Virus record (IMG/VR): IMGVR_UViG_2545824543_000001
Length of the DNA: 45,840 nt
From: a virus
Direction: 5' to 3' (one strand)
Within the stretch, counting starts at the first letter, position 1; every line of letters starts with the position of its first letter. The position numbers were made by a program, and so were the translations under genes. Of the stretch, positions 1 through 45,840 are shown piece after piece. The notes beneath the pieces are model-generated. The model had not been told where the DNA came from and searched no databases. It saw only the letters and a list, made by a program, of their open reading frames with translations.

Positions 1-95
1 TCCATCATGGGTGCGATACTGAATCGGTGATGCGCTGAAATCGCTGAATTATTTGACATTCCCGATGAAATCCGTTGCGCATGTTGCTGTTAACC
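1..95. repeat. Left copy of the exact 95-nt terminal direct repeat (att core duplication or circular-contig overlap)
   Basis: Positions 1-95 read identically to 45746-45840 (compared base by base). Confidence 0.95.
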
Positions 96-186
96 GTGCT
101 CTTTGATGCTGTTTTCACATCATTGCACCCCGTTTCTAATCCGGTAATATTACAAGGTAATACCGAGGGAGCTTTGTAATACCGCA

Positions 187-1284
187 ATGGGAACCATCCT
201 AGTTCGCCCCCGCAGTAATGGCACGACTGCGTTCATGGCGAAGATCATTCTGAAGCGTGCCGGGACCGTCATACACCGGGAGAGCAAGACATTCGAGCGA
301 CGCGCCGCCGCTGTTGCCTGGATTGAGAAGCGCGAAGGCGAGCTTGCGCGTCCCGGCGAGATCGAGCGCGCGAACGCGTCAAAGGTCACGCTGGCGGATG
401 CCATCGACAAATACACGACCGACAGCGCCAAGGAGATCGGCCGCACGAAGGCCCAGGTTCTTAAGGCAATCAAGTCCTACAGCATCGCCGCGAAGGAATG
501 CCACCTGATCCAGTCGTCAGATATTGTCGCGCTATCGAAGGAACTCGCGAAAGGCAGGAAGCCTCAAACCGTCGCGAACTATCTCAGCCACTTGGCGGCA
601 GTCTTCGCGATAGCAGGCCCGGCTTGGGGATACCGTTTAGACGCCCAGGCGATGAAGGACGCCTTCACCGTAGGCAAGCGGCTCGGATACACCGGCAAGT
701 CACAAGAACGCGACCGCCGCCCGACGCTCGACGAACTCGAGACGCTGCTGACGCATTACCAGGAGCGCCACCGTCGCCGCCCGCGTTCATGCCCTATGCA
801 CTACGTGTGCGCGTTCGCGCTGTTCTCGACGCGGCGGCAGGAGGAATTGACCCGCATCCGTTGGGAGGATTTGGACGTGCCGGGCTCGCGCGTCATGGTG
901 CGAGACATGAAAAACCCGGGCGAGAAGATCGGAAATAATGTTTGGTGCGATCTTCCTGAGCCCGCGCTGCGCATCATTCAAGCCATGCCGAAAAAGGGAG
1001 AGCGGATTTTTCCCTACTCAGCCAGATCGATCAGCGCGAACTTCACCCGCACGTGCCAATTGTTGGGGATCGAAGACTTGCACTTTCACGACCTACGGCA
1101 CGACGGAGTGTCCAGACTGTTCGAGATCGGAACGTCTATTCCGCGCGCCGCCGCCGTATCAGGGCACCGCTCATGGCAAACGCTTCAGCGCTACACTCAC
1201 ATGCGGCAGGCGGGAGATAAATATGCGGGCTGGAAATGGCTCGATGTCGTTTCCAGCCCGCTCGCCGTCAGTACCAGTTCTTGA
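187..1284 (+). CDS. int: Tyrosine recombinase (phage integrase)
   Basis: 365 aa. C-terminal catalytic signature HFHDLRHDGVSRL...GHRSWQTLQRYTH fits the R-H-R-Y family. Lies next to the non-coding att-like region. Confidence 0.9.
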   Translation: MGTILVRPRSNGTTAFMAKIILKRAGTVIHRESKTFERRAAAVAWIEKREGELARPGEIERANASKVTLADAIDKYTTDSAKEIGRTKAQVLKAIKSYSIAAKECHLIQSSDIVALSKELAKGRKPQTVANYLSHLAAVFAIAGPAWGYRLDAQAMKDAFTVGKRLGYTGKSQERDRRPTLDELETLLTHYQERHRRRPRSCPMHYVCAFALFSTRRQEELTRIRWEDLDVPGSRVMVRDMKNPGEKIGNNVWCDLPEPALRIIQAMPKKGERIFPYSARSISANFTRTCQLLGIEDLHFHDLRHDGVSRLFEIGTSIPRAAAVSGHRSWQTLQRYTHMRQAGDKYAGWKWLDVVSSPLAVSTSS

Positions 1285-2191
1285 AAATGTCCTTGCGCTT
1301 CTTGATGATCAGCACCGCAGCGACGAGAACGATGCAGACGCCGGTCGCAATGAGCGGATAAGTGACGAACTTCGGCAGGCTGCTTTCTGAGGCGACGCCG
1401 GTTTGCTTCACGCCCTCAGCGGCCCCGCCCACGACGCAACCACCGCCGCCAGCGGCGATTGCTCTGCGTTCCTTCTCCGTCGCCGCGTCGATCACGTCCT
1501 TGCCGGGTGTCGACGTTGGCGGCGAGCCCGGCAGGCGATTAATGATGGCCTCGTTACCGGCCATGCGCGCGCGTCGATCAGCAAGCCCGTTTGTGCCGCC
1601 GTTCCATAGCCGCACGCAGCCGATGAAGTCGCCGGTATCGGCTTTGGCGTTCATCTTCTTCCACGTCCAGAACGCCGCCGACACTGCCGCCTGATTGTCG
1701 TACTTCGCGGCAATCTCGGGCTTGTCTTCAAGCGGCAGCTTAGCCAGTGCGCCGACTTTCGCGTAACCGTCGCGCCCAGTGATCTGCGGCCCACCGCGCC
1801 CGATGAAGCGAGAGCCATCGTCGGAGCCGGGACGGTTGCCCATCCGGTTGCCATAGATGTCGTCGAAGGCGCGCTTCTGCCAGCCGCTTTTAGTGCCGTA
1901 CTTCGCACGCACAGCGTCCGCGTTCTCGAAACGGTTCGGCCAAACTGCGGCCATGCGCGCCGCCGTGTAATTGATATTCTCCGTCAGGTTCTTGATCGTG
2001 AACCCGTCGACCTCGTGCTCGATGTTCGCGAAGAAAAACTTCAGCCGGTTGCGCGTGTGGTTGATGCCAGCCGGACCAAGTATCGAATCCTGCTTGTCGA
2101 TGAAATCCTTAAGCACCGCTTCCGGAGCTTTCGGAAATAGCGCGCGCATGCTTGGCAGATCGAGACGGATTGTCATTGTGCGGTTCTCCAT
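1268..2191 (-). CDS. Glycoside hydrolase family 19 (chitinase-like) endolysin with a C-terminal transmembrane anchor
   Basis: Motifs FFANIEHEVDGF, ENINY and RFIGRGGPQITGRDGY are typical of GH19 lysozymes. C-terminus is FVTYPLIATGVCIVLVAAVLIIKKRK. The second ATG at 2176 has a better SD (GGAGAA) and may be the true start. Confidence 0.8.
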   Translation of the reverse strand: MENRTMTIRLDLPSMRALFPKAPEAVLKDFIDKQDSILGPAGINHTRNRLKFFFANIEHEVDGFTIKNLTENINYTAARMAAVWPNRFENADAVRAKYGTKSGWQKRAFDDIYGNRMGNRPGSDDGSRFIGRGGPQITGRDGYAKVGALAKLPLEDKPEIAAKYDNQAAVSAAFWTWKKMNAKADTGDFIGCVRLWNGGTNGLADRRARMAGNEAIINRLPGSPPTSTPGKDVIDAATEKERRAIAAGGGGCVVGGAAEGVKQTGVASESSLPKFVTYPLIATGVCIVLVAAVLIIKKRKDIFKNWY

Positions 2192-2417
2192 GATGAAACC
2201 GCGACAACCATTGCCCCGCGATAGTTGAGACAGAGAACACCCTTGAGGCGGCTTCTCTCAACCTATCCGGCCAGGGTGGATAGGTGAAACATGGTTTTGA
2301 TCGTCCGTGCAGAGCGGCATAGGCTTCGCCTCAAAGGGGGGTGTCATTGATGGCCTATGTAATCAAGGCAAACCGGTAAGTGGGCCGCAGCGCGGAATGA
2401 TCCATGCTGCGGCTCGT

Positions 2418-3287
2418 TTATTTTTTGCGGCCCATAACGCGGACATTGCAGCCCTGCTCAAGCAATAAGCTTGCGATGCCGTCCCCTGTGCCCCGGCCCG
2501 GCGCATCAGAATCAGGCCAAACGATAACGCTACGACCCTTTAGCGGCGTCCAATCCGTATGCTTTGCGCCCTCTGTGCCGCCAGCCCACGACACGACAGC
2601 GCGGCCCGTCGCCTTCACCAGAGCATCGCGGCACTTCTCGCCCTCCGCAACGATCACTTGCCCGTCGCCCATCGCTTCGAGCCCGTACAGTGGGCGCGGC
2701 TTTGGGAACGGAAAGCGGCACCACCCTTCGCGTCCGTTCGGCAAGCGAACCCACATTACCATCGGCGTTTCTTTTTTGCCGTCCGGCAGATCATGGCGCA
2801 ACACGTAGCCGAATAGCGAACCGTCTTCGCGACGATACGGGAATATCATCGACGGCACGAACGACCCGACTTCGCGCTCAGTGCCAGCGCGCTTTGGATT
2901 GTAGAGCGTCACTCGCTTGCCCGGCTCGATCTCGTCGACCGGATCGACGGGCACGATACCGGCATACACGTCTCGCACTTCGACGTGACGCGGCGCGATG
3001 TTCGGCCCCGCCGCCTCGCCCTTCAGAATGCTGATCGCGCCAGGGAGATCGACCCGTTTAATCTGCCGGACAAAATCGAGAACGTCGCCCTTCGCGCCAC
3101 AGCCGAAGCAGTGCATCCGCTGCACGCGATCCCGTCCGTGGAAGATCGTAAACGAAGGCGTATCCTCTTCGTGGAACGGGCACGGCGCAACCCACTCGTC
3201 GCCGTCCTTCACCAGCGGAACGCCGAAGCGCTCCGCTGTTTCCGCAAGCGAGACTTCGCGCCGGATCAGATCGGTGTCTGAGATCAT
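2418..3287 (-). CDS. DnaG-type DNA primase (CHC2 zinc finger plus Toprim)
   Basis: CPFHEEDTPSF...HCFGCGAKGDVLDF is a CHC2 finger. VIVAEGEKCRDAL and VIVWPDSDAPGR are Toprim-like acidic motifs. Start overlaps the upstream stop as ATGA. Confidence 0.8.
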   Translation of the reverse strand: MISDTDLIRREVSLAETAERFGVPLVKDGDEWVAPCPFHEEDTPSFTIFHGRDRVQRMHCFGCGAKGDVLDFVRQIKRVDLPGAISILKGEAAGPNIAPRHVEVRDVYAGIVPVDPVDEIEPGKRVTLYNPKRAGTEREVGSFVPSMIFPYRREDGSLFGYVLRHDLPDGKKETPMVMWVRLPNGREGWCRFPFPKPRPLYGLEAMGDGQVIVAEGEKCRDALVKATGRAVVSWAGGTEGAKHTDWTPLKGRSVIVWPDSDAPGRGTGDGIASLLLEQGCNVRVMGRKK

Positions 3288-3700
3288 GCCAATATTCCCG
3301 CCAAGTCTTCATCGTTGCGGGCGATGCCTGCTCGCCCGCCCGCCTTCGATACAGCATCGATCCACGCGACTTGCTCAGGAGACGCCCGGCCCTTGTCCGT
3401 CTTCACTTCGACTTGCGCGTAAACGGCGACCGTCGACCCGACCATATCGGGAGTGATAACGACCGGCACCCACCCGCCGAGGTCCGACATTCCTTCGACG
3501 CCAGCACGGAAGGGCCGCGCCTTGCGTATCACAACGTCACCCGAGCCGAGCGTAACGAGCCGACCGGGATAGCCCTGCTCGACGCGGCCAATCCAAGCCA
3601 TGCCGACCTGCTGACGGAAAAGCCGCGCGCCGAGTTGCGACGCGCGGGCTTGCAGTCGGCGCATAAGATCGCCTTCTGTCACGTCATGCCTCGCCTTCAA
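3284..3700 (-). CDS. VRR-NUC domain nuclease (PD-(D/E)XK fold)
   Basis: 138 aa. SDLGGW ... QVEVKTDKGRASPEQVAWIDAV matches the D...E-x-K VRR-NUC pattern. Confidence 0.65.
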   Translation of the reverse strand: MKARHDVTEGDLMRRLQARASQLGARLFRQQVGMAWIGRVEQGYPGRLVTLGSGDVVIRKARPFRAGVEGMSDLGGWVPVVITPDMVGSTVAVYAQVEVKTDKGRASPEQVAWIDAVSKAGGRAGIARNDEDLAGILA

Positions 3701-4148
3701 GCCGCGCGCCTTGCGGCCCGGCTTCTTGGTTCTGGTACTTGCCAGAGTAAGGCGCTTCGCTCGGAGCGTCCAAGCGATAGAACAGAATTTGCGCGATAGG
3801 GTCGCCGCTATCGATGCGCAAAACCTGATCCCCTTGGTTCTTAAGTTCGAGCGTCAAGTATCCCTTCCAACCCGGCTCGATCACCGTATTGAAAACGGAA
3901 AGCCCTTTCCGCGCCCAAGAACTTTTATCTTTGACCAGCGCAAGCACATCGGCCGGCATGTCAAAGTGCTCAATGCTCGAAGCGAGCGAGAAGGCACCCG
4001 GCGCAAGGTACAGGGTTTCGCAGATACGAATATCGTAGCCAGCGACAGACAAGCCGTAGCTACGACCACGCACGACGCTACGCTCGACGAACGGCTCGAC
4101 AGGACGCAGCGCCCTGATTGTTTGAGCGGACAGAATCATATGCGCCAC
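3684..4148 (-). CDS. dCTP deaminase / dUTPase superfamily protein
   Basis: 154 aa. GYDIRICE ... VIEPGWKGYLTLELKN ... PIAQILF resembles the Dcd family core. Confidence 0.7.
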   Translation of the reverse strand: MAHMILSAQTIRALRPVEPFVERSVVRGRSYGLSVAGYDIRICETLYLAPGAFSLASSIEHFDMPADVLALVKDKSSWARKGLSVFNTVIEPGWKGYLTLELKNQGDQVLRIDSGDPIAQILFYRLDAPSEAPYSGKYQNQEAGPQGARLEGEA

Positions 4149-4149
4149 C

Positions 4150-4602
4150 TCAGAACGGAATTTCGTCGTCGATGCCGACCTGAGCCGGATCTTGCGGAGC
4201 TTGCGGCCTGCTGGCGTTTTGGTTCGGATCGGACATGCCGCGCCCGCCGCCGTTATCGCCCAGCAGGATCAGGCTGCCGTTGAAGCCGGACAAAACGACT
4301 TCCGTCGTAGAGCGCTCGATATCCTGCTTATCCTTCCACTTGCGCGTTTGCAGCGCGCCCTCGACGTAAATCCTGCTGCCCTTCTTGACGTACTTCTCGA
4401 TGACCTTCACGAGAGCGTCGTTCCAGACCGTGACGCGATGCCATTCCGTCCGCTCTTTTTTCTCGCCGGTTGCCTTATCCTTCCAGCTTTCCGTGGTTGC
4501 GATTGAAAAATTCGCAACGCGCTGGCTTGTGCTCACATCGCGAAAGTCAGGGTCTTGCCCCACGTTCCCGATGATCTGCACCTTGTTGAGATAACCCGCC
4601 AT
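4150..4602 (-). CDS. ssb: Single-stranded DNA-binding protein
   Basis: OB-fold N-terminus MAGYLNKVQIIGNVGQDPDFR, Gly-rich linker and the canonical acidic tail DDEIPF. Confidence 0.95.
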   Translation of the reverse strand: MAGYLNKVQIIGNVGQDPDFRDVSTSQRVANFSIATTESWKDKATGEKKERTEWHRVTVWNDALVKVIEKYVKKGSRIYVEGALQTRKWKDKQDIERSTTEVVLSGFNGSLILLGDNGGGRGMSDPNQNASRPQAPQDPAQVGIDDEIPF

Positions 4603-5251
4603 TTAGTCCCCCTGTTTCGTTCATCACCAAGCGATAGCCTTGGCGATAGCCTACATTTTCAATCGATACGCCAGTTCCAACTAACTTCTCCCTCAGATGG
4701 CAGAGCGCCACCTTGAAAGCCGCATACATTTTTGACGCGCTCGGACCGCCGTCCGGATCGTCCGCGTACATCTCGTTAAAGATTGTTTCGGGCTGCACCG
4801 CGCGGCCCTTCCCAGACCATACCGCGCGCAAGATTGACTCTTGCAGCGGCGACAAACCTGCAGCGTGCGCGATGATGTCGACAGTCGGCTGCGGAACGCT
4901 TTGTTCGCAGCATGGGCAGGAATGTTTTACAGGTCGCAAGAGGGTCGCAAGAATTTCCGCGCGCGCCTCGACCAGATTTTCAATCCTAAAATTATCCGAA
5001 TTTCCGTCAGCAAACCGGATCATATTCCGCGTGATACCGTGGTGCCAGTTCCAGACGAGATAGTGAGCGGAGAAAAAACTGCCGCCGAGACGCACGAAAG
5101 GTTTCTTGCGACCCTCTTGCGACTTGCGCCAAGTGATCGCGCGCCCGCCGTTTCTCTGTCCAGATGCAGAATGCTGCCAGTACAGCATGCCGTCGCGGTA
5201 ATCCAACAAGCGCCGCGCTTCTTCCTTCAAGATCTGGTTTGGTATTTTCAT
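4547..5251 (-). CDS. HNH_3-like (degenerate) domain fused to an OmpR/PhoB-type winged-helix DNA-binding domain
   Basis: N-terminal half LYWQH...FFSAHYLVWNWHHG...IRFADGNSDNFRIENL is HNH_3-like, with the first His replaced. C-terminal half ...VALCHLREKL...VGYRQGYRLV is Trans_reg_C-like. The 3' end overlaps ssb by 56 nt. Confidence 0.55.
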   Translation of the reverse strand: MKIPNQILKEEARRLLDYRDGMLYWQHSASGQRNGGRAITWRKSQEGRKKPFVRLGGSFFSAHYLVWNWHHGITRNMIRFADGNSDNFRIENLVEARAEILATLLRPVKHSCPCCEQSVPQPTVDIIAHAAGLSPLQESILRAVWSGKGRAVQPETIFNEMYADDPDGGPSASKMYAAFKVALCHLREKLVGTGVSIENVGYRQGYRLVMNETGGLNGGLSQQGADHRERGARP

Positions 5252-6663
5252 ACGCCGACCCTGCCCCCCTTAGCTTGTCGCGCCGTGTAAATGTGAGCGG
5301 CCCATGCTTCCGGCCGCTTGTATCCGCGCGCAGTTGCGAGCGCGACCAGAGCGTCTAGCGTCTTCGCTTCCGCCTGTTCGCGCTTGCGTTCGCGGCGGAT
5401 CGCTTCAACGTCGACCTCTTGCAATTCGCCGTCGACTTCTTCGATCTCACGCGGGCCGACCGTGGCACGCTTCTTCTCGTAGACGTGGCCGCACTCCGGA
5501 CACTTCGCGGCAGGCTGATGCGCGGCGAAGCATGACGGGCAGACGAGCAATTCAGCTTCGCGCTTCTTCTGCTTGCGCCCTTCGAGCGACCATTCGCGTT
5601 CTTCGTCGGGCAGGCCCAGGTTCGGCTTGGCAAAGCCGCCGACCATATCGATCAGGATATGAGGGACGCCGGTCCCATCCTGGCGAAGTCCGCGACCGTG
5701 CTTCTGCAAATGCCGCGCGAGCGATTGCGTTGGCGAGTTATCAAGCACGCATTCAATCGTCACCGGCCGGTCGACTTGCGCCGCGAGGTCGAAGCCCTCG
5801 CAGAAGAGTTGGCAATTGACGATGATGTCTATCTGCCGGTCAGCGAAGCCGATGAACGCGGCGCGTCGATCCGCTTGCGGCGTCTCGCCATCGAGCGCAA
5901 CGGCCATCACACCAGCGGCGCGAAACTCAGCGGCCAGACGTTCGGCGCTTTCGATGGACGGCGAGAATGCAATAGTGCGCTTGCCGAGCGCCTTGCTTTT
6001 CCAATGCTTCACGGCGTTTGCGAGAACGCCCTTGCCTGACATGAGGCTATCGAGATCCGACGAGACGTATTCGCCGCCTCGCGTGCGTAAGCCGCTCAGA
6101 TCGAGCCCGGCAGGAGAGAACGCACGGTAACGCGACAGGTGGCCGTTCTCGATCAGCCACCGGACAGACGGCCCCATGACCATCGTATCCCACACGTCGC
6201 CCAGCGGCTTGCCGTCTAAGCGCTCCGGAGATCCCGTCAGGCCGATAAGCTTCGCGCCTTCGGCCTTGTAGTGCAGCGCGACTTTCGCCCATCCGCTTGC
6301 CATGCTCAGGTGGGCTTCATCGACCATGACGTAACCAGCGGGAATTTTCCCGAGGCGATTTTTCAGTGTCGCGATAGAGGCGATGAAGACGCGATGATGA
6401 GGATTTAGATGATGCCCGGCAGCGATGTAAGAAAACGGGATGCCGAATTTATAGAACGTCTTCGCTGTTTGCGTGATCAGGTCGACGCGATGGACGCAGA
6501 AGATTACGCGCTTCTTCGCCTCGAAAATGCTCTTGATCAATGCGCCCGCGAGAACGGTCTTACCGAAGCCAGTCGGCGCATAGGTCAGCACCGACGCGTT
6601 CTCGCGCAGTGCAACGCGGAGCTTCGCGCGAACGTCATCCTGATCAGGGCGCAGCGTGATCAT
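5248..6663 (-). CDS. Superfamily 2 DEAD/DEAH-box helicase with a C-terminal zinc ribbon
   Basis: Walker A is APTGFGKT, motif II is VMVDEAH, and helicase C motifs are present. Zinc ribbon is CPSCFAAHQPAAKCPECGH. Confidence 0.85.
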   Translation of the reverse strand: MITLRPDQDDVRAKLRVALRENASVLTYAPTGFGKTVLAGALIKSIFEAKKRVIFCVHRVDLITQTAKTFYKFGIPFSYIAAGHHLNPHHRVFIASIATLKNRLGKIPAGYVMVDEAHLSMASGWAKVALHYKAEGAKLIGLTGSPERLDGKPLGDVWDTMVMGPSVRWLIENGHLSRYRAFSPAGLDLSGLRTRGGEYVSSDLDSLMSGKGVLANAVKHWKSKALGKRTIAFSPSIESAERLAAEFRAAGVMAVALDGETPQADRRAAFIGFADRQIDIIVNCQLFCEGFDLAAQVDRPVTIECVLDNSPTQSLARHLQKHGRGLRQDGTGVPHILIDMVGGFAKPNLGLPDEEREWSLEGRKQKKREAELLVCPSCFAAHQPAAKCPECGHVYEKKRATVGPREIEEVDGELQEVDVEAIRRERKREQAEAKTLDALVALATARGYKRPEAWAAHIYTARQAKGGRVGV

Positions 6664-6872
6664 CGGCCGACCACCATGCGCTTGATGTCAGGTTCATGCG
6701 GAGCCATGCGCTTGAGCCGTGCCGCAAGCTCGCGCATAATTTCGACGTCGACGAGTTCGAGCGATAGCAATGCCGGACCCGCGTTGCCTCCATTGTAGGG
6801 ATGACAACGCATCACAAGGGCCTCAACGAACTCGGCCTGCTGTTGTAGAGTCAGACGCGGCGCGGAGGTCAT
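6660..6872 (-). CDS. Hypothetical protein
   Basis: 70-aa ORF tightly packed between the Cro-like gene and the helicase, with 4-nt overlaps. Confidence 0.55.
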   Translation of the reverse strand: MTSAPRLTLQQQAEFVEALVMRCHPYNGGNAGPALLSLELVDVEIMRELAARLKRMAPHEPDIKRMVVGR

Positions 6873-7111
6873 TTGCCCCCCGGCGTCAGATCGCGCGATG
6901 TCAGTACGACCTTTAGCTTTTTGGCAACCGCAAGCAGATGTTTCTGGTCACGACCGTTAATTAGTCCTTCTTCGTCCTTAAGGGCGCGACTAACCTTGGA
7001 TCTATGCCTGTCAATCTCTCTGGCAAATGCCGACTGCGACAAGCCAAATTTATGAAAAACGCGTCGCCACGGCGTTGAGTTTTCTAGGGGGTGTTTCACG
7101 AGCTTGACCAT
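6869..7111 (-). CDS. Cro-like HTH transcriptional regulator
   Basis: 80 aa. HTH is LSQSAFAREIDRHRSKVSRAL. First gene of the leftward early operon, divergent from the CI-like gene. Confidence 0.7.
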   Translation of the reverse strand: MVKLVKHPLENSTPWRRVFHKFGLSQSAFAREIDRHRSKVSRALKDEEGLINGRDQKHLLAVAKKLKVVLTSRDLTPGGK

Positions 7112-7269
7112 TCAAAGTAGTGCGATATTCGCAACATACGTTGCGCTTCTCGCATCGTCAAGCATCGAGCGCAACGCGCCGCATTTATTAAAGGGGGGTA
7201 TATGCCACTTGCAAGTTGTTGCGATAAATGCAACATGAAGGCGCATCATAGGGAGTCGCGTATAGGCCG
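7112..7269. promoter_or_regulatory. Immunity switch region with divergent promoters and GTTGC/GCAAC dyad operators
   Basis: Minus strand reads TTGACG (7156-7161), 17 nt, TATGTT (7133-7138), overlapping the dyad GTTGCGAATATCGCAC (7119-7135). A perfect GTTGC-N7-GCAAC lies at 7218-7234. GCAAC-ATAC-GTTGC lies at 7131-7145. Confidence 0.65.
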
Positions 7270-7887
7270 ATGTCAGATACAGCGCACGTCGACAGCGAGT
7301 GGTTTCGCACACGGTTCGCTCAGAAGGGAACGTCTTATAGGGCGTTCGCTCGCGAGCATGGCATGGACCCATCCGCCGTGTCGCGCATGCTGACAGGTCA
7401 AAGACGAATGCAGAGGGATGAAGCCGCCGCCATCGCTCAATTTATCGGCGCACCAGTCAGCGAAGTTTTGAAACATGCGGGCGTAACCATCGACGGCGAG
7501 TTCACGCCGATACTGCTCGTCGCAACGATCAATGAGCACGGCCAAATCGAGCGCCTACCGGAGCCGCGACCGTTGCCGCATTCAGTGATCGAGCGAGCGC
7601 AGTCTGCGATTGATGCGGTCCCGCGTGTTCTCGCTGCGCAGATTCGTGCGCTGACTGGACCGTTGACCGTCATGGATGATGCGCTTGTATTGTTCAGCCA
7701 CACCGATGACGTTGAGCCTACTTCGATAGGTGCGTTGTCTATCTGCCGGAACTTCGCGGGCGATCAAATCCTCGCCAAGATCGAGCGCGCCAGGAAGACC
7801 GGCGAGGCGCGCGTCGTCACGATTGACGGCAAGGTCAAGGAATTTGACCTGCAAACAGCGACGCCAATTCTGACGATCATTCCATAA
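7270..7887 (+). CDS. CI-like repressor (XRE-type HTH N-terminus, non-S24-looking C-terminal domain)
   Basis: 205 aa. HTH is SYRAFAREHGMDPSAVSRMLTGQRRM. Divergent from the Cro-like gene and followed by a strong hairpin terminator. Confidence 0.7.
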   Translation: MSDTAHVDSEWFRTRFAQKGTSYRAFAREHGMDPSAVSRMLTGQRRMQRDEAAAIAQFIGAPVSEVLKHAGVTIDGEFTPILLVATINEHGQIERLPEPRPLPHSVIERAQSAIDAVPRVLAAQIRALTGPLTVMDDALVLFSHTDDVEPTSIGALSICRNFAGDQILAKIERARKTGEARVVTIDGKVKEFDLQTATPILTIIP

Positions 7888-7892
7888 AACAC

Positions 7893-7938
7893 GGAAGGCC
7901 GGTAACTCCCGCAACTGAGTTACCGGCCTTCTCTTGCT
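7893..7938 (+). terminator. Hairpin terminator after the CI-like gene
   Basis: GGAAGGCCGGTAACTC (7893-7908) pairs with GAGTTACCGGCCTTC (7917-7931). The trailing tract TCTTGCT is only weakly T-rich. Confidence 0.55.
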
Positions 7939-8123
7939 GGCGCGCCCCGCTGCCGAGCAAATTAAAAAGCGTGCAGTTCCTAGAGGGATTCGCGGGTTTA
8001 TTGGGACTTCTCAAGCGGCCCACCGCAAAGCCGCTGCACCGGCTAATCGTTGCGATAAAAGCATTAACGATGTGTTTCCGTCAACGGGCGATGTGATTTA
8101 TTTTTAAAATCGCATCGGCCGCC

Positions 8124-8168
8124 TTGACGCGTGCGCTCTGTTGCCCGTAGTGTTGCTCTTATCGCAAC
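8124..8168 (+). promoter_or_regulatory. Early promoter with overlapping operator for the recombination operon
   Basis: TTGACG (8124-8129), 18 nt, TAGTGT (8148-8153), then a perfect dyad GTTGCTCTTATCGCAAC (8152-8168). An imperfect site GTTGCGATAAAAGCATT lies at 8049-8065. Confidence 0.55.
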
Positions 8169-8192
8169 GCACCGCAACGAAAGGCGCATCGC

Positions 8193-9056
8193 ATGGCATC
8201 AGCCCAAAAAGTCAAGGACGACATTAAGCCCGGCATTTATGCGGGCATCCCCAACGAGGCGTATCATTCAGGCCCAGGCATTTCCAAGTCCGGCCTTTGG
8301 ACGATACACACCAAGTCACCGGCTCATTTCAAGTTCGGAGAGCGCAAGGAATCGACGGCTTTCGACATTGGCGAAGCTTGTCACCTTGCCATTCTTGAGC
8401 CGAACCTGTTCGAGAAGAAAGTCGTGCGCGGTCCCGAAGACCGTCGCGGCAACAAGTGGAAAGACCTTGCCGAAGTCTGCGGCATCGACGGAAAGCTGCT
8501 GCTGACATCTGGCGATTACGACAGCGCTCTCGCTATTCGCGACGCCGTGCATGCTGACGCATTCGTCAGCGGCATCGTCACCAACGAAAACGCGACCATC
8601 GAAACGTCTGGCTATTGGGTCGACGAGGAAACCGGCCTGCTCTGCCGTTGCCGCCCGGATCTTTACCGCCCCGACCTCAGCGTCATGGTCGACGTTAAAT
8701 CGACCGTCAGCGCACACCCCGACGCGTTCGCTAAGAGCGTCACCAACTACGGCTACCACGCGCAGGAAGCATTCTATTCAGACGGCTGGCGTGCGCTCGG
8801 GCAGAACGTCGACGGATTTGTGTTTCTCGCATGGGAGAAAACGAGCCCCTACGCGTTCGGGATCTACGAGCTACCCCCGGCAATCGTCGAGGAAGGCCGC
8901 GCCATCATTCGCCGCTCGCTCGAAACTTACGCTGTGTGCCAGCGCTCGAACTCATGGCCCGCCTACGGCCAAGGCGTCCAAGAGCTTGATTTCAAGCGTT
9001 GGGCCTACCGCCTGACTGAAGCCCCGTCAGCACTCGATACGGAGCTTTCAGCGTGA
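8193..9056 (+). CDS. RecE-like PD-(D/E)XK exonuclease (DUF3799-type)
   Basis: 287 aa. GISKSGLW...HLAILEP...CRPDLY...MVDVKST...YGYHAQEAFY pattern. Lies directly upstream of recT. Confidence 0.7.
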   Translation: MASAQKVKDDIKPGIYAGIPNEAYHSGPGISKSGLWTIHTKSPAHFKFGERKESTAFDIGEACHLAILEPNLFEKKVVRGPEDRRGNKWKDLAEVCGIDGKLLLTSGDYDSALAIRDAVHADAFVSGIVTNENATIETSGYWVDEETGLLCRCRPDLYRPDLSVMVDVKSTVSAHPDAFAKSVTNYGYHAQEAFYSDGWRALGQNVDGFVFLAWEKTSPYAFGIYELPPAIVEEGRAIIRRSLETYAVCQRSNSWPAYGQGVQELDFKRWAYRLTEAPSALDTELSA

Positions 9057-9250
9057 AGCTCTCCGTCCAGACGCGGCTTTATTGGGAGGCCGCACACTTC
9101 TTTCGCCGGTCCGGAAAATCGGACCTAACCATAGCAAAAAAATTTCTCGAAAAGGTCGCGGCCGACGCGCCCGCCCGTCTCAAAGACCGAGCAATCAACG
9201 TCCTCGTGGAGATCGACAATGAGCAATTCAACCGCGCTTGCAACCGCTGA
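9053..9250 (+). CDS. Hypothetical protein
   Basis: 65-aa ORF starting at a GTGA overlap with the upstream stop. Overlaps the recT start by 32 nt. Confidence 0.45.
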   Translation: MKLSVQTRLYWEAAHFFRRSGKSDLTIAKKFLEKVAADAPARLKDRAINVLVEIDNEQFNRACNR

Positions 9251-10148
9251 CCAGCGTCAAGCTACACTTCGCAATGCCCTCGTGAAAATGGCCCCGGAAT
9301 TTAGCAAGGCGTTGCCGGGCCATATTACGGCCGACCGCTTCGTGCGAACGGCCCAGACAGCAATCGCACTCACGCGCAACATCGACCGCGTGAGGAACCC
9401 ACAGTCGTTGCTTGCAGCCTGCACAAAGGCCGCAGCAGACGGGCTTATTCTGGACGGGCGCGAGGCCGCGCTTGTCATCGACTACAACGGCGAAGCTCAG
9501 TACCGCCCGATGATACGCGGCTTGCTCAAGCTCGCGTATCAGAGCGGCGAGCTTAAAGGGATCGTTGTCGAAGTTGTGCGGCAGGGCGATGTCTTCAGGC
9601 ACCGGCCGACGAACCTGCTCGAGCCGATCACGCACGAGATCGACCACGACGCCGAACGCGGCGAGCCGCGCGTCGTCTATGCGATGGCCGAATTGAAGGA
9701 AGGCGGCATCGTTCACGAGGTTATGTCAGTCGCAGCGATCAATCGCATTCGCGACCGCTCTGATGGTTGGAAAGCCTTTCAGGCCGGTAAGATCAAGTCG
9801 ACGCCTTGGGGTACGGATTGGGAAGAAATGGCGCGCAAGACCGTATTCCGCCGCCTCTCGAAATATCTGCCGTCGAGCAATGAGAAATTGCACCAAGCGG
9901 CCGAACGTCCCGACGACGCCGTGACTATCGATGGCGAAGCCGTCGAGACGACGCCGCCGACGACGACGAAGGCACCGGCAGGCCCGAAGACGCGCGGCGG
10001 CGCAGCGGCGGCACTTAGAGCCGTTCAGCCCGTCCAGCAGCCGCTTGAACTCGATCCCGAGCGCGAGCCCGCAGAGCAAACCGGCTTCGACCTTGAGACG
10101 GGCGAAATCCTCGAAACCAGAGCGGACTACCCGGGCGACGACATCTAA
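9219..10148 (+). CDS. recT: RecT-family single-strand annealing recombinase
   Basis: 309 aa. RFVRTAQTAI...AADGLILDGREAALV...YRPMIRGLLKLAYQSGELK is typical of RecT. Confidence 0.85.
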   Translation: MSNSTALATADQRQATLRNALVKMAPEFSKALPGHITADRFVRTAQTAIALTRNIDRVRNPQSLLAACTKAAADGLILDGREAALVIDYNGEAQYRPMIRGLLKLAYQSGELKGIVVEVVRQGDVFRHRPTNLLEPITHEIDHDAERGEPRVVYAMAELKEGGIVHEVMSVAAINRIRDRSDGWKAFQAGKIKSTPWGTDWEEMARKTVFRRLSKYLPSSNEKLHQAAERPDDAVTIDGEAVETTPPTTTKAPAGPKTRGGAAAALRAVQPVQQPLELDPEREPAEQTGFDLETGEILETRADYPGDDI

Positions 10149-10190
10149 CGCCGCCCGGCATCAGCGCAATCATCGCAGGAGGAAACGAAA

Positions 10191-10844
10191 ATGCGTATCG
10201 AAGCAGGCAAATGGTATCTCAATCGGGAAGGCAATTGCGTCGGCCCGATGCAGCGGAACAAAGACGCGACGTGGTTCTGGAAGGATGGAGAAGAGCGTGC
10301 CTACTTTTTCGACGGCCGCGCGGGTGTTGGGCCACACCCGAGCCCGTGCGACCTCGTTCGAGAGTGGGTCAATCCGGACACTCCCACAGAGCCGCCGCAC
10401 GACCTCGTTCGCGAGCAGCGCTTCGTTCGGGAGCCTTACGCTCGCGTTGGGAAATGGGTCGATGCTCCCACGAGGCCCGGCAGCATCAGCTACGTCGAAA
10501 CGCAGGAACCGATCCAGAGCGTAGAAACGCAGGCACCGGCCCAGAACGACGACGCGACATATGACAGTCTAGTCCGCGTGCTCGCGGATGCACACGCGCA
10601 GGCGTCGCGCGGCAAAGGCAAGGAGCGCCACGCCAACGGCCGCCCATTTGACCGCCAGCCGATCATGGAGCTTGGGCGCATGTACGGCCCCGGCTTTGCT
10701 GCCGGGCAAGCCGCGAAGAAAGCCCAGGAAGCAATGGGCATGGTTGCGCGAGGCCATCGCAACGCTGCGGTCTTCGAACTGCTGGGATCGATCAACTATC
10801 TCGCGGCCTGCGTGATGCTAATACGCGAGCAGCAAGCCTCTTAA
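10191..10844 (+). CDS. Hypothetical protein with a conserved-looking helical C-terminal domain
   Basis: Strong SD AGGAGG. Short internal duplications (DLVRE twice, VETQ twice). The C-terminal GKGKERHANGRPFDRQPI... is recognisable as a phage domain, but I cannot name it with confidence. Confidence 0.6.
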   Translation: MRIEAGKWYLNREGNCVGPMQRNKDATWFWKDGEERAYFFDGRAGVGPHPSPCDLVREWVNPDTPTEPPHDLVREQRFVREPYARVGKWVDAPTRPGSISYVETQEPIQSVETQAPAQNDDATYDSLVRVLADAHAQASRGKGKERHANGRPFDRQPIMELGRMYGPGFAAGQAAKKAQEAMGMVARGHRNAAVFELLGSINYLAACVMLIREQQAS

Positions 10845-10869
10845 GCGCGGCACGGCCGCACAAACTGTA

Positions 10870-11610
10870 ATGTACATTACAAACGAGAACGACATGCCAT
10901 CCGAACAGCGCACGCCTACGCAAGAAACGTACAGCGACCTACAAGCCGCTTACGATCACTTCAACACGACGCTGTTCGGAGGCGAGCTTCCTCCCTGCCT
11001 CATAACTCTACAGCGCAAGGGACCTCGGGTCATGGGGTATTACTCGCCAGGGCGGTTCATTCACCGCGCAGAGGAAGATCGTAAGACAGACGAGATCGCG
11101 ATGAGCCCGATTTTCTTCGTCCGCAAAGACGACATCGAGGCGCTTGAAGTTCTCGTCCATGAAATGTGCCATTTGTGGCAACAGCATTTTGGCACGCCAT
11201 CGCGAACTAGCTACCACAATAAGGAATGGTCGCAGAAGATGCAGGCCGTTGGGCTAATGCCATCAACGACCGGAGCGCCCGGCGGGAAAGCCGTTGGCCA
11301 AAGCATGGACCATTATCGTATTGTCGGCGGACAGTTCGAGGCCGAGGCGCAAGCACTCATAGACGGAGGATTTAAGCTCTGCTGGTACGACTGCACGGCA
11401 CGCTTTCCGATAATGACACCACGCGTTCCCCGCAGAAATGAGGACGGCGAAAGCGGCGAGGATGCTGGCGAAACCGAGGAAGCCGCTCCGCCTTTGTCTG
11501 GCAAGCGCGTAAAATTCACCTGCCCAAAATGCGAGGCAAACGCATGGGGCAAGGGATCTTTGCAGATCATGTGCGCCCCATGCGGAGTAGTTTTCGAGAG
11601 CGCAAGCTAG
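10870..11610 (+). CDS. SprT-like zinc metalloprotease with a C-terminal zinc ribbon
   Basis: HEMCHLWQQHFG is the HExxH motif. FTCPKCEANAWGKGSLQIMCAPCG is the ribbon. Start is uncertain (10870 or ATG at 10894), and a 16-bp palindrome overlaps 10870. Confidence 0.75.
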   Translation: MYITNENDMPSEQRTPTQETYSDLQAAYDHFNTTLFGGELPPCLITLQRKGPRVMGYYSPGRFIHRAEEDRKTDEIAMSPIFFVRKDDIEALEVLVHEMCHLWQQHFGTPSRTSYHNKEWSQKMQAVGLMPSTTGAPGGKAVGQSMDHYRIVGGQFEAEAQALIDGGFKLCWYDCTARFPIMTPRVPRRNEDGESGEDAGETEEAAPPLSGKRVKFTCPKCEANAWGKGSLQIMCAPCGVVFESAS

Positions 11611-12011
11611 CGCTTCGAGACGACGGCACCCAGCAGACGAGCGGCGATGTCAGTTGCCGCCTTGCTGCCGAAGTAGAAGCCAATCACCATCATAACGATG
11701 CCGCTCACTTGCGGGCCAGGATCAGGCGTCGAGCCCAAGGCTAGCACCGTGTCCCACACCACGATTTTCGCCACGTAGAGCAGCGCGCACTTGCCGATCA
11801 ATTCGCGCGTCGACCACCATTTATCGCTTTGAGCGGCAATCGTCGCAAGCGAGATTTGCCCCTCGAAAAATTTGACGGCCTGATCTGCGGCCAGCTTGTC
11901 CTTGTTCGTCTGCGCTGCAATCTTCGCCTGATAGGCACGCTCAAGCGGCGCAACCAGCTTTTCGACGAGCCCGCCCGTCAGCAGTGATAGAAGCCAAGTC
12001 ATCGTTCCCAC
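11607..12011 (-). CDS. Putative holin-like membrane protein (resembles 3-TM holins of the GTA type)
   Basis: 134 aa with hydrophobic segments at the N-terminus, middle and C-terminus. Last gene of the late operon. Confidence 0.45.
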   Translation of the reverse strand: MGTMTWLLSLLTGGLVEKLVAPLERAYQAKIAAQTNKDKLAADQAVKFFEGQISLATIAAQSDKWWSTRELIGKCALLYVAKIVVWDTVLALGSTPDPGPQVSGIVMMVIGFYFGSKAATDIAARLLGAVVSKR

Positions 12012-12208
12012 CCGAATTTTCGTTCAGCATAAAGCCACACTTCGGCCGCGACGCCGACCAAGCTTCCAAGAGCAACTTCGATCATTTGAATAACGTCGTC
12101 ATCAGCCGCGAGAGTTGTTCCGATGTCTGGCGACAGCAGACCTCGCGCCATGAGAAAAGCCGCGACGTATCGCAGCCCGATCCGAAGAATAATATTGGTC
12201 ATGGGCAC
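11999..12208 (-). CDS. Small two-TM membrane protein (holin/antiholin candidate)
   Basis: 69 aa. Hydrophobic segments are IILRIGLRYVAAFLMARGLL and VALGSLVGVAAEVWLY. Sits in the lysis-cassette position. Confidence 0.45.
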   Translation of the reverse strand: MPMTNIILRIGLRYVAAFLMARGLLSPDIGTTLAADDDVIQMIEVALGSLVGVAAEVWLYAERKFGWER

Positions 12209-12245
12209 CTCCGGACACTGGACTATCCCGGCAAGGGTTGCCGCG

Positions 12246-12503
12246 CTAACCGCCAGGAACCCCGGTCGTAGTTGCGACGCGCCAGAGCGCCGTTATGAAC
12301 AGTGCAAGAATGATCCACATAGCTTTGACGGCATGGCCGTTAAGGCGCTCGACTGACTTCTCGATGCGATCAAGCGCCGCTTCGACGTGCGGTCGTTGCG
12401 TTTCAAGGACGACAACACGATCATTGAGCTTGTTAACGCGCCCATGAATCTTATCCAATTCGGCTCTCATGTTGTCCGCTGACGTTGCGCGTTTCGCTGC
12501 CAT
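12246..12503 (-). CDS. Coiled-coil protein with a C-terminal TM segment (lysis-associated?)
   Basis: 85 aa. Heptad-like N-terminus, then AMWIILALFITALWRV. Confidence 0.5.
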   Translation of the reverse strand: MAAKRATSADNMRAELDKIHGRVNKLNDRVVVLETQRPHVEAALDRIEKSVERLNGHAVKAMWIILALFITALWRVATTTGVPGG

Positions 12504-12595
12504 GTTATCCCGCCTTCATTTGATGCGGGATATAACCCGGATAAAGTTGACCGCTCATACTAAGCGGCCAACCAATCCCACCCCGAGCGGCCGCC

Positions 12596-15500
12596 TTAAG
12601 TCCCGATAAGGCCGTGCGTCGTCAACGCGTCAATGATCGCCTTAATAGCCGCCGCACATTCTGCCGTTGTGGCAGTGCTAACGTCCTTCGATGCCTTCGA
12701 TCCCGTTCCCGTCCACGCTGACCAGCCTGTGTCTCTAGCGCCAACAACCTTGACGTTGTTAACCAGCAAACTCGTGAGCAGGTACAGTGACGAGAACGGG
12801 AGCGTCGAAATACCTAGCGCCGCGCCGCCTGACGAACTAGGGAACAGCGCAACGTCAGAAAGGAAAATCTTGTCGGTGACGGTCCCGCCTACAGATAGAG
12901 CTAACGCAAGCTGACCCTGCGGAGTCGAACTGCTGACACTTGAGGCGACGCCGCGAATACGTGCGAACTCTCGTTGCGCGCCTGCGGTATCCGTCAAGTA
13001 GAACGACTGATAGACAGTATCGAAGTTGGTCGCGTTCGCTTGCGGCCTAACGCCTTCAAGCCGCAAGCCCTGTCTTGAGGCAGTGTTCGTATCGTTGATT
13101 AGCCGAAGTGGAACACCTGTCGCCCTACTAACCCTTGCTTGCGGCGGCGACGCATAATCCATGTCGGCTGTCTGGTAGGCAGCGATACGACCGGCCATTG
13201 TGATCATACCGTCAACGCCATTCGCTCCGTAGCGATAGACCGCTTGGCCCGTGCCTGGGTAGCGATTGAGATTTGCAGCGTCGAAGCGGCCACCGACTAC
13301 GTTAATCTGCGTACTGCCGACTGTGTTCGTCTTCGGGTCAATGAAGAAGGTACATGCTTCAGCGGGCATCTGCCACGAACCATAGACGCAGCCGATAAAG
13401 TCTATTCGGTTGAACTCGCCAGTGATAGCAATAGCGCCATTGCCAACGACGTCGTAGCCAAAGACAGTGGTGCACGCATTGAAGGTGGCAGAGCTACAGT
13501 TATCGAGAAGCATAACGAAGCCTGACTGTCCGAAGTTAGGAGATGTCGGACCGGCGCCGTGAATCTTAGAGCCGATAAAGTTGACAGTATTGCTCCAATT
13601 CTGTCCGACAAGCTGAACTGCGCCGGTAACGCTGTCCGAATAGCCGTGAGAGTTTTCTACACGACAGTTTACAAGACTGAGGTCATTGCAGTTTGCGCCT
13701 TGTCCGGAGACTGTTAGCAAGTCTTCAGTCTGTCCCAGAAACATCGCAGGGCGTACGATAATAGGAACATTCGTTGCCGAGAGGCGCGCTTGATGACTGA
13801 GCGTGATAGTCAGCCGGTCCGTACTTACGGCAGTGATGCGCGACACAAGAAGATCGTTAGACGTAAAGGTCTTCGATCCGCCCTTATAGACCCCAAGATA
13901 ATCGCCAACTCCGATGTCTGTAGACAAAGGATAGTTCAGCGCGAGCGAAGCGCTGTTAGCAGCGATAGTGCCGCGAAGGATCAAGAACGAACCCGGATTA
14001 CCAGAACCCGCGCGAATAGTTCCGGCCGTCACTGGCGTACCAATGGCGACCGTCGCAGACGTAACAGAAGTGATCTTGAACAGACTCGGTTGCGGATTGT
14101 TATTGCTTGCGAGCGTTCGGGCATTGTTGACAACAAAGTATTCTTGGTTGGTCGCGTGTTCCGCAAGCCAAAAACTCTCGCTAGCCGTGAGTGTGGCTGT
14201 GCCGTTTCCGTTATCGGTAACCGTGAATGTCGCCGTTCTGGAATGATAGCCGGACTTCGAACCGTTGATAATGTTGCCTTGCGTTTGTTGCGCGCCGCAA
14301 GACTGAACCGTCACATCGTTCCAACGAGAGTTAAAGCAACCTTCAACCCAGATGCCTGCGTTGAAAAAGCTATCGAAGTCGATTCCTTCCATATCGGCTT
14401 CCAGGAGGTTCCACCCGTAGAGGCCGATAGGATCAGTGAACTTACGTTCACCGAAAAACGTGAGGTTTGAAAACTTCGTGAGCATTCGCCAACCATACGG
14501 CAAATGTATAGGAAGAAGTGCACGCGGACCAACGACGCCACTCAACGGGCCAGCCGAGCGCGTGATAGTAGACGAAACAAAGTTCCGGCAGTGAATGTGC
14601 GCGCCGTAAGCGCCGCCGCCGCCCCTAAAAACAAGCATCTTCTGCTGGCCGAGCCCTGTCTGTGCCCAGATCTTCGCATATGATGTAGGACTAATAAGCT
14701 CGTCGTTGACCGCATACGAAGCGTTGCCGAAATCGACAACGGCCACGCGGAAGTTGCCGCCCTGCATCCATGTGATCGCGTCGTCAATCATCGTGCGGAG
14801 AGCGGCGGTAACGGCTGTCTCGTTCTGGCTTTGGTAGTTATATTTTTGTGCGTAATCCAAGTCAGAAGCGCTGAGATAGTCAGAGGCGCGAAACACGGCG
14901 GGAGCGTCGTAGACGGCCTCTGCTCGCGCAACAACGGCTTGCGCTTCGACTGCTGCCGCACGCGCGTCGTCTCTCGCACCTTCCGCGCCGGACTTCGCGG
15001 CTTCCGCGCCTGCCCTTCCCGCAGCGGCATCATCCTTGCTGCTCGCCGCAGATGCGGCGCTAGAAGCCGCAGCCGCCGCCTCGCCCGGAGCGGCGATAAT
15101 GTCGTCCATATTGTCGACAACGGCCTGCATGTTGCCGATGGCCCCGGCAACCGCGTCGATATTGTCCGCGCTGCCAGAGAGCCGCAAAATATCCCCGACC
15201 AATGCGTCAAGCTCGCTTGGATCTGCCGACACTGGAATTTTGACAGAGCGAGAGATTTGCTCGGCAAGCTGCTGATCGCGCTTGACGGCGAGATCAAGAC
15301 CGCGCTCGACCGTTTCAGCGTAATAGGCCCCTTGGTTTTCAAGATCTATGTCCTGAACGAATGGGACATCGAGAATGATCGTGATCGATTGGCCGCTCGT
15401 CGGCGCGACAGTCGTCTCGACCTTACCGCCTTCATCGTCTCCCACACCGCTGACCGTGTAGTCTGTCCCGAGCGTCAGCACCGTTTCAACGCCGCCCTCG

Positions 15501-15616
15501 GTGCGTATCACCTTAATGTGCGCTTCGTCGAAGATCTTGAAATCAAAATCGTGCAGCTTCGTGACGCCGTTCCCGAAGTACGGCCCGGATTTATTAGTGT
15601 CGCTTGAAACGGTCAT
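12596..15616 (-). CDS. Tail fibre / tailspike (gp17 position), probably with a beta-helix depolymerase-like body
   Basis: 1006 aa. Fibre-adaptor-like N-terminus, Ala-rich coiled segment, long Gly/Asn/Thr-rich repeat-like body. C-terminus is GWSAWTGTGSKASKD...AIIDALTTHGLIGT. Confidence 0.75.
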   Translation of the reverse strand: MTVSSDTNKSGPYFGNGVTKLHDFDFKIFDEAHIKVIRTEGGVETVLTLGTDYTVSGVGDDEGGKVETTVAPTSGQSITIILDVPFVQDIDLENQGAYYAETVERGLDLAVKRDQQLAEQISRSVKIPVSADPSELDALVGDILRLSGSADNIDAVAGAIGNMQAVVDNMDDIIAAPGEAAAAASSAASAASSKDDAAAGRAGAEAAKSGAEGARDDARAAAVEAQAVVARAEAVYDAPAVFRASDYLSASDLDYAQKYNYQSQNETAVTAALRTMIDDAITWMQGGNFRVAVVDFGNASYAVNDELISPTSYAKIWAQTGLGQQKMLVFRGGGGAYGAHIHCRNFVSSTITRSAGPLSGVVGPRALLPIHLPYGWRMLTKFSNLTFFGERKFTDPIGLYGWNLLEADMEGIDFDSFFNAGIWVEGCFNSRWNDVTVQSCGAQQTQGNIINGSKSGYHSRTATFTVTDNGNGTATLTASESFWLAEHATNQEYFVVNNARTLASNNNPQPSLFKITSVTSATVAIGTPVTAGTIRAGSGNPGSFLILRGTIAANSASLALNYPLSTDIGVGDYLGVYKGGSKTFTSNDLLVSRITAVSTDRLTITLSHQARLSATNVPIIVRPAMFLGQTEDLLTVSGQGANCNDLSLVNCRVENSHGYSDSVTGAVQLVGQNWSNTVNFIGSKIHGAGPTSPNFGQSGFVMLLDNCSSATFNACTTVFGYDVVGNGAIAITGEFNRIDFIGCVYGSWQMPAEACTFFIDPKTNTVGSTQINVVGGRFDAANLNRYPGTGQAVYRYGANGVDGMITMAGRIAAYQTADMDYASPPQARVSRATGVPLRLINDTNTASRQGLRLEGVRPQANATNFDTVYQSFYLTDTAGAQREFARIRGVASSVSSSTPQGQLALALSVGGTVTDKIFLSDVALFPSSSGGAALGISTLPFSSLYLLTSLLVNNVKVVGARDTGWSAWTGTGSKASKDVSTATTAECAAAIKAIIDALTTHGLIGT

Positions 15617-15660
15617 TGTATGGTGGCCCCGCTGTTTGAGGCCACCATATGCACAGATGG

Positions 15661-18600
15661 TTATTTCCCTCTGCGGCCGAGGATATATTCGAGAGGCGAA
15701 ACGTCTTCGCCTTCGTTGCTGCGCATCAGAGCATCGACCCCGCGATTGACCTGCGTTGCCGGGAGCCCCGTCGCCAAGCCCGTCGCGTTGATGATGCCTT
15801 TGATGTCTTTCGGCTTGATCCCGGCAAGTCCATCTTCCGAGAGCGGCGCGGTCAGAACATTGAACAGACCGATTGCCCCCTTGCCCGCATCGCCAATGAT
15901 GCCGCCATATGCGCCGCCACCATCGAAGCCCTGCAAGGCGCTCGCGCCATCGCGAACGAACGGTATCGTGCCCATGACGCTCAGGCCGGTTTGCTTCGCG
16001 AGGAACTTCGCCCAGCCGTCCTTTTTATCGTCTTCGCCGTCATCGCCGCCAGGAAGCTGACCACGGATCGCGGCCATTATGACGGCCTCAAGCGTGAACA
16101 GGAAAACCATGTCGACCGTCCATGACATTACCTCGACGGCCGATCTGGCGCTTACGCCTTCCTGCTGTAGCGTCCGCGATGCCTTGCCGGTCCGCTCGTA
16201 GGCGACGTTGAACTTGGCGAACATATAGGAGCCGAGCGCCGTAAACAGCCGCACGACATCATTCTGCCGCGCCGTGCGAGTGACAGAGCCGCGCTCGATA
16301 GCCGAGCGGTCAGAGAACAGGCCAGAAGCTTGCGCCCTTTTCACAACGTCGTCCGCATGAGCGATTGCTTTCGCCTCATCGTTACCGAAGCGGCGCAACC
16401 CCTGCTGATACCCGGCAAGCCAGGACGGAATGTCGACCGTGTACCACTGAACTTTAGTCATCAGCCAGAACGACAGCGGCCCGATCCATTCCGATTTAAT
16501 ATCGCCCCACCGCGACGCGACCGGCCCCATCTTCGGATCGTTGTAGAAATCGTTGATGTCCTTATTGAACGTCGTGGCGCGCGTGCTCATGAACGCCGAC
16601 TTTGCCGTGATGTCAGCGATAGCGCCCGGCCGCAGTGATGCTTGGAGCCCGCGCACGAAGTCGCGCTTGCCGAGCACGACCATTGTCTGCGACAGGCCCG
16701 AAATCTGAGACGCGACGGTCACGAGGTTGAATGCGAGCTTTGCCGCCGTAAAGTTCGACTTCAGAGAACGCGCCGCGCGGCCGACAAAATCACCAGACCG
16801 TAACTCGCCCTCCGCAACGTCCTTGAGCCAAAGCTCAAGAGCATCGAAGTCTGCCTGTTTGCCCGTCTCTGTGAACGCGTCACGGATGCGGCCATCTTGC
16901 AGAATGCGCCAGGAATTGGCGACCGGCTCGCTCAATTCCAGATCGTAGATCACTTGATTGACGTGCCTATGAAGCACGGACATATCAAGCTCAACGTCGC
17001 GCCCCGACGACTGCGCGCGTTCCTTCAAATGCCCGTTGCGCGTCTGCGCTTTGCCGAAGCGGCCAGCCTGCAATGACTGCGCAATTTCTTGCGTCTGATC
17101 ATCCCGAGCCAGCGACGAAAGACGCGGGTCGTATTTGATCGGATAATAGCCGCCCGCGAGCGTCTTGCCGCCGATTGTGACCGGCGAGCCTTCCACCCGT
17201 TTCGGCTCTACGCCCGTCGTCCGCCTCTCGCGTGCCGCTATGTCATTCCAGAACGACCCAACGTAATCCCACACCGATTGCACGAAGTCAGCATCGCGCT
17301 CGTCGAGCGTCGCCAGGATCGCAGCGACTTGCGCCTCTGTAAACGATCCGCGCACCTTCGGATCGGTAAGCCGCTGCATGTTGCCTTCGTTGCCGGTATT
17401 GAGCGCGACAGCGATCCGTTCCCACTTCGAGAGCGCAAACCCGATTTCAGGCATGTGTCGACGCACGGCCATTTCCCGCCGTTCGGCCTTCGAATAGACC
17501 GAGTAAAGCCCTTCGAGCGCCGTCGCCGCCTTTTCCTTGCGCACGATTAGACGGCTCATCGCGGCGTCGATTGGTGCCTTGATATTGCGGTACGCAGTCC
17601 CGGCATCCTTGAACCCGTCGATTTCCCGCAGGAGCGTCGTCGCGTTTAGCACTAGGTCAAGGAACTGCCGGGCACCGTGGCGAATAGCTTCGGCCTTCGT
17701 CTTGACGCGCCCAGGCGGACGCTTCTTTACGTTTGCCTCGAAGGCTTCCGCAATCTCAGTCACGACCTCATCGAGCGCGCGTTCATTCTGCGCATCGATC
17801 AGCTTGTCCCATCGCGTCGCTACGTGCTCGAGGTTTTTCAGGCTATCGATCACGCCGCGAAGCTGTTCGACCGGCAGAGTTTTGTAAGGCTTGCGCGCCG
17901 CGTCAGAGAGCACGCTTTCGGGAATAGAAATTTCGTTCTCACGCCCCGCCGCCTTCATCGCCTCAATGAAAGCATTGAGAGTGCCGCGCCGCTGTTCGGC
18001 CGCGCCGCTGATCTTGCGGAAGTCGTACCGTTCGAGAATTTCGTCGATAGCGCCCAGGTAATCGATAGTCGCGTTTTCGCGCCGACCAGCGCCAGCGATA
18101 CGCTCGCGCGTCGACTTGCTGTTCAAACGCTTGACGTAGTTTTCAGCCTTCTCGACTTCTTCGGCTACCTTGCGCGATTCCGTGTAGAGCGCGTGATTGA
18201 TCAACTGCCGCCGCTTTGCGTCGATCAGGTTCGCGACGAGCTCGTTGTAACCGGCCGTATGCGTCTCTACCGGCGTCGTCGCAATGAACTGGCCGCCGTC
18301 CGCACCGAACCGGCGCTCTGTGCGCTGGACGGTTTGGTCGCGGCTTTCGAGCTTGGCGTTACGATCCTCGATTGCCTTCGCCAGAGCGTCGGGCGACGCC
18401 TCGCCCTTCGCCACCGCGCGCGCCTTCGCCTCGATACGCCGGTTCGCGTTCTTGAGCCAAATGCTGTTTCGCGCCAGTTGTGCGGCGAGACGTTCGGCTT
18501 CTTCAGCCGCCGCGCGTTCAGCCGCAAGGAAACGGCCCGAAGCCGTCGCGTCTCGCACGCGCATGCGGGCAATCGTCAGGCGCGCGGATGCTCGCGCTTC

Positions 18601-21600
18601 TTTCGCAGTCAATGCGGGCTCGCGTTCCGCGACCTCGGAAACAGCTTTAAGTTCTGCTGCGATCCATTGGCCGCGCTTGTCGACGTGAACCGCGTCCACC
18701 GCTTCCGCTTCGAGCGAGCCGTCGTTCAGCACGTCGCCGTGACGATCACGCATAATGCGATCCGTCTCGGCCTCGATTGCCTCCGTGCGTTTTGGCGCGC
18801 GCTCCATCGCCTGAATCATTTCATCGCCGCTATCGAAGCCAAACCATCCAGCCGCTTCGTCGGGATCAATGCCGCCGTCGACCGTGTAGATCGTTTGCTT
18901 GCCGCGTGGCAAAGTTTTGAGAACGCCCGAGCCGTAACGAGCGACAAGGATTTCTTTCGACAGCCTCATGTCTGGCAGGTCTTGATCCTGGCCGTCGCCA
19001 AGCCAGCGCTTATTGCCCATCCATTCAATCGCGCGGAAATACGGGTAAGCGTTGACCTCCTTGGTAACTTGCGCCTTGACCTTCTCGCGCTCCTTTTTGA
19101 ACCATTCCTCTTTTTGCCGTTTAATCGGCTCCATAATTTCGCGTAGCAGGCGAGCTTTGGCGCTATCCTCGGCCTGCTGGCGTAGCTTCATCAGATTGGC
19201 GTACTCGGCCGCCGTAAGCCCAAGCTGCTCAGCCGTCGCGAAGACAGGCGTCGAGCCGCCTATGTTCCCTTGCGCCTTGGCGATTTCCTCATCCGTCGCA
19301 ATCATCCGATCGAATACGCCCCGGATCTGATCCGAAGGCTTGACGTTCAGTCCCGCCAACCGCTGATAAATCGACACGAGCCAAGCCCGGAACTTCTCGA
19401 AGGCAGAGCGCAATTCCTCATTCGGCGCGCGGCCCTCCATCAGATAGGCTTCAAACCCGCGCGCAAACTGCTCTTGGCCGCCGACGACAAGCGCGCGATC
19501 CTTTACCGCGTCGCCGGTCGTACCGTTGTCCAGCCATGCCGTCACGTCTTCTACGGTCACTGTAACGCCATCGGTCGACCGCGTTGCGTCTTTCGCCACA
19601 GCGTCGGCGTTCTCGCGCCACCACTCACGCACGGCCTTGATCTCCGCAGCCGCGTGCGGCTCACCGCGCGCCGCAAGATCCTCCAACACGGTCAAGAAGA
19701 AATGGCCGCTTTCATGGACGACGGTCGACAGGTTCGCCGTCTCGAACAGGCGAATGATCGACTCGCCACTGCTGACACCGGCAGAAGGGAATTGGATCGA
19801 GCCGCGAGCGCCCTGATTGTATGAGCGGCCCTCGAATTTCGGGTGCAGCGTGGCAGTCTCGCCCGGCGTCGGATAGTCGATCTCTCGCACGTCGAAGACT
19901 TCGGACACCGACGCACCGGCCTTGCCCTTGCTATAGCCGACAACGCTGTCATAGCCAGCCTCGCGTACTGCATGAGCAATCACGTTCTCTTGCAGGGCGT
20001 ATCGAAGCTGATTGCCCTGCTTACTGTTCGCGATGATCTCATAAGCCAGCGTTGGATCTGCGCCATGTTCTTCAAGGAAGTTCGAAACATTTTCCTCGAA
20101 CAGCCCAGGCTCGCGAAGCATATGCTTCGACGTGACGACGGCCATAACGGCGCGGTCAAGTTCCTTCATCGCGCCCTTGCCCTTGAGCGCATTCCATGCA
20201 GCCTCGGGAGCCTTGCCGCCCGTCGCGCCCTTCACAAACAGCGGGCGCTTTAGGATCGTTTCACCGCGCGTCTCTACCGGCCCGCCGTAAGCACCGCCAA
20301 CCGAACCCTTGCCGCGATAATACTTCGCATTCTTTGAGCCGACAGGGAGATAGAAGACGCCCGTTCGGACGGACGTTGCTCCGATCTGTTCCGGCTTCTG
20401 GTAGCGAACCAAATCGATCAGCAAGCCGTCATCGGTGATTGACGCGCCTGCCGTGTTTGCAACGGCCTCAGAGAATAGCGGATCAGATGGAAGCTCCACA
20501 GACATATCGATGCGGCGCGCCTGATCTGGCGTAACTTGCAGCGCTTTAAATGCCCCGCCGTGCTGGGTTGAGCGAACGACAATAACCTTGTTGTCGGGAA
20601 CGTCGGCCGTATTCCAAGGCGGCGGGATAGTGCCCTTCTCAGGCGGCTTGCCAAGTGCTTCTGCCGCATAGCGTTGGCGCATATCATCGGCGCGCTGCAT
20701 GCGATCACGCGTCTGAATGTTGCGCGCTTCGGCCTCGCCAGCGATGCGCCTATAATATTCGTACTTAGCCGCATAGATCAGATCCGCATGCGCGGCGCGG
20801 ATTTTTGGCTCCAATTGATCAATTCGAGCTTCGAGCTTAACGCGCTCTTCCGCGCTCGGAGAGCCGTCAAGCTTTTTCGCTATGGCTTCCCACTCAGCGA
20901 CGTATTGACTGATCTCGCGCTTTATTTCTTCGACCGTCACGCCTTCATACAGTTCGCCCATTTCGAGATTGCCGCCGTGCGCAAATCCTTCCTGATCTTG
21001 GATCACGTGCGCAATCTCATGCAGCAGAATAGAACGCGCGTGGACGAGGGTCTTACCCTGGACCTCAATGCTGTTCCCGTCCCATAGCCCCCCCGCTTCC
21101 GCGTTCGGGTTGATTTTGAATTTTACGGGAATGCCTTTGAAAATCGTATAGGCATCGAACAGCTTCGAATGATCGAGAAGCTCGCCAAGCGTGCCGTCGA
21201 ATCGCCAGCCGGACTTTGTTTTAGTCAGCGCGTTTTGTTTGATTGTAGCGTCAGCGTCGCTTATTTCGAACCGCCACTGACCGTCAGGCCCGACGAAGAA
21301 CCCGGTTTCGTCATAGATCTCATCTCGCGTCGCCCCAGCGGCGCGCATGAGAACGGCCTTGCTCAATGCCTCAAGTTCGACCGTCTTCGCGCTGATCCCG
21401 GCAAACTGATTGAACGACGACGCACCGGCCTTCTCCAAGGCTTTGCGGATCGTCGCATCATCGTCGTCTAGCGACACGCCGACTTCTGCAAGATGCTCTT
21501 CGATGCCGCTCAGATCCCTTGCGCGTTCAATCGCGGGGTCAATCGCATCATGCGCTGAATACTGAGCGCTTCCGGACAATTCCGCGTCGATAGCATCCCA

Positions 21601-23940
21601 CAGCGCCGCCGTAATATCCGGCGTCTGTCGACCTTCTTCGACCGCGCGCAGATATTCCTGTACTGCCGGATTGTCGGCCATGTAGCCGCGCTCTATCGCA
21701 GCGAGCGCTACGTCGTCGGCCCCGAACCGCTTTCCGTCGCCAGACCCGAGCATTGACGACTGACCGGCGACGAAGCCCTTGCGCGCAAGCCGCAACGACT
21801 TTTTGCCCTTGCCGCGATTAACGACCGTGGCATCGCGCGCCGCAAGTTCGCCACCCGCGTCATTGATGCCGCCGTAATCGGAAATGAACTCGAGCAACGT
21901 CTGCCGCTTGTCGCTGAGCGTCCTTGCCGCGCGCGCTTCGGCCAGCGTTCGCGTCAGCGCGTCAACATTGCGAAACTGCATTCCTTCCGGAATGGAACCT
22001 TTGATTTGCGGCAGCGGATACTGCTGCATAAATTCTTCTGTCGTCAGCCCCGAGCGCAGCGCCATCACGCGGTAAAACGCGGGATAAAGCATTGCTTCAG
22101 TCGTGGCGACATCGGTCGACCGCCCGGCCAAGCGAAGCCGCGACACCATCGTATCGTATATCTCTTGCTCGAACGACCGAAGTTCCTCGTTCCTCAAGCG
22201 GAGATCTTCAGCAAGCTGCCATGCTTCTTCGAGCGCATCGCTGACCTTTGCGTTGAACTCTGCCGCCTCCCCAAACGTCTTTTCGTTCGGATCGAACCGC
22301 ATGTTGTCGATCAGGAACGCGTCATGCTCTGAACCGGCAATTTGCGCCGCATACGTTGCAGTCGGGATTTGCAGATCTTGGCCGCCGTCAAGCGCCGCCT
22401 GTAGGTCTTCGCGCGTGACGCCTTCCAAACTGTCGACGAGATCGAACGGGTCAAGGTTCATCGACTGGAAGTATTCGGTGAACTTTTTCGCCGGAATGAA
22501 TACGTTCTCGACCGGCCCGTCTTTCGTCGCTTCAGCAACAAACTGGCGGAACTTCTCAGGCAAGCGATTGCGCAGCGCCGACGATTGCGCTTGTCCGGAA
22601 AGCTGCTCGAACAGCGCCTTGCGCGCCTCGGCTGATTTGGCCTTGGCCTGTGCATCGAGAAACTTTTCGCGGCCGACGCCGACGACTTCGATGGGAGCTG
22701 TTGCAAATTCTGCAATACCTTCCATCAGGATATCGCCTAGGCTCATCTGCTGACCGGAGAAGTATTGCCCGCCAGCTTCGCCAGAGGCACCCATTACCGC
22801 CTGCGTCAGCGATTGCAGGACCATGTTGCCCACAGGACTTTCCGCCAGCGTCTTGCCAGCTACGCCACCCGACAGGCCGTCCATCATGCCGACAATTACG
22901 CCTCGCACGTTGCCACGGTCGACGGCCGCTTTCATCAGTTCTGGGTTTGAGATCGCCGCAAGCGCGTCTTCAGGCTTCGAAATATCAAGGCCATGTTCCT
23001 TGAACAAATCGGCCGGCGCAGTTCCCATTTCCGTCGCAGCCGAAGTCGCGCCCAAAGTGACGGCACCGGCAATAGGGTTTCCCGTTCCAATCGTGACGGC
23101 CGTTGCCGCAGCGAGGGAGGGAAGACTTTCGGCCGCCGTCTCAGCGGCAAACGCTGCAAATGCTTTAGGGTCTTTGGCAATCGCCTGCATGTAGGAGCCG
23201 AAATCTGCCCACACGTCGCCGGACGGCTTGACTTCCGTCCAGATCTCGCGCCCACGCGCACCGGCAGGCGACATCGGGATCTCAGCAATGCGCTTATTGA
23301 TCAGCCCGACTTGCTGCTGATAATAGGCGGCGGTATTCTTCGCCGCGTCAGGCCCAGCGGCAAATTCGGAAAACCGCGACGTGGCGTAGCGAGAACCGGC
23401 CTTGAACAAGTCGATTGGATCTGGAACGCGTTTGTAAATCAGATTGCCGTTCTTATCGCGAACGTCAGTCTCACTCGCCAGGATGTCGCCAAACGACTGC
23501 TGCTGATCCTGATAGCGCTCCGTCGCGGCGTTCGCCATTAGCTGATTGTAAGCCATCGGCACGCGGTCGACGCCGCGCGATATGGCATTCTTCGCAGCTA
23601 CGAACGGCGTTTCCCACCACGACAGATTTGAAAGATCGTCTTTCGCAACGGCGGCATTCTCAGGGTTGCGCAGCCATTGGGTCAGACGCGGCGAACTCGA
23701 GAGGATCGTCGAGTTTTTCTGCCGTGCGATTTCCGCTTGGAAAACGCTGCTAAACTCTTGCACCATAGCCAGCGGCGGAACCGGCGAGCCGCTGATTTTT
23801 GCGAACTCGTTCGCGAGATTTATATGTCCCGCAACCTCGTCAGGCTTGCCGTCCGTCGTGGAGAGCACGACGTTCGCGGCCCCCACGTTGCTCTGCTGCT
23901 GCTTAGCTTTCCAGGTTTCGTAGTCTGCAAGCGTGTCCAT
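15661..23940 (-). CDS. Giant internal virion / ejection protein (gp16 position) with polyvalent-protein features and two HExxH motifs
   Basis: 2759 aa. HEIAH at aa 974-978 (nt 21007-21021), followed by AGEAEARN. HESGH at aa 1409-1413 (nt 19702-19716), followed by EQFARGFEAY. Hydrophobic/Gly-rich segments near aa 260-420 and at the C-terminus. Confidence 0.8.
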   Translation of the reverse strand: MDTLADYETWKAKQQQSNVGAANVVLSTTDGKPDEVAGHINLANEFAKISGSPVPPLAMVQEFSSVFQAEIARQKNSTILSSSPRLTQWLRNPENAAVAKDDLSNLSWWETPFVAAKNAISRGVDRVPMAYNQLMANAATERYQDQQQSFGDILASETDVRDKNGNLIYKRVPDPIDLFKAGSRYATSRFSEFAAGPDAAKNTAAYYQQQVGLINKRIAEIPMSPAGARGREIWTEVKPSGDVWADFGSYMQAIAKDPKAFAAFAAETAAESLPSLAAATAVTIGTGNPIAGAVTLGATSAATEMGTAPADLFKEHGLDISKPEDALAAISNPELMKAAVDRGNVRGVIVGMMDGLSGGVAGKTLAESPVGNMVLQSLTQAVMGASGEAGGQYFSGQQMSLGDILMEGIAEFATAPIEVVGVGREKFLDAQAKAKSAEARKALFEQLSGQAQSSALRNRLPEKFRQFVAEATKDGPVENVFIPAKKFTEYFQSMNLDPFDLVDSLEGVTREDLQAALDGGQDLQIPTATYAAQIAGSEHDAFLIDNMRFDPNEKTFGEAAEFNAKVSDALEEAWQLAEDLRLRNEELRSFEQEIYDTMVSRLRLAGRSTDVATTEAMLYPAFYRVMALRSGLTTEEFMQQYPLPQIKGSIPEGMQFRNVDALTRTLAEARAARTLSDKRQTLLEFISDYGGINDAGGELAARDATVVNRGKGKKSLRLARKGFVAGQSSMLGSGDGKRFGADDVALAAIERGYMADNPAVQEYLRAVEEGRQTPDITAALWDAIDAELSGSAQYSAHDAIDPAIERARDLSGIEEHLAEVGVSLDDDDATIRKALEKAGASSFNQFAGISAKTVELEALSKAVLMRAAGATRDEIYDETGFFVGPDGQWRFEISDADATIKQNALTKTKSGWRFDGTLGELLDHSKLFDAYTIFKGIPVKFKINPNAEAGGLWDGNSIEVQGKTLVHARSILLHEIAHVIQDQEGFAHGGNLEMGELYEGVTVEEIKREISQYVAEWEAIAKKLDGSPSAEERVKLEARIDQLEPKIRAAHADLIYAAKYEYYRRIAGEAEARNIQTRDRMQRADDMRQRYAAEALGKPPEKGTIPPPWNTADVPDNKVIVVRSTQHGGAFKALQVTPDQARRIDMSVELPSDPLFSEAVANTAGASITDDGLLIDLVRYQKPEQIGATSVRTGVFYLPVGSKNAKYYRGKGSVGGAYGGPVETRGETILKRPLFVKGATGGKAPEAAWNALKGKGAMKELDRAVMAVVTSKHMLREPGLFEENVSNFLEEHGADPTLAYEIIANSKQGNQLRYALQENVIAHAVREAGYDSVVGYSKGKAGASVSEVFDVREIDYPTPGETATLHPKFEGRSYNQGARGSIQFPSAGVSSGESIIRLFETANLSTVVHESGHFFLTVLEDLAARGEPHAAAEIKAVREWWRENADAVAKDATRSTDGVTVTVEDVTAWLDNGTTGDAVKDRALVVGGQEQFARGFEAYLMEGRAPNEELRSAFEKFRAWLVSIYQRLAGLNVKPSDQIRGVFDRMIATDEEIAKAQGNIGGSTPVFATAEQLGLTAAEYANLMKLRQQAEDSAKARLLREIMEPIKRQKEEWFKKEREKVKAQVTKEVNAYPYFRAIEWMGNKRWLGDGQDQDLPDMRLSKEILVARYGSGVLKTLPRGKQTIYTVDGGIDPDEAAGWFGFDSGDEMIQAMERAPKRTEAIEAETDRIMRDRHGDVLNDGSLEAEAVDAVHVDKRGQWIAAELKAVSEVAEREPALTAKEARASARLTIARMRVRDATASGRFLAAERAAAEEAERLAAQLARNSIWLKNANRRIEAKARAVAKGEASPDALAKAIEDRNAKLESRDQTVQRTERRFGADGGQFIATTPVETHTAGYNELVANLIDAKRRQLINHALYTESRKVAEEVEKAENYVKRLNSKSTRERIAGAGRRENATIDYLGAIDEILERYDFRKISGAAEQRRGTLNAFIEAMKAAGRENEISIPESVLSDAARKPYKTLPVEQLRGVIDSLKNLEHVATRWDKLIDAQNERALDEVVTEIAEAFEANVKKRPPGRVKTKAEAIRHGARQFLDLVLNATTLLREIDGFKDAGTAYRNIKAPIDAAMSRLIVRKEKAATALEGLYSVYSKAERREMAVRRHMPEIGFALSKWERIAVALNTGNEGNMQRLTDPKVRGSFTEAQVAAILATLDERDADFVQSVWDYVGSFWNDIAARERRTTGVEPKRVEGSPVTIGGKTLAGGYYPIKYDPRLSSLARDDQTQEIAQSLQAGRFGKAQTRNGHLKERAQSSGRDVELDMSVLHRHVNQVIYDLELSEPVANSWRILQDGRIRDAFTETGKQADFDALELWLKDVAEGELRSGDFVGRAARSLKSNFTAAKLAFNLVTVASQISGLSQTMVVLGKRDFVRGLQASLRPGAIADITAKSAFMSTRATTFNKDINDFYNDPKMGPVASRWGDIKSEWIGPLSFWLMTKVQWYTVDIPSWLAGYQQGLRRFGNDEAKAIAHADDVVKRAQASGLFSDRSAIERGSVTRTARQNDVVRLFTALGSYMFAKFNVAYERTGKASRTLQQEGVSARSAVEVMSWTVDMVFLFTLEAVIMAAIRGQLPGGDDGEDDKKDGWAKFLAKQTGLSVMGTIPFVRDGASALQGFDGGGAYGGIIGDAGKGAIGLFNVLTAPLSEDGLAGIKPKDIKGIINATGLATGLPATQVNRGVDALMRSNEGEDVSPLEYILGRRGK

Positions 23941-23997
23941 AAATCATCCCGCGCAAAAGCCTCGCACCGTTCTAGCGGGCGATGGTTGCGGGACAGA

Positions 23998-26274
23998 TCA
24001 GCGGCTAAGAACGAAGTCCTCGTAACGCTGCTCGACCTCTGCCTTGCTCGGTTTCCGGCCTAGTTCGCGTTCAAGATCGCCCGCAATCCCGCGCCTGAGA
24101 TCAATCGGGATGTCGTCATACTTGATAGCAATCTCGGCCGTGGAATCGTCTGGACGGTCAGCCAACTGGAACGCTAGGCCCGGCTTCTCGTTGGTTCCCC
24201 ACAGCATGCCGGGCGTTTTGATCACGACAGGCAAGAGAAGCTTGTTGATCATCGACTGGACTTCGATCTGCGTCGGAGCCCGGTTGTTATTGGTGCGCTT
24301 GAACGTCTCCATTTCGTCGGCCAGTGCGTTCTGGAACTTTACGACCTGCTTTGCCGCATTCTCTTTTTCCGTGCCCTTCTTGCCAGACGTCGAAATGCCG
24401 ACAGCCTCAAGCTGCGTTTGCGCCTGCGAGAACGCAGCCGACAGGTTAGTGCCGTTTTCGCGCGCCTTCCGCTTGTCCGATAGCGCATCTTGACGCCAGC
24501 CCCGCACCTTCTCCCAATCGGAATTGGAGAGCTTGTCGCGGTACTGGAACAGATCGACATTCGCGAAGCCTTCCGGATCGCTGGCGTACTCCGTTTGCAA
24601 ATCGTAAAGCGTGCGGTCGTCCGTCTTCGGCTCGCCGTGCGTGCGAAGCTTTTCCTGATAGCTCATAAGCGTCGTCATGCCCGAGGCCCCGAGCGCTTGC
24701 TGATAGTCGAGAGGGATCTTGGACAGTTCCAAGCCCGGATTTTTCATAAGCTCGCCTTCGGCCCAAGACTGCACCTGTTCGCGCTGTGCATCGATCTGCT
24801 TCTTTTGCAGCGTGTAATAGCTGCTCAAAGCCTCTTGCGTTTCCTTCCGTTCCTTCGGATTTTTGATCGCCATCAATTGCGCGTTGATGTCCGCCAAGCC
24901 TTTCGGCCCATAGTTCGGCAGCGCGGCCGTCTGCTCGTTCACGGTCCCGGCAGTGCGGAACCCGAGAACTTTGCCGGGATCGAACGACGCCACGCTTACA
25001 CGATTGCCCTGATTGCCGCCCAGGACCATGACTTTGCCGTTGCGGTCGAAGCCTTGGAAAAAGCCGACGTGTCCTTCCCATCCGTTCGGATCTCCGCGCG
25101 ACATGACGACGATATCGCCCGGCTTAGGCTGGTCAGTCGGCATTCCGAAATTGAGGAATGACCGCGCATTCAATTTGCCCGTTCCCTCAACACCAGACGC
25201 GCCGAGCACGCCATTGACGAAGGCCGCACACCAGGGCGTCACGCGCGGATCGACGTTTAGACCGGCAGAGCGTTTGATAAAGCTCGAGATCGCGCCCGCG
25301 TCCGTTCGCTCGTTCAGGCCGATAAACTTCGACGCGATCTCATTGGCATGCACGCGCGCCGGTACGGCATCGCTCTGAGCGGGCTTAGGCGCGGGATCTT
25401 CGAGGCCCATGCGCGCGGCGCGCTCGCGCGTTGGACCGGGAGCCTCGTCGTATGTCTGCGACGGGATACCGGCGACAATGCTCGCGACGTTGCGGCTTGC
25501 CTTCTCCGCAAGAATTGGAGCTTCGAGCGCCTTGTCGAGATTGGCCTTGTCGACCGCAGTCAGCGCCGCAGCATGATCGTCGATGTACGTTTTAGCGGCC
25601 AGCGGATCGGCAAGCGCAATCCGCGTCGCGATGTTCTTGTGAACACCCGACGCGAAGTCCTTCTCTTTGAGGCTCATCGTCGCGGCGTCCCAGCCGTGCA
25701 TCGCGCCCTGTTCTCGAAGTTCGAGAATACCGGCCGCGATGTTTTTATTGATCAGCGCCGGATTGTTGGCGTTCTCCAACGCGTCATTGGCAAACGTCTC
25801 AATTCGCGCCGTCGATGTTTCGTTGAACCAGCTTTTGCGCGCTTGCGCACTATGAACAACCGACTGCTGAAGGACCGACTGCAACCGGGACTGCGAGGCG
25901 TCCGAATAGCTCCGCGCCGCCCCGCCCGTCAGAGGCTTGCCAAATTCCTTGCGCTTCTCGTCGGCTTCCTTTTCGAACGCGGCGCGCGCGTCGACAGCGT
26001 TCCGGCCTTCGAGCGTCATGTATCCGCCTTCGCCGTACATTTTTTCGCGCAGCCAGTTCGAATAGGCGTTATCCGCGTCTTTCGCGCGGTTTGCGTCATC
26101 GAGCGCTTGCATTTGCGCCATTGCATCGGCCGCCTGACCCATGCCTTGCGCGAGCCCTTGCATGCCTCGCCCTGCGGCAGCGCCGAAGTCATCCGCCGAC
26201 GCGCGCACGTCAATGCCCTGCTGGAAGTTGGGCCGCAGAGAGACGGTCTGCTGATATTCCGGAACCTTGACCAC
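23998..26274 (-). CDS. Internal virion protein (gp15 position) with an NlpC/P60-CHAP-like peptidoglycan hydrolase domain
   Basis: 758 aa. TPWCAAFVNGVL...PKPGDIVVMSRGDPNGWEGHVGFF...GGNQGNRVS has Cys-His hydrolase signatures. Confidence 0.75.
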   Translation of the reverse strand: MVKVPEYQQTVSLRPNFQQGIDVRASADDFGAAAGRGMQGLAQGMGQAADAMAQMQALDDANRAKDADNAYSNWLREKMYGEGGYMTLEGRNAVDARAAFEKEADEKRKEFGKPLTGGAARSYSDASQSRLQSVLQQSVVHSAQARKSWFNETSTARIETFANDALENANNPALINKNIAAGILELREQGAMHGWDAATMSLKEKDFASGVHKNIATRIALADPLAAKTYIDDHAAALTAVDKANLDKALEAPILAEKASRNVASIVAGIPSQTYDEAPGPTRERAARMGLEDPAPKPAQSDAVPARVHANEIASKFIGLNERTDAGAISSFIKRSAGLNVDPRVTPWCAAFVNGVLGASGVEGTGKLNARSFLNFGMPTDQPKPGDIVVMSRGDPNGWEGHVGFFQGFDRNGKVMVLGGNQGNRVSVASFDPGKVLGFRTAGTVNEQTAALPNYGPKGLADINAQLMAIKNPKERKETQEALSSYYTLQKKQIDAQREQVQSWAEGELMKNPGLELSKIPLDYQQALGASGMTTLMSYQEKLRTHGEPKTDDRTLYDLQTEYASDPEGFANVDLFQYRDKLSNSDWEKVRGWRQDALSDKRKARENGTNLSAAFSQAQTQLEAVGISTSGKKGTEKENAAKQVVKFQNALADEMETFKRTNNNRAPTQIEVQSMINKLLLPVVIKTPGMLWGTNEKPGLAFQLADRPDDSTAEIAIKYDDIPIDLRRGIAGDLERELGRKPSKAEVEQRYEDFVLSR

Positions 26275-26285
26275 GCGACGCCCCC

Positions 26286-26801
26286 TTAAGAAATCGTGCC
26301 GACTGACGACTTGTATTGCCCGTAAGCCTTCGCCCCGCCGCCCAAGATCGTCCCCATAGCGCTCAGATAGCCGCCGCTCGATGCCGAGCTAGCGCTCATA
26401 TTGCTTAGTTGCGCGCCTGCTCGCTTATTCGAAGCGTCGACTTTGTGCTCGTAGGCTTCACGATAGGAGTTTGTGCGGATCGTCAGCGCGTCAAGCTCGC
26501 CCAGCACCGCCGTATCGACCAGCGTATCGAGCGGAGAACCGAATGTCAGATCGACGCCGTTCGCGGCCATAGCCGCAGTCTGAGCGCCCTGTATCCGTGC
26601 GACCTCTTGGCGCTTTTTCTGTTCTTCGATCTGCCCGCGCTCAATCGCGTCTTTCGCCCGCTGATCGGCAATCTTCGCGTTCATGTTCTGCACTTGCGCG
26701 TTGAAGCGCTCGGCCTTCGCTGTCGCTTGCGCCTGCTGAACCTGACCGGCCGCGCCCATGAGCGTTGAGCCGAGCATAAGAGCCATCGTTATGTCGCACA
26801 T
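26286..26801 (-). CDS. Internal virion protein (gp14 position)
   Basis: 171 aa. Hydrophobic N-terminus, coiled-coil middle. SD GAGG lies 7 nt upstream of the ATG at 26801. Confidence 0.6.
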   Translation of the reverse strand: MCDITMALMLGSTLMGAAGQVQQAQATAKAERFNAQVQNMNAKIADQRAKDAIERGQIEEQKKRQEVARIQGAQTAAMAANGVDLTFGSPLDTLVDTAVLGELDALTIRTNSYREAYEHKVDASNKRAGAQLSNMSASSASSGGYLSAMGTILGGGAKAYGQYKSSVGTIS

Positions 26802-27261
26802 CGGTCGACCTCAATTCGAAAATATAAAAGTCGTGGCCGCGATATGTGATCGGCTCAGAAAGCGTAAACCCCAGCCACCGCAGCCAGCGAACCGACACCT
26901 CGTTGCGAACATCGACGAAATTCGTCAGCTTCGAATATCTCTCTAACAGTTGGTTTCTCCATTCACGCGACCGGCGAAGAAACTCCATCTGATGAGAAAG
27001 AACGACATCGGTCCCGAGCAACCAGGGCGCGCCGACCCCGGCAAGAATGTTTAAATCGCCAACGCCGAACATCACCTCTGGACGGCCGTCAATCAGCCAC
27101 GTCCAGGCGACCGACGACTTGCGAAGCGAGAACGCCAGGGCTTGCCCCGGCGTCTTTCCTGATGCCGCGTCGACCTCGAGCCTATCGGCCTCGCGCATCC
27201 GCCGCGCGATGCTGCGAATATGCTCTGGCCGCGCCCGAACGATCTGCGTCCGGGACTTCAT
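26641..27261 (-). CDS. gp13-position internal virion protein (GNAT-like fold suspected)
   Basis: 206-aa ORF. The domain-like part ends near FYIFELRS (about nt 26808). The last ~55 codons run out of frame over the next gene. Confidence 0.55.
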   Translation of the reverse strand: MKSRTQIVRARPEHIRSIARRMREADRLEVDAASGKTPGQALAFSLRKSSVAWTWLIDGRPEVMFGVGDLNILAGVGAPWLLGTDVVLSHQMEFLRRSREWRNQLLERYSKLTNFVDVRNEVSVRWLRWLGFTLSEPITYRGHDFYIFELRSTDVRHNDGSYARLNAHGRGRSGSAGASDSEGRALQRASAEHEREDCRSAGERRD

Positions 27262-29681
27262 TTGCCGACCGTCACGTCAGGCATGATCGCGAGAATTGTC
27301 ATAGGAAGCGGATCGAATTGCTTGACGAACACGCGCCCGTTGTCGTTCCAATCCCACGGCGGCGTTATCTTGATGTCGCCGGTATAGAGCGCGATTGCTT
27401 CGTCCCACGCCTCGGTTGATCGCTGCTTATATTCGACTAAGTGCTCGCTGTTACGATCACCGTCATAAGGCCCGACGAAAATTCCGCGCGTCTTCTCAAC
27501 GCGAAGCGTGACTTCAGAAACAGACTTCTGCCGACCCTGCACTGTGCCAAGCCCAGGCACCTGCCCAAGATCGAGGTTAAGCGTTTCGAGCGTCGCGACC
27601 ATTGGAAGGCCGACGTGAACTTTCTTCGCCGCATTCGGCAGCACCACGCCGACGCCGCCCGTCACGTTGCCGACGACGAGATTGCGCACCACGTTGCCAT
27701 CAGCCAGCGCGACGACAGCCTGCCCCTTCAAGTGATCGAGGCCCGTTATGATCTTCGCGGGCGCGCCTTCGTATGTCAGGCCGCAGTCGACGAAGAAAGC
27801 ATCTTCGATCTTCTTGAACGCGCGCGAATGAAGCCGCTCGATATAGCGCTTCTCCGTGCCGTCAATCGTGCGCTTGACGATGAAATAAGGAACGTCTTCG
27901 ATCCCCTCACGCGCGACAGTCACGTCCTCAAAAATCGCCGCTCCATTCGGGCCGCTTTCGTGGCGCGTCCATGCCCAAACGTCATGTTCTTTTAGATACG
28001 TCAGCGAGCAAAGCTTGCCGTTTTCCAACACGACCCAGACAATCGAATATGGAGCTTGCGCGTAACCCCACGCTTTGATCGTCTGATCTTCAAACAGATG
28101 CCGGGCAAGGATTGTCAGATCTTTGCCGTCGTATCCATTCGACGCGAAGTCGTAACTGAAATCTCGAACGACGCCGCCAGTCGCCTGCGAGAACAGCACA
28201 GTGTTTCCGACGACGACAGGCTGCACGCGAGACGAACCGCGATAACCCTGCGGATCAATTTTAATCGCAGACGGCGTGATCGCGTCCGAGTTAGACCCGC
28301 CGCTTACGACCCACTCAGCCCCCGACGTCAGAAGCATCAAGCCGCCCAGGGCAATCGCGCCGCGGATCTCGTTGACCTGCCGGGAGCGGATGCGGAACGT
28401 AACCGCGTCCGATGCCTTCGCCGGGCTCGAGTAGCCGAAATTCTCGTAATTCGCAGACTGCGATAGGAACCCCGCCTGCGGATCTTTCTTTGTCGAGAAG
28501 AAGCCAAGCCGCTGCTCGATGAATGTCGCAACGCGCGGATAATTGCCAGCACCTACGAACGGATTGCGGCCCGTCTGCGGCCCATCGGCCATGTCAGCGA
28601 CTATGTTATTGTCGGTGAAAAGCGTTGTTTCTGATCGGCCGATGTAGCCGTAAATCCCGTTGCTTTCCTTGTAGATGATATAAGCCGACGCACCCGCGCG
28701 AGCGGTCCACGTCAGCACGTTTTTATTGTTGTTCAATGATAGGTCATTGACCGCCGTTACCGGACTGCTTGGCAGACTTTCCTCGCCGGTATCACCGTCT
28801 ACGGCCGAAATGACATACTTCATTGGCTTGCCGTAAACGACTGTAATTGCAAGGCCGGTCGGAGTAGACGGCGCGCCGCTATCGGCCGCAGCCGGGATTT
28901 GCGGATCGACGCCGTTGATTTGCATCTGTTCAATGGTCGCCTCTGTCGTCGTCACTTCGACCAGAAGCCCTTGGTAATCTCCGTTGACTCGATAGAGCCG
29001 ATAGAGAACCGCGCCAGCGACTGCGTTCCAGGTAAATTTAGTCTGCCGCCCGTCTTCCTTTTCCGTTTGCAATATACGACTGACCGTCGTCGAGCCCGCG
29101 CTTTCCGCGCCGCTCGCATTAACAGCGGTAACTCGGAACGACGCGTTCGTGTTGCTCCCGCTCTTGCGTTGGAAGTGCTCAGATACGGCGAGGCCGGTCG
29201 GCGCTGTGATCTTCGGCGCGAACGTCACCGGCGTAATCGTCCAATTGTCGTCTGCAAGCCGCGCGATCTTCTGCACCGGATAATCCGGATGGCAGAGATA
29301 CATAACGTCAGCATCCTGAATATGATTCAGATCCCAGATGTCGGTATGCGCATAAGGCGTGACGACTTCGTAAGGAGCGCCAGATTTCAGGATCACGCCG
29401 CCGTCGCGAATGACCCTGAAACACTTGTCGCCAAACTCAAGCCGGTAAGTCTGTTCGGTGTTGAACTCGAACGGAATTTTTCGCGCGAACTTGGTGCTGT
29501 TCTTGATCTCGGTGACGAACTCAGTACCGGCCCGGTTCGACGCGCCGCCGTGCGGATGCACGAAGATATTGACCGCTGATCGGAGGCCAGACGAATACTT
29601 AGCCAGATCGACACGCGCGCCGAGCGCGGGCGATAGCTCACCGGCAGTAAATGACGGCTGATAGGCGCGAAGATCAGCCAT
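27258..29681 (-). CDS. Tail tubular protein B-like (gp12 position) with two inserted FN3-like modules
   Basis: 807 aa. N-terminus is YQPSFTAGELSPAL...HPHGGASNRAGTEFV. Call rests on synteny. The duplicated APTGL...W.A..GA..Y..Y modules span aa 157-362. Confidence 0.6.
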   Translation of the reverse strand: MADLRAYQPSFTAGELSPALGARVDLAKYSSGLRSAVNIFVHPHGGASNRAGTEFVTEIKNSTKFARKIPFEFNTEQTYRLEFGDKCFRVIRDGGVILKSGAPYEVVTPYAHTDIWDLNHIQDADVMYLCHPDYPVQKIARLADDNWTITPVTFAPKITAPTGLAVSEHFQRKSGSNTNASFRVTAVNASGAESAGSTTVSRILQTEKEDGRQTKFTWNAVAGAVLYRLYRVNGDYQGLLVEVTTTEATIEQMQINGVDPQIPAAADSGAPSTPTGLAITVVYGKPMKYVISAVDGDTGEESLPSSPVTAVNDLSLNNNKNVLTWTARAGASAYIIYKESNGIYGYIGRSETTLFTDNNIVADMADGPQTGRNPFVGAGNYPRVATFIEQRLGFFSTKKDPQAGFLSQSANYENFGYSSPAKASDAVTFRIRSRQVNEIRGAIALGGLMLLTSGAEWVVSGGSNSDAITPSAIKIDPQGYRGSSRVQPVVVGNTVLFSQATGGVVRDFSYDFASNGYDGKDLTILARHLFEDQTIKAWGYAQAPYSIVWVVLENGKLCSLTYLKEHDVWAWTRHESGPNGAAIFEDVTVAREGIEDVPYFIVKRTIDGTEKRYIERLHSRAFKKIEDAFFVDCGLTYEGAPAKIITGLDHLKGQAVVALADGNVVRNLVVGNVTGGVGVVLPNAAKKVHVGLPMVATLETLNLDLGQVPGLGTVQGRQKSVSEVTLRVEKTRGIFVGPYDGDRNSEHLVEYKQRSTEAWDEAIALYTGDIKITPPWDWNDNGRVFVKQFDPLPMTILAIMPDVTVGK

Positions 29682-30284
29682 TTATCCGCGCTCCGCGACA
29701 AGCTCGCTTTCGTGGTCCGATGTCTCGCGAACCTCGTTTGCGTCGGCCTCTGCCGCCGTCGCCTGCATCGCTTGCGCTAGCTGATAGCAGTCGGCACGTA
29801 TTTTCGGATCTCGTGTCAGCGGCATCGCAATTCGCGTCGCGAGATGCCAGCTAAGCGCATCGATAAACAACGGAGAAAAGCGCGTCGGATCAGCGAGCTT
29901 TACAGTGTACCGGAGAAACGCGGGCGACAGATCGCAATAGATCGTCGTGCCCTCGGCATCGTGAGGATATGCAAGTTCTTCTTGCAGCGTCTTCGGGCCG
30001 GGATCGATAGTCGAATATTCCGGCCGAACCCATCGAACCTTGAGGCAATCGACGGGCCGCTTGTAGGCGTGCGCCCATCGGCCGGGCTTGTCGTTCGCCA
30101 ATTCAGCGAGCGATTCCGTTTTGCCCGCAAACCGCCAGGGATAGACCTGCAAAAGCGTATCTCGCGCGTGCTCGTAGAACTGCTTGCAAGCGCGCGCTTC
30201 AGCGCCCGGCTCGTCTAGGCTCTGAATGTTTTGCTTGCCGATATTCGACAGGGCGAGATTGCAGATCGAAACGACCGAGGCCAT
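29682..30284 (-). CDS. Tail tubular protein A-like (gp11 position)
   Basis: 200 aa. N-terminus is ICNLALSNIGKQNIQSL...LLQVYPWRFA. Size and position match T7-like gp11. Confidence 0.5.
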   Translation of the reverse strand: MASVVSICNLALSNIGKQNIQSLDEPGAEARACKQFYEHARDTLLQVYPWRFAGKTESLAELANDKPGRWAHAYKRPVDCLKVRWVRPEYSTIDPGPKTLQEELAYPHDAEGTTIYCDLSPAFLRYTVKLADPTRFSPLFIDALSWHLATRIAMPLTRDPKIRADCYQLAQAMQATAAEADANEVRETSDHESELVAERG

Positions 30285-30290
30285 GAGCGT

Positions 30291-30587
30291 TTAATTTCCT
30301 TCGTTCGGAAACAGGACGCTTGCGGCGTCCTTGTCCTTTGCTTTCGGCTCCATGCCCGCTTCGATGATTTCGAGGGACATACTGCGGCCGCCCTTGCTTT
30401 CGCTCATGCTTGACACGCGAACGGTTGCCGTCATCGTCATGAGTGTCCCGACGCGCACCGTATCGATGCCCATTGCGTCGATTTGCTTTTCATCGAAATA
30501 GAGCGACGGAAAGTATTCATCGCTCGTAGAGCCTTCCGGCTTGCTGGAAGGTTCGTCGTACTTTTGCCCCAAGCTGACGAGTTTCAT
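30291..30587 (-). CDS. Hypothetical head-module protein ending in VLFPNEGN
   Basis: 98-aa ORF packed with 4-nt overlaps. Its C-terminal motif is shared with the scaffold protein. Confidence 0.6.
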   Translation of the reverse strand: MKLVSLGQKYDEPSSKPEGSTSDEYFPSLYFDEKQIDAMGIDTVRVGTLMTMTATVRVSSMSESKGGRSMSLEIIEAGMEPKAKDKDAASVLFPNEGN

Positions 30588-30889
30588 TCCCCTGCCTCTT
30601 CTTCCTGATCCACCAACGACCCGCTTAGAACCGCCACCGGCAGAACTGGCAAATTGTTGTAGAGTTTGCTGCCGTCATCGATCACGACGACGCCTAAGAC
30701 TTGCTGGTCATTGTGGAGCGCGGCGTCTGCATCGAGCACGTCGACACCAAGCACGCGCTCATTGCCGACGAAAAGAACATCAGCGTCGGCCTCGACAATT
30801 CCAATCACAGGCCGGTTGTTGAATAGAATGGTGCCGCTGGTTACGACCCTGACGCCGAGCACACGTTGCTCATTGAAGATCGAAGCCAT
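30584..30889 (-). CDS. Hypothetical protein built from about five tandem 18-aa repeats (N-x3-VLGV-x-V...)
   Basis: 101 aa. QRVLGVRVV / RPVIGIVEA / ERVLGVDVL / QQVLGVVVI / LPVLPVAVL. The periodicity is also visible in the DNA. Confidence 0.6.
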   Translation of the reverse strand: MASIFNEQRVLGVRVVTSGTILFNNRPVIGIVEADADVLFVGNERVLGVDVLDADAALHNDQQVLGVVVIDDGSKLYNNLPVLPVAVLSGSLVDQEEEAGE

Positions 30890-30909
30890 GCGGCACCTGC
30901 TCTGCTTGG

Positions 30910-30941
30910 TTTATGAGAGAAGAAGGGCGCGAACGCCCTTC
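30910..30941 (-). terminator. Rho-independent terminator after the capsid-proximal genes
   Basis: Minus strand reads GAAGGGCG-TTCG-CGCCCTTC followed by TTCTCTCAT. It lies directly after the stop of 30945-31427. Confidence 0.75.
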
Positions 30942-30944
30942 CGT

Positions 30945-31427
30945 TTAAATGTCGTCGCCAGTCTCGCCGGTAGAGCCCGGCGCGATCCAATCGGGCTGAA
31001 CGCCGCCGATAGCTTCGGCCACGCCGTTGCCCGTCACCGTTACCGGCGCAGGAGCATCAGCGAACGGCCCGCGCTCGCTCTCGCTTGCCTCGACATAGGC
31101 CGCGATAATGCGGTCAGCTTCCGTCGCGTTGGCGACGTTCTCGCCAGTGATCGCTTTCGCAAGCGCTTTGCGATCTGCGGCTTTCCCATCCCGCCAATCG
31201 GCAGGAACGACAACAGGCCCGGCAGGTTTGGACTGATCGGCCGTCACTTCTGCCGGTTTCGATCCGCCCGTTTTGCCGTCGCCATCGTGGTCGCCCTTGC
31301 CGCCGAAAGAATATGGACGCGTCCACTTCGGCGGATTCTTCAGATCGTCCGGAACGTCGAAGATCGACCCCGGCTCTCTGATCTCGCCGCCGAAATAGCC
31401 ACGTACTTTTGCAACGACTTTAGCCAT
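30945..31427 (-). CDS. Hypothetical virion-module protein
   Basis: 160-aa ORF overlapping the cement-protein stop by 8 nt. Gly/Asp/Pro-rich centre. Confidence 0.6.
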   Translation of the reverse strand: MAKVVAKVRGYFGGEIREPGSIFDVPDDLKNPPKWTRPYSFGGKGDHDGDGKTGGSKPAEVTADQSKPAGPVVVPADWRDGKAADRKALAKAITGENVANATEADRIIAAYVEASESERGPFADAPAPVTVTGNGVAEAIGGVQPDWIAPGSTGETGDDI

Positions 31428-31857
31428 TGGACTGGTTCCCCATCGTTACGCCCGCCGTTACCTTGCCCGCCGTCATCGGACCCGTCGCGACTGTGTAGTA
31501 CAGACGCGCATAGCGCTCGTCCGTGCCGCGCGTGATGTATTCCGGAACGACGATGAAGCCCTGCACAAGTTCGGCCTTGCCGATTGCACGGCTCTGCCAA
31601 ACAGTCTTTGCAGACGAGAAACTTTCGTTATCGTCGACTTCGAGAGAAAACTGCAAAGTCGCAGAGCCAGAAGCGGTGAACGCTTCGATCACCTGGATAA
31701 GCAACGGGATCGAGCACCCCTTGCCGATGTCGCGAGCGAGGTTCACGGCAGCGCCGTAGACGCGCCCCGTAGCGCCCAGGTCGATAACATTCGTAGATGC
31801 AGCCGACGCCGTAATTGCCTGCGCATCAGACAAAAGAGACTGATTGTCGAAGATCAT
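31420..31857 (-). CDS. Bbp16-like capsid cement / decoration protein
   Basis: 145 aa. N-terminus is FDNQSLLSDAQAITASAASTNVIDLG and C-terminus is RYARLYYTVATGPMTAGKVTAG, resembling the BPP-1 cement protein family. Lies directly downstream of the capsid gene. Confidence 0.65.
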   Translation of the reverse strand: MIFDNQSLLSDAQAITASAASTNVIDLGATGRVYGAAVNLARDIGKGCSIPLLIQVIEAFTASGSATLQFSLEVDDNESFSSAKTVWQSRAIGKAELVQGFIVVPEYITRGTDERYARLYYTVATGPMTAGKVTAGVTMGNQSNG

Positions 31858-31930
31858 TTTAAAGCCTTTCGTTTCGGCCTATCCGGCCCCCGTTAATGGA
31901 TGGCCCGCCTGTTACAGCGGGCCAGCCGGA

Positions 31931-32944
31931 TTATGCGTATGCCGGAACAAGCGCCTCGGTATTCAGAAGCGCGTCCGTCTCGCGGATCGGAATACCGCGA
32001 TACGTCTTGACTTCCTTGCCTTCGACAACGGCCTGCGACAGACCCGTATAGTTCGCGTTTGCAGCAAGAAGCGCGCGGTCGCTCGACTGAGCGTCAAGGA
32101 TTTCGAGAACGTCGCGGTTCATGTAGATCGCGATCCGGCTCGACTGAGCGTCGCGACGGCGCGACTGCAAGCGGTAGTACCCCTTGCGGAGCAGCGCCCA
32201 CAGATCGACAGTGCCCGCCAGCATTTCGGAAACGTCGATGTTCGCGATACGGGCGTTATAGCGCCAGTCTTTCACGAACATGCCGATATGCCAGTTAAAC
32301 AGCGTCTCCTTGACGTAGTAGGGATTGCCCGCGCTATCGGTAACGCGCTGCTCGCCCTTGTCCTCAATCGAGATGCCCGCCTTCATGCCCTTGGGATAGA
32401 GCAACGAGGTTGCATGATCGCCCCAGGTAACGAACCAGATCGACGTGTTGTCGCTTCCGGAGCCGCCGCCATGGATAACCTGCTCGCCCGCGCCAGGACC
32501 GCCGCGCACGGAGTAACGAGCCGATAGACCCTTGAACTTGTCAGGCGTCGTCGCCGTGTCGTGATAGAACAGACCCGTTGCCATTTCCTGATTCATGGCT
32601 TCGAGATACGGAGCGCTATCGACGAGACGCGCCTTTGCAGGATCGGGCGCAAGCTTGAGCAAGCGCGTATCGATTTGCGAGCCAGCTTCGAGGAAGCCGG
32701 TCGTATCGTCGACCTGCTGCATCGTCGCCTTTGACTGCGGAACGCCTTTGTAAAGACGGCCCCAGCCGACAGTCGGCAAACCTGTGCGGATCATGTGGCG
32801 ATGCTGCGCCTGCATGTTGCACTCGGTCGCGATTGCGTCGTCTAGGATAGAATTTTGCTGATTGAGAATTTCAGCAACCGTTCCCTCAGCGGACCCCTTA
32901 AAGGCGTCGATGAGGTTAGGGAAAGATTTGCCAATAGTAGCCAT
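31931..32944 (-). CDS. Major capsid protein (BPP-1 Bbp17-like)
   Basis: 337 aa. Positioned between the scaffold and cement genes and followed by hairpins. Size and context fit the BPP-1-type capsid. Confidence 0.8.
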   Translation of the reverse strand: MATIGKSFPNLIDAFKGSAEGTVAEILNQQNSILDDAIATECNMQAQHRHMIRTGLPTVGWGRLYKGVPQSKATMQQVDDTTGFLEAGSQIDTRLLKLAPDPAKARLVDSAPYLEAMNQEMATGLFYHDTATTPDKFKGLSARYSVRGGPGAGEQVIHGGGSGSDNTSIWFVTWGDHATSLLYPKGMKAGISIEDKGEQRVTDSAGNPYYVKETLFNWHIGMFVKDWRYNARIANIDVSEMLAGTVDLWALLRKGYYRLQSRRRDAQSSRIAIYMNRDVLEILDAQSSDRALLAANANYTGLSQAVVEGKEVKTYRGIPIRETDALLNTEALVPAYA

Positions 32945-32946
32945 GT

Positions 32947-33747
32947 TTAGCCTTTCGGAGCGTCACTAGGAAACAGGACGTGTGCAGGATCGGCAGGTTT
33001 GCCGGAACCGCCCGCGCCACCACTCGGCGGGGAATCCTCGCGGATCATCGCCCCGGCCTTCGACATGAAACGGATAAGCTCAGGATGGTTGCCGCCTCCA
33101 CTGGCGTTCAAATATTCCTTCAGTGCTGGCGTCCCGAGCTTGTTGACGGCGCGCGTAGCTGACGCGACAGTCGCGTCCCACTTGTCGCCGCCGATTTCCT
33201 TGTCAGCCTTCGCGCTATCGGCCCAGCCTTGGATCGTTTCGCCCCACTGCTTCGCCTCTTGCTCGATCTCTGCGCGCCGCGTTTCGATGTAATCGTTCGT
33301 TAGCTCTTGAGCTTCGCGGTGCGTGTAGCCTTTGGCTTTGAGACGTGGACTGAGCTTGTCGAGCAATGCCTTGTCGACCTCTACGCCGTCCGGCATCGTC
33401 AGGTTATATTTGCCGTCTTCAGGCACCTGATCGAGCGGATCGGCGCTCTTTTTGTCCTTGTCTTCTGCCGGTTTCGTCTTGTCGTGCTCAGCCTTCGCCG
33501 CAGCGCTCTCCGCATCGCTCTTGCTCGGATCTGCGACGTATTCCTTCCAATCGGTCGGCGCTTTATCACCGGCAGGCGTAGCTTCCGCAGGCTTCGCAGG
33601 ATCAACGGGCGCAGCCGGATCGGCAGGCTTCTCGTTGGGGAACAGGATCGTGCCTGGATCGCTCGGAGGCGTATTGCCGCCAGCGCCTTCATCATCAGGC
33701 GCGAAGAAAAACGCGGGAAAGAATACGCTTCTAAGCAATGTCTGCAT
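32947..33747 (-). CDS. Scaffolding protein
   Basis: The ATG at 33747 has GGAG upstream, whereas the ORF-track start at 33774 is TTG. Pro/Ala/Asp/Lys-rich and helical. Sits directly upstream of the capsid gene. Confidence 0.65.
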   Translation of the reverse strand: MQTLLRSVFFPAFFFAPDDEGAGGNTPPSDPGTILFPNEKPADPAAPVDPAKPAEATPAGDKAPTDWKEYVADPSKSDAESAAAKAEHDKTKPAEDKDKKSADPLDQVPEDGKYNLTMPDGVEVDKALLDKLSPRLKAKGYTHREAQELTNDYIETRRAEIEQEAKQWGETIQGWADSAKADKEIGGDKWDATVASATRAVNKLGTPALKEYLNASGGGNHPELIRFMSKAGAMIREDSPPSGGAGGSGKPADPAHVLFPSDAPKG

Positions 33748-34084
33748 CGTCTTCAGGCTCCAATTTCTCAGCAAGCGACTTCGCCGCTGCCTTGTCCGCT
33801 TCCCGAATTTCCTTCATCGCCAGCAGCAATTCGGGATAGAACTGCGGGTCGATCTCATCGAGCTTTGCGATCAGCTTTCGGCCGGCCGATTGCAGCCCGA
33901 GCGCGTAATTCGTCGAATTGTTTTCGCCTGTGTAAGCGTCCGTGTAGATCGCGCACTGTTCGAGCATCCAGAACAGAACGCGCTTGCCACCGGCCAACGC
34001 GAAGACATCGCGAAACGCCTTCGACATCTCCGCGCGTTCGATGATTTGCGCGGGCGAAAGTTGTTCTGTTAAATCCTCGCGCAT
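33731..34084 (-). CDS. Hypothetical head-module protein
   Basis: 117-aa ORF between portal and scaffold. Start abuts the portal stop. Confidence 0.6.
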   Translation of the reverse strand: MREDLTEQLSPAQIIERAEMSKAFRDVFALAGGKRVLFWMLEQCAIYTDAYTGENNSTNYALGLQSAGRKLIAKLDEIDPQFYPELLLAMKEIREADKAAAKSLAEKLEPEDDADIA

Positions 34085-35775
34085 CAGCCAATCCCCAGCT
34101 TTTGCAGCAGCGCGCCGCCGCCAGCGTTATTCTGAGCATCAGCGAGCACCGACGCGGCTTCCGCGCCCTGCTTTGCAGCGGGTGCCATTGTGGCCGCCAT
34201 CGCCGCGCTTTCTGCCGCCTGCTGCTTCTGCGCGCGCGCTTGGCGGGTCTTCGCAACTTCATCGTCAGGCACAACGATAGACGGCGGCACGCCGATATAA
34301 TCGAAGTACACGTCTACAGCTTCGTCCGCGTCGATCTTGTCGAGAACGTCAGGCTTCACAGCAGACAACTGACCGACGAACGCAACACCGCGCTCGATGC
34401 TTCCAGTCGCGACGGCCTTCTGAGCTTGCGCCAGCATCGACGTATATTCGATGCCGAGGTTTTTCTTTTGCAGATCAGGAGGCGGCGGCGGCAGCATTTC
34501 GCGCCTGTTCATGATCGCATAGGAGCGCTCGATAATCGGCTCGAGTTGTCCGTTGTAAATGTTTTCGAGCACCGGCCCGAGCGCCAGCAGCTTTTCTTCC
34601 TTGCGCTCCGCGATCTCGAATTGATTGCGCGGCTGAATGCCTTCCATGTTCGCCAGCATCAGGAACAGATCAGCGTAAAACGTGCGATCTACGCGCCTCT
34701 GCGTCTCGTTGATGTCCTCGCGAAGCTCGCCCAGGCGCAAATCAACCTGCATTGCAGGGCGGTAGCCGACGTTGGCGCTTTGGGCGTCGACGTAGGTAAT
34801 CGAGCCCGGCAGAAGCGAAGCCGGGTTGTTTCGCATGCTCGTCGGTCCCGTCATCGGCGGCCGGACTTGCTTGTCTATGCCTTCGAGCTTCCGCGACTGC
34901 TCTTTTTGCAGCATCTTCACGTCACCGATGGCATCTTGCCCCGGCGACGTCGCGTAGTGATCATCTCCCGATAGTTCCCACGGCGGCGCGATAATCGGGT
35001 TTTCTTCGAAGCCGCTTTCTTCAAGAAGCTTGTCGCCGTCGCCGCCTTCCTCCCAATAGTTCGAGAGATAAGGCATATCCCACTTAGCCGCGCTGTCCGG
35101 ATTGCGGTTTAGACGCGGCTCGATTGCCTGCCAGATAACGAAAGTCTCATCGTATCGGCCGGAATCATACTTCTCGCGGATGCGATTGCTGACGTTCTTC
35201 AGCCCGAAGCGCCCGACGATCCGCTGAACCGACCAGCGGAAATTGCGATAGAGCGTCGTCGCACGGCCCTTTTCATCGCGCGCGATCCAGAACGTCCCAT
35301 GCAAAAGCTGGATCATGCGAATTACTTTTTCGTCGTCTTCGACGAGGATGCCGCACGACTGACCGAACAGGCCTAGATCGCCGTATCCTGTATGGAACGA
35401 GGTATAGAGGTTCGATGCCGAGAACACCTTGCGCATGCGTTCCTCGGTCAGAGACAGGTATTGCTTGACCGGCGCAAAGTCTCGCAGTTCCGGATCTTCG
35501 GCCGCGAGCTTGAACCAAGGCCGGGCTGGCGATGTCAGGCCCGAATGCATGCCTGATTTCAGCGTGCGATAGGCGAGCGTTCCCGTCCCGTCGATAATCT
35601 TCTTGCGCGAAGCGGCGCGTTCAGCACGCAATTGCGCGCGATACCGCGTCGGATCGACATTGTTCGCAAGCTCTTGCCAGTCGCTTTCCCACGGCTGGCG
35701 GATCTGCTTCAGTTCTTCGCAACGCCTGCGGTGATAGGCGATTTGCGTCTCGTTGCTCGGAGCGTTCGCGCTCAT
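34084..35775 (-). CDS. Portal (head-to-tail connector) protein, podovirus type
   Basis: 563 aa. Position downstream of terL. Motifs include NLYTSFHTGYGDLGLFGQSCGILVED. Confidence 0.8.
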   Translation of the reverse strand: MSANAPSNETQIAYHRRRCEELKQIRQPWESDWQELANNVDPTRYRAQLRAERAASRKKIIDGTGTLAYRTLKSGMHSGLTSPARPWFKLAAEDPELRDFAPVKQYLSLTEERMRKVFSASNLYTSFHTGYGDLGLFGQSCGILVEDDEKVIRMIQLLHGTFWIARDEKGRATTLYRNFRWSVQRIVGRFGLKNVSNRIREKYDSGRYDETFVIWQAIEPRLNRNPDSAAKWDMPYLSNYWEEGGDGDKLLEESGFEENPIIAPPWELSGDDHYATSPGQDAIGDVKMLQKEQSRKLEGIDKQVRPPMTGPTSMRNNPASLLPGSITYVDAQSANVGYRPAMQVDLRLGELREDINETQRRVDRTFYADLFLMLANMEGIQPRNQFEIAERKEEKLLALGPVLENIYNGQLEPIIERSYAIMNRREMLPPPPPDLQKKNLGIEYTSMLAQAQKAVATGSIERGVAFVGQLSAVKPDVLDKIDADEAVDVYFDYIGVPPSIVVPDDEVAKTRQARAQKQQAAESAAMAATMAPAAKQGAEAASVLADAQNNAGGGALLQKLGIG

Positions 35776-35975
35776 CTGAAGCCACCAATCTGAAACGCGT
35801 CGACTTCCACGTAATTGCCGACGACGTGGCCGCCGTCAGTTTTCGCTTCCGTGCGCTCGCCTGAGAGAAGAAAGGCCCGCGCGCCCCAGATGATCACCGG
35901 AGGCGCGGGGTTACGAGGCATTACGCCCTCGTGGACCTGCTTATTGCTTGCCTTGTCGAACAGCCGGAAACGCAT
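35772..35975 (-). CDS. Hypothetical protein
   Basis: 67-aa ORF with a 4-nt overlap onto the portal start. Confidence 0.5.
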   Translation of the reverse strand: MRFRLFDKASNKQVHEGVMPRNPAPPVIIWGARAFLLSGERTEAKTDGGHVVGNYVEVDAFQIGGFR

Positions 35976-35978
35976 GCG

Positions 35979-36191
35979 TTACTGCCCGAGCAACGTCTTT
36001 TTGCCGGTATCGCCTACCGACGTGACGCCAGAGCCAGACGTAAGAACCGTCTGCGTTCCGGCTCGCATCCGATCGAGCGTCCGTCTGGACGACGCCGAGC
36101 GAGCGGCATCGCCATCAGGAGAGCGCTGCTGAGCGTATTGCGTCGGCTCTTGGAGCTTTGGCGTAGATGAAGACTGCGGAAGAATGCACAT
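35979..36191 (-). CDS. Hypothetical protein
   Basis: 70-aa ORF with AAAGG 8 nt upstream of the ATG. Preferred over the Arg-rich alternative frame 36014-36199. Confidence 0.45.
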   Translation of the reverse strand: MCILPQSSSTPKLQEPTQYAQQRSPDGDAARSASSRRTLDRMRAGTQTVLTSGSGVTSVGDTGKKTLLGQ

Positions 36192-36206
36192 AGCGGCACC
36201 TTTCGT

Positions 36207-36470
36207 TTAAACGGCTAAGAGATGGAGGGTTACGATGGCGACGCAGAACGTGCTGATGAACAGCGAAACGAATGCGCCTAAGCGCGATTGCGTCGCCTCA
36301 GCGACGTAGGACACGGCGAAAGGAAGCGCGGACAGAACGGCGAGCTTCACATAGAGAGCGTTATGTTCGATCAGATAGACCGCGATGCAGGCGGCAAACA
36401 AAAGGACGCAAAGCGCGCGCCCGTTAGCGGCGGCATTCTTCGCGATTGTGAGGCGTTCTAGTTCGCTCAT
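36207..36470 (-). CDS. Three-TM membrane protein
   Basis: 87 aa. GGAG SD. Hydrophobic runs are ALCVLLFAACIAVYLI, LAVLSALPFAVSYV and FVSLFISTFCVAIVTLHLL. Confidence 0.6.
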   Translation of the reverse strand: MSELERLTIAKNAAANGRALCVLLFAACIAVYLIEHNALYVKLAVLSALPFAVSYVAEATQSRLGAFVSLFISTFCVAIVTLHLLAV

Positions 36471-36521
36471 TGCTGCACTCCGGATTAGGAGCGCACCAAA
36501 TCACGCGAACGGTTGTCGCCT

Positions 36522-38033
36522 TCACTCGAGAGGGTCGTAATCGGTCGTGACCGAGTGATAGCTTTCGCCGTTGGCTGTCGTCTTCTCTTGCAAGCGAACC
36601 TTCTTCGCGACCGGCTCGGCAAACGTGAGCGCCAGCGCATCGCCCTTGTTTGGCGACGGCAGAAGGCGCTCTTTCATGTCTTCCTTGCTTTCGAGTTGGA
36701 TCTTGCCATCCGTGCGAGGAACGGTTTCCGGCCCGACAATATCGTCATAAAGCTCCGTATCTTTCGGATCGATTGCGCCGCCCTGCTTCAGCCAGAGCTT
36801 CATGAGCCCCCACATTTCGGCGCGCTTATTCAGATAGCCGGGATCGATAGCCTTGCCTGAGAACCAAATCAGACGCCACGAGCGGCCCATGACATCGCCA
36901 GCGCTCTTGATGCCTGTGCCATAGCCCGCGTCGATGAACACCGCGTCGGCCTGATATTCATCTTCCAGGCTCGCGATCAGGTTCGCCATTTGAATGTCGT
37001 TATCGTTCCGCGGGATTGAGCGCAGATGCTTCGAATACAAGCCCTGCCGCATGTAGATCTCTAGGCTGTCGTCACCCGTCCATGCCGGATCGACGCCAAT
37101 AATGACCGGGGCGAAACTGTATTGCTCACGCCGCAAATGACGATTGCGAGCGGCGTCTGCATCCGCTGTAGAAATGAACTGCATAGCCGACTGCTCCGGA
37201 AAGAGGCCTCGCACGCGGTATTTGAAAACGTCGCTATCCTCGCCGTATTGCTTCAGGAGGCGTTCGAAGAACTTCTTGTTTGTGCCTGGGACAGTCCGGC
37301 TATCGATGTTCCGCGTGACCCAGAAATCTCGGAAACGCCTGAAGCACTCACGGAACCGGCCGCTGTTCTGCGTCGGATTGCCGAACGCGACCCAGATGAT
37401 CACGGTGTCTTCGTCCGTCATCGCGCCTTCAGCGACTTCCCAAACCTTCGGCGCGATACCGCTCGCCTCATCGAACAGGAGCAGGATTATCTTGCCTTGA
37501 TTGTGCAGACCGGCGAACGCTTCCGTGTTGTGTTCGCTCCACGTCACGAAGTCCATGCGCCAGCTATCCGTGGCGACGGGATCTCTCGACTTGATCGATT
37601 GCGAGTTGATGTCGAACCAATGTCCGGTAATCGAGCGCTTGAACCAGCCGCCGACTTCCGGACTTGTCTTCGTCCGCATCTGCGTTTCGGTGTTGGCGGT
37701 AATAACGACCTTGGCATTTGCCCAGCAGGACATCGCCCAATTTGAGAGCATGCCCATTTCGGCAGATTTGCCGATGCCGTGACCAGACGCGACCGCGATC
37801 TGTAGCGGCTGATACCGCGTCTCTGGATCGGCCAAGTGATCGCGAATGACGCGGTTTATATCGCTCTGCCACTCACGCGGCCCAGGATGCTTTTCGAGAT
37901 CGCCGTGCCCCCAATCCCATGCGACCTTAGACCAGCGGTCAGGATCGAACTGGCAGGAAGCGGCTAAATCAATGATCTCGTCGTTCGGATCTTGGTTGTG
38001 TCCGATGCCGACCTTGCGCTGAGCACTAGCCAT
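36522..38033 (-). CDS. terL: Terminase large subunit
   Basis: 503 aa. Walker A-like VASGHGIGKS and Walker B-like ILLLFDEASG, followed by a nuclease-like C-terminal half. Confidence 0.85.
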   Translation of the reverse strand: MASAQRKVGIGHNQDPNDEIIDLAASCQFDPDRWSKVAWDWGHGDLEKHPGPREWQSDINRVIRDHLADPETRYQPLQIAVASGHGIGKSAEMGMLSNWAMSCWANAKVVITANTETQMRTKTSPEVGGWFKRSITGHWFDINSQSIKSRDPVATDSWRMDFVTWSEHNTEAFAGLHNQGKIILLLFDEASGIAPKVWEVAEGAMTDEDTVIIWVAFGNPTQNSGRFRECFRRFRDFWVTRNIDSRTVPGTNKKFFERLLKQYGEDSDVFKYRVRGLFPEQSAMQFISTADADAARNRHLRREQYSFAPVIIGVDPAWTGDDSLEIYMRQGLYSKHLRSIPRNDNDIQMANLIASLEDEYQADAVFIDAGYGTGIKSAGDVMGRSWRLIWFSGKAIDPGYLNKRAEMWGLMKLWLKQGGAIDPKDTELYDDIVGPETVPRTDGKIQLESKEDMKERLLPSPNKGDALALTFAEPVAKKVRLQEKTTANGESYHSVTTDYDPLE

Positions 38034-38037
38034 TGCG

Positions 38038-38331
38038 TCACCAGTCGCGCCGGATCGGCTTGCGCGGATCGTGAGGAAGAGCGACGCCCCGGATTATCAG
38101 CCGCGTATAGCTCGCCATGTATTCCGAGCGCCACCGGCCCCAGAATAGCCTAGCACTCACGCGCTTGCCCTTGCCGAGCGACACGCGCTCGATGCGGCGC
38201 ACTTGGAGATATGCGCGGCTGGCCTCGTCGACGAGCACATACGCGACCATGACGACCAGGACGATCAGCCCGAGCATCATCACATAGCCAAGGATCATCG
38301 CCGTTCGATCCATCACTTCCCAGGTGATCAT
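38038..38331 (-). CDS. Small membrane protein inserted between terS and terL
   Basis: 97 aa. TM segment is AMILGYVMMLGLIVLVVMVAYVLV, followed by a basic tail. ATGA overlap with the terS stop. Confidence 0.6.
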   Translation of the reverse strand: MITWEVMDRTAMILGYVMMLGLIVLVVMVAYVLVDEASRAYLQVRRIERVSLGKGKRVSARLFWGRWRSEYMASYTRLIIRGVALPHDPRKPIRRDW

Positions 38332-38906
38332 TTGCCCTCGCGCTTTGCTGCACGCGCCAATCGCTCCGCGAGAGCATCGACGCCGTTCACTTCCAATTTG
38401 TCGTTGTAGAGGCTCAGATGCCGCGCAAGCTGATTGAGCGCTTTCGACTTGTCCGCGAGCTTCAGCACGAAATTCTGGTTGCGGTCATAGCCCCAGCCAA
38501 CGATTGCGCGCCGCACGTCTTCGGGAAGCTTCTTGATGTCTCGCGGCTCGCTGATGCCATCGAGAACCATTCGCTTGCCGTCGACTTCGATAATCGCGCC
38601 GCAGTCGATGCCGTCCAAGTCGCTATCTTCAATTGGACGCGCGATCTCGATCAGGTCAGCCGGGTCATAGAACGCCATGCGCTGAATTTCGAGCAACACG
38701 CGTTCCGCGCTTAGGCCGGTCTTCTCAGCGCGTTCAATCTTGGCCGCGTCGATTGCCTCACGGACTTGAGTTTTTTCAAGTAGCTCGTGAGCGATGCGGG
38801 ATGCAGTCTTCGGAGAATAGCCAGCACGTATCGCGGCCTGAGTTGCGTTCAGGTCGATCAGGTATTCGCGCACGAACAGCGCTTGCTTTGCCGTTAGCTC
38901 TGACAT
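38328..38906 (-). CDS. terS: Terminase small subunit
   Basis: 192 aa. LTAKQALFVREYLIDLNATQAAIRAGYSPKTASRIAHELL is the Terminase_2 HTH signature. Confidence 0.85.
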   Translation of the reverse strand: MSELTAKQALFVREYLIDLNATQAAIRAGYSPKTASRIAHELLEKTQVREAIDAAKIERAEKTGLSAERVLLEIQRMAFYDPADLIEIARPIEDSDLDGIDCGAIIEVDGKRMVLDGISEPRDIKKLPEDVRRAIVGWGYDRNQNFVLKLADKSKALNQLARHLSLYNDKLEVNGVDALAERLARAAKREGK

Positions 38907-38995
38907 GCCGCCATGTTTACGCGGCGATGGTTGGCGTCATGCACGCACGGCGCATCACATCGCACCACAATACCGGCAGTGCTCTTTGATTTTAG

Positions 38996-39290
38996 TCCGC
39001 TACCGACTGCTACTGGCTTTCAACTCTGACCCGGTAGCAGTCCAACACTCTGATTTTATTGGCTTATTCCGGTCGGCTTTGCTGCTACCGGCTCACTTTC
39101 GCCAACATTTATATTCTCATGTATGATGTATATGCTTATCTCTATCCCACTTTTCACATATGTTTACCCTATATAGCTGGTAGCTGGTAGCAGAAGAGAG
39201 AAAAGAGCAGCAAAATCAGGAACTTGCCGCTGCTACCGGCTCTGCTACCGGCTCAAAATTAGCTGGTAGCAGGGCGTAGCTGGTAGCAGC
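38996..39290. repeat. Array of CTGCTACCRG decamers in both orientations flanking an AT-rich core (ori, pac or late-promoter control region)
   Basis: CTGCTACCGG at 39082, 39230 and 39242. Its reverse complement at 39031. CTGGTAGCAG at 39184, 39263 and 39280 (partial copy at 39177). CTGCTACTGG at 39008. Partial copy at 38996. The AT-rich stretch spans 39101-39176. Confidence 0.8.
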
Positions 39291-39303
39291 CGACGAAAAG
39301 CGA

Positions 39304-39330
39304 CCAAAGAAAAAGCCCGCTCTCGCGGGC
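39304..39330 (-). terminator. Rho-independent terminator after the primase-helicase gene
   Basis: Minus strand reads AGCCCGC-GAGA-GCGGGCT followed by TTTTTCTTT. It starts 7 nt after the stop at 39337. Confidence 0.8.
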
Positions 39331-39336
39331 TCCATC

Positions 39337-40965
39337 TCACCAATCTGTCGTAAGCGTCTCGGCTGGCGGTGGATCATCGCCCGCCTCATGCGGCCACCAC
39401 TTCGCAAATTTCGGTTCGCCGCGAACGTAGGCTTTCACCTGCGCCCCGCGCCGCCGCAGGTTCTTAACATCAGGATCAAAGCCAAGCCCGGCCAGCGCCT
39501 TCTGCAACGAGCGCCGCTGTAGGTCGCTGATCTTATGCAAGCTGCCCTCATCAAGCCCGATCAGCTTCCACGCCTCACGTACCGGCAGCTTGATCTGCCC
39601 GTCCGGAATAACGCCGTCGAGCAGATCGCCCCACGCGCCGAAATCCGTCTTCGTTGTATTGGCCGCGTTGTTCGCTTCGTAAAGCTCGCCTTCAAGGTAC
39701 AGGTTTTCGTCCGGCTCAGCGGCGACCGTTTCACTCCAAAGCTGATCACGAACAGCGGACAAGCCGTCGACATCGGCCTTACCGGCCTCAACGACCCAGA
39801 ACCGCCGATTGCCCGTCAGAGAGGTCAGGAACCGCTTCTCGTTCGACGTGCCGAACAGGATGAATTGCCGCTGCACTTCCGTTTCCGTCCGCGCATACGC
39901 CTTGCGCGCGCGATCCGACTGCGTTGTCACGAAGTGCTTAATCGTCTCGACCTCGCGACGGCCCGCGCCGATCATCTCAGCCATCTCGATCAGCCACTTG
40001 CCGGAAGACTGTTCGATTACCGTCTTCGCGTCCGATCCGATGCGAAGCTGATCACCAAACCAGCGCGCGTCGGGACTGAGCGCGCGGATCAGCCGGGACT
40101 TGCCGAGATTTTCCGGCCCGTTCAGCACCAGGACGTGATCGAATTTGCAGCCCGGCAGGCGCACGCGGCGAACAGCGGCGCAAAGCACCTTGCGCGCGAA
40201 CGCCCTATTCAGCGGCGTTGCCTCGACACCAGCGTAAGTCTCGAGCCATCCGTCTAAACGCGGCACGCCATCCCATGCAGGAAGCGCCGCGAGATAATCC
40301 TTCACCGGATGGAACGACTGACCGCGCGCGACGCGCTCGATCACCGGGACGACGTTGGAGAACTTCGGCGTCATCTGCCGTTGTTCGAGCCATTCCACGA
40401 TGCGCGATATGTCGACATCGTTGACGCCACGCGTCGACCAGTCGCCCGGCTCCTTGTCCCACGGCGGCCGACGAACGATAGAGACGCGCCCGGCGAACTC
40501 GTCATATCCGAGCACGCCTTTCATTTCCTTTTGGTTTTCGAGAAGCAGCGCCCAGTTGAACGTAGCGCCGGGCTTTATTGCGCCCTTGTCTGTCTTCACG
40601 AACGTATCGGCCCAGAACTCGCTTGCAGGGTAACTCGCGCCCGTATGGATATTCGTAACCGTCGCTTCTTCCGGCTTCTCCTGCTGCGTCTGCTTAAGCT
40701 GCTGGATGATATCTTGCGAAGACTTCCCGGCAGGAGCAGGAGGCGCGGCAGGGGTTACGGTCGACGGCCGCGCGGCAGGCTTCTCAAAGTCGCCAGGGAA
40801 TTGCTCAGCGCGCCACGCCCGCCACTCGTCGACCGGCATGGCCGTTTCGCGCATGTAAGTGTCTAGCTCGACCTTGCCCCAGCCATCAGCCACCGCGTCG
40901 GCGCAATCCCAGCCTTTCGGCGGCAACTTGCCCGACTGCCAATCTGCGAACGTGTATTTTTCCAT
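39337..40965 (-). CDS. VirE-family (D5/P4-alpha-like) primase-helicase P-loop NTPase
   Basis: 542 aa. HPVKDYLAALPAWDGVPRLDGWL...PGCKFDHVLVLNGPENLGKSRLIRAL...NRRFWVV. Confidence 0.8.
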   Translation of the reverse strand: MEKYTFADWQSGKLPPKGWDCADAVADGWGKVELDTYMRETAMPVDEWRAWRAEQFPGDFEKPAARPSTVTPAAPPAPAGKSSQDIIQQLKQTQQEKPEEATVTNIHTGASYPASEFWADTFVKTDKGAIKPGATFNWALLLENQKEMKGVLGYDEFAGRVSIVRRPPWDKEPGDWSTRGVNDVDISRIVEWLEQRQMTPKFSNVVPVIERVARGQSFHPVKDYLAALPAWDGVPRLDGWLETYAGVEATPLNRAFARKVLCAAVRRVRLPGCKFDHVLVLNGPENLGKSRLIRALSPDARWFGDQLRIGSDAKTVIEQSSGKWLIEMAEMIGAGRREVETIKHFVTTQSDRARKAYARTETEVQRQFILFGTSNEKRFLTSLTGNRRFWVVEAGKADVDGLSAVRDQLWSETVAAEPDENLYLEGELYEANNAANTTKTDFGAWGDLLDGVIPDGQIKLPVREAWKLIGLDEGSLHKISDLQRRSLQKALAGLGFDPDVKNLRRRGAQVKAYVRGEPKFAKWWPHEAGDDPPPAETLTTDW

Positions 40966-41196
40966 AATTAGTCCCGGCCCGAATTGCGCCGAGCCGTGCT
41001 CGGGTCGACAGCATGGCCGTCAACGGTTGGCAATGCGATTGAGGCCCATCCGCCAATCGCAACGCAAAACACATCATGTTGTGGGTCGCGGCCATTAAGG
41101 TTACTGGCAGACCGCAATATCTTGTGCTGTGAAGATTTTTTTGATGCTCTTTCGATCACAACACCCGCCCCGCTTGATGCGCTAGACGTACATCAT

Positions 41197-41265
41197 CGTT
41201 GCGAATATCGCAACGGGCTATTGACGCGGTGTGGATCGATGTGTGAATGTTGCGGCCATCGCAAC
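41197..41265 (+). promoter_or_regulatory. Rightward early promoter flanked by two perfect dyad operators
   Basis: CGTTGCGAATATCGCAACG (41197-41215) is a perfect 8-3-8 palindrome. TTGACG lies at 41221-41226. GTTGCGGCCATCGCAAC (41249-41265) overlaps the -10/+1 region. Confidence 0.6.
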
Positions 41266-41279
41266 GGAGAGCACATCAA

Positions 41280-41519
41280 ATGCGTCTGTACTTCATCGCC
41301 TGCGCTATCAGCGTGGACAATTTCGACCAGTTCGCAATCGCGCCCAGCAAGCAAACCGCGTTGGACCTTTGGGCACAGGCTTGGGATCTCGACGCGCGCG
41401 AGCGCGCAACCGCCCACGTCTTCGAGATCAAAGCCGCAAAAGTGACGAGCGAGACGCCGCGCCTTCTCGACTGGGACGGAGCCGACATCGTTCGGGTCCA
41501 TGACGAAGTGGAGCATTGA
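41280..41519 (+). CDS. Hypothetical protein
   Basis: The ATG at 41280 is preceded by GGAGAG. The ORF-track start at 41247 lies inside the operator. Confidence 0.55.
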   Translation: MRLYFIACAISVDNFDQFAIAPSKQTALDLWAQAWDLDARERATAHVFEIKAAKVTSETPRLLDWDGADIVRVHDEVEH

Positions 41520-41836
41520 TCATGGACATTCTGCCCCGCACTCTCGAGCAGATGGAGCTTCGCCGCACTCGCTACGAAGTCCAGCTAGTCATCGGCGGCA
41601 ATAGCCGCATCGTCGGCTACACGGCCCGCAAAACGCGGGAAGCGCTGAACGAGTACATCGCCAAGTATCGCGATGAGATTGTTAGGCACATCGGAGATCC
41701 GGACAGCGCCTATTACGGCGCAGGTCCAGGCCGCATCGACATCAACGACGACGTTTCTATTGCCTTCACCGGCCGGACCGAGCGCGACGCGCGCCGAGCA
41801 ATCGACCGCGAGCTCAACTCGGAGGTCGCGGCATGA
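41516..41836 (+). CDS. Hypothetical protein
   Basis: 106-aa ORF with 4-nt overlaps at both ends. Confidence 0.6.
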   Translation: MIMDILPRTLEQMELRRTRYEVQLVIGGNSRIVGYTARKTREALNEYIAKYRDEIVRHIGDPDSAYYGAGPGRIDINDDVSIAFTGRTERDARRAIDRELNSEVAA

Positions 41837-41988
41837 TCTCGAAGCGCATCTGGAAGATGAGCCGCAAATTGAAATCTCGGCATGGGATCACCGGAAAATC
41901 TGACCATTATTACGTGACCCGCGAAGGATGGTTTCTGTTCGGTGTTATCCCGATTTACGTGCGCGATATTGATGTGGAGGTGTCGTGA
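41833..41988 (+). CDS. Small hypothetical protein (51 aa, below the ORF-track cutoff)
   Basis: ATGA overlap with the upstream stop and a GTGATG overlap with the exonuclease start. Hand translation: MISKRIWKMSRKLKSRHGITGKSDHYYVTREGWFLFGVIPIYVRDIDVEVS. Confidence 0.45.
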   Translation: MISKRIWKMSRKLKSRHGITGKSDHYYVTREGWFLFGVIPIYVRDIDVEVS

Positions 41989-42740
41989 TGACAGTCCGCA
42001 TCATCGACACCGAAACGACCGGGACCGATCCAAGCGCAGATGAGATCTGCGAGATTGCATCCGTCGACCTGAAGAAAGTCGACGGCCTGTTCTGCGTAAG
42101 GAACCCGTTGTCGACGTTCGCCGCTATCTCGAAGCCGATGCCTCCCGAGGCGTCGGCTGCTCATCACATCGTCGACAAGGATCTGATAGGCGCTCCGCCC
42201 ATCGATCAGGCGCTAGTTCCGTTTACCGAGCACGACGACGCAGAGCTTGTTTTCGTCGCTCATAATGCGGACTTCGAGCGCGCATTTTTAAAGCCTTGGC
42301 TTAGATCGCAGCGTTGGATCTGCACTTATAAGGTTGCGCTTCGCGTGCTTCCGGATCTGCCGAGCCACAGCAACCAGTTCCTTCGCTATTACTTCGGGCT
42401 TGTCGAGCCCTTCGGCATGGCGCGGGAGAGCATCGCCCCGCACCGCGCGCTTTCCGACTGCTACGTGACCGCCGCAGTATTCGTGCAACTCGCGCTGCTT
42501 TCACCTAGCTACGCGCAAATGTTCGCGTGGAGCGACGAGCCGCCGCTTAAATCGCGGATCACGTTCGGCAAGAAGCACAAGGGACTTCGTTACGACGATC
42601 CGGCAGTCCCGACGAGCTATCTGCGATGGATCATCAACGAAAGCGACCTGGACGAGCCGACGAAGTTCAGCGCCCAGCATTGGCTTGACCAGCGGGCAGA
42701 GGCCGAAAATCAAAAACTTATGGCAGGGAGCCTGATTTAA
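41985..42740 (+). CDS. DnaQ-like 3'-5' exonuclease (DEDDh) with a DUF3820-like C-terminal domain
   Basis: Exo motifs are IIDTETTG, VAHNADFE and HRALSDCY. The C-terminal KHKGLRYDDPAVPTSYLRWI is the ExoX C-terminal type. Confidence 0.8.
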   Translation: MMTVRIIDTETTGTDPSADEICEIASVDLKKVDGLFCVRNPLSTFAAISKPMPPEASAAHHIVDKDLIGAPPIDQALVPFTEHDDAELVFVAHNADFERAFLKPWLRSQRWICTYKVALRVLPDLPSHSNQFLRYYFGLVEPFGMARESIAPHRALSDCYVTAAVFVQLALLSPSYAQMFAWSDEPPLKSRITFGKKHKGLRYDDPAVPTSYLRWIINESDLDEPTKFSAQHWLDQRAEAENQKLMAGSLI

Positions 42741-42742
42741 AA

Positions 42743-42994
42743 ATGACCAGCATCACACCGACTACAGACCTATTCGCCACGTTGAAATTGACCGAGGACG
42801 ACATTGAAAACTGGCGCAAGCAGCTTGATCAGCTTGCAAGCGACACGTCGCGCAGCGCCCGGTTCCTGATCGCGCCAATCGGCCGTTGCGTCGTCGTCGT
42901 CGACGAGGCGCATATCTATGACGGCTACGACAGGCAAAAAGCGATTGCGCTCTACAACGCCGCTCCGAAGACGAAGAAGGCGACATCACGATGA
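42743..42994 (+). CDS. Hypothetical protein
   Basis: 83-aa ORF tightly packed in the operon. Confidence 0.55.
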   Translation: MTSITPTTDLFATLKLTEDDIENWRKQLDQLASDTSRSARFLIAPIGRCVVVVDEAHIYDGYDRQKAIALYNAAPKTKKATSR

Positions 42995-43167
42995 GCGAGC
43001 CACTTAAGCCATGCCCGTTCTGTGAGCCTTTATATTCGGACCCCGTTCTTGTGACCGGAAGCCCAGGCAATTCCTTCGTAATGTGTAGAGGCTGCAATTG
43101 CGCGACGGATGATGGCACGGCGGAACGCGTTGTCGGGCTTTGGAATCAGCGAAATGGGCAGCAATGA
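42991..43167 (+). CDS. Lar-family-like restriction alleviation zinc-ribbon protein (58 aa, not in the ORF track)
   Basis: Hand translation: MSEPLKPCPFCEPLYSDPVLVTGSPGNSFVMCRGCNCATDDGTAERVVGLWNQRNGQQ. It shows the CPFC...C..C...A...WN.R pattern. ATGA overlaps at both ends. Confidence 0.6.
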   Translation: MSEPLKPCPFCEPLYSDPVLVTGSPGNSFVMCRGCNCATDDGTAERVVGLWNQRNGQQ

Positions 43168-43409
43168 CCGAACTCGAAATGAAGCTGGCGTCGGCCCTGC
43201 TGTACGCGAAGGGGAAACTTAAGCTGTACCGAGGAGCGCACATCGGCGAATATATCGGCGGCGTTGAATACGCAGAGCTTATGCGGATCATCGACGACGC
43301 ACTCGACGCGACCAAGAAGAAGCCAGCGCCGGAAGCAGAAGGGATAATGACCCAACCCCGCCGCTATGACCCGCTCAGCCGCGAATACGACGACGAGATA
43401 CCCGATTGA
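43164..43409 (+). CDS. Hypothetical protein
   Basis: The ATG at 43164 overlaps the Lar-like stop as ATGA. The ORF-track start at 43140 is less likely. Confidence 0.5.
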   Translation: MTELEMKLASALLYAKGKLKLYRGAHIGEYIGGVEYAELMRIIDDALDATKKKPAPEAEGIMTQPRRYDPLSREYDDEIPD

Positions 43410-43416
43410 CGACCGA

Positions 43417-43447
43417 GCCCGGCGAACCATTGCCGGGCTTTTTATTT
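43417..43447 (+). terminator. Rho-independent terminator
   Basis: GCCCGGC-GAACCATT-GCCGGGC followed by TTTTTATTT. Confidence 0.8.
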
Positions 43448-43454
43448 GCCCCCA

Positions 43455-43500
43455 TTGACGACTATTGCGCTCTGATGTTATGTGTTGTGGAAATCGCAAC
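43455..43500 (+). promoter_or_regulatory. Promoter plus operator of the right-end cassette
   Basis: TTGACG (43455-43460), 18 nt, TATGTG (43479-43484), then the dyad GTTGTGGAAATCGCAAC (43484-43500). Its layout closely parallels 8124-8168. Confidence 0.55.
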
Positions 43501-43513
43501 ACAGAGCCGCAAC

Positions 43514-43873
43514 ATGAAAAAGAAATTCCCAACCATCGAGGTCAAATCCGCCACCGGCGGCAAGGTCTTCATTACTTGGCGCGATGTGAAAGCCAACCGC
43601 CGCTATCACATCTGGTTCAGCCGCGACCAACTCGATCACGTTTTTTATTCGAACTGGATCGATCCGCAGGGCAAGAGCCGAGGCCGAACGCACAAGCGCC
43701 TAAAGGCGAGCGCGAAGAAATGGGCACCATTCATGGCCCACATTCGCGCCGTGCTCGCGGCCCGGCAGATTTCCGAAGCCCGAGCGGCTTTCAATCTCAA
43801 ACATGATTCAGCACGCGCCGCCGCGTTCAAATTGCTGCCGCGCATCCCGACCGCTGAACTCAGGCCCTACTGA
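43514..43873 (+). CDS. Hypothetical basic protein
   Basis: The ATG at 43514 lies downstream of the terminator and promoter. The ORF-track start at 43406 would span the terminator. Confidence 0.55.
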   Translation: MKKKFPTIEVKSATGGKVFITWRDVKANRRYHIWFSRDQLDHVFYSNWIDPQGKSRGRTHKRLKASAKKWAPFMAHIRAVLAARQISEARAAFNLKHDSARAAAFKLLPRIPTAELRPY

Positions 43874-43892
43874 CACCAGGAGGCAATGCACA

Positions 43893-44129
43893 ATGTACGG
43901 CACCACTTGCACCATCGAGCGCGACGGCGAGCAGATCGAGGTCGAAGTCGAATATTCTCTGACGCCATACTACCCGGCCCAGACCTACGGCCCCGCAGAG
44001 AATTGCTACCCGGCAGAGGGCGGCGAGATCGACGAGCTTACCGCCTACCTCGACGGGGAGAAGTTCGAACTGACCCCCGTCGAAATGCAAGCCGTCGAAA
44101 AGCGCATCTATGAAATCGACCTTTGGTGA
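43893..44129 (+). CDS. Hypothetical acidic protein
   Basis: The ATG at 43893 is preceded by AGGAGG. 78 aa. Confidence 0.6.
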   Translation: MYGTTCTIERDGEQIEVEVEYSLTPYYPAQTYGPAENCYPAEGGEIDELTAYLDGEKFELTPVEMQAVEKRIYEIDLW

Positions 44130-44133
44130 TGCC

Positions 44134-44400
44134 ATGAACACAGCATTCCTTTTGATGGCTCAATATGAAGGCAAGGCGGTCATTCCGCTTGACGACGTTT
44201 GCCGCGACTACTTCAGCCACCTGACGCCCGCGAAGCTTTCATATAAGGCGACCGCTGGCGAGATCGATTTGCCGATTGTGCGGATCGAGACGAGCCAGAA
44301 GGCCGCGCGCGGCGTTCACCTTCAGGACTTGGCGGCATGGATTGACGCCCGCCGAGCAGCGGCGCAGAAGGAAAACGATCAGTTGCAGGGGAGACGGTAA
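44134..44400 (+). CDS. PrtN-family (pyocin activator-like / excisionase-fold) DNA-binding protein
   Basis: MNTAFLLMAQYEGKAVIPLDDVCRDYFSHLTPAKL...GEIDLPIVRIETSQKAARGVHLQDLAAWID matches my recollection of the PrtN family. Ends in QLQGRR. An alternative start lies at 44110. Confidence 0.65.
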   Translation: MNTAFLLMAQYEGKAVIPLDDVCRDYFSHLTPAKLSYKATAGEIDLPIVRIETSQKAARGVHLQDLAAWIDARRAAAQKENDQLQGRR

Positions 44401-44401
44401 A

Positions 44402-44617
44402 GTGAAGGTTGAAATTCACGGCAACGTGCGCGGCACGCCGGAAGTACGCAAGATATGGGAGGGTGAACTGTCTGCTTTGCCCCGACCAGACGACTACATA
44501 GTTCTAGATGAGGACAAAGCCGCCCTTTCAGTGCGCAATGTCATGATCATCGCGCCAACGAACAAAGCAATAATCAACGTGTGGGCACCCGAAAACGAGT
44601 ACCCTGCGATAGACTAA
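44402..44617 (+). CDS. Hypothetical small protein
   Basis: GTG start in the conserved context TAAAGTGAAGG. 71 aa. The TAA stop is followed in frame by CCQLQGRR-stop. Confidence 0.5.
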   Translation: MKVEIHGNVRGTPEVRKIWEGELSALPRPDDYIVLDEDKAALSVRNVMIIAPTNKAIINVWAPENEYPAID

Positions 44618-44648
44618 TGTTGTCAGCTTCAAGGGAGGCGATGAAGCA

Positions 44649-44873
44649 ATGAGCGAAGAAAAATTCTTTCGATCCCTCGTCTTACAGTCGCTTTGGATCT
44701 TGATCGTTTGCGCGTTCGGCGGCCGACCGAGAGGCAGGGCGGAAGAATTGCGCGGCGAACTTATCCGCTACTTTGATGAGCACGGAAACCAGACCGAGAG
44801 CGCACACGAGTATCGGCGCACGACTACGTTCCCGGCTCTGCCAGCAGAAGACCAGCTTCAAGGGAGGCGCTAA
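44649..44873 (+). CDS. Hypothetical small protein with one hydrophobic segment
   Basis: 74 aa. SLVLQSLWILIVCAFGG. Ends in QLQGRR. Confidence 0.55.
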   Translation: MSEEKFFRSLVLQSLWILIVCAFGGRPRGRAEELRGELIRYFDEHGNQTESAHEYRRTTTFPALPAEDQLQGRR

Positions 44874-45044
44874 ATGCCAGTTATCTACTATTGCGATAGG
44901 TGCGGCACAGAGCACAAGATCACATCTAGGCCGAAGGTAATACCGACCAGGATAACGTGTCGGTGCGGAGTTACATTGACCATAGACGACCCCGAATTGC
45001 GAGAGTTGCCAGAGGCAGAAGAACAGCTTCAAGGGAGGCGATAA
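44874..45044 (+). CDS. Small four-Cys zinc-ribbon protein (56 aa, not in the ORF track)
   Basis: Hand translation: MPVIYYCDRCGTEHKITSRPKVIPTRITCRCGVTLTIDDPELRELPEAEEQLQGRR. The ATG directly follows the upstream TAA. Confidence 0.5.
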   Translation: MPVIYYCDRCGTEHKITSRPKVIPTRITCRCGVTLTIDDPELRELPEAEEQLQGRR

Positions 45045-45045
45045 A

Positions 45046-45354
45046 GTGAAGGAATCGCAAACCTATCCATCCTTAATCGACGCATCCGGGAGCGCGGCGG
45101 AAAGTATTGTCGCTGAAATCCTGAATAAGCAGAACCCGATTTTGGATGACGCTATTTTAGACATGCAAGCGCCGCATCGCTACCTGATCCGCATGGACTT
45201 GCCAGGAGTTGATTGGGGGCAACTCTACAGAGGCGTGCAAATTTCTTATGAGGCAAGGCAGCGCTTCAATGGTCGCAACTGGCGACGGATAAAGCGAGAA
45301 GTGCGAAAGGCCGTAAAAGCAGCGAAGCGCGAACGGCTTCAAGGGAGAAGATGA
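45046..45354 (+). CDS. Truncated paralogue of the major capsid protein N-terminus fused to a basic tail
   Basis: aa 7-67 align to capsid aa 8-71 with 38 of 61 identities by hand (LIDA, VAEILN, QN-ILDDAI, MQA-HR, IR, LP-V-WG-LY-GV). Ends in RLQGRR. GTG start in the TAAAGTGAAGG context. Confidence 0.65.
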   Translation: MKESQTYPSLIDASGSAAESIVAEILNKQNPILDDAILDMQAPHRYLIRMDLPGVDWGQLYRGVQISYEARQRFNGRNWRRIKREVRKAVKAAKRERLQGRR

Positions 45355-45668
45355 TGGACCCAGCCGACCTAAACGACCCCGCGACGGCAGAGGCTTTTGT
45401 GCGCGAGAGCATCGCAGACCTTACCGAGACGATTGCAAAATTTGAAGCAGCCGCCGAACAGAAGATTCAGGGATACCGCAAACGCTTCCCTGCAAATTCA
45501 TCGTTGCTGCTGGATCTCTATCATTCAGTGCGCGAGGAGTTGCGCGAAACGACGGCAGATATGAGGATGCGGCGCAATCTGCTTCTTGGAATTATCGAGC
45601 GCGTCGAGTCGACGAGACGCCACCACGAGCCGATCAGATTAGGGGAACCGATCAGCACCCCCGAGTGA
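45351..45668 (+). CDS. Hypothetical helical protein
   Basis: 105-aa ORF starting at an ATGA overlap. Last gene before the terminator and att-like region. Confidence 0.55.
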   Translation: MMDPADLNDPATAEAFVRESIADLTETIAKFEAAAEQKIQGYRKRFPANSSLLLDLYHSVREELRETTADMRMRRNLLLGIIERVESTRRHHEPIRLGEPISTPE

Positions 45669-45694
45669 CCACATAAGTATTACATGACGAATGA

Positions 45695-45730
45695 AGCCCG
45701 GCTTAACCCATTGCCGGGCTTTTGTTTTTT
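45695..45730 (+). terminator. Rho-independent terminator closing the right-end cassette
   Basis: AGCCCGGC-TTAACCCATT-GCCGGGCT followed by TTTGTTTTTT. Near-duplicate of the terminator at 43417-43447. Confidence 0.85.
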
Positions 45731-45745
45731 CAGAGCGCCGTCCAA

Positions 45746-45840
45746 TCCATCATGGGTGCGATACTGAATCGGTGATGCGCTGAAATCGCTGAATTATTTG
45801 ACATTCCCGATGAAATCCGTTGCGCATGTTGCTGTTAACC
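45746..45840. repeat. Right copy of the exact 95-nt terminal direct repeat
   Basis: Identical to 1-95. Its extent beyond the window edges is unknowable. Confidence 0.95.

Follow-up and report, generated by a model that had tools for sequence, protein, structure and literature searches.

A temperate phage of Hyphomicrobium sp. 99 carries five small extra ORFs behind the gene for its PrtN-like recombination directionality factor (rdfN), each with one copy of the same short junction sequence directly ahead of it. The best explanation, to which we assign a probability of roughly 60%, is that this junction was duplicated as genes accreted behind rdfN, with the copies now serving translational coupling and the C-terminal peptide that they encode hitchhiking. 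The window, meaning the whole stretch of 45,840 nt that was analysed, has a first 95 nt that match its last 95 nt and so represents a complete circular genome of 45.7 kb, corresponding to the excised circular form of the phage, such that the census of the repeat is complete.

The 17-mer CAGCTTCAAGGGAGGCG is present three times without mismatch, at 44624, 44853 and 45024, with diverged versions at 44380 and 45334, exactly as the original prediction had read them. All five copies lie on the + strand with successive spacings of 244, 229, 171 and 310 nt, in keeping with the shared orientation and 170-310 bp intervals first noted, and the earlier manual scan that saw the motif nowhere else agrees with the whole-genome census, which found no further copies in the rest of the circle. 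Searching the whole genome with up to three mismatches to the 17-mer gave five matches against 0.22 expected, a tally made up of four array copies and one unrelated three-mismatch match at 32683, the copy at 44380 lying outside it with five differing positions. The degenerate core CARGGGAGRNG gave five matches against 0.12 expected, a number reached in 0 of 100 shuffles, and with counts so far above both expectation and shuffles chance is ruled out as the source of the array. An assembly artefact was also ruled out, the same five copies being present in an identical structure on the independently assembled Logan contig L005.

The repeated stretch exceeds 17 nt, taking in the stop codon as well as the following gene's start codon, with copies 2 and 4 sharing 23 nt and copies 3 and 4 sharing 31 nt at 93.5% identity (P = 0.003 for the extra upstream stretch common to copies 3 and 4). 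Copy 1 (44380..44408, + strand) is the resident rdfN tail CAGTTGCAGGGGAGACGG followed by TAA, A and GTGAAGG, at which p71 starts, and the TAAAGTGAAGG downstream of it is identical to the stretch downstream of copy 4. Copy 2 (44624..44652, +) is the untranslated module CAGCTTCAAGGGAGGCGATGA, which also holds a three-codon mini-ORF (ATG AAG CAA TGA) overlapping the p74 start. Copy 3 (44844..44876, +) reads GCAGAAGACCAGCTTCAAGGGAGGCGCTAAATG and copy 4 (45015..45052, +) reads GCAGAAGAACAGCTTCAAGGGAGGCGATAAAGTGAAGG, while copy 5 (45334..45356, +; CGGCTTCAAGGGAGAAGATGATG) is the most diverged, with an ATGA stop/start overlap and a Q-to-R change in its peptide.

The gene at the head of the array, rdfN (44134..44400, +), encodes an 88-aa protein with a native QLQGRR end matching Pfam PF11112 (E = 2.7e-31) and phrog_1300 'excisionase' (E = 9e-34). 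It is followed by p71 (44402..44617, +), a small phage protein with a GTG start that ends at its own TAA (44615-44617), after which come TGT TGT and then copy 2. Fifteen homologues of p71 were found among 1.84e9 representative proteins, including 55-95-aa phage proteins starting MKV.. with varied C-termini of their own, several of the form ..[DE][YW]PxL[DEK]; the idea that the PAID end of p71 belongs to a longer repeat (cf. PAED in p74) was dropped because ..YPxL[DE] is the native C-terminus of this family. The next ORF, p74 (44649..44873, +), is an ORFan ending ..LPAEDQLQGRR with one hydrophobic helix at residues 6-24 (Kyte-Doolittle hydropathy 1.81, 19-residue window), and it matched only itself among 5.8e9 proteins. 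The zinc-ribbon-like p56 (44874..45044, +), with a CxxC...CxC pattern and the end ..LPEAEEQLQGRR, gave weak zinc-ribbon matches in Pfam and nothing similar in the phage collection. A fragment of a capsid paralogue makes up the N-terminal part of p102 (45046..45354, +), where residues 5-75 align at 53% identity (E = 5e-23) with residues 6-79 of the capsid protein that this phage itself encodes and where Pfam gives a match to positions 6-58 of 313 in PF20911, and a basic tail that ends RLQGRR follows; as a whole protein p102 is an ORFan, its search returning itself alone. The last array ORF, p105 (45351..45668, +), is likewise an ORFan with only a self-match in the homologue search, and has neither the tail nor a gene behind it. 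PADLOC gave no match for any array protein. Tandem duplication of the PrtN-like gene followed by divergence was ruled out as the source of the small ORFs, as the similarity ends with the tail.

Beyond the array lies a terminator hairpin (GCCCGGC..GCCGGGC, then a T-run; 45696..45730, +), of which a second copy is found at 43415-43447, followed by the surrogate dusA 5′ end MSNNSAISAHHRFSIAPMMDWT that marks attP (45739..45804, - strand) and by a tyrosine integrase (187..1284, +; phrog_1, E = 4e-37). The integrase is 50-58% identical to those adjoining PrtN-like genes in relatives and groups by context with phage and dusA-type integrases. The phage also encodes a RecE-like exonuclease (8193-9056, +; phrog_412, E = 4e-88) and a RecT-like annealing protein (9219-10148, +; phrog_148, E = 3e-56), a pair that we record as context and as a possible driver of short-homology recombination. 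Integrative elements specific for dusA have been described (PMC4482086), and RDF activity has been shown for a member of the RdfN family other than the protein found here (PMC8409611). The phage has the features of such an element, with a tyrosine integrase adjoining an attP that carries a replacement dusA 5′ end and a small PrtN-domain (PF11112) protein as the RDF, the latter assigned by family.

In relatives the order is rdfN, terminator, attP (dusA 5′ end) and int with no gene or one gene between. In two of them (L006 and L007) a hairpin with the GCCCGGC/GCCGGGC stem comes directly after rdfN, while L009 has one gene in the slot behind rdfN. Ralstonia phage NK-7, in which the dusA 5′-end motif also follows prtN, has rdfN, about 55 nt, a dusA-type attP and int. 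Codon usage in the array ORFs is atypical, with scores of -0.50 to 0.17 against 0.37 +/- 0.12 for phage genes, and GC3 values of 0.56-0.65 against 0.69. This comparison shows that the five small ORFs were inserted into a slot otherwise empty in the relatives.

The tail itself is native to rdfN. In L006-L009 and L041, five relatives belonging to different genera, the RdfN orthologue has the C-terminus DQLQGRR, with QLQGRR encoded at five or six synonymous codon differences, and in the tail region E80 and L84 are invariant across 23 sequences. Over 18 nt, array copies 2-4 agree with L007's rdfN 3′ end at 17 positions and with the resident rdfN tail at only 13, the sole difference from L007, AGA to AGG, giving a better Shine-Dalgarno (SD) sequence. 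Upstream of the tail, tests of rdfN homology were marginal for copy 3 (P = 0.046) and gave P = 0.11 for copy 4 and P = 0.33 for copy 5, with none at copy 2. Judged on these alignments the array copies are shown to derive from the 3′ end of rdfN. The proposal that the repeats are a recombination junction fits here, with rdfN 3′-end remnants bracketing genes in a slot empty in relatives, and since copies 2-4 come from an rdfN allele other than the resident one, import from another phage is implied.

Such an import, together with same-orientation repeats between single small ORFs within about 400 nt of attP and int, could also be taken to mean that the copies are integron-like cassette recombination sites, the motif being a secondary att site of the neighbouring integrase. 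We regard this as distinctly unlikely given that the motif is unlike both the dusA attP core and the GTAATAC arm-like repeats, that the junctions have no attC-type inverted repeats or stable fold, that such an array was seen at 0 of 43 PrtN-bearing loci and that analogous duplications use the 3′ end of a local gene and no fixed site.

A start codon follows each of the five copies with stop/start gaps of -4 to +4 nt, and the SD site sits inside each copy within the upstream coding tail, the arrangement of a coupled junction in which stop and start are adjacent or overlap. Predicted SD/anti-SD pairing is -15.3 kcal/mol at copy 2, -11.8 at copy 3 and -15.2 at copy 4, with copies 2 and 4 giving the strongest predicted pairing of the 32 starts examined, the anti-SD used being a generic alphaproteobacterial 16S 3′ end that may differ from that of the host. 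In the genome AAGGGAGG is confined to copies 2-4. Folding z-scores of -0.04 to +1.3 indicate that the junctions are unstructured, and with no Rfam match either an RNA structure or known RNA family at the junctions was ruled out. Scanning found no promoter-like site, and from 43448 up to the 45696 hairpin it gave no terminator on the + strand. From these features we infer that the copies now serve translational coupling, one of the roles initially put forward. It had been further claimed that each copy both closes a small ORF and supplies the SD for the next, of which the SD part stands for all while the closing part fails for copy 2, p71 having its own TAA.

If the copies shared no ancestor and had each converged on a strong ribosome-binding site, that would account for the 12 of 17 bases (AAGGGAGGCGAU) able to pair with the 16S 3′ end. 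This alternative is effectively refuted because identity extends past the SD, through CAGCTTC and over 31 nt in copies 3 and 4 and 23 nt in copies 2 and 4, and the SDs on the phage's other genes are ordinary and varied. That same conservation beyond the SD core, in the CAGCTTC part of an asymmetric motif held in a single orientation, is what would be expected if a phage regulator bound it as DNA or RNA, be it in the manner of a stoperator or as a target of RdfN, CI or Cro; a repressor-like protein is encoded at 7270-7887. Such binding is very unlikely in that descent from rdfN codons accounts for the additional conserved bases and the motif is absent in relatives, with all five occurrences in one 1-kb co-directional gene string and none near a promoter, operator or attP. 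The stoperator-like site originally listed as a possibility is thus not borne out, its copies being confined to the array and lying away from promoters and attP.

The translations agree with the earlier observation that the PrtN-like protein, p74 and p56 end in QLQGRR and the capsid-fragment protein p102 in RLQGRR, while p71, with its own stop, and p105, as the last gene, have no translated tail. With the p71 stop 6 nt upstream, copy 2 is not read as a tail, but it remains in the QLQGRR frame and keeps 100% nucleotide identity. As such the module goes with the downstream start rather than with the protein end. The count of differences on which the original argument for a constrained peptide was built (seven synonymous to one non-synonymous) is arithmetically right, but five of the seven synonymous changes distinguish copy 1, the resident rdfN tail, from the array copies, and the 7:1 ratio mostly reflects constraint on RdfN itself. 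Constraint in the small proteins does not follow from it, with copy 2 perfectly conserved though untranslated and p105 lacking the tail. The translated array copies differ by three synonymous changes and one non-synonymous change (P ~0.06, hand calculation), too few differences for the array copies to decide on peptide constraint, although three of four being synonymous may point to weak peptide-level selection on the tail. The four non-native copies all share the QLQGRR frame, for which the naive chance is about 0.01, rising to 0.06 if viable frames are limited to the two giving a nearby stop, with copies 3 and 4 not being independent events in these statistics. The shared peptide is probably a hitchhiker, a by-product of gene addition and translation.

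The C-terminal tails of other excisionases, as in lambda Xis, touch integrase. Against that background QLQGRR could be a functional C-terminal tag taken from RdfN, either an Int-docking peptide or a protease degron, with the add-on proteins recruited or degraded along with the excision factor. Conservation of the tail in RdfN orthologues indicates that it matters for RdfN, and every copy is in frame with three of the four differences among translated array copies synonymous. We nevertheless think a tag rather unlikely, the synonymous signal coming mostly from RdfN itself, copy 2 being conserved without translation, p71 and p105 being tail-less and copy 5 encoding R in place of Q; the tail sits on orphans with no relation to each other and on a capsid fragment, and other junctions duplicate quite different peptides such as QKRTK in L009. 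A broader version, in which the rdfN-tail module is a portable in-frame adaptor as well as a functional tag for Int or protease docking and the slot a gene nursery, is unlikely. If it were true, the slot between rdfN and attP would be a recombinase-independent rack for captured DNA where any landing fragment, even a capsid piece with neither start nor stop, gains an SD, a start, a stop and the RdfN peptide, with the add-on proteins co-regulated with excision in a nursery of new phage genes with a built-in tag.

Under the preferred reading of junction duplication with gene accretion, each copy consists of the last six or seven codons of rdfN ((D)QLQGRR), a stop codon and the start codon for the gene that follows, with an unusually strong SD embedded in the copied coding tail. 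Five small foreign or orphan ORFs have gathered between rdfN and the terminator, attP and int, the junction copy being kept or recreated with every insertion. Recombination between phage genomes that replicate together, either illegitimate or through short homologies, may have produced the copies; the phage itself encodes RecE and RecT, and phage Rad52-like recombinases are known to generate mosaicism through short homologies (PMC3945230). Selection would then keep those products in which the upstream ORF stops beside an SD and start for the downstream ORF. The present job of the module would be ribosome binding and termination-reinitiation coupling, by which promoterless add-on genes could be translated from the rdfN transcript, with the tails of p74, p56 and p102 arising as a by-product of reading into copied rdfN codons. 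Identical direct repeats of 17-31 nt in a RecET phage should be deletion-prone and their persistence implies that the array is very recent or selected.

A PrtN-based search gave 35 genomic and 8 viral loci, in 0 of 43 of which the locus's own rdfN tail was duplicated; with no relative carrying a variant array found, gain or loss of cassettes at the module is hence unseen. The suggested search of phage and viral genomes for the 17-mer returned no related array, only four chance matches inside genes in IMG/VR, where the L007-type 18-mer gave seven unrelated matches and a p78-based search three distant loci, all without the array. In metagenomes the 17-mer (with R at one position) gave at least 120 matches, comprising chance ones and a marine-sample repeat of about 65 nt that is unrelated, with no PrtN gene nearby among the matches listed. 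Junctions of other sequence are duplicated elsewhere. L009 and L041 have two copies of GCAAAAGAGGACGAAATGA, by which two proteins in a row end in QKRTK, a tail apparently native to the first of them, the exonuclease, and in L049 ATCATAAGAGGCCG occurs twice, once on each side of a p71 homologue. These two other phage loci suggest that the process recurs, and recurrent junction duplication could be surveyed systematically.

The array would provide a clear and datable example of how phages add promoterless genes, in which every addition brings a copy of a resident gene's end and of the ribosome-binding site within it, so that newcomers are translated at once. As unrelated proteins thereby gain a common C-terminal peptide, shared short termini of ORFans need not mean shared function, which bears on motif-based annotation and on dN/dS arguments for overlapping coding and regulatory sequence. 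Should the tail turn out to be functional, the phage would have a natural, modular tag tied to its machinery for excision.

Translational coupling through overlapping or adjacent stop and start codons, with the SD inside the upstream ORF, is a textbook feature of operons. The array junctions resemble such coupled junctions in their close stops and starts, including ATGA and TAAATG, and in having the SD in the last codons of the upstream ORF, but coupled junctions are usually gene-specific whereas the array repeats a single junction sequence at five boundaries in a row. Integron arrays are characterized by attC imperfect palindromes, an attI site and a Pc promoter. The array shares with them promoterless single-ORF cassettes in one orientation, a recurring element between these and an adjoining integrase gene, but has no attC-type imperfect palindrome, apparently lacks attI and Pc, and adjoins an integrase that by context is of the dusA-type phage kind, its recurring element being coding sequence plus ribosome-binding site. 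CRISPR-like arrays have repeats of 23-47 nt and uniform spacers of 26-72 nt, while the intervals here are 171-310 nt and coding.

Closer to home are the RdfN/PrtN RDFs of dusA elements, to whose family the tail-donor gene belongs and whose canonical rdfN-attP(dusA′)-int context it shares, with the relevant passages on those elements making no mention of an rdfN 3′-end duplication or of a gene array between rdfN and attP (PMC8409611; PMC4482086). Short conserved boundary stretches have been proposed as recombination targets (PMC3974807), and the phage's RecT/RecE pair is of the type that recombines through short homologies in Rad52-like mosaicism (PMC3945230). In those cases different genomes exchange DNA at boundaries that they have in common, whereas the array is a tandem multiplication of one boundary inside a single genome, and its overlap with coding sequence gives the shared tail. 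The Start-Associated Sequences (SAS) of Cluster K mycobacteriophages are likewise short, asymmetric, one-orientation repeats with an SD core, extended 16S pairing and conserved non-pairing bases besides, lying a few nt upstream of the starts of non-structural genes of unrelated families and sometimes including the upstream stop codon (PMC3203893). SAS lie in one orientation 3-8 nt upstream of starts and contain an SD core, a placement that the array copies share. The SAS consensus is a different 13-bp sequence, GGGATAGGAGCCC, with 93 sites over the analysed Cluster K genomes spread over half of the genome and conserved throughout the phage cluster, and a shared protein tail is not reported for it (PMC3203893). 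The array has five local copies within 1 kb that are absent from the 43 PrtN-bearing loci and demonstrably come from the 3′ end of one gene.

Five same-strand repeats had been noted in the window and all were confirmed, on the + strand at 44380, 44624, 44853, 45024 and 45334 (copies 1-5), three of them being identical 17-mers, with spacings between successive copies of 244, 229, 171 and 310 nt. Chance is no explanation for five copies, with 0.22 matches expected in the window at up to 3 mismatches and, for the degenerate core of the repeat, five matches against 0.12 expected and no shuffle reaching five. The same five copies are present in a read-level contig that was assembled separately. The unit extends beyond 17 nt, copies 2 and 4 sharing 23 nt and copies 3 and 4 sharing 31 nt at 93.5% identity, and takes in the stop codon together with the start codon of the next gene. 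The last 95 nt (45746-45840) are identical to the first 95 nt (1-95), and the window therefore closes into a circle of 45,745 bp; it represents a phage genome that is excised or replicating rather than integrated as a prophage, such that the lack of copies outside the array holds for the whole genome. The feature is real, and it is probably (at about 0.6) a duplicated coding junction serving translation with a hitchhiking peptide, a mostly ordinary explanation.

Each copy places GGGAG(G) 4-10 nt ahead of a start codon, with stop-to-start gaps of -4 to +4 nt (TAA-A-GTG, TAAATG, ATGA). Predicted SD/anti-SD pairing for copies 2-4 is -15.3, -11.8 and -15.2 kcal/mol, using a generic alphaproteobacterial 16S 3′ end that may not be that of the host, with copies 2 and 4 having the strongest predicted pairing among 32 starts examined; AAGGGAGG is absent from the rest of the genome. 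Folding of the junction RNAs gave no structure and they matched no Rfam family. Scans found no promoter-like site and, from 43448 up to the hairpin at 45696, no terminator on the + strand, therefore the add-on ORFs must be translated from the transcript of rdfN (44134-44400), the PrtN-like gene that precedes them. The module is present at all five junctions with a downstream gene to initiate and absent after the last gene, and the translated tail is missing from two of the six proteins of the string, p71 (44402-44617) and p105 (45351-45668). The translational-coupling module originally proposed is supported in that it tracks downstream starts (5/5) and not protein ends, a pattern of presence in the sequence that fits an RBS or coupling role rather than a protein tag. 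The claim that every copy closes an ORF fails at copy 2, where p71 ends at its own TAA (44615-44617) followed by TGT TGT and then the copy, which is in frame with p71 yet untranslated. A mini-ORF of three codons (ATG AAG CAA TGA, 44641-44652) lies between copy 2 and p74 (44649-44873), overlapping the module stop codon and the p74 start codon in a chain of ATGA overlaps.

PrtN-like genes were compared at 43 loci. The five closest rdfN orthologues (77-81% identity), from Bradyrhizobium, two Hyphomicrobiales MAGs, Mesorhizobium waimense and one IMG/VR contig matching the M. waimense locus in sequence, all end DQLQGRR with different codons in each, and an alignment of 23 RdfN sequences has a conserved C-terminal motif KE..QL.G in which E80 and L84 are invariant; RdfN proteins of this clade therefore have QLQGRR as their native C-terminus. 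The array consensus CAGCTTCAAGGGAGGCGA agrees with the rdfN 3′ end of the compared locus L007, CAGCTTCAAGGGAGACGA, at 17/18 positions versus only 13/18 for the resident rdfN tail, the sole mismatch to L007 creating GGGAGG. The array copies therefore descend, as remnants, from the rdfN 3′ end of a non-resident allele, implying exchange with another phage. Any homology to rdfN ahead of the tail is marginal even in the best case, copy 3 (P = 0.046), and copies 3 and 4 have additional upstream bases common to both (P = 0.003).

Constraint on the shared peptide had been argued from 7 synonymous to 1 non-synonymous differences in the diverged copies. The count is correct but does not carry that argument, with five of the seven synonymous differences separating copy 1 from the rest; as copy 1 is constrained as part of RdfN, these reflect RdfN's own tail. 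The translated array copies alone have 3 synonymous and 1 non-synonymous differences, a split giving a P of about 0.06 at about 26% synonymous sites (hand arithmetic) and resting on too few changes to decide. All four non-native copies lie in the QLQGRR frame, with a chance of 0.012 on a naive count, rising to about 0.06 when viability is limited to frames with a nearby stop, noting that copies 3 and 4 do not count as independent and that the frame of copy 2 is without consequence. This shared frame is mildly unexpected. It is unlikely that QLQGRR acts as a tag with a link to Int or proteolysis, and the shared peptide is probably a hitchhiker.

The element is a temperate, podovirus-like phage (contig source Hyphomicrobium sp. 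99) with structural genes (terminase, portal, protease, capsid and tail genes), a 2759-aa protein on the - strand, replication genes (helicase, primase), recombination genes (RecE-like exonuclease and RecT-like annealing protein), an HTH repressor-like regulator and a tyrosine integrase (187-1284). The 44134-44400 product has a PrtN domain (PF11112, E = 2.7e-31) and a phrog annotation of 'excisionase'. Experiments showed that RdfN-family proteins act as the recombination directionality factor in dusA-specific integrative elements (PMC8409611), and the proteins are reported in 64% of such elements (PMC4482086). Between the array terminator and int, the - strand at 45739-45804 encodes MSNNSAISAHHRFSIAPMMDWT, the surrogate (replacement) dusA 5′ end described as a hallmark of attP in these elements; Ralstonia phage NK-7 has the same motif directly behind its prtN (L181, about 2838-2870). 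The local order is rdfN, five small ORFs, terminator, attP and int. GTAATAC occurs three times just upstream of int (about 140-186) and once inverted right after p105 (45676-45682), and three copies of GTACGAC straddle the PrtN gene stop codon in loci L015-L017, L021, L022, L026, L027 and L036; these repeats probably serve as arm-type sites of attP for the binding of Int or RDF. The block p155-p78-rdfN-array is flanked by two terminator hairpins of nearly the same sequence (GCCCGGC..CCATTGCCGGGCTTTT; 43415-43447 and 45696-45728); the first falls within the 5′ end annotated for p155, which makes the TTG start of that gene doubtful.

Judging by gene order in relatives, the slot behind rdfN is normally empty. 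In loci L006 and L007 a hairpin with the same GCCCGGC/GCCGGGC stem as the array-closing hairpin lies within about 20 nt after rdfN, in L009 the rdfN-attP slot holds a single coupled gene, and in NK-7 (Gervaisevirus) prtN is followed by about 55 nt, a dusA-type attP and then int. None of the 43 PrtN-bearing loci repeats its own rdfN tail.

The five array ORFs look imported. The annotated frame is the best of the three + frames by codon score in all five, with scores below those of phage core genes and GC3 of 0.56-0.65 versus 0.69. Among 5.8e9 proteins p74, p102 (45046-45354) and p105 matched only themselves, and p56 (44874-45044) had no homologue in the phage collection. The small phage proteins to which p71 is related form a genuine family, each with a stop codon of its own and with C-termini that vary, several being ..[DE][YW]PxL[DEK]. 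The p71 domain (71 aa) also occurs as 3-11 tandem repeats in proteins of 480-1350 aa (P0004, P0006, P0008, P0012, P0013, P0016) and is therefore a reusable small domain. p102 comprises the first ~75 residues of a capsid paralogue plus a basic tail, its capsid part being a diverged copy with 53% identity to the major capsid protein of the phage itself (31931-32944, - strand); it might serve as a decoy or an interfering fragment, or be mere debris. By predicted expression p102 sits in the early/excision operon.

In the M. waimense prophage (L009, 1610-1628 and 2095-2113; the same in L041), GCAAAAGAGGACGAAATGA ends both the exonuclease gene and the next gene with 19 nt identical, both proteins being tailed QKRTK, and includes the SD AAGAGGA and an ATGA overlap that forms a coupled start for the next gene. 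The QKRTK tail may be read as originally that of the exonuclease, with a copy placed behind the gene that follows, and the pair is a separate, independent case of junction duplication from a related prophage. In L049, a metagenomic contig, ATCATAAGAGGCCG at two gene ends (1133-1146 and 1574-1587) brackets the p71-family gene P0005, 56% identical to p71, placing p71-family genes between duplicated junctions in two unrelated phage contexts. Duplication of a gene 3′ end plus RBS around an inserted gene therefore recurs with unrelated sequences, which argues for a general process of insertion and selection and against a QLQGRR-specific function. We infer a recombination mechanism in which staggered joins between genomes under replication, illegitimate or based on short homology, would leave the junction duplicated on either side of the insert, with only products keeping the upstream stop and downstream SD/start being retained. 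RecE/RecT-class recombinases recombine via short homologies and drive mosaicism (PMC3945230), and the phage RecE/RecT pair, of the short-homology class, is a possible agent. Gene conversion may keep the identical copies 2-4 uniform, and cassette loss would be expected to concentrate at these copies. A highly repeated but unrelated element of ~65 nt (..GTGATTGGGGTGAGTGAGAGCAGCCAACAACGCTGCAGCTTCAAGGGAGACGGGTATA) in many contigs (L056-L170; samples Ga0316209, Ga0316204 and TARA) holds the 17-mer by coincidence and may be a mobile-intron 3′ end or another dispersed repeat of some marine organism.

Among described systems the nearest analogue is the Start-Associated Sequence of Cluster K mycobacteriophages (PMC3203893), which resembles the module in position, orientation and SD content while differing in consensus, copy number, genome-wide spread and conservation; unlike the module, it is not reported to give a shared protein tail (PMC3203893). 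The likeness to an integron array is superficial only, since there is no attC-like structure here. The module agrees with the long-standing idea that conserved sequences at gene boundaries take part in phage mosaicism; the kind of feature is already known, and this form of it is new.

Follow-up and report, generated by a model that had tools for sequence, protein, structure and literature searches.

ORF102 is a 102-aa open reading frame in a temperate, BPP-1/epsilon15-like Hyphomicrobium phage with a circular 45.7-kb genome, situated close to the end of the contig that forms the window, meaning the whole 45,840-nt stretch of DNA analyzed. Stop and start codons abut or overlap at both ends of the gene. 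The variable cassette that contains it runs from a PrtN/excisionase-like gene, which is 82.6% identical in nucleotides to that of the related locus L137, to a terminator-like hairpin (Table 1). The first-pass annotation placed ORF102 in an accessory cassette far from the late operon, and the distance to the late genes is indeed about 12 kb. Comparison with related loci turned up no homologues of the 105-aa gene that follows ORF102.

Table 1. Coordinates of ORF102, its parts and other features of the window
Feature	Position	Strand	Remarks
ORF102, chimeric gene	45046..45354	+	GTG start; TGA stop overlapping the ATG of the 105-aa gene
MCP-derived segment, codons 5-67	45058..45246	+	N-terminal loop, next segment and about the first half of the E-loop
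Tail, codons 68-102	45247..45354	+	Family core: short helix, GRN turn, long basic helix
PrtN/excisionase-like gene	44134..44400	+	PF11112, E 3.5e-31; conserved left anchor of the variable cassette
Three small genes (71, 74 and 56 aa), PrtN to ORF102	44402..45044	+	Absent from L137, L001 and L129
105-aa gene	45351..45668	+	Translationally coupled to ORF102 (ATGATG overlap)
Junction motif, copy 1	44380..44402	+	PrtN end / 71-aa gene start
Junction motif, copy 2	44624..44646	+	Intergenic, upstream of the 74-aa gene
Junction motif, copy 3	44853..44875	+	74-aa gene end / 56-aa gene start
Junction motif, copy 4 (CAGCTTCAAGGGAGGCGATAAAG)	45024..45046	+	ORF102 Shine-Dalgarno; encodes the QLQGRR* end of the 56-aa gene
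Junction motif, copy 5	45334..45356	+	RLQGRR* end of ORF102; Shine-Dalgarno for the 105-aa gene
Terminator-like hairpin and T-run closing the cassette	45693..45730	+	Read from the sequence
Terminator-like hairpin	43415-43440		
Resident MCP gene	31931-32944	-	Pfam PF20911 GP7, E 4e-119
Resident MCP codons 6-71, counterpart of the fragment	32732..32929	-	Sequence alignment
Bbp16-type cement protein	31420-31857		
Scaffold	32947-33774		
Portal	34084-35775		
RecT	9219-10145		Encoded in the window
PD-(D/E)XK protein	8193-9053		Encoded in the window

The genes of the cassette are linked by a 23-nt ribosome-binding junction motif that is present in five copies (repeat family D1). When one mismatch is allowed, the 11-nt core of the motif retrieves four of the five copies together with one unrelated site, and none of 100 shuffles reached five matches. 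Copies 1 and 4 have an extended 40-nt similarity that includes a shared GTGAAGG start (repeat families D1 and D2). For ORF102, the sequence AAGGGAGG is positioned 8-9 nt upstream of the GTG start, within the motif common to five genes. Read-through of the motif accounts for the common ...LQGRR ends of the encoded proteins. The earlier description of ORF102 as having an intact frame, start and shared tail stands for the in-frame copy, and the "shared tail" LQGRR derives from the conserved ribosome-binding junction motif.

The ORF102 protein is probably made. An operator-controlled early promoter, to which the first-pass annotation attributed transcription of the gene, is plausible for the cassette. 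A scan for sigma-70 consensus sequences across 43300-45840 found no promoter. A palindrome at 43484-43500 resembles two palindromes at 41197-41266, and the hairpin closing the cassette is 90% similar to a hairpin at 43427-43447 (repeat family D10).

The capsid-derived segment

BLASTP aligns residues 5-75 of ORF102 with residues 6-79 of the resident major capsid protein (MCP), giving 39 identities in 74 positions, one 3-residue gap and an E-value of 5e-23. The similarity to the MCP N-terminus had originally been proposed from a hand count of 38 identities in 61 residues, which agrees with the 37-38 identical codons over 62-63 aligned. A profile check of ORF102 alone against the capsid family also yields a Pfam GP7 match (PF20911) above threshold, with 34 bits for a cutoff of 27, that covers only positions 6-58 of the 313 in the model; the score against the NCBIfam equivalog NF045672 is 29 bits for a cutoff of 75.

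Structural elements were assigned using the BPP-1 residue ranges (PMC3863775), mapped through an alignment to PDB 3j4u. The fragment stops about half-way through the E-loop and is without the spine helix and the cores of the A and P domains. A complete HK97-like (Johnson) fold, taken as an N-element with spine helix and E-loop plus beta- and alpha-elements in about 310-345 aa, is not encoded, and the homology of ORF102 covers only MCP residues 6-77. Searching for MCP homology past residue 73 in any frame, as a sign of pseudogene decay by frameshift, returned none. The gene is located in the PrtN-integrase cassette, 12 kb from the MCP gene, instead of in the structural module between the scaffold and the Bbp16-type cement protein. 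AlphaFold2 assigns residues 1-66 a pLDDT below 50, and the MCP-derived residues are predicted to be disordered.

The fragment retains the recognizable N-loop motifs YPSLIDA and AE..VAEILN.QNPILDDAI. Its frame is kept through a 9-nt deletion, the sole indel and a multiple of three; the corresponding 3-residue deletion is absent from all 13 MCP N-termini with inspected aligned sequences. Across 54 unique MCP N-termini, 24 columns show a conservation of 95% or more, and the fragment has changed at six of them (K, C, N, H, T and G); at the C, N, H, T and G positions this conservation reaches at least 96%. In addition, 13 residues of the fragment are unseen at their column in the 54 MCPs (control mean 0.9, maximum 4).

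The fragment and the resident MCP are 63-65% identical in DNA and 53-60% identical in protein, contrary to the first-pass statement that DNA identity is much lower than protein identity. Synonymous sites between the two are saturated (pS about 0.8), so the fragment did not arise by recent copying of the resident gene, in line with the first-pass dismissal of a recent duplication. The substitutions on the fragment's long branch were evaluated with a branch-specific codon model in place of pairwise dN/dS because the latter is defeated by this saturation. In the maximum-likelihood codon-model tree, the fragment joins the stem leading to the clade of the resident MCP and that of L049. Its branch is 1.71 substitutions per codon long, mostly synonymous; measured from the same node, the resident gene has about 0.6. 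Along the fragment's branch omega is 0.116, for a background of 0.059; a value of 1 is rejected (p = 0.0009) and equality with the background is not (p = 0.38). Long-term purifying selection on the fragment itself fits this low omega equally well as other accounts of it.

The MCP piece probably came from another related phage rather than from the resident gene. A closer donor was sought among 83 MCPs and rejected, the best being only 63.5% identical to the fragment. Third-position GC content was uninformative as a clue to foreign origin, with values of 0.57 for the fragment, 0.62 for the N-terminus of the resident MCP gene and 0.56-0.64 for the cassette neighbors. BPP-1 carries a DGR. Capture by a reverse transcriptase or DGR was also considered and discarded, with no reverse transcriptase among the 30 window proteins scanned against Pfam.

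The tail family and related loci

Profile searches place the remainder of the protein in a family of small phage proteins that carries no annotation. The family has at least 119 members of 40-143 aa and the invariant motif GR(N/D)(W/R)RRIKREV.KA. The family HMM aligns only to residues 68-98 of ORF102 (E 8e-16), and all 14 conserved positions of the core motif F.GR[ND][WR]RRIKREV[NR]KA are present. In an exhaustive HMMER search the member P0008 is 63% identical to ORF102 over residues 67-101 of the latter, whereas its N-terminus is unrelated. At the nucleotide level the tail is 71% identical to P0008, with an uncorrected pN/pS of about 0.38 (pS 0.54, pN 0.20) and a corrected dN/dS of 0.25. The tail had earlier been described as Lys/Arg-rich; it is basic, and it is homologous to a small-protein family instead of being arbitrary sequence.

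The tail alone is predicted with confidence in ORF102, as a helix-turn-helix with AlphaFold2 helices at residues 68-74 and 79-101 and 10-residue block means of 63-85 over residues 71-100; the predicted fold of P0008 has a pLDDT of 82. What the family carries upstream, a hydrophobic strand and helix A with the pattern (G/A)P..(Y/A)A(M/I)..A...F, is replaced in ORF102 by MCP sequence. The N-terminal strand and the first half of helix A are missing and the HMM alignment starts at position 38 of 89, so ORF102 may be non-functional as a family member too.

No matches to the family were obtained in Pfam, PHROG, NCBIfam, PADLOC or Foldseek, and its motif was not found in the literature. A ribbon-helix-helix fold (Arc, Mnt, CopG, NikR) was rejected, with an hhalign probability of 0.09% and no Foldseek match against the PDB at E <= 0.001. 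Members were found neither in GenBank phages nor, by a degenerate-pattern scan, in IMG/VR; one was found in JGI metagenomes. ORF102 is the only family member with a Pfam (GP7) domain.

Related loci show what occupies this slot elsewhere. L137 (contig SRR17222322_733) matches the gene order of the window in two colinear stretches at 73-83% nucleotide identity. The first extends from the exonuclease to PrtN; the second takes in the terminator, integrase, primase and VRR-NUC, with colinearity resuming at 45662. In L137, PrtN is followed by P0080 (65 aa, with a QLQGRR end), and in L001 it is followed by P0008. Both are intact family genes of 64-65 aa without MCP sequence, from which it follows that ORF102 is that gene with its first 29 codons replaced. 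In a three-way DNA alignment the sequences agree at the 5' junction motif and then once more over a stretch that starts at TATGAGGCAAGG and continues to the 3' junction; the interval between these shared stretches is 201 nt in the window and 87-90 nt in the relatives.

These alignments together establish three points at the sequence level. The last 35 codons of ORF102 form the conserved core of the small-protein family; the first 29 codons of the family gene have been replaced by 67 codons, 63 of which derive from a GP7-type MCP gene; and the reading frame is kept at either end of the inserted piece, downstream of the Shine-Dalgarno junction motif that also precedes four neighboring genes.

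The fusion has been found only once. ORF102 is a singleton in a 5.8-billion-protein database, and orthologs of the chimera were found neither in that index nor in an exhaustive search of 1.84 billion representatives, in GenBank phages by tblastn, or in scans of IMG/VR and JGI metagenomes. A survey of related prophages for the fragment gene, as proposed with the first-pass annotation, likewise found none in 43 PrtN-anchored loci or in L049/L129, the closest phage by MCP (93% identity), and the MCP piece was not found in other family members or related phages examined. Short "MCP N-terminus" proteins were considered as analogues: P0002 and P0003 proved to be MCP genes with a frameshift in their usual location, and the matches of P0004 and P0007 were spurious, summed over tandem repeats. 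With ORF102 a singleton, expression of or selection on the free-standing gene cannot be demonstrated by comparison.

Origin of ORF102 and rival explanations

The explanation considered probable, with moderate confidence, is that ORF102 is a chimeric accessory gene made by recombination, a one-off by-product and not a dedicated capsid-mimic system. The gene would have been created by recombination in the hypervariable cassette, which has the PrtN/xis-like gene on one side and the terminator/integrase end on the other. The MCP piece may have been captured from the MCP of a different, though related, phage; alternatively, the cassette as a whole may have been assembled in such a phage and then moved. 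Cassette shuffling would likely have proceeded through the junction motifs and the phage's RecT/PD-(D/E)XK pair. After capture, the MCP piece would have drifted free of capsid constraints, leaving its 63 residues as a largely unstructured passenger extension at the N-terminus. Any activity would then lie in the conserved basic helix (GRNWRRIKREVRKA), most likely in binding nucleic acid or a host factor.

A fusion of this kind could instead be an artefact of assembly or annotation, with mis-joined reads from two MCP-bearing phages or a chance ORF, and the placement of ORF102 near the end of a contig with a terminal overlap speaks for this. This reading is effectively refuted and its chance of being correct is negligible. 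The overlap, 95 nt long, closes the circle, and the order from the cassette into the integrase gene is colinear, matching L137. Furthermore, an independent Logan assembly (SRR1796720) is identical to the window across 44302-45588, a span of 1287 nt that includes all of ORF102 and upholds the earlier judgment that no assembly artefact is involved; the reading frame is kept across the two joins, and the significance of the homologies is high. An unlikely, more serious rival regards the fusion as a dead relic, a non-functional scar in which neither half works as a protein. Its open frame would reflect either a fairly recent in-frame coding join or the need for ribosomes to pass to the coupled 105-aa gene without polarity, in keeping with the overlap of the ORF102 stop with the start of that gene. 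The singleton status of ORF102 and its absence from all relatives fit such a scar, as do the missing family strand and half of helix A and the changes in the MCP part at positions invariant in real MCPs. A two-phase maximum-likelihood reading needs only about 12% neutral divergence after capture, over which the chance of encountering no stop codon is about 0.3-0.5. Against decay stand the two in-frame joins, the only indel being a multiple of three, a strong and conserved Shine-Dalgarno, and the finding that only 0.6% of composition-matched shuffles of ORF102 are stop-free. The conserved positions are also unequally affected, with 0 of 14 changed in the tail and 6 of 24 in the MCP part, a difference for which Fisher's one-sided test is borderline (p = 0.049), the conservation thresholds being drawn from two different families.

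The first-pass annotation suggested a capsid N-arm mimic (poison, decoy or chaperone). In such a reading an MCP-like loop would bind a capsid partner and poison, delay or regulate assembly of this or related phages, or distract capsid-sensing defense, and the basic helix would be an added module. This now appears improbable. In its favor, the fragment keeps the N-loop motifs, its frame survives the 9-nt deletion, and neutrality is rejected on its branch at an omega of 0.116. In BPP-1, beta-augmentation joins the N-terminal loop of the MCP (residues 5-30) to the cement protein (PMC3863775); the window encodes a Bbp16 homologue, and immune receptors that sense MCP exist in Avs7 and Dsr1 (PMC13581612). 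By this account ORF102 would be an early-expressed capsid effector whose loop docks the Bbp16-type cement protein or adjacent MCP subunits and so disturbs or times head assembly of this phage or of BPP-1-like competitors; alternatively, it would titrate a capsid-sensing immune receptor of the host. Little credence is given to this role. Residence within a full-length MCP in a different phage accounts equally well for the low omega, since values of 1.4-1.8 are normal for branch lengths between MCP lineages. The fragment, about 60% identical at best to the 83 MCPs compared, would be a poor mimic with its conserved C, N, H, T and G altered and three residues deleted, and it ends near the middle of the E-loop, lacks the spine helix and A/P domain cores and is predicted to be disordered. 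A gene of an early-type cassette would also have to act on late-protein targets, and no second example emerged from any search. PADLOC has no matches for ORF102, its neighbors or the family members, and no described capsid-fragment system or fusion of capsid with a small basic protein was found in the literature. The proposal of a dedicated mimic is thus not sustained: the conserved part of the protein is the non-capsid tail, the gene in the same slot of the relatives carries no MCP sequence, and the MCP piece has lost MCP-invariant residues and is given no fold by AlphaFold2.

Significance and comparison with known systems

As a probable product of recombination, ORF102 illustrates clearly, in one instance, the way new ORFs come about in accessory cassettes: a fragment of a structural gene is grafted in frame onto a small conserved gene, within an array of genes that have one ribosome-binding junction motif in common. 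The 102-aa protein is wrongly labeled "phage major capsid protein" in public annotation, and ectopic capsid Pfam matches can be recombination debris that does not necessarily represent new biology. The analysis also reveals a small phage family of at least 119 members with a strikingly invariant basic helix that merits a name and a functional test. If the mimic reading were true, with the N-arm deployed against competitors or host sensors, ORF102 would represent a new class of phage-encoded modulator of assembly or immunity.

The junction motif is comparable to the SAS of Cluster K mycobacteriophages, a short asymmetric repeat that contains a Shine-Dalgarno and lies in one orientation upstream of the starts of unrelated non-structural genes (PMC3203893). 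It is likewise asymmetric and non-palindromic, and it places Shine-Dalgarno core bases in one orientation upstream of several unrelated starts, so that it can be likened to a start-associated repeat by analogy only. The two differ in sequence (CAGCTTCAAGGGAGGCG for the junction motif and GGGATAGGAGCCC for SAS), and unlike SAS the junction motif is limited to a single cassette with only five copies. In most cases it also extends over the last codons of the preceding gene, which produces the ...LQGRR C-termini, and no extended inverted repeats were seen. In the PeSL cassettes of T4-type hyperplastic regions, repeats flank small ORFans and recombination between the repeats explains indels and replacements that distinguish close relatives (PMC2839356, PMC4122927). 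Short conserved regulatory repeats similarly flank the small ORFan genes of this cassette; unlike the promoter-plus-terminator units of PeSL, the junction motif is a translation-initiation site inside an operon, and recombination at it is inferred only.

The two parents of ORF102 can be compared with it in the same manner. The MCPs Bbp17 of BPP-1 and gp7 of epsilon15 (PDB 3J4U, 3J40, 8CJZ; PF20911) are homologous to ORF102 residues 5-67, and relative to them ORF102 has about 63 of roughly 335 residues, carries altered conserved residues and is located outside the structural module. The small-protein family, with P0080, P0008 and P0012 as examples, shares with ORF102 the identical invariant motif, a helix-turn-basic-helix prediction, the QLQGRR end and, in the close homologues P0080 and P0008, the slot after PrtN and before the terminator/integrase; the 102 aa of ORF102 are within the family's size range. 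ORF102 differs from the family in lacking the N-terminal strand and half of helix A and in being the sole member with a foreign (MCP) N-terminus.

In the mosaicism model of tailed phages, mosaic genes of accessory regions arise by illegitimate or short-homology recombination. ORF102 resembles such genes in joining parts of two unrelated genes, in lying in a hypervariable, non-essential region by the integration module, and in being absent from close relatives. It is set apart from described mosaics by its donor, the 5' end of a major capsid gene, which is joined in frame on both sides.

Genomic setting and capsid similarity of ORF102

A whole contig of Hyphomicrobium sp. 99 makes up the window. 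An exact terminal overlap of 95 nt (1-95 = 45746-45840) closes it into a circle of 45,745 bp, and it is the complete genome of a temperate BPP-1/epsilon15-like podophage. Solved structures related to its major capsid protein (MCP) are 8CJZ, 3J4U (BPP-1) and 3J40 (epsilon15). In the late region, the tail/ejection part includes one 2,759-aa ORF (15661-23940, minus strand).

Features of the phage genome, the cassette and related loci
Feature	Position	Remark
Integrase	187-1281	cassette leads straight into it across the circle junction
CI-like HTH protein	7270-7884
PD-(D/E)XK (DUF3799) protein and RecT	8193-10145
SSB, helicase, primase zinc-ribbon protein, VRR-NUC, dUTPase		further genes
Small and large terminase candidates		present in the window
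Portal, scaffold		head module
Bbp16-type cement protein	31420-31857	head module
Resident GP7-type MCP	31931-32944 (-)	head module; PF20911, E 4e-119
Operator-like palindromes	41197-41214, 41249-41266, 43484-43500
Terminator-like hairpin	43415-43440
ORF102	45046-45354 (+)	GTG start
ORF102 tail	45247-45354	aa 68-102
Junction motif, window	44380-44402, 44624-44646, 44853-44875, 45024-45046, 45334-45356
Junction motif, relatives	L001 736-758; L137 ~3981-4003 and 4176-4198
Tail-family proteins	loci L001, L045, L131, L133-L135, L137-L139	P0008, P0012-P0129

ORF102, a 102-aa ORF in the variable cassette between the PrtN-like gene and the integrase end of the window, is present as described, and its capsid-like N-terminus is borne out by 37-38 identities over 62-63 aligned codons. 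BLASTP aligns it to the resident MCP with 39/74 identities and one 3-residue gap (E 5e-23), and no MCP homology is found beyond residue 73 in any frame. The first-pass annotation described the DNA identity as much lower than the protein identity and excluded a recent duplication. The DNA identity (63-65%) is in fact similar to that of the protein, but ORF102 is indeed no recent copy of the resident gene because synonymous sites are saturated (pS ~0.8).

ORF102 alone scores 34 bits against Pfam GP7 (gathering score 27), covering only model positions 6-58 of 313, and it fails the NCBIfam equivalog for GP7-type MCPs (29 bits against a cutoff of 75). The public NCBI record of the product (P0001) is labeled ‘phage major capsid protein’, an over-annotation caused by the partial GP7 match; the real MCP is the resident one. 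In two related prophages or contigs (L046 10001-11045, L047 870-1486), a frameshift divides the MCP gene, which lies in its usual place, into an N-terminal ORF of 116-151 aa and the remainder. Such splits, which are either sequencing errors or decaying prophages, explain short ‘MCP N-terminus’ database proteins.

In the MCP of BPP-1, an N-terminal loop (residues 5-30) extends radially and augments a beta-sheet of the cement protein; it is followed by residues 31-60 and the E-loop (~61-80), and the N-element including the spine helix comprises residues 1-168 (PMC3863775). Mapped from these ranges, with BPP-1 numbering ~+5 relative to the resident MCP, the ORF102 fragment takes in the N-loop, the segment after it and roughly half of the E-loop, and is no autonomous domain. 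AlphaFold2 agrees, since residues 1-66 have pLDDT below 50; the tail alone is modeled confidently (helices 68-74 and 79-101, block means 63-85).

The tail family, the cassette and its junctions

The tail of ORF102 is a second homology, unrelated to MCP. An exhaustive search of 1.84 billion representatives matches ORF102 residues 67-101 to residues 29-63 of the 64-aa protein P0008 at 63% identity, while the P0008 N-terminus is unrelated to that of ORF102. Profile searches extend the match to a family with at least 119 members, all of them small (40-143 aa; median 69 aa among the 52 with the strict motif) and unannotated. Common to them are a hydrophobic strand, a helix and a nearly invariant F.GR(N/D)(W/R)RRIKREV(N/R)KA. 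The family has no matches in Pfam, PHROG, NCBIfam or PADLOC, with ORF102 alone among its members carrying a Pfam domain; no members were found in GenBank phages and the motif was not found in searchable literature. AlphaFold2 predicts P0008 as a helix (24-35), a turn and a second helix (41-59) with pLDDT 82, and Foldseek against the PDB returns nothing. A ribbon-helix-helix relationship was tried with hhalign, which gave nothing. Members sit at operon ends beside integrase genes or immediately upstream of the small terminase gene. The family HMM covers only residues 68-98 of ORF102, from model position 38, and the ORF keeps the invariant motif but has neither the strand nor the initial half of helix A.

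The Logan contig L137 (45,790 nt) shows colinearity with the window, at 73-83% nucleotide identity, in two stretches: one runs through the exonuclease, the 78-aa gene and PrtN, and the other starts at 45662 and takes in the terminator, integrase, primase and VRR-NUC genes. Its PrtN-terminator interval of 0.44 kb holds P0080, a 65-aa family member with a QLQGRR end, and a 70-aa gene; the interval in the window is 1.27 kb and holds 71-, 74- and 56-aa genes, ORF102 and a 105-aa gene. In the related locus L001, PrtN is followed by P0008. In a three-way DNA alignment, the sequences agree at the 5' junction motif and once more between TATGAGGCAAGG (ORF102 codon 68) and the 3' junction; the stretch separating these shared parts is 201 nt in the window versus 87-90 nt in the relatives. 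ORF102 is therefore the gene that the family has in this position, but 67 codons stand in place of its first 29, and codons 5-67 are MCP-derived.

For the 71-, 74-, 56- and 105-aa genes (44402-45044, 45351-45668), the related loci compared contain no homologues, and no family match reaches significance. The 56-aa gene shows a CxxC...CxC zinc-ribbon-like pattern with weak Lar/zinc-ribbon matches (E 0.04-0.06). Neither the MCP fragment nor the other cassette genes occur in any of 43 PrtN-anchored loci from GTDB genomes and IMG/VR, and the phage nearest by MCP (L049/L129, 93% identity) carries another integration module and lacks all of the cassette genes.

The 23-nt junction motif CAGCTTCAAGGGAGGCGATAAAG occurs five times in the window, each copy preceding one of five consecutive small genes. 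Its 11-nt core, with one mismatch allowed, matches four of the five copies and one unrelated site; 0 of 100 shuffles reached five matches. A Shine-Dalgarno sequence (AAGGGAGG) within the motif lies 5-9 nt upstream of every downstream start codon, and the motif, when read through by the upstream gene, encodes a C-terminus ...(Q/R)LQGRR followed by the stop. The LQGRR residues noted at first pass as a shared tail are thus a by-product of the shared translation-initiation junction and not a protein module. The same motif stands 3' of PrtN in L001 and L137 and is likely a substrate for cassette shuffling; the RecT and PD-(D/E)XK pair could drive exchange at such short homologies. The first seven nucleotides of ORF102 (GTGAAGG) equal the start of the 71-aa gene and lie inside a 40-nt repeat (family D2), consistent with insertion of the three extra genes (71, 74 and 56 aa) via recombination at the motif.

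As to the operator-controlled early promoter proposed at first pass, a consensus scan finds no sigma-70 promoter in 43300-45840. The terminator-like hairpin is followed by TTGACG sequences. Of the three copies of the palindrome GTTGCGnnnnTCGCAAC, all candidate repressor sites, two lie in the divergent region between a VapE-like gene and the rightward early genes and one directly past the hairpin, ahead of the cassette.

Descent of the MCP-derived piece

Compared with the N-terminal codons of 83 related MCP genes, the fragment is closest to L049 (63.5% identity; resident MCP 60%). A GY94 codon model with F3x4 frequencies on a 10-MCP tree places it on the stem of the clade of the resident MCP and L049, with neighboring placements within 1-3 lnL units. 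The fragment branch measures 1.71 substitutions per codon, against ~0.6 for the resident gene from the same node and 1.4-1.8 for other independent MCP lineages. Its omega is 0.116, with 0.059 as background; the test rejects omega = 1 (2dlnL 11.1, p = 0.0009) but not equality with the background (p = 0.38). Most of the divergence is therefore synonymous and MCP-like. On the simplest reading, the fragment would have spent most of its branch inside a functional MCP of another, related phage, and either it was captured from there or the cassette was built there and then moved here.

On top of this divergence, the fragment carries a signature shown by no real MCP. Among 24 columns conserved to at least 95% in MCPs it differs at 6 (K>G, C>L, N>D, H>Y, T>M, G>D). 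Moreover, 13 of its residues never occur at their column in a set of 54 unique MCP N-termini (mean 0.9 and maximum 4 in a leave-one-out control), and its 3-residue deletion occurs in 0 of 13 MCP N-termini whose aligned sequences were inspected. Arithmetically, a branch divided between time as an MCP and time under neutrality gives the same estimate with only ~12% neutral divergence, over which escape from a stop codon is not unlikely. The tail keeps 14 of 14 conserved family positions (Fisher one-sided p = 0.049 versus the 6/24 changed in the fragment) and differs from P0008 mainly synonymously (pS 0.54, pN 0.20). These comparisons suggest that constraint acts on the tail and not on the capsid piece; they are no proof of selection on the free-standing gene.

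Competing explanations and known systems

ORF102 is probably a chimera, born by recombination, that joins a captured MCP 5' fragment to a family gene. Its strong shared Shine-Dalgarno sequence, and the stop and start codons that abut or overlap at either end, make translation probable. If the protein is active, the activity would be seated in the conserved basic helix, with the MCP-derived residues as a disordered passenger extension. An artefact is effectively excluded, since an independent Logan assembly of SRR1796720 is identical over 44302-45588. A wholly dead relic, its frame kept open by recency or by a need for translational coupling to the 105-aa gene, is an unlikely account.

The genuine capsid N-arm mimic proposed at first pass is more doubtful still. 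The N-loop motifs are preserved, the N-loop is known to contact the cement protein and MCP-sensing receptors exist (PMC13581612), but the fusion is unique, conserved MCP residues are lost, the fragment ends within the E-loop, the capsid-derived part is predicted to be disordered and expression would be early. The capsid fragment itself was correctly observed; in place of a dedicated mimic system stands a one-off gene fusion within a cassette prone to shuffling. Among the by-products, the unannotated RRIKRE small-protein family, the junction motif and the corrected ‘major capsid protein’ annotation are of most use.

ORF102 belongs to known phage mosaicism and is no new capsid-mimic system. For the junction motif, the Start-Associated Sequences found in Cluster K mycobacteriophages (PMC3203893) offer an analogy, as do the PeSL cassettes of T4-type phages (PMC2839356) for its possible role in recombination.
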